This document shows, piece after piece, positions 1-32,000 of a stretch of DNA of 32,000 nucleotides. The position numbers and the translations under genes were made by a program. Under the pieces are notes generated by a model. That model saw only the letters and a list, made by a program, of their open reading frames with translations, was not told the DNA's origin and did not search any database. Origin of the DNA: Candidatus Saccharimonadota bacterium (GTDB taxonomy: Archaea; Micrarchaeota; Micrarchaeia; Micrarchaeales; Micrarchaeaceae); assembly GCA_963705375.1 (NCBI GenBank), contig OY970071.1, positions 120,001 to 152,000 of the forward strand, written 5' to 3'. Position 1 is the first letter of the stretch. The number at the start of each line of letters is the position of its first letter.

Positions 1-312
1 TATGTCCCTGGAGGCAAAAGAGAGACTGGTGAGAGTAACGCGCAGGCGTTGATACGCGAAGTCAAAGAAGAACTGAGCGTGAACCTTATACCAGATACTT
101 TGCATTTTGAGGAGATCTTCCAGGCGCAAGCGCACGGCAAGCCCCTAGGCACAATCGTCAAAATGACGTGCTACACCGCAGATTTCCGCGGAGAGATCAA
201 GCCGGACTCTGAGATAGAGGCATTGAAATGGATGTCTTATGCGGACAAGGACATAATGCCACCTGTCGACAAACTTATCTTCGACTGGCTTCACAAGAAA
301 GGCAGCCTATAG
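1..312 (+). CDS. NUDIX hydrolase, 5' end cut by window edge
   Basis: Frame 1 is open from base 1. The translation YVPGGKRETGESNAQALIREVKEELSV carries the Nudix box GX5EX7REUXEE. Confidence 0.8.
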   Translation, partial: YVPGGKRETGESNAQALIREVKEELSVNLIPDTLHFEEIFQAQAHGKPLGTIVKMTCYTADFRGEIKPDSEIEALKWMSYADKDIMPPVDKLIFDWLHKKGSL

Positions 313-461
313 TTTAGATCCGAATCGAATGCGTTTTGAACTCAAAACCGCTGCACCAGACAAGAGACAAATACATTACGCGTTCAGGCATTGCCACTAT
401 CGCAAAAAGAAAGCGCATATATATCTAATGGCACACAGCGCATAAAGCATACGGTGATCCG

Positions 462-896
462 ATGTCAATGAGAGTAACGTCACATACGAATAATACGCTA
501 TCTGTGGCACTGGACGCAATAAAAGACACAGGATGGGCTTCCTATTGCATAACCATTCCTGCAACGGTCAATTCATTCAAGACCATCGAAGAAAAAAAGA
601 GCATACTGGGCAAGGTTGATATGTCTTCAGGCCCTGCAGAGAAACTTGAACTTGGTAGGTGGTATGTGCTGCTGCCGGTTTCAGAAAGGCCAGTAGCTGG
701 GAAAGAAGACGTGCAGAAATGCACAAAAAACGCTTTGAAGAAGCAGGAAGAAGTCGCAACTGCACAGACGATAATTGCATTCTTTTTTGAAGAAGGTTCT
801 GTACGTTCATTCACCCGTGCAGCAGATATTTGGAGCAGTTATGAGGACTTCATAAAGCTTCTTACCGAGAGTCTGGTGCAGGTAAAGCCACAGTAG
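462..896 (+). CDS. hypothetical protein (144 aa)
   Basis: Longest ORF at this locus. The overlapping minus-strand ORFs look like antisense artefacts. No motif recognised. Confidence 0.45.
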   Translation: MSMRVTSHTNNTLSVALDAIKDTGWASYCITIPATVNSFKTIEEKKSILGKVDMSSGPAEKLELGRWYVLLPVSERPVAGKEDVQKCTKNALKKQEEVATAQTIIAFFFEEGSVRSFTRAADIWSSYEDFIKLLTESLVQVKPQ

Positions 897-917
897 CGTG
901 CCCAGTTCTGCTTCATT

Positions 918-1529
918 TTATTTTCTGCTTTTTATTTTGAGGAAATGTTGCCTTCTTGCAAGGACCACTGCTACAAACAATGAGTTTGTCAAGACTAGGG
1001 AAGCAGGGTAAAGTGCGGTTGTCAGTGTTACTGACTGGAGTGCAAACAGAGAGATTGCAAGGCTTGTTCCGCTCAGAGCATATGTGCTTGCAGTCTCCTC
1101 ATACGGCCGCTTGTATGCCTTCCTGAAAGTCGGCACGAATGCAATCGCATCAACAAGAGTAGCTATCACCACTTCGTTCAGCGGTTTATTAGTTATCAGC
1201 CAAAGTGCGATGCCTATCAGGGCCAAAACAAGGCATAACGTGTCAAGAGGCACGATCTCTTTCTCGCCCCACCAGAACAATGCAATTGCTAATATCGCGA
1301 TCTCCATGGCTGTAGATGCGGCAAGCACCCATGCGCCCGAACCTGCGCCTTTAGACAGCGACGCGAAGAAGGTAGCACCCATTATCAGACTCCATACAAG
1401 CCAGGAGAACATGTGGGGCTTGGTTTTCTTTAGAAGCGCATCCCTGAAATAAGGTATGAACGCCACAAATCCAATTACTGCGGACACACTGCCTAGCAAT
1501 GTTTGGTATTCCATCAAAGGCACGGTCAT
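918..1529 (-). CDS. integral membrane protein, multiple predicted TM helices
   Basis: 203 aa made of successive hydrophobic stretches of about 20 aa. TATA-like TTATATAAAC on the coding strand (plus 1551-1560) lies 22-31 nt upstream of the ATG. Confidence 0.7.
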   Translation of the reverse strand: MTVPLMEYQTLLGSVSAVIGFVAFIPYFRDALLKKTKPHMFSWLVWSLIMGATFFASLSKGAGSGAWVLAASTAMEIAILAIALFWWGEKEIVPLDTLCLVLALIGIALWLITNKPLNEVVIATLVDAIAFVPTFRKAYKRPYEETASTYALSGTSLAISLFALQSVTLTTALYPASLVLTNSLFVAVVLARRQHFLKIKSRK

Positions 1530-1792
1530 ATGGGCCTAATCTCTGAAAAAGTTTATATAACAGAGCAGAACCTCTAGAATCATGGCAAATGTAGGCATAC
1601 TTGCTATCCGCTTAAATGTTTCAAAACAACAAAAAGTCACAAATAAAGGGCTCAGAAACGTCAATAATATATATTAGGACAAATTCATCTATCATATAAT
1701 TTTGAGTGAAGAATAAAGTGATAAAAGAACTGGAGCACCTGTCTTATATATTGAGGCATGCTGTAATTAACACAAGCTATTGAAGTGATTGA

Positions 1793-2350
1793 ATGTTCGG
1801 CCAAGCCACTGAGACAAAAAGCAAAGAAGCTGAAAACGCCCAGTTCAATCAACTGCTCGGCAGATTAACCGCAGACAGAGCAGACCAGGCCTGCGAGCTT
1901 CGAGAGGCTTTGAAAAGGACTCCAGCAAATGCCTTGCAAGTGCTTGAATTTGTGTTCATAAACATACCCGGGGTGCTAGGTTCTAAATCGAAGTGGGAAG
2001 TTTTCGCTGCTGCGGCAAAGGAGAACCAATCGGAATTCGAAAAACTTGAAACAAAAGCGCATGGAACTGCAATGATGTCCGGATTAGGGGAAGAATATCA
2101 CGCCGTACGAGATGCCGCAAGTGAAGTTGCTATTGATGCTGCATTTAAAGCGCGGGGTGATCCGACGTCAGGCGCAACTAGTTCCGCTTCGCTGTATGCC
2201 ATAAGTGAAGCCATGCTGCTTGCCGAATGCATGATAGTGCTGAACAAGCTAAGTTCTAGCAAAGAGTTCCTTAGTGCATACTCTCGCTTCTTGAGCCATT
2301 GGAAAACCGAAGCGCCAAACGCAGAAGTGCAAGTCGACTTGAGAGAGTAG
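1793..2350 (+). CDS. hypothetical protein, island paralog family W (divergent)
   Basis: Core ALQVLEFVFINIPGVL matches the LWxxLE..IP..FIFxxIP signature of the other W loci. Ala-rich helical C-terminal half ends in FLSHWKTE. Confidence 0.55.
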   Translation: MFGQATETKSKEAENAQFNQLLGRLTADRADQACELREALKRTPANALQVLEFVFINIPGVLGSKSKWEVFAAAAKENQSEFEKLETKAHGTAMMSGLGEEYHAVRDAASEVAIDAAFKARGDPTSGATSSASLYAISEAMLLAECMIVLNKLSSSKEFLSAYSRFLSHWKTEAPNAEVQVDLRE

Positions 2351-2500
2351 AACGTATAAAAATGAACGAGCATACAGCATGCGCCTCCTCTAATGCCTGG
2401 ATTGTCGCATTCCGCGTTCTCAGAATGTAAAGCTTTAAGAACGGCACAAAAAGCTCTTATATGTGAAGAATCAGACATGCTTTTTGAATAGGGGGTAGAA

Positions 2501-2995
2501 ATGTCGATGTTAAAAGAATGCGATCCGCTCCGAGATATGGCGGAAAATTCTACGGGAGTCATCGGAATAAAGTCGCTTTACAATAGCCTAAAAGAAGTTC
2601 CAGAAGGCACGGTTCCGCTTGATAACAAAATAAGGATTATGAATGTGGTGCTCCAGGACGTGCCTGCTCAATTTGGCAGCATGTTCCGTGCGCCAACTGC
2701 ATCTTTGCAAGAACTGGAAATTCACAGGAAAGAAGCGTGGCGTTTGGCGTGCAACGCAGGTCTGTGCAAAGCGTGGGACGCAATAGACTGTGCGATATCC
2801 AATGCAGTCCAGGATGCTAAAGGCAGTCTTGAAGCCAAGTATGTTGTAGAAACTGCCGCAAAAATGTTTGCAGAATCGTTGCTGCTGTGGTCTTTTTCAA
2901 GCCACGGAAGCACTAACTTGTTCATGGCTGGCGCAACAGCACTTTGGAATGAGCTGCGCAGAGACAGGTCTGCTGTAAGCCTCCGGACAAGATAA
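2501..2995 (+). CDS. hypothetical protein, family W (divergent)
   Basis: NKIRIMNVVLQDVPAQF core, followed by AWDAIDCAISNAVQDA-type helices and ALWNEL near the C-terminus. Tightly packed with the next two genes. Confidence 0.5.
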   Translation: MSMLKECDPLRDMAENSTGVIGIKSLYNSLKEVPEGTVPLDNKIRIMNVVLQDVPAQFGSMFRAPTASLQELEIHRKEAWRLACNAGLCKAWDAIDCAISNAVQDAKGSLEAKYVVETAAKMFAESLLLWSFSSHGSTNLFMAGATALWNELRRDRSAVSLRTR

Positions 2996-3007
2996 TACAG
3001 GGATGCC

Positions 3008-3469
3008 ATGCCTAATCAGACAAAGCACCAAAAGGCACACGATAGAATTGCCGATAAGTCTGGGCCACCAGGTGCAGAAGAAGAACAAGACTTTAAGTAT
3101 GAGTATGGACGTAATGTGCCGCATCCGATAATAACTTCAGATGTACGCAAAATTGCCGAAACGATCTCGCGCGCCATGGGGCTTGCATTGTTTGAAGATT
3201 CCGGCTGCCTCTATCTTGTCCCTGAAGGGTCGAGCCCTACGTTACAAAATTACATCTTCATGGTAAGTGGCGAGGCCGGTAGGGGTGTGATAATGACCTC
3301 CTCTAACGGTGGTCCGAATGTGGCTCCAGAAAAGTTCGAAACATTTTTCAAAAATGTAGATGCTGTGCTAGAAGGGGAATTTGCTGCAGACTTCAACATA
3401 ACAGGAAACGCGAAAGGTACGGTTGTGATATGTCCTAAGATTAAATCCGAATTGCAGAACAAGGAGTAG
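3008..3469 (+). CDS. hypothetical protein, island paralog family V
   Basis: Clear paralog of 14777..15193. Shared blocks are ITSDVRKIA / ITSDARNVA, EDSGCLYLVPEGS / EDSNCLNLVPEGS, EAGRGVIM / EEGRGVVV and ADFNITGNAKGTVVI / ADFEIDGNANSIVVL. Confidence 0.65.
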   Translation: MPNQTKHQKAHDRIADKSGPPGAEEEQDFKYEYGRNVPHPIITSDVRKIAETISRAMGLALFEDSGCLYLVPEGSSPTLQNYIFMVSGEAGRGVIMTSSNGGPNVAPEKFETFFKNVDAVLEGEFAADFNITGNAKGTVVICPKIKSELQNKE

Positions 3470-3477
3470 CTGAATAG

Positions 3478-4197
3478 GTGTGTGATGCCGTGCAAACTAA
3501 AGATAAACGAATGGAGCTCGTAAGAGGCGGTGATGCGCTTGCGGCTTGCGGAGCGATAAACCACGACATAGGCTCTGAGAGTTACGAGTGCTGGAAAACG
3601 TTCGTAAGGAACGATAACGAAAGAACGGTCAGTGCAGTGATTCGTGTAATCAAAAAGATTTTGGACGGAGCAAATCCCGAAGAGATAGAACTGGTCATGA
3701 ACAGGAAAAGTGCATCGGATGAAGACTTTCTTGACCTAGTGCTTGATTTCTTCCACGAACCCGACGGTGCAGTGCATGCAGCAAAGGTCGCCAGGCTTGG
3801 CAAACACATTCATCAGCCTGTTGATGTCCGCATTTCGACTCCTTGCGGTTTGATCAACAACGAGGGAATCCTTGAAGAGGTTAATGCAGATTCATTCGGA
3901 GTACGGATAAAGACAAAACCTGTGCTCAAACCAGGTTTGAACGAAGTCCTGGTGGCATCTGTGGAAATGACTTTTTGTTTTATCGGGCAGGATTATGGAA
4001 TAAAAGAAGTGATACTTCCTTCAGGGATGGATTCTTTCGCGAATAGGTCTCTGCCCGACCATTACGATCATAAAAAAGTAGAAGAATATGCGAAGAGCTT
4101 ATTCGGAGAAAAACAGGCGCATAGTGTTATGAAAATAATTGGCGAAGAGCAGCAACATGGCGCTTTGGACCGAAATAAAACATTCTTGCACGAATGA
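3478..4197 (+). CDS. hypothetical protein (start possibly ATG 3511)
   Basis: 239-aa ORF lying 9 nt after the family V gene, an operon-like arrangement. No motif recognised. Confidence 0.55.
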   Translation: MCDAVQTKDKRMELVRGGDALAACGAINHDIGSESYECWKTFVRNDNERTVSAVIRVIKKILDGANPEEIELVMNRKSASDEDFLDLVLDFFHEPDGAVHAAKVARLGKHIHQPVDVRISTPCGLINNEGILEEVNADSFGVRIKTKPVLKPGLNEVLVASVEMTFCFIGQDYGIKEVILPSGMDSFANRSLPDHYDHKKVEEYAKSLFGEKQAHSVMKIIGEEQQHGALDRNKTFLHE

Positions 4198-4300
4198 TTC
4201 AGAAAAAATATGAGAGGCCAATTCCACACAAAATCCAAAAAGAAGAGCAACAGTAGGGTCTGATGCACAAAACGTGCATCAAGACTCTCATATACGCTGC

Positions 4301-4972
4301 TCAGTTCAGCTTCTCTTTTCGCAGCGCATCTCTGATCGGCTTTACGAGCTCGCGATATAGCGGGTTGCTTACAACGTTTGGCTCAGGTCTGTCGTGCTTG
4401 ATCTTTGCAAGGACAAACTGCTCTGCAGGAGTCATGCAAGAAATCCACTCTGGAAGTTCTGCAAGAGATACTCTCCAGCCCGCATTGTGCTCTGGCAGTT
4501 TCTGATCCGGCACTTCGCCATTTGCCAACTGCATGACGGTGTTTGCCTGAGCCTCACTGAGTTCCAGTGCGAATACGCCAGCGAATACGAATCTTACCTG
4601 TATCTCTGGATCGACGAAGTCGAATGCCTTTGTTATGATTGGGGCAACTCTGCCTTCTGTAACCGAGTTAATAAACTCTTCGCCCATTTCCCTCATTTGG
4701 GCACCAATGGCGCTTTCGAACACTACTTTCTTTCCACCCTTGCCATCATCAGCAAGCTGATCGTTAATGTGGAACGTGTTGAAGTTGCCGTATTCTGGAT
4801 ATAGCTTTTTTTCCGGAATTCTCTTAAGAACGAGCACTTCTTGGCTCTCACATATTATCGGAATCCCTCCCGCTACAAGGTGTATTGTATACTCCTCTAT
4901 TGGTTTTTCTATACGTTGCAGCGCTGCGGCATCTTTTGTTTCCTTATTCATGTTCTGTATGTCTTTTGGCAT
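4301..4972 (-). CDS. NUDIX-box containing protein
   Basis: GKKVVFESAIGAQMREMGEEF fits GX5EX7REUXEE. The final XGU of the box is not kept. Confidence 0.55.
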   Translation of the reverse strand: MPKDIQNMNKETKDAAALQRIEKPIEEYTIHLVAGGIPIICESQEVLVLKRIPEKKLYPEYGNFNTFHINDQLADDGKGGKKVVFESAIGAQMREMGEEFINSVTEGRVAPIITKAFDFVDPEIQVRFVFAGVFALELSEAQANTVMQLANGEVPDQKLPEHNAGWRVSLAELPEWISCMTPAEQFVLAKIKHDRPEPNVVSNPLYRELVKPIRDALRKEKLN

Positions 4973-5101
4973 TTTACCACGGAACTGGTCGATTCGACGA
5001 GATATTTATGGTTTTAGGTTTCCAGAACTGACTTTAAATGCTTTTTGTGCCGGTTCATGAACTGATGTAATATCCTAAGCACCACAACGTGCACCAACAA
5101 C

Positions 5102-6013
5102 TTAGCCCTGTAGAAATCCTATTGTCGACATAGAATTAATTTTCATATATCGGTAAATATTGTATACAATATCAATCATTTTCAGCTCTCTTCTTCGTAA
5201 ACGCAAAAGTCTGCTATGTAATTCACTCCCAAATTTCCTCTTTTCTACAAAATTCACTGTTTCTACCTTACTTCTTTGATGGTACTGTCGAATTGGAAAG
5301 TGCAGAAGTAACATTCTCCGGTACTTGCCCTTCATATTTAACCCAGATTTTACTGGCCTCAGAGGTATTATTGATTTACCACCTATTACTTCACGTACAA
5401 ATTCGTGGTTTGCCTCTGAATCATATCCTTTGTCTGCGGTTACGTTTCTTATCTCAACTAATTCGCTACTTGCCTCTACAAGCGGTTTAAAGTCGATAGT
5501 ATCGTGTCTTGGCACTTGTCTGGTTACTGATGCAATTATTGCCTGATTATTTGTGTCTACTGCGATAGAATGTTTCATGAATTTCCTACGTTTACTTAAT
5601 TCAACTCCAAATTCTGCCAGTCTTAACCTATAATAATAAGACATGTAGTTCTCACCGAATCCAGTTCCATCTACTCCGACATTCGCCGTTTTTGCCTCAA
5701 ATAATTGATACGTCTTAGACAAAAGGAATTCCAACACATATGCAGGTATCCTGCTAAGAAATTTCTGCAATGTTGTAAAATGCGGTACTGATTTTTCAAA
5801 TCGAAAATAAGTCCATAACTCCTTCAAGAGATCGGTTACATCACGATACGGTTTGTTCTCGTATTTCATCAACAATATTGCAACTGCATGTTGATATTGG
5901 GTATATGTTTTCTTTGAAAATTTTCCAGAATATGGCCTAAGCACCCGTTTCACTTCGCGAAACGCAATTTCTACAAATTTCTTATATCTAGAGTTCCAAT
6001 TATCTACTATCAT
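5102..6013 (-). CDS. DDE transposase, IS4/IS5 superfamily
   Basis: 303 aa containing VDGTG, ADKGYDSE and the Y-2-R-3-E-6-K signature (YHQRSKVETVNFVEK). TATAAA on the coding strand inside the palindrome GGGGTTTATACCCC lies about 35-40 nt upstream of the ATG. Confidence 0.9.
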   Translation of the reverse strand: MIVDNWNSRYKKFVEIAFREVKRVLRPYSGKFSKKTYTQYQHAVAILLMKYENKPYRDVTDLLKELWTYFRFEKSVPHFTTLQKFLSRIPAYVLEFLLSKTYQLFEAKTANVGVDGTGFGENYMSYYYRLRLAEFGVELSKRRKFMKHSIAVDTNNQAIIASVTRQVPRHDTIDFKPLVEASSELVEIRNVTADKGYDSEANHEFVREVIGGKSIIPLRPVKSGLNMKGKYRRMLLLHFPIRQYHQRSKVETVNFVEKRKFGSELHSRLLRLRRRELKMIDIVYNIYRYMKINSMSTIGFLQG

Positions 6014-6110
6014 TTTGTCGCCAAAAACAGAATGATAGGAGGGGTTTATACCCCTTCCGAAATAGTGGAAGTGTCAGACATTTACGACGTCAGGAGGATT
6101 TCTACAGAAC
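5104..6110 (-). mobile_element. IS5-family (IS903-like) insertion sequence, about 1 kb
   Basis: Terminal inverted repeats share a perfect 13-nt core CTGTAGAAATCCT (5108-5120 and reverse complement of 6095-6107). Flanked by the direct repeat CCAACAACTT (5094-5103 and 6111-6120). Single DDE transposase ORF. Visibly more AT-rich than its surroundings. Confidence 0.85.
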
Positions 6111-6122
6111 CCAACAACTTTT

Positions 6123-6176
6123 CAAAATCACAACAAACTGTATAAAAATCGTCACAAAAGGCACGTATAAGTATCT
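6123..6176 (+). promoter_or_regulatory. island promoter module (distal box, BRE-like block, TATAAGTATCT) for 6225..7283
   Basis: CAAAATCACAACAAAC (6123-6138), CACAAAAGGCACG, TATAAGTATCT (6166-6176). Confidence 0.7.
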
Positions 6177-6224
6177 GGAAATACAAAGTGTATGCTAGAG
6201 GGCTAAACAGCAAAAGGTCGTGTA

Positions 6225-7283
6225 GTGTTCAAACATAACTCAGATAAGGCCACTTCTGATGTGCAAGAGATTACTATTGGCAACGTTGCAATCTGTATTC
6301 TGAACAGTTCGAATGCTGAGATGCAATTGGCATTGGAGCACCATAACTATCGGCTTAAACATAGAGATATGGCCGTAGAATGTATTGAAGATGGACCACC
6401 CATAGGAGTTATCGGGCTCCCTGACAGCATATGTGGACAGTATGACCTTCATCATCAACATGTAGAAATAGACTCCTCAAAGTCGACAAAGGAAACCTTT
6501 GCGCACGAGTTGTACCACCACAGGCAACGCTTGTTCTTTGATTTCTTACAAAATGCGGGCTCGGCATTCTATGAGGCCGCTGCCTACTTTGCAGGTGCAG
6601 ACTATGCATATTTTTCTGGCAGAATGGGTAATCCAAACTACCTCGACGAGTCGGCAAGCGAAGAGATTCGGTTTGCGGTTATATCGAACTTATGCGCTCG
6701 TTTTCCCGAATCATTTACCTCAGGGCTGATAAGATCCGCTGTTGCGCATGCAGTAGAGAATTCGGAGGTGTTCTGCCGTGCTGTGCTTGAAGACGCCTCG
6801 AATATTATTCGGGCTACTGAAACCCAAGAACGTAAGACTGCATTTGTAGGAAACGTGATTGCGCTGCTTGCGTTCGCTGCGAATGACTTTGACTTCGACA
6901 AGACGTACGACGTGCTGGAGTCCACTCCAGACGAAGTGCTGGATTTCCTAGCCAACGCAAATCAAGAAAACATCGAGAAAGTAATCTGCATGGTGGATGT
7001 GATTTTTGGTATGAGTAAAGAAACACAAGAGCAAACAAACAAAGCGTTCAACGATGATGCATACCTTGTAGCAAATTTGCTATCAAAATCGATGCTGCTG
7101 AAAGTAAAAGAGTATGGCAAGTTTCTGCGCATCATTCCGAGCTGGTCGGAGGCCCCAGTAAAGGACCAATTGTTTGGGATTTACACCAAAGCAGACGAAC
7201 GCGTGGTAGTTCTTCCTGTAAAGGATGACCTTCTCTGCGGGCTAAAGCCCGCAGTATCTCATCACGCCGCGAGCGTCATCTGA
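6225..7283 (+). CDS. family M: ImmA/IrrE-like (COG2856-type) HExxH metallopeptidase-domain protein, 3' end replaced by an IS200-type insertion
   Basis: HELYH at codons 94-98, followed 19 residues later by EAAAYFAGADYAYFSG (resembles the E..An.FA motif of peptidase M78). Paralogous to 8130..9935 and 11462..12334. The last 22 codons read into the IS hairpin. Confidence 0.7.
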   Translation: MFKHNSDKATSDVQEITIGNVAICILNSSNAEMQLALEHHNYRLKHRDMAVECIEDGPPIGVIGLPDSICGQYDLHHQHVEIDSSKSTKETFAHELYHHRQRLFFDFLQNAGSAFYEAAAYFAGADYAYFSGRMGNPNYLDESASEEIRFAVISNLCARFPESFTSGLIRSAVAHAVENSEVFCRAVLEDASNIIRATETQERKTAFVGNVIALLAFAANDFDFDKTYDVLESTPDEVLDFLANANQENIEKVICMVDVIFGMSKETQEQTNKAFNDDAYLVANLLSKSMLLKVKEYGKFLRIIPSWSEAPVKDQLFGIYTKADERVVVLPVKDDLLCGLKPAVSHHAASVI

Positions 7284-7879
7284 CAGGATACGTCTTGCCT
7301 CCTGATGTAATTCTGTACCGTCTTCTCGTCGCGAGGCCCAACACTTCCGTTGCTGTATCCTGCACTCCAGAAGTGACCTTGCAGATACCGCAGCCTATGG
7401 TTAGGTATTTCCTTGAAAACCACATACGACGAATATCCCTTCAGCAGTTGTACTGCAGTTGCAATCGACATTGTATTTGGAATGCCTGTTTCGAGATGTA
7501 TGTGTGCGTAATCATCGCCAAATGACATTTCCTTTATTGAGATCTTGTACCTTTCTGCAACGTTGTAGAGGGCACCACGTATTGCCGCCACGGTTTTCGG
7601 GTTCTTGAACATCTTGTATCGGTACTTCGTAACGAAGACAAGGTGCTGGAAGTTGTATTGATGACCGACGCTGTCGGCAGATGGTTCTTTATTTGCAGCG
7701 GTTCCACTATTCATGTTATCACGTATCGGCAGTTTGCGGCGCAAATTTTTCCGTGCCGCGGCTGCCTTACGCAGAAATCTACAGGAAAAGTATTTCAGTA
7801 ACTGTGCAATTCATTCACGACCTAAAGGTCGTGGTATTCTTGCCCTAAGAATAAGATCCCTTCAGGACAGCAAAAGGCA
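7218..7879 (-). mobile_element. IS200/IS605-family element carrying only tnpA (boundaries approximate)
   Basis: Subterminal perfect hairpins CTGCGGGC-TAAA-GCCCGCAG (7235-7254) and CACGACC-TAAA-GGTCGTG (7816-7833) flank tnpA. The left end TGCCTTTTGC (reverse complement ending at 7879) resembles the TGCCTTACGG end of the second copy. Confidence 0.65.
7262..7714 (-). CDS. tnpA: IS200-type HUH/Y1 transposase TnpA
   Basis: FVTKYRYKMF, the HUH motif in YAHIHLE, and the C-terminal VQNYIRRQ tyrosine helix. The ORF track starts at 7744, but MNSGTA (7714) is the more likely start. Confidence 0.9.
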   Translation of the reverse strand: MNSGTAANKEPSADSVGHQYNFQHLVFVTKYRYKMFKNPKTVAAIRGALYNVAERYKISIKEMSFGDDYAHIHLETGIPNTMSIATAVQLLKGYSSYVVFKEIPNHRLRYLQGHFWSAGYSNGSVGPRDEKTVQNYIRRQDVSCQMTLAA

Positions 7880-8089
7880 TTTTTCAAAAAAGCATACCTG
7901 ATACTCAAAGACAACCTCAAGGACTTCAACATAATCAGAGAAAAATATGACTGGATAACAGTAAGCTCGAAAGAGCACAGCGCGTGAATTTGTAAAACTG
8001 AAAATAAAGTGGGCGGATTACCTAAAGGAAATGCCAACAAGATCCTGGAAGACTAGGCACTGTTGACGTGACGAACCCTGAAAGGTAGG

Positions 8090-8100
8090 TATAAGTATCT
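8090..8100 (+). promoter_or_regulatory. TATAAGTATCT promoter core for 8130..9935
   Basis: Exact 11-mer 30 nt upstream of the ATG. Confidence 0.65.
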
Positions 8101-8129
8101 GAAAAACAAAGGAAATATTTGGTCATCAA

Positions 8130-9935
8130 ATGCCAAGACCTAGGTCCATAAAACGGCAAGCAGAAGATGCTGAACAACAGATACACATAGGTATCGTGCA
8201 CTCTTGGTCAAAGAAGAACGAAGAACTCGCAAAGGAGGGGTGGGAAGTGCTGCAAGATGCGAGCAAAGCGTTCGTAGAAGAAAAGGCAAAAGAGCGGAAC
8301 ACCAGGAACGCATATATCCTCTCCAAAGCAGAAAAAGAAATGGATAGTGCGTTTGCGTATCTTGAAGATAGGGTGAAGCACGGCGGAGGTGACGGCCTGC
8401 TGCTTGAGCACGAACAGAAACCTAGACTTGAATTAGCTAAACTTCCGGACGACAAAAAGGGCGAATACAAGGACCAACGCATAACAATAGACCCGCGAAA
8501 GATGAAGGAAGGGACCATATTCCGGGAGATGTACCATTTCTGGCAGGGCATAGTCCTGCCGCTTTCACTGTACGAAGCGCCGGATCTTGCTGACGCTCCG
8601 CCGCAACTATGGAGGATGAAAAAGTTGCACAGAAATACAAGTGGAAATCCGGACTTCGTTGAGGCGGGGGCAGCCTTCGCCGAGGCGGACTACTTGTATT
8701 TTTCGGGCAGGATGGGCAACGTGAACTACCTTGACGAGCCGGTAAGCGAAAAAACCAAGCTTAAGCTTTCAGTGATTTCGCGAATGATTCCAGAGAATAC
8801 AGACCCAGAACTTCAAGACAGGTATCCAGAACTTCAGAATCAAAAATTATATTATAACATCGAGATGCGCCCTGAAACCTTCCTAAATATACTGGCTGAC
8901 AGGATAGACTCTGTGTTTAGGCATGCAGACAAAGACATAGCGGCGTTCTACAATGCGATAGTTGAGGACATAATGTCAGAGATTCAGGCAAACAGATCGG
9001 GTGACAAGAGCTTGGGTCGCATGACAGCAATCCCGAATCCGGGACGCCTTGCTGCGAATTTTATAGCAGACATGGCAGACGAGCATCTGAGTTTTGCGAT
9101 AGCCGCGCTTGCTTTTGCATCTACGGGCTTCGACATAGACCGAACGTATGCTGTGCTAGAGTCTGCTCCTGAAGAGGTGCTGAGGGCCATAGCCGGCACT
9201 AATCAAGAAAGAGTCGCTGAAGTCAAAGGGATAATTGGCCGCATACTTCTTTCCACGGGCTACGAAGCGGATGACCTCTCAAGCGAAACACCTGGAGGCA
9301 GCACATACCTTCTAAGGAAAGCGCTGGAGAACGCACCAGAGGGCCTTGACGCTGGTGGCTGTGTCATGCTGTCAACGCCAAAGGGGACGAAAAAGGGCCA
9401 GAAGACTCCTAGCGCTGCGGAAAATGAAGAACTAGCGCTTGAAGATATGGGCCTCTTAGAGGCATTGAAGAAAATGGATGCTGATTTTGATGCAGAACTA
9501 CAAGAAGCCGGGACTCCTTCTAAATGTGACTCATTGCACGCAGATGGGGCAAGGCCCGTGCAAGCGAAAATGATGCTAGACGACCCGTTGCTTAAAGAGT
9601 GGCAGGATATGGATGAGGACCTTAAGCCGCAGGCAATCGGAGAGCAAGAGTTAACTGATGCTCATCTGGCGAACGAAGCTCTGCTGAGGCCACATGATGT
9701 GCTTGATATGCAGGTAAAGATGGGAGAACCTGCTCTGGCAAATGAGGAAGCAATGGATCTTCAAGGACAAGACCTGAACGAGCTACTCAGGGCATTTGAT
9801 CTCATGGGTGATGGTTCAGAGATGCCCCTCGAAACAATACCTCCGACTGTTGCAGATGATGCCTCTGAAAGACAATCGGAAAAACTGACAAACTTGACCC
9901 AAAACAAACGAACATCTGACTCGCATCAGCAATGA
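8130..9935 (+). CDS. family M paralog with degenerate active site (REMYH) and a long acidic C-terminal tail
   Basis: Aligns with the other M proteins over FVEAGAAFAEADYLYFSGRMGNVNYLDEP and AALAFASTGFDIDRTYAVLESAPEEVL. The first His of HExxH is Arg. The last 200 aa or so are rich in D and E. Confidence 0.75.
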   Translation: MPRPRSIKRQAEDAEQQIHIGIVHSWSKKNEELAKEGWEVLQDASKAFVEEKAKERNTRNAYILSKAEKEMDSAFAYLEDRVKHGGGDGLLLEHEQKPRLELAKLPDDKKGEYKDQRITIDPRKMKEGTIFREMYHFWQGIVLPLSLYEAPDLADAPPQLWRMKKLHRNTSGNPDFVEAGAAFAEADYLYFSGRMGNVNYLDEPVSEKTKLKLSVISRMIPENTDPELQDRYPELQNQKLYYNIEMRPETFLNILADRIDSVFRHADKDIAAFYNAIVEDIMSEIQANRSGDKSLGRMTAIPNPGRLAANFIADMADEHLSFAIAALAFASTGFDIDRTYAVLESAPEEVLRAIAGTNQERVAEVKGIIGRILLSTGYEADDLSSETPGGSTYLLRKALENAPEGLDAGGCVMLSTPKGTKKGQKTPSAAENEELALEDMGLLEALKKMDADFDAELQEAGTPSKCDSLHADGARPVQAKMMLDDPLLKEWQDMDEDLKPQAIGEQELTDAHLANEALLRPHDVLDMQVKMGEPALANEEAMDLQGQDLNELLRAFDLMGDGSEMPLETIPPTVADDASERQSEKLTNLTQNKRTSDSHQQ

Positions 9936-9984
9936 TGGCTGACATATGTTTTGGCGCTTTTTGCAAAATAACAACAGCAGGTAG

Positions 9985-9999
9985 TAGCGCCTAGCGCTA
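9985..9999. terminator. small hairpin between convergent genes, next to oligo-T tracts
   Basis: TAGCGC-CTA-GCGCTA, with TTTTGGCGCTTTTTGC about 25 nt upstream (9947-9962). Lies between the 3' ends of 8130..9935 and 10044..11285. Confidence 0.3.
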
Positions 10000-10043
10000 T
10001 TTGAAATTTACGCTCCTCGTCTTCTCTGTGCTTTTTTCGGCGC

Positions 10044-11285
10044 TCATCGCCAGACATCCAAGCTTTCTGAGATTGCGTCTGCCTTGCTTGAACGCTTGTC
10101 GCGACGCGCACTTTTGCGGCTTGTCTGGCAGCCCTCTTCTTGATTGAGGCTGCAGTTGGCCCGTGTGCCGACACTTGAAGAGTCAGCATTCCAGGTGGAT
10201 GTGTGCGGCATTATGTATGTTGCGTTCATCCCATTTATTTCGGCATTGCTGTAGCACAGTTGCACTATGAAAGCGCCGACTGGAGGATTAGCGCTGCTCT
10301 GCCCTACGCTGCGCTTGCCGCTGCCCATGAAGCAGCCGGGCTGCATGACGTAAACGCCACGGTCCTCTCCGTAGTACAAGGCATGGTAATGCCCGAGCAG
10401 CAATAGGTGAGGTACACGTATGCCGTCGCATCCAGCCTCATGCAGCGGATCCACCAAACCGGCGAGCTCTTGGCCCGGATAGTCTGGGACATATGTGGCT
10501 GCACGCTTCCTACCGCCGTGCAGCAGGCGGATCGTTATGCCATGGCTGATCACATCTGCACTGATGTCGCCTAAATTCTTGAAATTGTCAACCTTCTCTT
10601 CAAGCATGGCAAGAGGGTTCACGCGTCCCTTCTCAAAAGAAACGTCGTGGTTTCCGCCTATTCCCCAGAACTCAAGCCGAGGATGTCTTGCCAGTGCTGC
10701 CGCAGCTATGTCTATCTGGCCCTCAACGTCAGTCTTCAAAAGATCGAACTCCTGCCCGTTGTATATGCCAATGCCGTCCACAATGTCTCCGGCAACGTAC
10801 ACAGGGTTTATCTTAAGCCTTTCAAGTTCGCTCATCACTTCATGGAAAGACCGTGAAAGGTGGAACGCGCTGCCAAAATGGAAGTCGCTGGCGAAGCCGA
10901 TTCGCAGGGTCCGCTCTTTACCATCAGGGCCGCTTATGAAGTGAACCTTGCCCTCCGCCTTGCCATCCGCGGTCACGACCTTTATGAAGTATGACGCCTC
11001 GCTACCGTCTTCAGGCTTGATGGACTCGACATCGACGCCGCTACCACGCAGCAAACCTATGCAAAACCCGACTTCCTCCGTGGTTATGCCTAGCCTATCA
11101 GCCAATTGCTCTGCGGTCTGCGTGTTTGTCTTCAAGATGGATGTGAGCCCGCCCAAGAGGCCCGCATCAGCAAAACGCACTTCGCCGTCTTCTGTTCGCG
11201 AGCGCAAGCCTATGTGCGCTAGCGCGGAATAGTTTACTGTCTCTGCTTTGTGTTTGCTGCCTTTGTCGACACGTGCGTCCTCCAT
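10044..11285 (-). CDS. calcineurin-like metallophosphoesterase with N-terminal winged-helix domain
   Basis: Phosphoesterase motifs in order: SDFHFG, AGDIVDG, GGNHD, LLHGG, LLGHYH. The N-terminal TAEQLADRLGITTEEVGFCIGLLRGSG looks like an HTH. Confidence 0.8.
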   Translation of the reverse strand: MEDARVDKGSKHKAETVNYSALAHIGLRSRTEDGEVRFADAGLLGGLTSILKTNTQTAEQLADRLGITTEEVGFCIGLLRGSGVDVESIKPEDGSEASYFIKVVTADGKAEGKVHFISGPDGKERTLRIGFASDFHFGSAFHLSRSFHEVMSELERLKINPVYVAGDIVDGIGIYNGQEFDLLKTDVEGQIDIAAAALARHPRLEFWGIGGNHDVSFEKGRVNPLAMLEEKVDNFKNLGDISADVISHGITIRLLHGGRKRAATYVPDYPGQELAGLVDPLHEAGCDGIRVPHLLLLGHYHALYYGEDRGVYVMQPGCFMGSGKRSVGQSSANPPVGAFIVQLCYSNAEINGMNATYIMPHTSTWNADSSSVGTRANCSLNQEEGCQTSRKSARRDKRSSKADAISESLDVWR

Positions 11286-11461
11286 ATGCCCCTAATATAA
11301 ATCACCAAAGTCCCTTTTATTCGTTTCCTCCAACGACAAGCATGCAGAGTTCCCTTAGAAAAGAATAAATAAGTTAGATGTGATATATCCGTTGCCTCAT
11401 TTTCAGAATCGACGCCACGTTTGCATAAGGCAGCATCATCACAATAGATTTATTCCTGTGG

Positions 11462-12334
11462 CTAGAATCGGTCGCTGCTCTCGCCATCACGCCTCAGGTA
11501 CGTCATCAGCTTGCGGGAATAAGCCGCTTCCACGACCCCTATGGCTTTTTCTGCGTCTAAGGCGAGACCTGCCATCGAAGACAGCGTCTCTTTCGGAGTC
11601 GAATTCAGCACACAATATGCTCTGTCTACGTCAAAGTTGTTAGCAATAAACGCGAGTGCAGCGATGCTTCTGGCTATCCACGAGATACTAGGGGCGCCCA
11701 TTGCGCCATTAAGGGTACTGGCCAACCTTAAGAATAGAATGTTCGGTTCATTTCCGGAACACTCCAGCACTGCCGATGCCAATTTTTTCGCGACCTTGAT
11801 ATAATCCGATGTGATATCTGACGAATCTGTCTTCTTATGTCTCAAAACGCGCATGACGCTTCTGTCCTCATAGATCTCCGAAATCACTCCGAGTGCCTCG
11901 TCTCCGCTGACCTGTCCGTCTGGAATGCTCGCACCAGGTACTGTGCACGAGAAATAGCCGCAGTCTGCCCCTGCAAAGAATGCCGCAGCCTCTGTGAAGA
12001 GGTCGAAGGAAAAGGAGCAGCTCGCAGTATATGCGGGGTGCTTGAATCTGCCCTCGCAAAGATGGTGCAGTTCGTGACCAATCACGCTCTGGCAGCAGAG
12101 TCTTGTTTGCGTCTTTGATAAGTCAATAGTGATTTTCCCATTTCTTGAATCATAAATGCCATATATGTCTCCGGGCAGCTTCGCGAATGTCATTGCTGGC
12201 TTCTCGTCGAGCCACTCATCGGGCATCCGGTGGTTGTGGTGCGCGACTGCTATGTCTAGCATCTCTTGCGCCTGCACCTTAGACGGGCAGCTATGCTCAG
12301 CAGGACTTCCTGTTCTGAACAGCTGCATATGCAC
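11462..12334 (-). CDS. family M: ImmA/IrrE-like HExxH metallopeptidase-domain protein
   Basis: HELHH followed by TEAAAFFAGADCGYFS. The N-terminal AVAHHNHRM block and the C-terminal AALAFIANNFDVDRAYCVLNSTPKETL block are both shared with 6225..7283. Confidence 0.75.
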   Translation of the reverse strand: MHMQLFRTGSPAEHSCPSKVQAQEMLDIAVAHHNHRMPDEWLDEKPAMTFAKLPGDIYGIYDSRNGKITIDLSKTQTRLCCQSVIGHELHHLCEGRFKHPAYTASCSFSFDLFTEAAAFFAGADCGYFSCTVPGASIPDGQVSGDEALGVISEIYEDRSVMRVLRHKKTDSSDITSDYIKVAKKLASAVLECSGNEPNILFLRLASTLNGAMGAPSISWIARSIAALAFIANNFDVDRAYCVLNSTPKETLSSMAGLALDAEKAIGVVEAAYSRKLMTYLRRDGESSDRF

Positions 12335-12363
12335 AGAATCACTGCACCTTGCTCAGTTTTTTC

Positions 12364-12374
12364 AGATACTTATA
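12364..12374 (-). promoter_or_regulatory. TATAAGTATCT promoter core for 11462..12334
   Basis: Reverse complement of AGATACTTATA, 30-40 nt upstream of the ATG at 12334. Confidence 0.65.
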
Positions 12375-12450
12375 CCTGCTTTTAGCCGTTTGTCGGACAA
12401 ACTCGTGAAATATTCAGGATAAGTGCCTTCATAAATATGGCCATAATGGG

Positions 12451-12509
12451 CTTACAAAACAACAAACTTCTTCAATAAAACTGCCACAAAATGGCACGTA
12501 TAAGTATCT
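12451..12509 (+). promoter_or_regulatory. island promoter module for 12547..13044
   Basis: CTTACAAAACAACAAAC (12451-12467), GCCACAAAATGGCACG, TATAAGTATCT (12499-12509). Confidence 0.7.
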
Positions 12510-12546
12510 TGGAAATAAAAACATAGTATATAACATTGGCGTGTAG

Positions 12547-13044
12547 ATGGAAGCTAGTAAGAACAAAACAGGCCTGCAGGACGGGTGTATTCTCCGATTA
12601 GCCCGGATGGACGAGTGTATCCTCAGATTTGAGAAAGAAATACAGAGGCGAATTCACCTCTGGGATGATGTGAGAGAATGCCTCTATCCGAATGCAAAGG
12701 TCCCTGCTGTCGTAATTCAGATTCCTGCGGAACTTGCCGATAAAGCCTTTACGATCAACAAATCAGACATGTCCTTTGATGTCAATGTCTTAGATGCAGA
12801 AAAAGCGTATCTCGAGGGCATGGTGGAAATGAATAACGTGCTCAAGAAAGAAGCACACGATTTAATAGCTCTATTAGAACAAGGCAACAAGCCATACGAA
12901 GAGCTCGTGCAGTTCATGACAGTCGCGAGCGAACACACCCAAATGCGTCAAGGCACATACAATCCTTTTGTGCCAGAACACCTCAATCTCAGACTTAATA
13001 GTATTTTAGACCGTGCACTAAAAAAGAATCCAAGGATCATCTAG
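12547..13044 (+). CDS. hypothetical protein (165 aa)
   Basis: ORF about 40 nt downstream of a consensus island promoter (TATAAGTATCT at 12499-12509). Confidence 0.55.
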   Translation: MEASKNKTGLQDGCILRLARMDECILRFEKEIQRRIHLWDDVRECLYPNAKVPAVVIQIPAELADKAFTINKSDMSFDVNVLDAEKAYLEGMVEMNNVLKKEAHDLIALLEQGNKPYEELVQFMTVASEHTQMRQGTYNPFVPEHLNLRLNSILDRALKKNPRII

Positions 13045-13149
13045 CGGCGAAATAAAGTTGGCTATTGACGAAGAGGACAAACACTCCGCTTTCACAAACT
13101 ATCTCAAATCCCACAGCCCACAAACAAAGAATGATTAAGGGTGCGTCTC

Positions 13150-13896
13150 ATGGCTGCAAAAATATATCTGTTTCCCTCAATACACTTCGACAGTACTGAA
13201 GCAGATAGGCTCTCTGCATTCATAACTATGTTGGTGAACGCCGACATGAAGCCAGTTGTCGCACTTGAGGCACCGAACAGAGAGGAGTGGATTCAGTTCC
13301 TAGACAACATAGAAAAGCAGACTGCTGATGAAATTGAGACTGCGGCAAGCTCATCAGATTTCAAATACACATTCTCACGAATGCTTGCAATGCTCTCTGA
13401 GCAGAAACAAACAAACGATGTGAAGGTGATGCCCATTGACGTGGCGCATGTGCCGGAAATAGCAGATGAAGTTGATCTTCGAGGCTTCGAAATGGCAGAT
13501 CCCGTCCTTGCATGGACTCTCAGCATGCTAAAGACTGACGCGATGAGGGAAGAGATACGGAATCCGGAGATGCTAAAGAACATAAAGCATGTCTTGGAGA
13601 TTTACGCGGACTCGCCGATAGTGGCGATTACTGGCGCCATACACACCATATTCCTGCAGAAGGCACTAATGCAAGAGGGCTATGCTCCTGTGCTAATAGA
13701 GGAGATACCTGAGATAGCGTGGATAGAATGCGAAGCAGAAACAATCATCAACTCTCAGCATCCAGACTTAAAGCGCATTGCAGAGCGCTTTGTGGCGTTG
13801 ACGCAGTACGGCAGTTTCATGAGATGTGAAGGCACTAAGAAAGACCACGAAGACGAAACGAATGGAAATGTGCCTGCTCAGAAGCAGAAAAGTTAG
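13150..13896 (+). CDS. hypothetical protein, weak TraB/Tiki/GumN-like motifs
   Basis: IYLFPSIHF near the N-terminus and ITGAIHTIF later resemble the GTxH and GAxH motifs of that superfamily. Recognised by eye only. Confidence 0.5.
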   Translation: MAAKIYLFPSIHFDSTEADRLSAFITMLVNADMKPVVALEAPNREEWIQFLDNIEKQTADEIETAASSSDFKYTFSRMLAMLSEQKQTNDVKVMPIDVAHVPEIADEVDLRGFEMADPVLAWTLSMLKTDAMREEIRNPEMLKNIKHVLEIYADSPIVAITGAIHTIFLQKALMQEGYAPVLIEEIPEIAWIECEAETIINSQHPDLKRIAERFVALTQYGSFMRCEGTKKDHEDETNGNVPAQKQKS

Positions 13897-13936
13897 TCTA
13901 TTTCCTCCGACGCCCTAAGAAGTGGCACAAAAGGCG

Positions 13937-13945
13937 TTTATATCT
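13937..13945 (+). promoter_or_regulatory. promoter variant TTTATATCT for 13960..14654
   Basis: Preceded by GGCACAAAAGGCG, the same BRE-like block as at 6151-6165. ATG about 15-20 nt downstream. Confidence 0.5.
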
Positions 13946-13959
13946 GAAAACACACCTAT

Positions 13960-14654
13960 ATGCTGGGCGATAGGGTGATCTCCACTAAACCAATAACAGA
14001 GGAAAAGGAGACGAGAAACGCTAAGCTCATGGAAATACTGAAAGAAAACCCAGAAGCCAATAGGCTATGGGCCAAGTTGGAAGGAATCCCTGAAGGCAGT
14101 AAATACAAAATAATAAACTTTATATTCGTGGAGATACCGGACACAAGATTCTTTCATCCTAGAAGCCCTCTAAACGAAGAATGGAAAATGTTCTATGGGA
14201 ATTCATTGGATGACGCGCGATGCGAAGCGAGGCGCAGAACAGCAGGCATGCCACGAGATACGGCATGGTGCACAGCAGGAGGCACAATACTGATGCTGCT
14301 ATGTTAAGGGGATGGTATGTGGCCTTTGAAGCGGCACTTAAGGCAGCAATGGACGCAACCGAAGAAATAGCAGGCTGGGATGCATTGCTGCGAATAGGCG
14401 TTGGGGCGACTCCGGAAATTATAAAGGATGCTGTATGGGACTCTGCTCTGATAGCAGGATACCTTTTGGTAGAGGATGCATTGGATTTCAGCAGATACAA
14501 GGAAGATATCGGCAAGTTTGTGCTATCTTGCAAGGAAGTCTGGCAGAAAGGCTACGTACGACTATGTGATGTTGGTGGCACGCCTTTTGGCGGTGCACAA
14601 TGTATCTGTGTCAGGGCACCGGTGGGTTTGAGAACGCAGAGGAACCGAGCTTGA
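13960..14654 (+). pseudogene. family W gene split by a 1-nt frame change near 14280-14295
   Basis: ORFs 13960..14307 and 14220..14654 overlap in different frames. Together they reproduce the full W architecture: LWAKLEGIPEGSKYKIINFIFVEIP, then FFHPRSPLNEEW, then CKEVWQKGY. Confidence 0.65.
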
Positions 14655-14776
14655 AATAACTGCTTACTAAGCAACTTTGGCAGAGGGCTTTCTAAAAACA
14701 AGCTTTACAGAATCACGAACATTCCGCAACAAACTGCATAAAGAGAAAAATGTATATATTTGGAAAGCAGAAGATA

Positions 14777-15193
14777 ATGCGTGGTACTGTGTCTTCTAGA
14801 ACAAAAAAAGAGAGCAAGGCAAAAGCACCCAAAGAGGACGAGTATGTCATGGAATTCGTCCATCAAGGCGGGCCCGATCTTGCCATAACGTCCGATGCCC
14901 GTAACGTGGCTAAACTGTTATCAAATTTTACTGGACTGTCCGTGCACGAGGACTCGAACTGCCTAAACCTTGTTCCAGAAGGGTCAAGAAATAAATTATG
15001 GCCGATCTTTACGATAAGCGCAGAAGAGGGCAGAGGTGTTGTTGTCTCGTTTTTTGGTTGGAACGGTCCTGCATCAGAACAGAGGGCCATTCTTCGAAAT
15101 GTTGAAAATGCGCTGAATGCTCTAAGTGCTGATTTTGAAATAGATGGAAACGCGAACAGCATAGTGGTTCTACAGCCAAGACACGGAGGCTGA
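14777..15193 (+). CDS. hypothetical protein, family V
   Basis: Paralog of 3008..3469. TGTATATATTT at 14751-14761 sits inside the longer tracked ORF, so ATG 14777 (MRGTVSS) is the likely start. Confidence 0.65.
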   Translation: MRGTVSSRTKKESKAKAPKEDEYVMEFVHQGGPDLAITSDARNVAKLLSNFTGLSVHEDSNCLNLVPEGSRNKLWPIFTISAEEGRGVVVSFFGWNGPASEQRAILRNVENALNALSADFEIDGNANSIVVLQPRHGG

Positions 15194-15310
15194 GGAAATA
15201 GCAAAACTCTTTTAGAATTTCTATGATAGTGTTGGAATAATTATTAAATAGGTGCCAAAAGAGAAATCAACACCCATAAAGCATATAGTAAAAAATCGAA
15301 AAGTGAATGA

Positions 15311-15958
15311 ATGCCATTCTGGAACAAATCGCCTGAAGAGAAAAAAGCAGAAGCAAATGCCCAACTAGAACAGATGCTGAGAATAACCCCTGAGGAATGC
15401 AACGATAAGCTCAGAGACGTGCTGAAAGAATGCTCAAAGAAGGAAATCAAAAAGGCATATGGACTTTGGAAGGACCTGGAAGTGGACAGCATCCCTTACG
15501 ATAACAGGTGTGAAGTGAGTAGGTTCATATTTGCGGTGATCCCAAAAGCGCTTTTATTCAAATCAGAAGCACGCACCAGAAGCGGAGAAGAAATGTTCAG
15601 TGGAGATGTGCAAAAAACCTATGTTGTACCTGCCGAGATAACAAGCGAAGAGAAGGATGCCGTACGGAATGTGGCAGTGGAAAGTAATCGGTGGTATGCG
15701 TGGAGCATGGCAGGATACTGCGCACAAGATGCAGTATGGACAACAATACGGAGCACTTGCCCTGATGGGTTTAGCAGATTGAGCATAGACGCAGTCCTCG
15801 ATGCGGATTCAATGGCCGGATATCTGACATTGGCAGATCTGGACGGTCAGGCTTTCCCGAACAAGGCAGCGTACGCCGAGCATCTTATGGCATGCTGGGA
15901 GGTATGGCAGAAGGGCTTATGGCGGGAACGTTTGTGGGGCATTCTGCGATCTGATTAA
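15311..15958 (+). CDS. hypothetical protein, family W
   Basis: GLWKDLEVDSIPYDNRCEVSRFIFAVIP core and C-terminal CWEVWQKGLW. Confidence 0.7.
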   Translation: MPFWNKSPEEKKAEANAQLEQMLRITPEECNDKLRDVLKECSKKEIKKAYGLWKDLEVDSIPYDNRCEVSRFIFAVIPKALLFKSEARTRSGEEMFSGDVQKTYVVPAEITSEEKDAVRNVAVESNRWYAWSMAGYCAQDAVWTTIRSTCPDGFSRLSIDAVLDADSMAGYLTLADLDGQAFPNKAAYAEHLMACWEVWQKGLWRERLWGILRSD

Positions 15959-15989
15959 TAGCCGGGCAGAAGTCAGTTGCAGCCCTATA

Positions 15990-16420
15990 GCCGAAATTGG
16001 ATCTATTTCTGCTTCCATTCCATTTTAGTGAAATCGTACGAGTTCATGTTGGCAAAATGTGCAATTCCATAACAACGGAATGGAAATCCAATCTTGCAAA
16101 AGCATACGTTCCGCTTTTTTGGAAAACAGGCCGTTCTGGTTAAGCAACCGGTATTGAACGCGAAACATGCCCAAAGATCTTAGCGATTCCTCGAAGGACC
16201 TTTTTTAGCTCAATTTCATGGAACGTGCACAGCAAGTTTCCATGATTTCGGAACGCAGTCTCATAGCACAGGAATATACGCCAGTACGTCCTTCCCTCGA
16301 CAAAAAGTGCCCTTATTTTGCGCTATGCTGCACGATTCAATACACATATGGTATATTCTCCCTTTGCCGTATTGAAGCAGCTGGGAGCGAGTGTGAGAGA
16401 TTCTAACATTGATTAAGAAA
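15990..16420 (-). pseudogene. possible decayed DDE transposase fragment
   Basis: Minus-strand frames give protein-like pieces broken by stops and frame changes (GKDVLAYIPVL, YETAFRNHGNLLCTFHEIELKKVLRGIAKIF, NQNGLFSKKAERMLLQDWISIPLL). YETAFRN weakly recalls the RWxIExxFrxxK block of IS4-type transposases. Confidence 0.25.
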
Positions 16421-16446
16421 ATCTAAAAGAATCATATATTGACCTG

Positions 16447-17244
16447 CTATCTGCGTAGTAGCTCCCTTGTGGCCTGTTTAGCATCCTCTAAAGCTGCAAC
16501 CCACATCGGCGCAGTTGTGCCATCAAAAGGTATGTCATGCGCTTCTTCCAGGGTACTGCCGTTATTTCTCAGAGTTTCAGGATTTGATAGTAAGAGAGAG
16601 GGCTGTAAGAACTGTGCAATATGTATGTCGTGAGATATGATGCGCACAATGGCATACGTGGACTCCTCAGTCATAGTATTACAGTCCAGTATTGTCCAAA
16701 CAAGGAAGTCAAACATACTTGGCTGTAACAATGCAGGCAGCAACTCTAACCCGTCTTTCTCCCAATGCTTAAACCCGAACGTCAGAAGGGCATTCTTACG
16801 TTCATCTGGGAGCTGTCTTTCGTCAAGCAACTCCCAAAGCTTAAGTGCTTCTTGGTTTTCTGCCACAGTCTTATTCATGACATAGTTGCGCCTAATTGGC
16901 AGATTAGGGCCTATGTCTATGAGATAATGGTTCAAAGGTACGTAAATATCGGACTCCATTCCGCCGAAATACTTCACGGCAGAGAGGGCGTAACTTGCGT
17001 AGAACGAAGAATGTGGGTAATCTACCAGAGTGCGCCGGATGGCTGCTTCTACTTCTTCCAGAGTATTCCGCTTATCAGAAAGATCATACATTGCGCTGAT
17101 TGCTGCCTTGGCCACGTGCTTATTGCCCTTGTCTATTTCGCTTCTAATAAATTCCATCCATTCTTCGCGCAGGCTTTCTGGTGCCAAAGCAGCGACTTCT
17201 TTGAAGAGTGCGCTGTGCTTCTGTATATCTTTTTGAATGTACAT
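16447..17244 (-). CDS. hypothetical protein, family N (N-terminal domain only, lacks the W-type C-terminal half)
   Basis: Aligns with the first 260 aa or so of 21682..22914 (LAPESLREEWMEFIRSEIDKGNK versus LAPERLRGEWVEFIKSEIGTGNK; ALKLWELLDERQLPDERKNALL versus AMELWKVLEEKHVPNERKKNIL). Confidence 0.7.
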   Translation of the reverse strand: MYIQKDIQKHSALFKEVAALAPESLREEWMEFIRSEIDKGNKHVAKAAISAMYDLSDKRNTLEEVEAAIRRTLVDYPHSSFYASYALSAVKYFGGMESDIYVPLNHYLIDIGPNLPIRRNYVMNKTVAENQEALKLWELLDERQLPDERKNALLTFGFKHWEKDGLELLPALLQPSMFDFLVWTILDCNTMTEESTYAIVRIISHDIHIAQFLQPSLLLSNPETLRNNGSTLEEAHDIPFDGTTAPMWVAALEDAKQATRELLRR

Positions 17245-17284
17245 ATTGTGGGCACCTTAACGGTATTGCATCGGTCTATTAGCT

Positions 17285-17323
17285 TTCTCTCAAACTTGCT
17301 TGGAATTACTAAAACTCTTCAAG
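17285..17323 (-). repeat. hairpin repeat copy A (in the 5' leader of 16447..17244)
   Basis: TTCTCTCAAACTTGCTTGGAATTACTAAAACTCTTCAAG. Absent from the otherwise homologous leader of the paralog 21682..22914. Confidence 0.7.
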
Positions 17324-17343
17324 TAAATTTCTATCTACGCTTA

Positions 17344-17357
17344 GGAGATATTTATGC
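17344..17357 (-). promoter_or_regulatory. promoter GCATAAATATCTCC for 16447..17244
   Basis: CGCTTAGGAGATATTTATGC is shared with the paralog promoter at 22961-22980. Confidence 0.55.
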
Positions 17358-17401
17358 TTTGTTTTTCAGCATCTTAGCAGCAAAAGCAAGAAAAAAGCAA
17401 C

Positions 17402-17440
17402 TTTTCTCAAACATGCTTGGAGTTGCTAAGAGAATTTAAG
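17402..17440 (-). repeat. hairpin repeat copy B
   Basis: TTTTCTCAAACATGCTTGGAGTTGCTAAGAGAATTTAAG, 47 nt after the stop of 17488..17694. Confidence 0.7.
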
Positions 17441-17487
17441 CAGATAAGACCGGAGACTGATAATCGGGCTGGAAAGCGATGTGGGAT

Positions 17488-17694
17488 TCAGCCCCTATTC
17501 TCATTCAGTTCAACAGCTAATGCATCTAAGGCAGCGTACATCTCTTCACAAGTGATCTTCTTATCTTCAGCAATCGTCAACGAAGACACCCGATAAGATG
17601 GTCCGCTGTTGCCAGATTCTACTCGCATATTTGTCGAATCCAAAACGGTTTTAGAAGCCGGCATTGCTGGTGGGTTTTTCGAGATCATGGCCAT
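17488..17694 (-). CDS. small hypothetical protein (68 aa)
   Basis: Has its own consensus promoter (TATAAGTAT on the coding strand, plus 17731-17739) 37-45 nt upstream of the ATG. Confidence 0.45.
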   Translation of the reverse strand: MAMISKNPPAMPASKTVLDSTNMRVESGNSGPSYRVSSLTIAEDKKITCEEMYAALDALAVELNENRG

Positions 17695-17730
17695 TGTAAC
17701 AACCTTTCTATAAGATATATCGTCTAGGAA

Positions 17731-17788
17731 ATACTTATATCCTCGGTTTTTTTGCAGTTTATGCGTGTAAGTTTGTGCTTTTGTAAGC
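17731..17788 (-). promoter_or_regulatory. island promoter module for 17488..17694
   Basis: On the coding strand: GCTTACAAAAGCACAAA (plus 17772-17788), then GCAAAAAAACC, then TATAAGTAT (plus 17731-17739). Confidence 0.6.
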
Positions 17789-17820
17789 TAACTATGTCGG
17801 AACCGGAAAATAAAGCATCA

Positions 17821-17860
17821 TTTTCTCAAACTTGTTTGGAATTGCTAAGATAGTTTGGGA
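17821..17860 (-). repeat. hairpin repeat copy C
   Basis: TTTTCTCAAACTTGTTTGGAATTGCTAAGATAGTTTGGGA, 25 nt after the stop of the methyltransferase gene. Confidence 0.8.
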
Positions 17861-17885
17861 TAAACTTATTCTATCCTCAATGAAG

Positions 17886-18578
17886 CTATTTTCGCAGTAA
17901 CACGATTATTGCCACTTTCCTGCTCTGATCTTTGTAATAGAGCGGACCGTCACCGTCTAAAGCAGCTAATTCGCCAAGTGTAAATGTGTGTGTTACTACG
18001 TCTGTTGGTTTTGGTGAAAGGGACGCAAGTGCTTTCTTGATTCCGCGTTCGTCAAGTGAGATTCGTTGTATTGGTTCGCCCTGTTCTGGAGGCAGTGTTC
18101 CTTTATACGTCACATCAAATACGAGATAGTTTCTTGTCACACGCCACATATCCTGGAGTGCGTAGATATACTCCCTACCCAACAGGGATATTGTGGCAAA
18201 AGTAGTGACCATATCGAAAGATGCACTACGGAAGCACAGCTGTGTTGCATTGCCTTGGATGTATTCAAATGTGGATCTGGATCTGCTCTTGTGTCGCTTT
18301 GCAAGCATCAATGCTTCTGAGGATACATCAAGATTTACCATACTTTTTTGTATTTGGTTGTCAGCGTAATCCAAGTCACAAGCGGTGCCGTATTTTCCAC
18401 AACCCACATCCAAAACTTGCGTTACTTGTGTTAGATCTGCATGCAATCGGGTGAACGCCATAAATGCGCCTGGACTGCTGAGCTCGTCAGGATTTTCTCT
18501 CCACTCTTTATTCCAGTAACCTATTACTGACTGTTTTGTGGTCAGTTCCTTGACAGAGTCCGACTTTTTAATATTCAT
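17886..18578 (-). CDS. class I SAM-dependent methyltransferase
   Basis: Motif I VLDVGCGKYG, followed by NLDVS and FDMVTTFATI. The tracked ORF start (18614) lies inside the hairpin repeat, so MNIKK (18578) is the likely start. Confidence 0.8.
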   Translation of the reverse strand: MNIKKSDSVKELTTKQSVIGYWNKEWRENPDELSSPGAFMAFTRLHADLTQVTQVLDVGCGKYGTACDLDYADNQIQKSMVNLDVSSEALMLAKRHKSRSRSTFEYIQGNATQLCFRSASFDMVTTFATISLLGREYIYALQDMWRVTRNYLVFDVTYKGTLPPEQGEPIQRISLDERGIKKALASLSPKPTDVVTHTFTLGELAALDGDGPLYYKDQSRKVAIIVLLRK

Positions 18579-18604
18579 AATATATCCCGATAGAGCAAAA
18601 CATA

Positions 18605-18646
18605 TTTTTCTCAAACTAACTTGGAAATGCTAAAAGAATCATAGAC
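18605..18646 (-). repeat. hairpin repeat copy D (degenerate 3' half)
   Basis: TTTTTCTCAAACTAACTTGGAAATGCTAAAAGAATCATAGAC, 7 nt after the stop of 18654..18869. Confidence 0.65.
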
Positions 18647-18653
18647 TGGCATG

Positions 18654-18869
18654 CTATTTATGCATCCGTCCCTTTGCAAGCTCATTGGCGCTTTTGACTG
18701 GATCATTATCCGTATGTAGTACCTTGCCGTTAAGTTCAGACAGTATCATATCTAAGGCATTTGCTTGCTCCTCAACATTAGGCGTCTCTGACAGCGATGC
18801 ATCTTCATTTAAGATATCGCGCAGATTTTTGCAGGAATCCATTAATCTCTCTTTTTTATAAGTATCCAT
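18654..18869 (-). CDS. small hypothetical protein (71 aa)
   Basis: Acidic ORF in line with neighbouring genes. A TATA-like AGTATATTTG on the coding strand lies about 20-25 nt upstream. Confidence 0.45.
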   Translation of the reverse strand: MDTYKKERLMDSCKNLRDILNEDASLSETPNVEEQANALDMILSELNGKVLHTDNDPVKSANELAKGRMHK

Positions 18870-19074
18870 TCGAACACCTTTCGATCAAATATACTCTTAG
18901 GCAAACTTATGGGTTCAGTCTTCAGGTTTAGGTGAATCTGACTTGGTGATTCATCTGGCCATTAGCGTCATGACGCGCATATGTCATCTTATAGAGAAAG
19001 GGCCTTGTTCCTTCACAGGTTCTACAATGTGCCCATTTCTCTTCAGATGCTTACCGCTCATCAGGTTTCTCTTC

Positions 19075-19299
19075 TTATGCCTGCTCCTCAGGATCTTTTT
19101 CCTGCGTGATTATGAGTGCTTGCAACCTGAAGTTAGCAGCTTCTCCTAGTTCTTTAGGCTCTAATGCCAGTTCAGGATTTCTCAGTAGTGCCACTACTCT
19201 CTCGGCATAGACTCTGGTCCAATCACACTTAGATTCTGGATCTATCCGTTTAGCTATCTCGTCCAAAGTCATTGGTCTGTCTTTTTGTATCGTGGTCAT
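19075..19299 (-). CDS. small hypothetical protein (74 aa)
   Basis: Complete island promoter module upstream (plus 19331-19386). Confidence 0.5.
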   Translation of the reverse strand: MTTIQKDRPMTLDEIAKRIDPESKCDWTRVYAERVVALLRNPELALEPKELGEAANFRLQALIITQEKDPEEQA

Positions 19300-19330
19300 G
19301 TAAATCCTTGTTAACTGATATTTTTTAAGA

Positions 19331-19386
19331 AATACTTATATGTTATGTTTTCTGGCAATTTGTCTGTAAATATTTGTGATTTTGAC
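19331..19386 (-). promoter_or_regulatory. island promoter module for 19075..19299
   Basis: On the coding strand: GTCAAAATCACAAA (plus 19373-19386), GCCAGAAAAC, TATAAGTATT (plus 19331-19340). Confidence 0.65.
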
Positions 19387-19433
19387 GTCCTATGTCACAA
19401 TCAGAACACAAAGTGTATTTGTGCCTTCTCATG

Positions 19434-20876
19434 CTACGCGCTTGATGCCGCTTTTGGTAGGTTGAGTGCTTTGACTGCCGCTATGGCTTCGGCATTGCTA
19501 AATCCGAGTTCTTTGAGCTTTGCGGCAATTATCCTCTCCATCATTAGTTGTTATTCCGAAAGCCCGTGTAGAAGTCACTTTTATTGCATTTTCAAGAGCA
19601 AGGTCTGCTTTGTGTCTCTCCCCGCGCTCCATAAACTGCTTTCTTTCGGCCAGAAGTTGCACGACACCGTCTATTGCTAGAGAGGTACATTCCTCTCTCG
19701 GTACTTCTAAAACTCTGAGCGCCATCATCACATTTGGCTGAATGCCGTCTATCTTTCCTTCCTCCATAAGGTGTACAATTCCCCCTAGCAGCTGTCGTCT
19801 CGCGTCTTCCAAGGTCAGTCTGAAAGTTTTGAATATGTGTGAAGCCTCGTCTATTCGTGCGCTGTTCATGAGCTCTCCAAATTGCGCTATTGCCAGAGGT
19901 ATCACTTCGGGTATTGAGGCATCTATCTCCTTTCTTGTTAGTTCAAGATCGGATATGACATTTGCGGCTTTGGATATCTCCCCGTCGTTTACAGACTCCG
20001 AAACTGTTTCTAACACATATTTTCGCGGTATTCCGAAAATAGCGGCCATTTTTAGGGCGCCCTCTCCACGCCCTGCCTTTACACTCTTTCTAACTTCTTT
20101 CATCGCATCGGGTTTGAAAGATTCGAGCTCCTCAATTGTTAGTTTAAAATTCAAGGCTGTTTCTAAGGCATCATGTGCCCAAAGACTACCTTTAACCAGA
20201 AGTTCTCCAACTTCTACCGTCACCTCTTCTATTAGTTTATCGTCTATATCCTCCCTTTTAAGTCCGTACTTCAAGAATATTCTTGAGGCTTCCAGTGCGC
20301 TCTTCTGATCCACAAGCGCTTGAACTACTGCCAGAACCTTTGATTTTGGCAGAGAATGGTCTGAGCCTATAAGGGAACTCTTTTATGGCTTCGACTTTGT
20401 CTACTCCATCTGCCACAAGCTCATCAAATAACTTTTTTGCATCAACCCTTGTTAAGTCAAAGATAGGAGCGACCATTTCATACGCGTTCAGCCATATTCC
20501 TTCTTCTTTGCTCATCATTTTTATCTGCGCTTTCGCATCCATACGCAAAGCAAGCTGCTCTATCAACACGGGCATGAAGGATTCTGCGTCATTTCTTGTT
20601 AAATGATGGTATCTTTTAGGCCTAACCCTGCTTTTGTGGCATCAAACAAATCTCCTTCCTTTATGAGAGTCCCGATCGCCTTCACTACCGCCGCTTTCTT
20701 CTTTGGGCTGGCAGATTGAGATCCAAGGTGCTCTTTTCTACTTCCGTCTGACTTATACCTGTTCGCTGTTCTAAATCTAGAAGCGCTGCAAATTGTTTTA
20801 CTTCTTTTTCTACAACTTCGTCCCTATTCGAGTTTTTTGACGTAGCAGGCAAAGAACCACTTATTATCATGTTCAA
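19434..20876 (-). pseudogene. family R helical-repeat protein gene broken by at least four frame changes
   Basis: ORFs 20685..20876, a 20599..20715 frame, 20258..20575 (extendable upstream), 19498..20313 and a 19434..19545 frame each continue the same repeat pattern (for example PKKKAAVVKAIGTLIKEGDLFDATKA, LTRNDAESFMPVLIEQL, PKSKVLAVVQALVDQKSALEASRIF, AFGITTND then RIIAAKLKELGFSNAEAIAAVKAL). Confidence 0.6.
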
Positions 20877-20960
20877 TGATATTTAAGCAATACATATCGA
20901 ACGATGCCATAAGCCTTGCTTGATAGTCCGACTTGGCCACAACCCGTGCGCAAAACATAT

Positions 20961-20999
20961 TTTTCTTAAACTTGCTTGGAATTGCTAAGATAATTTAAG
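20961..20999 (-). repeat. hairpin repeat copy E
   Basis: TTTTCTTAAACTTGCTTGGAATTGCTAAGATAATTTAAG, 8 nt after the stop of 21008..21496. Confidence 0.8.
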
Positions 21000-21007
21000 A
21001 CGACAGT

Positions 21008-21496
21008 TCAAATGACGGATACATCTGTGCGAAGAAATCTTGCATCTCCAATTATTGCAACTACTTTCTCATCGGGTATTTCAAAGGCGGAGGCTACGTA
21101 GCAGACTGCCTTCTTCCATCCAATCAAGTCTTTACTCACTTTATCCACAAAACCTGGAAGCTGCGCAATCACCTCTGGTTGGAAAGGTTCAACTTCCTCT
21201 TTTGTTAGTTTGAAAAGTGTGACTGCGTCTGCAGCACAATATAACTTTCCTTTTATCAAAAGCACTCCGACTGCTTTTGTTACTTCTGGTTTGAAGAAGC
21301 CTATCTCATCGTTCATTCCAAAAACAGTGATCGCGTCCCGGGCAATGCGCGGATAACCCCTCTCCAAAAATGTTCTAACCTCAAATCGGCCTGCGTCTTC
21401 TTTTAATCCGTGTTTATCAAGATAGTCGAGATTCCATTTTTCTCCTACACCTATCGGGCCTTGTTGCGGCTTTGATTTGTTCGTTGCGTGCTGCAT
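21008..21496 (-). CDS. family R helical-repeat protein (3-4 repeats)
   Basis: ARDAITVFGMNDEIGFFKPEVTKAVGVLLIKGKLYC and AADAVTLFKLTKEEVEPFQPEVIAQL follow the repeat consensus of 27646..29481. Confidence 0.7.
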   Translation of the reverse strand: MQHATNKSKPQQGPIGVGEKWNLDYLDKHGLKEDAGRFEVRTFLERGYPRIARDAITVFGMNDEIGFFKPEVTKAVGVLLIKGKLYCAADAVTLFKLTKEEVEPFQPEVIAQLPGFVDKVSKDLIGWKKAVCYVASAFEIPDEKVVAIIGDARFLRTDVSVI

Positions 21497-21604
21497 GTAG
21501 CTCCTCGTAGTTCTATAATAATAGGAAATATTTAAGCAGATATGCCGGCTCTATAAAACTTTGCTTAAGTGCCTGACTTCACTGCAATCAGTGCGCAAAA
21601 CATA

Positions 21605-21645
21605 TTTTTCTCAAACTTGCTTGGAATTGCTAAGATAGTTTGGGG
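21605..21645 (-). repeat. hairpin repeat copy F (best copy)
   Basis: TTTTTCTCAAACTTGCTTGGAATTGCTAAGATAGTTTGGGG, 36 nt after the stop of 21682..22914. Confidence 0.8.
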
Positions 21646-21681
21646 TATGTGTGTTTAAATTGAACGCTAGTCATGCCCAGC

Positions 21682-22914
21682 TCACAAAGCAGCAGGCGCT
21701 TTGGCAAATACGTATAGCTGATCTTCAAGATCACAGCAAGGAGTAAAGCCGTTACGCACGGCTTCATTCCATAGCTCTTTTGCATAAGAGAGGTGCCTGT
21801 CATCAGCGGACACGAGGTCTCCGATTAAGGTGAATTTGCACATGAGTGCAGCACACTCCGAAACGTCGTTAACAGCATCCAGTATGGCGGCATCACTTGC
21901 TTCATAAGCATATGGATTTGTATTAGCATCTGCACGCAGGCTGACCTCTGCAATAGCGTCATCTTCTGCTTCGCTCATAACGTCATAAACTGCTTCCTCT
22001 GTCGCATTGCATGCCAGTTGATGGACAAAATCCATTACCGTAGACCGCGATGCCGCCTGTGCCACTGACTGGGCTACGATGGTCGCTTCTTTCCGTTTTG
22101 CGTTCCACATGGCGTTCCGGTTTGCACCTACTGGCGCATCAAATGGCACAGCACTTATTGCCGCACCAAGTGCAGCAAATTGCGCCGAGGCCAACGTACC
22201 GCCATAGTGCGTGATCCACTCCTCCTTCGGCGCGCATTGCGGACGGAAGAAAGAAGTAGTTGGGATGTCATACGATATGAATTTTATAACAAGGTACTTG
22301 ACAGAGTCCGGTACGTTTGCAGTCTCCAGCATCATCCATAATTTGAGCATATCTGGCTTTAGTAGCGAAGGCAGCAGCTCAAATCCTGATTCATTCAAAT
22401 GATCAAATACAAAACCCAGAATATTTTTCTTACGTTCATTAGGGACGTGTTTTTCTTCGAGCACTTTCCATAGCTCCATGGCTCCTTGGCTTCCTTCCAC
22501 GGCCTTATGTATAAGATAGTTGCGCTTGATTAGCTCATCTGTGCTCGTGTTTACAAGATAGTCTCTTCGATGTTCGGCGTCTGCCGGCTCACTCGCAGTA
22601 TCGTTTGGGGAAGAAGAGCCACGCAGTAGCACATACTTATCGAACTCCAAACTTCCACTGAAATAGTTAACAGCAGAAAAGACATAGCTCGCATCGAAAG
22701 ATTGAGTCTCTGTAAACCAACTCCTGATTACTGCCTCTGCCTCTTCTGGAGGATTTCGCATCGCATTGATTGCAGCCAAGACCCTATCCTTATTACCAGT
22801 TCCTATCTCGCTTTTAATAAATTCGACCCACTCTCCGCGCAGCCTTTCCGGTGCTAAATTCACGATTTCTTTGATACGCTCGTTACCTTTTTGAGTATCA
22901 TTATGACCGTTCAT
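21682..22914 (-). CDS. family N domain fused to family W domain (410 aa)
   Basis: The N-terminal 260 aa or so are paralogous to 16447..17244. The remainder carries W signatures (LVIKFISYDIPTTSFFRPQCAPKEEWITHYGG, then AKELWNEAVRNGF). Confidence 0.75.
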   Translation of the reverse strand: MNGHNDTQKGNERIKEIVNLAPERLRGEWVEFIKSEIGTGNKDRVLAAINAMRNPPEEAEAVIRSWFTETQSFDASYVFSAVNYFSGSLEFDKYVLLRGSSSPNDTASEPADAEHRRDYLVNTSTDELIKRNYLIHKAVEGSQGAMELWKVLEEKHVPNERKKNILGFVFDHLNESGFELLPSLLKPDMLKLWMMLETANVPDSVKYLVIKFISYDIPTTSFFRPQCAPKEEWITHYGGTLASAQFAALGAAISAVPFDAPVGANRNAMWNAKRKEATIVAQSVAQAASRSTVMDFVHQLACNATEEAVYDVMSEAEDDAIAEVSLRADANTNPYAYEASDAAILDAVNDVSECAALMCKFTLIGDLVSADDRHLSYAKELWNEAVRNGFTPCCDLEDQLYVFAKAPAAL

Positions 22915-22966
22915 GTCTCAGAGCACCGTGCCTTTCTATATCGATAGATATCTAATATGCCGCTTA

Positions 22967-23027
22967 GGAGATATTTATGCACTTCTTTTAATTGCAAGTT
23001 GTTTGTTGTTTTTTGTGATTTTGTAAG
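22967..23027 (-). promoter_or_regulatory. island promoter module for 21682..22914
   Basis: On the coding strand: CTTACAAAATCACAAA (plus 23012-23027), then GCATAAATATCTCC (plus 22967-22980). Confidence 0.6.
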
Positions 23028-23083
23028 AGTGTTATCTACAGAAACTGTGAAGTAATAGTACGTCATATTGCAGACCGAAGGTG

Positions 23084-23120
23084 CTCTCAAACTAAGTTGA
23101 AAATATTCTCATTGCTCACT
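23084..23120 (-). repeat. hairpin repeat copy G (degenerate)
   Basis: CTCTCAAACTAAGTTGAAAATATTCTCATTGCTCACT resembles copy D. Lies 25 nt after the stop of 23146..23658. Confidence 0.45.
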
Positions 23121-23145
23121 AGAGCTAGCTAGGAATCATTCTGCC

Positions 23146-23658
23146 CTATTCTGAACTTTTGGTTCGCTCAAACTTCTTTAGATCGTGAGCAGAGTCCGCT
23201 GCGTCTTTGTTAACGCGCTTAAGAATCACCACAGAAGCTGCATTCGCAGGTTTAAGGCGACTCCCTGCATCACAGATGAAATAATCATTGATGCTGTCGC
23301 GTGCGAAGCAAATCGACGCAACACGTCCGTTCTCGGGTTCTGAATCACGGATGTATCCCCACACCAAGTTTTTGTATCCATCGAATATCTCTATAAACTC
23401 AAGGAAGAGTCTATGGTTAGACTTTATTTCGTTTGCCTCAGAAAGTGTGAGCATTTCCCAACTATGGCCGTCCAATCGGCATCTTCTTGCTATTAGCTCT
23501 GTCAGGGTGAAGTCCAGCCCTGCACTTCCAGAGTATGCCATAACCAAGAAGCTCTTGCGGCTTACATTAATCTCTTCGGACCATATCGGTTCTGGCATCC
23601 TAACTTCTTTTTTGATTTGCATTTTATCTACCATAAGTCTAACGTTGTGTTGCCGCAT
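23146..23658 (-). CDS. hypothetical protein (start may be MPEPIW at 23598)
   Basis: 170-aa ORF. Faint resemblance to DUF1566/Lcl-type domains (GHSWEMLTLSEANEI, VVILKRV). Not reliable. Confidence 0.5.
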   Translation of the reverse strand: MRQHNVRLMVDKMQIKKEVRMPEPIWSEEINVSRKSFLVMAYSGSAGLDFTLTELIARRCRLDGHSWEMLTLSEANEIKSNHRLFLEFIEIFDGYKNLVWGYIRDSEPENGRVASICFARDSINDYFICDAGSRLKPANAASVVILKRVNKDAADSAHDLKKFERTKSSE

Positions 23659-23754
23659 CTGTCTCTTCTAGAAATCTGCTATCTCGCATCACAGCCAGCA
23701 TGCGATTTTTGTCATCTTCGAAACGTGCCTGGACGTTTCACTTGATCATTCTTT

Positions 23755-24777
23755 TTATGTTGGCGGACTTGATATTCGGCTAACTACTCTCGATGCACGG
23801 GATTTCAACATCCCTTCATTGATAAGATATGAAAGCACATCATCCTTTTGCAGATGGAATAGCTCTGCCAATTTCGACACCAGTCTTGCTGCGGCATCTA
23901 CTCTCCTTTCCTCTGCAATTTCCTTGATTTTCGCCTTCACTTCCGGGACCACTTTTTCGTCTGGCGAATATACTGAAAGGCGAGCCTCGTCAATTTCATG
24001 AGCACTCGCACCCTTTGCCAAGAGCCGTATGATGTTGTCTATGTTCGCCTTTATGTAATTTGATTCTATCCTTTCTGCAGAAGCAGAATCGAATGCGCTC
24101 AATTCCTTTTCTTGCGCTATTTTTGAATTTTCGAGCTGAATAGATCTTTTCCGTAGGCTTTTGACCGCGACTAAAGAGAGTTCCTGTTGCTGCGCAACAA
24201 TCCTGTGCACCCAGTTTGCATTAGGTTTTGATATTTCTTTCATCAGTTTGTCTGACAGCTCGAAGAACGTCACAAGCAAGCAGTCCAATGCGACATTGTA
24301 TCGACCGCACGCGATATGGTTCTTCATTTCCTCTAACGCGTCGAAGGTATCGTCCCGTATCCAGATATCCATTCCGTACCGAGCACCAAGAAGGCGCACA
24401 AGTTTGTTCGCCAGTTCTTCATCTTTTTTGTCTGTTTTTTCTGCAATCTCACGATCCAATCTACTTAGTGCAGAGTCAGGTTCCGACGCATTCTCAGAGC
24501 GCTTGATCAGGCCATCGTGCAGAGCCTGTGCAAGCTTCGATATGTCGCGGAACATTGCGTTGCGGAACACTACTTTCGATGCATCTCCAGGTTTGCCTGT
24601 TGCAGCTTCCTGTATCGCCGTTGCAGCTGTGCTCGTGAACAATTCATAAAGCACAGAATCCAGCGCTTCCAAGTTCCTGTTTAAATCATAAAGGATCTTG
24701 GCAGACGTGGCCCGTTCTATGGCTGCCGGTGCTTCGTTCGCTGTTTTATGGTGTGTCCCTTTGCTAGACATCGGCAT
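23755..24777 (-). CDS. hypothetical helical protein (340 aa)
   Basis: Long ORF with a promoter variant GCGCATAAATACTC on the coding strand (plus 24808-24820) about 30-40 nt upstream. Confidence 0.65.
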   Translation of the reverse strand: MPMSSKGTHHKTANEAPAAIERATSAKILYDLNRNLEALDSVLYELFTSTAATAIQEAATGKPGDASKVVFRNAMFRDISKLAQALHDGLIKRSENASEPDSALSRLDREIAEKTDKKDEELANKLVRLLGARYGMDIWIRDDTFDALEEMKNHIACGRYNVALDCLLVTFFELSDKLMKEISKPNANWVHRIVAQQQELSLVAVKSLRKRSIQLENSKIAQEKELSAFDSASAERIESNYIKANIDNIIRLLAKGASAHEIDEARLSVYSPDEKVVPEVKAKIKEIAEERRVDAAARLVSKLAELFHLQKDDVLSYLINEGMLKSRASRVVSRISSPPT

Positions 24778-24988
24778 AGCATCACGTCGAATAACACATA
24801 ACTTTTAGAGTATTTATGCGCTTGGTTTTCTGACAGCTTGTTTGCGGTTTCTTGCGATTATGCACATATGTTGAGAAGAAGGCATGGACCGCTGAAGCGC
24901 AAGTCAAAGGGAATTCTCTGAGAACATCAGATATGCTGCTGGCCACATAAAGTGAAATTTTCAGCGCTTCCTGACCGTGGCCTTGCTG

Positions 24989-25510
24989 TCAGGTCGTTCT
25001 GTAAAGTTCTTTAACAACGTCATTAGATATGTCAAAGATGTAGAGTGCTGCGCCTAGTTCATAACCATTATGGCTCTCGCGAAGCGCATGAAGATACTCC
25101 ATTATCTTTGCTTCAAAGGCGTTTTTCTCTCTTGGCCTTAGACCTTCTGTCAGGGCGTCATGCGTTGCAAAAATATTCGGGTAGTCCATATCTTGGAAGT
25201 TGGCTACAAGTCTTGCGGCGCGTATCATATTGTCTCTTACGTTTTCGTCGGACAGCACAAGTGCGTGAAGATAGTTCTGAATGTCCCGTTTGAAAACAGA
25301 GGCAAATTCTTTTGGGTTTATTCCAGCATTTTCAATCTTATTTTGGACGTCTTGCCCCTTCTCTGTCGAGGCAGCATACTCTATAAGTCGTGCAGCTGTT
25401 GTCTGTGTTGGTGCGTGTCGTTGTGAATGGACTTCCATAATCTCATCTCCACAATGCTGTTGTGCCATTAGATATTTATGCATTTCTTTTATTTGTTTGA
25501 GATTGTTCAC
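24989..25510 (-). CDS. hypothetical protein (173 aa)
   Basis: Longest ORF at this locus. Plus-strand overlaps look antisense. Confidence 0.55.
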   Translation of the reverse strand: MNNLKQIKEMHKYLMAQQHCGDEIMEVHSQRHAPTQTTAARLIEYAASTEKGQDVQNKIENAGINPKEFASVFKRDIQNYLHALVLSDENVRDNMIRAARLVANFQDMDYPNIFATHDALTEGLRPREKNAFEAKIMEYLHALRESHNGYELGAALYIFDISNDVVKELYRTT

Positions 25511-25634
25511 ACATCTTCAAACAGGACTGCTCTGAAAAATGTGAGCGGACACTAGCAACGTTTGATTGGAAGCGCTAATTACCCGGCAGCTAGGGAATAT
25601 TTTAAAATGGTTCAGCTCTCAATCTAAACTAGCA

Positions 25635-32000: not shown

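Follow-up and report, generated by a model that had tools for sequence, protein, structure and literature searches.

The window, a stretch of 32,000 nucleotides, carries three related genes, M1 (6225..7283, plus strand, 352 aa from a GTG start), M2 (8130..9935, plus strand, 601 aa) and M3 (11462..12334, minus strand, 290 aa), together with a phosphoesterase gene, PE (10044..11285, minus strand, 413 aa), positioned between M2 and M3. All four open reading frames were confirmed at these coordinates. An IS5-family transposase gene (5102..6013, minus strand), whose nearest plasmid-borne relatives are archaeal, is situated just upstream of M1, the Y1 transposase (tnpA) ORF of an IS200/IS605 element (7262..7744, minus strand) separates M1 from M2, and a second, different IS200 tnpA is found at 29953-30495.

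M1 retains an intact zinc motif, HELYH (aa 94-98, nt 6504-6518), as does M3, the most canonical copy, with HELHH (aa 87-91, nt 12062-12076), and in both proteins a glutamate with E-x-x-A surroundings lies 19-24 aa further on, in the following helix. The glutamate block reads EAAAYFAGADYAYF in M1 (aa 117-130, nt 6573-6614), EAAAFFAGADCGYF in M3 (aa 115-128, nt 11951-11992) and EAGAAFAEADYLYF in M2 (aa 178-191, nt 8661-8702). The site of M2 is degenerate (REMYH, aa 132-136, nt 8523-8537), with Arg replacing the first His. A C-terminal helical block, IA(A/L)LAF..(N/G)FD.D(K/R).Y.VL.S.P.E.L, is common to M1 (aa 212-239, nt 6858-6941), M2 (aa 324-351, nt 9099-9182) and M3 (aa 224-251, nt 11582-11665). 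With BLASTP E-values of 1e-29 (M1/M2), 2e-21 (M1/M3) and 4e-14 (M2/M3) at 25-31% mutual identity, the paralogy of the three proteins is far above chance level, and the initial annotation was right to describe them as HExxH...E zincin-like paralogs. Its observations on M2, the loss of a zinc ligand and an added acidic tail, likewise held: the tail (aa 396-600, about 200 aa) contains 21.5% D+E versus 9.8% K+R and is probably disordered. With its first His ligand lost and with the insertions and the acidic tail it gained, M2 is most likely a non-catalytic derivative or pseudoenzyme. In M1 and M3 all predicted zinc and catalytic residues are retained, so that both most likely act as soluble, zinc-dependent peptidases.

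When 1.84 billion representative proteins were searched exhaustively by HMM, only seven outside relatives emerged, each of about 200-320 aa and each from a metagenome; P0004 and P0007 were dropped as repeat artefacts of this search. An eighth relative of 400 aa was obtained by reading the related contig L003. In the resulting alignment of 11 members HExxH is kept in nine, the glutamate is invariant, a third His is not conserved, and long insertions separate HExxH from the glutamate in most proteins. The C-terminal block, suggested earlier to be an additional module, is conserved family-wide (AIAxLAFAAxxFDxxxTxxVLxSxPxEIL). The archaeal setting was also supported. Among about ten gene contexts of M homologs, mostly on contigs shorter than 2.5 kb, those with recognisable neighbours are archaeal and for the most part housekeeping: one adjoins rpoH and the RNA polymerase operon, one has TFIIB and proteasome genes nearby, and, as called by eye from translations, one is flanked on either side by RIO-kinase-like and ThiI-like ORFs and one adjoins a TyrRS-like ORF. 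No integrase was seen in these housekeeping contexts.

The three proteins had been assigned to the ImmA/IrrE (M78) proteases, and profile searches did not sustain this assignment. The Peptidase_M78 profile matched none of the 11 members, even at E<=10, and no member passed the cutoff of any curated profile. The sole curated profile matched repeatedly was DUF5700 (PF18958, 'putative zinc dependent peptidase'), which aligned with the strands and the HExxH helix of three of the 11 members (best E 8.9e-5, 22.5 bits), all below the 25-bit gathering score and none of them M1-M3; literature on PF18958 was not found. One member matched the NCBIfam SprT model (E 0.0014), and projannalysin was the top PDB sequence match to the family profile (E 0.8). 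The AF2 model of M3 (pLDDT 72, pTM 0.78, about 90 in the core and the C-terminal block) places HExxH within helix 78-97 and the glutamate within helix 108-130. Foldseek returned no match to this model at E <= 0.001 and TM-scores were low (0.2-0.4), but zincins formed the majority of the better-scoring matches: in the PDB, PprI/IrrE at the top (prob 0.98, E 0.06), along with jannalysin/abylysin, ACE2, M61, thermolysin-like proteins, BepA, ArdC and SPRTN; in BFVD, M48, IrrE-N-like and, as the commonest named class, SprT-like folds. Similarity to M78 profiles was not recovered, while a weak similarity to a putative metallopeptidase family and a zincin-type fold were, and the zincin assignment is based on these weak but consistent signals together with the motifs.

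Against a 9-sequence M78 alignment, hhalign gave only 74% probability over 47 columns, and under relaxed settings helix alpha1, the strands, HExxH and the glutamate helix with its E-x-x-A were collinear with M78; both families show the succession alpha1, beta-hairpin, HExxH helix, glutamate helix. With single-sequence templates, E. coli SprT scored 28% (68 columns, alpha1 included) and M78 proteins between 0.6 and 31%, so that on hhalign M78 is not preferred over SprT; E. coli LoiP (M48) reached only 4.7%. Enzymes of the SprT/Wss1/SPRTN type carry a His as third ligand (HExxHx5H) and often a zinc ribbon, whereas the M family has the invariant Glu. The minigluzincins projannalysin and proabylysin (PDB 4jix/4jiu), considered together with M48/M56 relatives, resemble the M family in being archaeal and soluble with a minimal HExxH+Glu scaffold, and M3 matched them with a Foldseek prob of 0.89-0.96 over 77-97 residues at an rmsd of about 4 A, but all family matches to them were statistically insignificant. 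The minigluzincins are, moreover, single-domain zymogens of about 105-112 aa, while the M family has a C-terminal domain and, in most members, insertions between HExxH and Glu. COG2856 proteins have about 160 aa (PMC2701414), compared with the roughly 300 aa of the M family and its extra conserved C-terminal helical domain. Because of the missing M78 match, the weak Foldseek scores and the lack of an hhalign preference over SprT, we regard the M proteins as an undescribed minimal gluzincin-like family rather than as demonstrable ImmA/IrrE members.

PE passes Pfam Metallophos_2 (32 bits, cutoff 27) and carries all five metal and catalytic motifs (DFH, GDIVDG, GNHD, HGG and GHYH). The fused winged helix noted earlier was confirmed, as the N-terminal region (about aa 47-88, nt 11022-11147) aligns with the HTH_11/HTH_5 region of PE homologs. 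The family combines a winged helix and a phosphodiesterase domain in about 330-370 aa, at 37-45% identity to PE, and its members carry the source names 'metallophosphoesterase [Ca. Micrarchaeota]' and 'predicted phosphodiesterase/biotin operon repressor'. The stretch AGDIVDGIGIYNGQ...GGNHD of PE matches the phosphodiesterase domain of DP1, the small subunit of PolD; PDB matches were 5ihe and 6knb (E 1.5e-6 to 3e-5), and the best NCBIfam match was the PolD small-subunit model (E 4.5e-18, partial stretch). PE differs from DP1 in having neither the OB fold nor the DP1 N-terminal domain, and scores far under equivalog cutoffs. Some motifs of its own family, e.g., FQDGDNEYC, are missing. PE is a divergent, extra-looking copy of a conserved archaeal family of winged-helix, DP1/Mre11-like phosphodiesterases, presumably DNA-directed nucleases or phosphodiesterases.

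The initial annotation had further suggested a pairing of the protease with the HTH-phosphoesterase. In this model the M proteins would be M78-type anti-repressor proteases with the winged helix of PE as their substrate, and its cleavage would either set free or switch on the phosphodiesterase, or lift repression of a mobile element or conflict system. Besides the PprI/IrrE fold match and the collinear alignment, this is favoured by the nearby IS elements and by the arrangement of M3 and PE, which are co-directional, with M3 176 bp upstream. The GC3 values of these two genes (0.58 for M3 and 0.61 for PE) also exceed those of all other genes in the window (0.33-0.54). A TATA-like element, TTTATATT, recognised by inspection directly 5' of the PE start, suggests instead that PE has its own promoter. 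In control phage M78 loci the gene order is HTH gene, protease, integrase, with the HTH/repressor gene immediately upstream in four of the five best-annotated cases, whereas the M genes lack a neighbouring or fused HTH of the Xre type, and neither an integrase nor a prophage setting accompanies them. Homologs of PE sit in housekeeping contexts, and no M gene was found near them in three such contexts (L008 and L009 by HMM, the third by gene table); conversely, across the roughly ten M-homolog contexts there is neither a PE of the DP1-like kind nor an HTH gene beside the M homolog. A further point in favour of the model comes from L007, where a metallophosphoesterase gene lies 88 bp downstream of the independent M homolog P0011, but this enzyme belongs to the different, unrelated PPP subfamily and has no HTH. 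A PADLOC search for defence models gave no match. In the contexts compared, other genomes do not retain the two gene types together, so the protease-and-repressor switch is unsupported and the placement of PE amid the M genes reflects no conserved linkage. We consider this model very unlikely.

The shared GC3 and the adjacency in L007 nevertheless hint at a non-random protease-phosphoesterase link, both being left unexplained if the genes are coincidental neighbours. M3 and PE, possibly with M2, might have been acquired together, by horizontal transfer, as a cassette whose zincin works with a DNA-directed phosphodiesterase, possibly in the removal of DNA-protein adducts and end processing, by analogy with SprT/Wss1 and Mre11-type nucleases, or possibly in defence; ImmA-like repressor cleavage would not be needed. 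The SprT-like fold matches and the complete catalytic motifs of the divergent PE copy fit such a role, but the adjacency occurs in only two loci with unlike phosphoesterase subfamilies, the third ligand is Glu and not His, the M proteins give no evidence of a DNA-binding domain, defence models were unmatched, and expression level or chance could instead explain the high GC3. We rate a cassette as rather unlikely.

The M triplet lies in a variable island rich in IS elements (IS5 and two IS200) and orphan genes. Further lineage-specific families have expanded there as well, and some of its genes are in decay. Several expanded orphan families are common to the window and the partly syntenic L003, which bears two M genes, one of them (P0005) split, and a neighbouring gene at 13960-14654 in the window is frameshifted. 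M1, enclosed between IS5 and IS200, requires the GTG at 6225 to include helix alpha1 (the database gene call begins at Met49) and has an atypical C-terminal extension of 80 aa that reaches into the IS200 element, its final 22 nt overlapping the tnpA ORF. These features, along with the lost ligand of M2, could be read as decay of a duplicated gene into functionless pseudogenes or near-pseudogenes. Yet the three frames are open throughout (290-601 aa), M3 is fully canonical, and the invariant residues and the C-terminal block are kept at 25-31% identity, which indicates long-term purifying selection. We consider decay of all three very unlikely.

We therefore favour, with some reservation, a lineage-specific local expansion of paralogs in an IS-rich island, including a likely pseudoenzyme and with no conserved linkage to PE. 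M1, M2 and M3 would have arisen by local duplication followed by strong divergence. The N-terminal half probably forms a minimal gluzincin-type metallopeptidase core of alpha1, beta-hairpin/edge strand, HExxH helix and glutamate helix, the invariant Glu probably being the third zinc ligand, and the C-terminal half is a family-specific helical domain that contains the conserved block. Together, these proteins of about 300 aa represent an undescribed family of archaeal proteins that is very rare.

In the window, an archaeal gluzincin-like family that is rare and undescribed has probably undergone a lineage-specific expansion, beside a divergent copy of an unrelated, conserved winged-helix, DP1-like phosphodiesterase. 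The family is represented by three genes: M1 (6225-7283, + strand, 352 aa from a GTG start), M2 (8130-9935, + strand, 601 aa) and M3 (11462-12334, - strand, 290 aa). Pairwise BLASTP related M1 to M2 (1e-29), M1 to M3 (2e-21) and M2 to M3 (4e-14), with identities of 25-31%. The aligned zinc motif reads HELYH in M1 (aa 94-98) and HELHH in M3 (aa 87-91), and M2 carries REMYH at aa 132-136, where the first histidine is gone. A glutamate follows the second histidine after 19 residues in M1 and 24 in M3. The three proteins have in common an E(A)(A/G)A.FA.AD..YF block and, towards the C-terminus, an IA(A/L)LAF...FD.D..Y.VL.S.P.E.L block. The tail of M2 (aa 396-600) is acidic: D+E make up 21.5% of it and K+R 9.8%. 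ORFs, BLASTP and aligned motifs agree with the initial annotation, which had described three HExxH paralogs, one without its first zinc ligand and with an acidic tail, sharing a C-terminal block. The assignment of M1-M3 as zinc protease-like paralogs, one of them degenerate, holds on motif conservation together with fold and profile signals that are consistent and individually insignificant.

The database gene call for M1 begins at Met49 and not at the GTG at 6225. From Met49, M1 would lack a helix that has counterparts in M2 and M3 and is modelled with confidence in M3, which makes translation from the GTG more plausible unless M1 is damaged. The gene is flanked by an IS5 transposase gene (5102-6013) and by an IS200 tnpA ORF (7262-7744) that overlaps its 3' end. 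Among plasmid-borne proteins, the closest relatives of this IS5 transposase come from archaea, and its gene, with a GC content of 0.36, is a compositional outlier in the direction opposite to M3 and to PE, the winged-helix-fused phosphoesterase gene between M2 and M3.

None of M1-M3, scanned as single sequences, had a significant match in Pfam, NCBIfam, PADLOC or PHROGs, and M1 gave a weak one to phrog_19616 (E 0.004). A profile HMM of the three paralogs, run exhaustively against 1.84 billion representative proteins, gave 12 matches: the three window proteins, seven genuine relatives of 202-320 aa (P0005, P0006 and P0008-P0012) and two repeat-driven artefacts, which were rejected as a 7571-aa translated tandem repeat (P0004) and a 1737-aa repeat protein (P0007). 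An eighth relative of 400 aa lies in the related contig L003. Only about ten clusters at 50% identity stand for the family among the 1.84 billion representatives. Pattern scans with two sub-alignments added no member from 185,579 GTDB species genomes or from JGI metagenomes, and tblastn found no match to M1, M3 or PE in phage and plasmid collections. A word-indexed search of 5.8 billion proteins, which is insensitive for this family, returned the query only, and the family profile added only P0012 there. The contig reported to carry P0008 exceeds 1 Mb; P0008 could represent a fourth M gene, closer to the canonical form, from another part of the window's own 1.2-Mb contig or from a sister genome.

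Across the resulting 11 members, HExxH is present in nine, the exceptions being the degenerate M2 and P0005, a split copy without its N-terminal half. The glutamate of the EAGAYF block is invariant (11/11), and the C-terminal block is family-wide in the 11-member alignment, with the consensus AIAxLAFAAxxFDxxxTxxVLxSxPxEIL.

AlphaFold2 modelling of M3 was usable with a 10-sequence alignment (pLDDT 72, pTM 0.78), the three paralogs alone giving an unusable model (pLDDT 46). The model runs from helix alpha1 through three short strands (47-50, 59-62 and 67-70) to the HExxH helix (78-97, with HELHH at 87-91), the Glu helix (108-130, with E115) and an all-helical C-terminal half. Its pLDDT is about 85-92 across the strands, HExxH and Glu region and about 90 in the conserved C-terminal block. 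The zincin layout, an edge strand followed by the HExxH helix and the third-ligand helix, is present. Foldseek comparison with the PDB and BFVD gave no match at E<=0.001, with probabilities up to 0.98-1.00 and TM-scores of 0.2-0.6. The better-scoring matches were mostly zincins, and scattered unrelated matches of low probability were also listed. PDB matches comprised PprI/IrrE (probability 0.98, E 0.06), jannalysin, abylysin, ACE2, M61, neutral protease, BepA, ArdC and SPRTN; those in BFVD were SprT-like, M48, IrrE-N-like and lethal factor. At the profile level, DUF5700 (PF18958, 'putative zinc dependent peptidase') weakly matched 3 of the 11 members (best E 8.9e-5), namely the 400-aa member in L003 (22.5 bits), P0006 (14.8) and P0010 (13.1), all below the gathering threshold of 25; M1-M3 themselves gave no match to it. 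One member matched a SprT profile, and the best PDB sequence match to the family was projannalysin (E 0.8).

The initial annotation had called the M genes ImmA/IrrE-like (M78). The Peptidase_M78 profile (PF06114) matched none of M1-M3 at E<=1 and none of the 11 members at E<=10, and no member matched the NCBIfam ImmA/IrrE models. For comparison, a control set of phage M78 proteases was collected with a consensus query, and ten loci were fetched. Against a 9-sequence phage M78 alignment, hhalign scored the M family at 74% probability over 47 columns covering the strands and HExxH, and the alignment reaches the Glu helix collinearly only at a relaxed threshold. With single-sequence templates the probability was 28% for E. 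coli SprT, 4.7% for LoiP (M48) and 0.6-31% for ten M78 proteins. M78-specific homology, to which the top PprI fold match had pointed, was rejected since SprT scores inside the M78 range. What the M family shares with M78 is HExxH plus a Glu on the next helix, a feature common to all gluzincins. M78 is therefore not preferred over SprT. The M family fits best as a minimal gluzincin-like family, so far undescribed, that has a C-terminal domain of its own.

COG2856 proteins are associated with an Xre-type HTH repressor in operons or by fusion (PMC2701414). In agreement with this, of the five control phage loci with the best annotation, four have an HTH or repressor gene directly upstream, and three of them are followed by an integrase. 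In contrast, no HTH gene adjoins any M homolog, the only HTH in the window being the winged helix of PE, and M homologs lie mostly beside housekeeping genes, and not in prophage, ICE or toxin-antitoxin modules. No integrase was detected among the scanned window ORFs or beside M homologs. With no M78 profile match, no Xre partner and no mobile-element module, the ImmA/IrrE label is not supported.

PE (10044-11285, - strand, 413 aa) scored 32 bits against Metallophos_2 (cutoff 27). It has all five calcineurin-type motifs, SDFHFGS, AGDIVDG, GGNHD, LLHGG and GHYHA, which are invariant in a 12-member family alignment. Among characterised proteins, PE comes closest to the phosphodiesterase domains of DP1, the small subunit of PolD (E 1.5e-6 in the PDB; 4.5e-18 for a partial match in NCBIfam). 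Unlike DP1, it showed no OB fold, and its match, at 65 bits where the cutoffs are 425-993, is confined to the phosphodiesterase region. The family comprises eleven clusters of proteins of about 330-370 aa, with 37-45% identity and 66-81% coverage, under source names such as 'metallophosphoesterase family protein [Candidatus Micrarchaeota archaeon]' and 'predicted phosphodiesterase/biotin operon repressor'. Of the 12 members, four were recognized as HTH_11 and two as HTH_5 in the aligned N-terminal part, indicating that the winged-helix fusion noted in the initial annotation is real and shared across the family. Within the alignment, the window copy has diverged furthest; it has extra termini and is without the FQDGDNEYCxRRGLTGPNG-like motifs. 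A TATA-like TTTATATT directly upstream of its start suggests, at the level of sequence, that PE has its own promoter.

Comparison of gene neighbourhoods revealed that the M/PE arrangement of the window is not conserved. In one PE-homolog context (L008), whose assembly's copy is labelled Micrarchaeota by NCBI, a ribosomal protein operon lies some 2 kb from the gene, which has a divergent PhoU-type gene (8856-9803, -) directly upstream. In a second (L009), the divergent upstream gene (3132-4148, -) encodes a PhoU domain with an added AbrB/MazE domain. The PhoU-domain gene is a conserved neighbour of the winged-helix phosphodiesterase family in both sequenced contexts, and it is absent beside the window PE. 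On a 47-kb contig of sample ERZ1426817 the PE homolog sits amid nucleotide-metabolism and other cellular genes. No M gene was found with the family HMM in L008 or L009, nor in the gene table of the 47-kb contig. On the M side, P0009 adjoins rpoH and the RNA polymerase operon (in the same sample as the PE homolog P0015, on a different contig), P0005 has TFIIB, proteasome and KH-domain genes no more than 10 kb away, and P0006 adjoins a transposase-like ORF. By eye, the ORFs flanking P0010 were assigned as RIO-kinase-like on one side and ThiI-like on the other, and the ORF beside P0012 as TyrRS-like. About ten M-homolog contexts contained no DP1-like PE, adjacent HTH gene or integrase. At locus L006, a gap of 36 bp separates a RIO-kinase-like gene from an M homolog downstream.

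Two loci hint at a link between M genes and phosphoesterases. In the window, M3 and PE are co-directional and separated by 176 bp, and their GC3 values (0.58 and 0.61, respectively) are the highest in the window, where other genes range from 0.33 to 0.54, which is compatible with co-acquisition. On the contig of P0011 (L007, 55-2044), the M gene is followed after 88 bp, on the same strand, by a gene for a PPP-type Ser/Thr-phosphatase-like metallophosphoesterase (PF00149, E 2.5e-26; GDLHGD, GDYVDRG and RGDHE motifs) without an HTH. This phosphatase was considered as a PE homolog and rejected on its PPP-type motifs and lack of BLASTP similarity to PE. There is a thin case that two M-metallophosphoesterase adjacencies among about ten contexts exceed chance expectation, and L007 and L006 may mark a recurring M link to phosphoesterases or phospho-signalling.

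Carried to its full extent, such an association would make M3 and PE a co-acquired two-gene module of a small-genome (DPANN-like) archaeon, in which a new type of zincin proteolytically controls a winged-helix-tethered DP1/Mre11-like nuclease. Its logic would resemble that of ImmA/ImmR, except that effector and DNA-binding target would form one fused protein; M2, catalytically dead and with a DNA-mimicking acidic tail, would serve as decoy or adaptor, and the M gene and PPP phosphatase of L007 would be a sister arrangement within a broader zincin and metallophosphoesterase partnership. We consider this account, M2 and the L007 pair included, very improbable. Outside the window, no examined context contained both an M gene and a PE homolog. 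The proposed protease-to-HTH-phosphoesterase mechanism found no support, there being no M78 profile similarity, Xre partner, mobile module or conserved co-occurrence.

Around the expanded gluzincin-like family, the paralog expansion and decay are those typical of a variable island on an archaeal chromosome. The host is probably a DPANN-like archaeon, to judge by the one PE homolog labelled Micrarchaeota by NCBI and by the contig size of 1.2 Mb. The window is orphan-rich: once two IS200 tnpA genes, the IS5 transposase gene, genes for a methyltransferase and an alcohol dehydrogenase, a TFIIB fragment and a tRNA-Arg are set aside, almost nothing in it has a Pfam match. It also contains expansions of several lineage-specific families. 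The 20-kb contig L003, in partial synteny with the window, encodes a membrane protein 59% identical to a window product and carries two M genes, one of them split. An orphan family with FFxP...W and EVWQKGY motifs and no Pfam match has about four copies in the window (13960-14654; 15311-15958; 16447-17244, -; 21682-22914, -) and four in L003 (13633-17263), near M genes at both loci; the copy at 13960-14654 is split over two frames by a frameshift or sequencing error. Two further orphan ORFs (14750-15193 and 3008-3469) are mutual paralogs (43% identity over 107 aa). Related repetitive orphans were noted at 19498-20313 (-), 21008-21496 (-) and 27637-29481 (+), the 614-aa product of the last matching the other two at several offsets, and its opposite-strand ORFs (27573-29231, -) are also repeat-like.

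An ORF at 26760-27263 (-, 167 aa) contains a partial TFIIB repeat (E 0.0013), its product shares 46% identity across 65 aa with the complete TFIIB in L003, and it may be a truncated TFB paralog. The window's only tRNA gene, tRNA-Arg(CCG) (25633-25708, +), lies about 1 kb away. Conservation at the DNA level was also observed between the intergenic region 16100-16330 and L003 17969-18200: the first ~70 nt are roughly 90% identical by eye, and the alignment of 362 columns has a mean column identity of 80%, with flanking proteins at 35-59% amino acid identity. The region gave no Rfam match and no evident conserved ORF, and is a candidate ncRNA or regulatory element.

Since the pairing of protease and HTH-phosphoesterase is not conserved, the locus does not amount to an archaeal ImmA/ImmR-like switch; what it offers is not a new system but a candidate for a new protein family. 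The link between M genes and metallophosphoesterases, seen at two loci and in the shared GC3, is worth a look with more genomes of the lineage. If the assignment holds, the M genes would represent an undescribed and extremely rare zincin-like family, apparently confined to poorly sampled archaea. With a C-terminal domain of its own and a local triplication that includes one probable pseudoenzyme, the family would modestly extend the set of minimal gluzincins and is a candidate for a Pfam family of its own.

Follow-up and report, generated by a model that had tools for sequence, protein, structure and literature searches.

A small gene-boundary repeat of a Micrarchaeota chromosome looks like an ordinary repeat and not like a gene-cassette recombination system

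In integrons, the attC sites carry the core sites RYYYAAC and GTTRRRY, their structure is conserved rather than their sequence, and the cassettes are mostly promoterless. REP elements are short (20-40 nt) imperfect palindromes that are extragenic and often found just after genes, and a role in termination or mRNA stability has been proposed for them (PMC3733652). Archaeal terminators are U4 tracts for which a hairpin is unnecessary (PMC8716108). Here we compare with these systems, and with MITEs, a repeat which an earlier note had described as seven same-orientation hairpin copies following consecutive genes, and for which it had suggested attC-like cassette sites, a hairpin terminator or 3' UTR element, or a miniature mobile element.

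The repeat is located on the chromosome of its host, a Micrarchaeota (DPANN) archaeon that branches deeply and has tiny cells. In the window, the whole stretch of 32,000 nt that was analysed, the repeats lie between the genes of a minus-strand run of orphans at 16447..23658. This run comprises 16447..17244, 17488..17694, 17886..18578 (a SAM methyltransferase), 18654..18869, 19075..19299, a frameshifted pseudogene at ~19498-20876, 21008..21496, 21682..22914 (encoding a 410-aa orphan protein) and 23146..23658; the minus-strand genes were also predicted by an independent gene caller. Two paralog pairs are present, 16447..17244 with 21682..22914 and 21008..21496 with the pseudogene. The genes flanking the repeat are orphans. 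The 340-aa and 410-aa proteins had no PDB or family match, and a DNA-binding domain was not detected in any protein of the island.

The repeat is real and novel in sequence. Six intact copies of a 39-mer, all on the plus strand, were found at 17285, 17402, 17821, 18606, 20961 and 21606 (copies A to F), with 9, 6, 1, 10, 4 and 0 substitutions, respectively, relative to the consensus of the earlier note, in which two start coordinates were off by one. A profile of the six copies recovered all of these, with E-values from 4e-17 to 1.5e-12, and gave no further significant match in 52 kb (the window plus two extensions; the contig is 1.2-Mb). The seventh copy that had been claimed, at 23084, scored E=1.8 and is a relic. 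No minus-strand copy was found at ≤12 substitutions, and the repeat was absent from the other ~44 kb of sequence examined outside an 8-kb stretch. Public genome, viral and metagenome collections contained no copy, and Rfam no match. Within the 52 kb the family numbers six intact copies and about three that have decayed, confined to 8 kb of orphan genes.

The unit is discrete, intergenic and ~47-58 nt long (40-60 nt in round figures). It contains a strongly conserved 29-nt block, TTTTCTCAAACTTGCTTGGAATTGCTAAG, in which the motif TTGCT is directly seen twice, 10 nt apart. A second part is a poorly conserved arm of ~10 nt, which completes an imperfect palindrome where preservation is best, and only there; the third is an A/T-rich tail with one oligo-T tract per strand. 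The block is near invariant and the flanks diverge; a left flank is common to copies D, E and F, and right flanks are common to C/F, B/E and D/Z.

Copy A (17277..17323, E=1.5e-12) is situated within the 5' leader of 16447..17244; its core, identical to copy F at 26/29 positions, forms no hairpin and its sense strand has no T-tract beyond the core. The stop-to-repeat gaps of copies B to F agreed with the earlier note. Copy B (17393..17441, E=4e-14) follows the stop of 17488..17694 by 47 nt and precedes the TATA of 16447..17244 by ~48 nt, with sense-strand T6 and T4 tracts just past its core. Copy C (17810..17860, E=1.4e-14) follows the methyltransferase gene by 26 nt and is identical to copy F at 38/39 positions. 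Copy D (18593..18645, E=6e-13; repeat family D16) follows the stop of 18654..18869 by 9 nt and precedes the methyltransferase ATG (18578) by 28 nt. Copy E (20948..21001, E=3e-16; repeat family D4) follows 21008..21496 by 8 nt, and copy F (21593..21645, E=4e-17), which equals the consensus, follows 21682..22914 by 37 nt; these two share 83% identity over 86 nt extending towards the next promoter.

The three relics are likewise plus-oriented. Relic X (15204..15246), which follows the stop of a gene on the plus strand, 14750..15193, by 10 nt, scored 47 in local alignment against copy C, and relic Z (16401..16440; profile E=0.011), separated from the stop of 16447..17244 by 6 nt, scored 44-46; the maximum of 20,000 random 80-mers was 34. 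Relic Z occupies the gap of converging minus- and plus-strand genes, is of the D type (repeat family D16, 74% over 50 nt) and retains two T4 tracts on its sense strand. Relic G (23084..23120), which follows the stop of 23146..23658 by 25 nt, agrees with copy D at 18/20 positions and has an internal insertion; its score of 32 was reached by just 2 of 20,000 random windows.

All nine copies and relics are non-coding, and in eight of them a stop codon is positioned 6-47 nt before the repeat. As the non-coding share of 15.2-23.1 kb is ~26%, the placement of 6/6 intact copies in gaps is not due to chance. The chromosomal orientation is identical in 9/9, whatever the gene direction, and because relic X keeps it after a plus-strand gene, the orientation is fixed to the chromosome and not to the adjoining gene. 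The intergenic position and single orientation described earlier were therefore confirmed.

The conserved element is the 29-nt sequence block, not the hairpin. On the plus strand a hairpin forms in 3/6 copies (C, -12.9; E, -8.6; F, -15.2 kcal/mol) and is absent in A, B and D, so that the hairpin of the earlier note holds for half of the copies; C and F fold well on the plus strand only. Folding of the mRNA-sense strand was no better than that of shuffles (z -0.4 to +0.7), and as single-stranded DNA the hairpin is weak (-3.6 to -5.2 kcal/mol). The paired changes between E and F, previously read as preserving the stem, include just one truly compensatory pair, and copy B combines an F-type 5' arm with an E-type 3' arm, which breaks the stem. 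Wobble pairs occur on both strands across copies. The covariation score was reached in 358 of 500 column shuffles, and thus the alignment did no better than the shuffles.

The promoter consensus of the host genome is very regular, and a matrix (PWM) was built from 15 of its promoters. A strong BRE/TATA site at 17340-17366 (minus strand, score 27.9) is found upstream of copy A, which accordingly lies between promoter and ATG (17244) as had been claimed, and further strong sites follow repeats at 17723-17749, 21520-21546 and 22963-22989. Each gene is therefore a separate transcription unit. The distance from repeat to promoter or TATA varies (~48-107 nt), and copy D has no consensus promoter before the next ATG. 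The promoter site-to-ATG distance is 96 nt for 16447..17244 and 49 nt for its paralog 21682..22914, and copy A fills this 47-nt excess, in agreement with the shorter paralog leader reported before. The region further contains repeated promoter blocks of 52-67 nt (repeat families D7 and D8). The repeat itself does not match the host promoter consensus: it scored ≤6.7 on either strand, whereas real sites scored 12-33.

Wherever a copy follows a minus-strand gene, its sense strand has a T4-T6 tract inside the unit or shortly beyond it, and copies B to F have an additional T4-T5 tract on the plus strand at the unit edge. The tail ATATGTTTTG recurs outside the array, past the stop of the unrelated gene 8130..9935. 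Such T4 tracts are short, and common in the A+T-rich DNA of this region. A scan for bacterial-type terminators (hairpin plus T) flagged 0 copies; together with the insignificant folding of the sense strand this speaks against the hairpin terminator suggested earlier, and a putative gene-boundary or terminator role via the oligo-T tracts is plausible from the sequence. In this the repeat resembles the archaeal oligo-U terminators (aCPSF1/FttA-assisted), in which U4 or longer tracts occur shortly after stops and no hairpin is required (PMC8716108); unlike in those, there is a conserved 29-nt block that forms a family, and termination here is putative. As a strong promoter is located ~48-107 nt beyond the repeat, these gaps require a boundary signal.

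We tentatively favour the reading that a small non-autonomous repeat has spread by copying among gene boundaries and may serve there as a putative terminator or spacer module. Four observations point to a spread independent of the genes: the near identity of C and F after unrelated genes (methyltransferase and 410-aa orphan), the filling of the leader excess by copy A, the gradient of pairwise identity from 38/39 down to the relics, and the chromosomal orientation that relic X keeps beside genes running the other way. The repeat shares with MITEs, including archaeal ones, that it is small, non-coding, intergenic and present in several copies of varied decay, with an apparent gain in a leader; unlike these, the unit is far shorter than typical, and has no target-site duplication, no clear terminal inverted repeats beyond a decaying palindrome and no cognate transposase. 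Neither the IS5-family element of the window (TIR CTGTAGAAATCCT) nor the IS200 copies are related to the ends of the unit. A miniature mobile element, as proposed earlier, is plausible but unproven. For a mobile repeat it is unusual that all copies are clustered in 8 kb, and the hallmarks of transposition are absent. To our knowledge, the archaeal terminators described so far neither contain a conserved 29-nt block nor form repeat families; a terminator needs no such block, for which this reading does not account.

Could the copies be functionless leftovers of serial local gene-plus-spacer duplications, kept alike by gene conversion? We consider this rather unlikely. The copies are local, in one orientation and beside two paralog pairs and a pseudogene, decay is visible in the three relics and in the hairpin arms of A, B and D, and the promoter blocks of D7 and D8 are repeated likewise. 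Against this, C and F are nearly identical beside unrelated genes, the block stays near invariant between diverging flanks, and copy A resembles a clean 47-nt gain.

It is also unlikely that the block is an operator or upstream regulatory site, bound by a regulator (possibly among the small island proteins of 68-74 aa) that co-regulates the downstream promoters. Conservation of sequence and not of structure would agree with this, as would the bracketing of one promoter by copies A and B, the decay of relic Z, which has no downstream gene, and the paired TTGCT motifs. The duplication of copies E and F took in the downstream paralogs and promoters as repeat-promoter-gene units, and their 83% identity over 86 nt stands against 32% protein identity; this would also fit an upstream regulatory site. 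However, archaeal regulator sites usually adjoin BRE/TATA directly or overlap with it; here the distance to TATA ranges from ~48 to 107 nt and copy D lacks a consensus promoter before the next ATG. Relic X is moreover inverted relative to its adjoining genes, and the island proteins showed no DNA-binding domain.

Mobilisation in a REP-like manner, with the plus-strand hairpin as substrate of a Y1 (HUH) transposase and copying in one strand orientation, appears very unlikely. Two IS200/IS605-family Y1 genes are found 8-9 kb left and 7 kb right of the cluster, and the family has been active, as one element splits a zinc alcohol dehydrogenase gene; the constant chromosomal orientation and the good plus-strand folding of C and F would fit as well. 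The repeat also shares with REP/REPIN and RAYT systems the short imperfect palindromes after genes and the Y1 genes in the same region. It differs from these in having no GTAG or CGTC tag (PMC3733652), in copies that are all direct with no inverted doublets, in its clustering in 8 kb of the 52 kb examined instead of dispersal, and in a palindrome present in only half of the copies, weak as single-stranded DNA and with wobble pairs on both strands. Both Y1 proteins score as IS200 transposases, below the cut-off for REP-associated ones; each of their genes has a hairpin of its own, perfect, GC-rich and with a TTTA or GTTA loop, that bears no relation to the repeat, and no copy of the repeat flanks a Y1 gene.

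Highly improbable are recombination sites bounding single-gene cassettes, as in an integron or a tandem att/dif-like array, with ~13-nt inverted arms CAAACTTGCTTGG and CTAAGATAGTTTG around a 5-nt centre. Like attC sites, the repeats are same-orientation imperfect palindromes (13-5-13 in the best copies) directly after consecutive, unrelated genes; their outer arms ...AAAC and GTTT... bear a superficial likeness to the attC core sites, the grouping of copies by left flank differs from that by right flank (D/E/F left; C/F, B/E and D/Z right), and the contig bearing the array ends inside tRNA-Arg at 25669 (computed from gene calls), which may mark a variable boundary. However, the arms match each core site at 5/7 positions only, the outer right arm is unconserved, the tRNA is unrelated to the repeat, and the repeat keeps its sequence and not its structure. 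Each bounded gene has a strong promoter of its own, and sequence searches of Pfam, PHROGs, NCBIfam and PDB detected neither IntI nor another tyrosine or serine recombinase in ORFs ≥100 aa of the window and island, the unmatched 340-aa and 410-aa proteins included. No second version of the locus with cassette variation was found. The attC-like proposal thus finds no support.

A plus-strand promoter or small RNA gene, with AAAACATATTTTT as BRE/TATA and a start near CTAAG giving RNAs antisense to gene 3' ends, is scarcely credible. In its favour, conservation ends about at the expected transcription start, D, E and F carry AAAACATAT as does the true promoter 31408-31434, and the plus-strand RNA hairpin of C, E and F is strong, but the matrix scores are far from those of real sites, the TATA-like part is unconserved in A, B and C, and Rfam gave no match.

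We return to the terminator or spacer module copied between gene boundaries. The repeat would have been copied from boundary to boundary independently of the genes and in one orientation, with some copies decaying, and it may have been tolerated or kept in the short stop-to-promoter gaps by supplying oligo-U termination signals. On the sense strand, oligo-U would end the transcript of the upstream gene; on the other strand it would halt antisense transcription from the next promoter. In this way the unit would serve as a terminator or spacer at the boundaries of genes that are closely packed and have promoters of their own.

We scanned 52 kb of the 1.2-Mb contig to which the window belongs, that is the window together with its extensions on the contigs L003 (approx. 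10 kb rightward) and L084 (approx. 4 kb leftward). A 39-mer was found six times on the + strand, at 17285, 17402, 17821, 18606, 20961 and 21606 (copies A to F), with 9, 6, 1, 10, 4 and 0 substitutions, respectively, relative to the consensus of the earlier note. The − strand contained no copy at up to 12 substitutions. A nhmmer profile built from the six copies recovered all of them (E = 4e-17 to 1.5e-12) and gave no other significant match in the 52 kb. Seven copies had been claimed earlier; six were recovered, and the seventh, at 23084, reached an E-value of only 1.8 with the profile and is a relic (relic G, 23084-23120), which has 18 of 20 positions in common with copy D and carries an insertion inside. 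Gapped local alignment revealed two further relics on the + strand, relic Z at 16401-16440, 6 nt past the stop of 16447..17244, and relic X at 15204-15246, 10 nt past the stop of the plus-strand gene 14750..15193. The two aligned with scores of 44-47, compared to a maximum of 34 among 20,000 random 80-mers taken from the remaining sequence. All copies were confined to 8 kb, and none was present in the other approx. 44 kb examined.

Relic X scored 47 in the + orientation and 36 when inverted, and therefore all nine copies share one chromosomal orientation; relic X keeps it though its adjoining genes run opposite to those at the other copies. All nine copies were located in non-coding gaps, which by our own count make up about 26% of the region 15.2-23.1 kb, and eight of them sit 6-47 nt past a stop codon. 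An independent gene call, made on a Logan assembly contig with this same sequence, included the minus-strand genes as well. We concluded that the repeat family is real, new in sequence, small and local.

Alignment of the copies showed a nearly invariant block of 29 nt, TTTTCTCAAACTTGCTTGGAATTGCTAAG, preceded by an A/T-rich tail of approx. 10-17 nt (which is AAAACATAT in D, E and F) and followed by an arm of approx. 10 nt that varies among the copies (GATAGTTTGGG, GATAATTTAAG, GAGAATTTAAG, AAGAATCATAG, AACTCTTCAAG). The hairpin proposed in the earlier note was formed, as + strand RNA, by copies C, E and F only (−12.9, −8.6 and −15.2 kcal/mol; z of −4.3, −2.9 and −4.9) and was absent from A, B and D, so that this proposal holds for three of the six copies. 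Copy B combines the 5' arm of F with the 3' arm of E, by which the stem is broken. The mRNA-sense strand folded weakly, in a context of 71-76 nt no better than shuffled sequences (z −0.4 to +0.7), and the fold of single-stranded DNA was likewise weak (−3.6 to −5.2 kcal/mol). Paired changes had been said to keep the stem. Pair counting yielded one compensatory pair, in copy E, and four pairs that depart via unpaired cells only; covariation was no better than in column shuffles, 358 of 500 of which reached the observed score. Because the hairpin is found in three of six copies and covariation is at the level of shuffles, the conserved entity is the sequence block, and the palindrome is a decaying trait of the best-preserved copies. 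The idea that only the + strand can pair was abandoned, since copies B and E show the opposite kind of mismatch and the asymmetry is inconsistent among copies. In a search of the window with the Rfam 15 covariance models at gathering score, a tRNA-Arg was the sole match, and the repeat thus matched no described RNA family.

A sense-strand tract of T4-T6 was present, within or just past the unit, at all copies located after minus-strand genes, and copies B to F have a + strand T4-T5 tract at the unit edge as well. Copy A, which lies within a 5' leader, has no T-tract beyond the core. Archaeal termination signals are U4 tracts read with aCPSF1, and a hairpin is not required (PMC8716108); the repeats agree with such oligo-U terminators in having a sense-strand tract of U4 or longer soon past the stop codon, the criterion used there (PMC8716108). 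The units did not fit a bacterial-type intrinsic terminator, in which a T-run comes directly after a G+C-rich hairpin on the sense strand, and the earlier idea of a hairpin terminator was not supported, as a terminator scan flagged none of the copies and the sense-strand fold stayed at the level of shuffles. Our preferred reading, which we hold tentatively, is that of a small non-autonomous repeat that has been copied between gene boundaries and acts as a terminator or spacer module. Through their T-tracts the units would end the sense transcripts of the preceding genes and, on the opposite strand, halt transcription coming back from the promoter that follows. A role at gene boundaries is plausible: eight of the nine copies come soon after a stop codon, and the TATA of the following promoter lies approx. 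48-107 nt beyond the repeat, except at copy D, whose distance to the methyltransferase ATG is 28 nt. The main weakness of the terminator model is that it leaves the 29-nt block itself unexplained. Past the stop of an unrelated gene, 8130..9935, the sequence CATATGTTTTGGCGCTTTTTGC (9936-9965) contains the 10-mer ATATGTTTTG that is also present in the tail of D, E and F; this 10-mer may serve more generally as a terminator motif in this genome.

The repeat appears to have spread independently of the genes. Copies C and F agree at 38 of 39 positions, though the former follows the methyltransferase gene (17886..18578) and the latter an unrelated orphan gene of 410 aa. The paralogs 16447..17244 and 21682..22914 (36% identity) share an identical 20-nt promoter core, and the promoter site is separated from the ATG by 96 nt in 16447..17244 and by 49 nt in 21682..22914. 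Copy A fills this difference of 47 nt, as the earlier note had described; the leaders outside the insertion have, however, diverged too far for a clean insertion to be proven. The copies group differently by their flanks, on the left as D, E and F, on the right as C/F, B/E and D/Z, and this discordance suggests recombination or conversion between copies. On the other hand, copies E and F show 83% identity across 86 nt, and because this identity continues in the direction of the downstream paralogs' promoters, the two were duplicated as a repeat-promoter-gene unit. The copies could be neutral leftovers of duplication; we regard this as a possible but rather unlikely account. The repeat could also be an operator for a regulator of the island, the run of minus-strand orphan genes 16447..23658. 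The near invariance of the 29-nt block is compatible with an operator, but the variable distance to the next TATA speaks against one, and we considered this reading unlikely.

In its behaviour the repeat is most like small repeats of the REP or MITE type and archaeal oligo-U terminators, and mobile elements were found nearby. An IS5-family DDE element occupies approx. 5108-6107 (transposase 5102..6013, NCBIfam IS5_2, 174 bits); it has a 25-nt TIR, CTGTAGAAATCCT, and a low G+C content of 36.5%. Contig L084 ends at 5131, inside the end of this element, which is therefore probably multi-copy or variable. Two IS200/IS605-family Y1 transposase genes, 40% identical to each other, are located at 7262..7744 (−; element region 7232-7850) and 29953..30495 (+; element region 29940-30530). 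With 86 and 126 bits both passed the NCBI cut-off for IS200/IS605 (55 bits), and with 24 and 44 bits both failed that for REP-associated transposases (80 bits). The flanks of both genes hold perfect, GC-rich hairpins whose loops are TTTA or GTTA and which have no further occurrence in the window; those at 7262..7744 are CTGCGGGC-TTTA-GCCCGCAG and CACGACC-TTTA-GGTCGTG. The 3' end of this gene overlaps an orphan ORF of 352 aa (6225..7283). The other element splits a zinc alcohol dehydrogenase gene: 30484..31413 (−), to its right, contains ADH_N and the first 80 positions of ADH_zinc_N, and 29648..29908 (−), to its left, a C-terminus typical of ADH (...RYRFVIDMSSLKE). The start of Logan contig L003, at 30502, falls close to the right end of the element, and together with the split gene this suggests recent activity of the Y1 transposase. 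A derivation of the repeat from the ends of IS5 or IS200 elements was ruled out, as both the TIR and the GC-rich hairpins are unlike the unit.

In REP/RAYT systems the repeat is expected to flank a RAYT gene, whereas here it flanks none and the Y1 genes carry hairpins of their own; the expected inverted doublets are also missing. REP repeats are typically numerous and scattered across a genome; in the 52 kb scanned, the copies occupy a single stretch of 8 kb. REP palindromes end on one side in a conserved tag, GTAG or CGTC (PMC3733652), and neither tag was found in any copy at either unit end. A MITE should have TIRs matching an autonomous IS, which the unit lacks, and no consistent flanking target-site duplication was seen at the six copies. 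That the repeat is a REP-like hairpin mobilised by a Y1 transposase, as the two Y1 genes and the hairpin of copies C, E and F might suggest, was thus judged improbable.

The earlier note had also considered the repeats as recombination sites bounding single-gene cassettes, with a logic like that of attC. In integrons the structure of attC, an imperfect palindrome with extrahelical bases, is conserved while its sequence varies; the repeat is the reverse, with a nearly invariant block and a hairpin in half of the six copies. An IntI integrase is expected beside an integron array, whereas the check for a recombinase or IntI-like gene detected neither a tyrosine nor a serine recombinase among the window ORFs of at least 100 aa or among ten proteins of the island (Pfam, PHROGs, NCBIfam). 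The island proteins of 340, 410 and 170 aa had no sequence matches in the PDB. Integron cassettes are mostly promoterless and expressed from a common promoter; the island genes, unlike these, carry their own. For these reasons the cassette array was not upheld, and recombination sites bounding cassettes are very improbable, even though the placement of the copies between single genes would fit them. We also hold it very improbable that the 29-nt block is the core at which an unrecognised site-specific recombinase acts, and the 8 kb an archaeal array of single-gene cassettes that have their own promoters and are gained, lost and shuffled there; such an array would amount to an integron-like system of a DPANN archaeon that lacks an IntI homolog.

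The promoter of this genome is very regular (AAAA.. N CATAAATATCT / TATAAGTATCT). Fifteen unusually uniform sites have AAAA.., a few bases and then CATAAATATCTCC or TATAAGTATCT, e.g. at 6156-6182 (+), 27592-27618 (+) and 22963-22989 (−). With a matrix built from 15 sites of this genome the real sites scored 12-33 and one is placed before most island genes; the strong BRE/TATA consensus sites upstream of individual island genes scored 12-30. The repeat scored at most 6.7 on either strand, so that a promoter was rejected, and a + strand promoter or small RNA is hardly credible despite the + strand hairpin of three copies. CRISPR, iterons and origin boxes were ruled out by the irregular spacing of 117-2355 nt, the genes between copies and the lack of cas or orc1. 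Longer promoter blocks, of 52-67 nt, are common to five unrelated genes (at 17717, 19318, 22957, 24811 and 27283; repeat families D7 and D8). A strong promoter-consensus site with a score of 22.1, at 25464-25490 (−), falls within the 5' end of the GTG-started ORF 24989..25510, whose true start codon is probably further downstream.

A degenerate 26-mer core of the repeat had no match in the GTDB species genomes or the IMG/VR viral contigs and one in the JGI metagenomes, at 3068-3093 of JAEIGA010149017.1 (L001). This is an A+T-rich bacterial contig with a single copy and no further similarity, and the match was judged to be due to chance; it lies downstream of several genes that by eye resemble TIR-domain or defence genes. 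The 410-aa island protein had no homolog besides itself, and a profile of the two paralogs found a few remote unannotated proteins only and no viral loci. The nearest relatives of a housekeeping-type phosphoesterase were 44-45% identical and not syntenic, and no close relative of the genome was found in the collections searched. A serine hydroxymethyltransferase just right of the window was, over its full length, at most about 67-68% identical to Candidatus Micrarchaeota MAGs, from which we infer that the host is a deep-branching DPANN archaeon.

Orphans make up nearly all of the region's genes, and the class I SAM methyltransferase 17886..18578 is the sole island gene with an assigned family. 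A further paralog pair is formed by 21008..21496 and a frameshifted pseudogene at approx. 19498-20876. Both (−) contain the motif AFKLTxEEVxxFKP, which also occurs in a 614-aa protein, 27637..29481 (+), composed of tandem repeats of 34/37 aa (DNA period 102/111 nt). A word-indexed protein search with this protein, seeking paralogous islands, gave no matches and did not return the query itself. The 167-aa protein of 26760..27263 (−) matched the TFIIB repeat weakly (E=0.0013, under the Pfam cut-off) and may be a truncated TFB-like factor adjoining the island. The tRNA-Arg(CCG) gene at 25633-25708 (+) has no similarity to the repeat, which ruled out a derivation from a tRNA (att site). By computation, the Logan contig carrying the whole array ends at 25669, within this gene, which may reflect repeated sequence or a strain-variable boundary beside the orphan-gene island; no partial copies of the tRNA-Arg were found elsewhere in the window.

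The finding would be of importance only if the recombination-site reading were true, for which there is no present support, and its practical value is modest, as it concerns one local family in one uncultivated genome. To our knowledge, transcription signals in DPANN archaea are essentially unstudied. If our reading of a terminator or spacer module is true, the family would be a clear example of a short repeat marking gene boundaries in a DPANN archaeon, and it would offer a ready-made sequence for tests of termination or protein binding.
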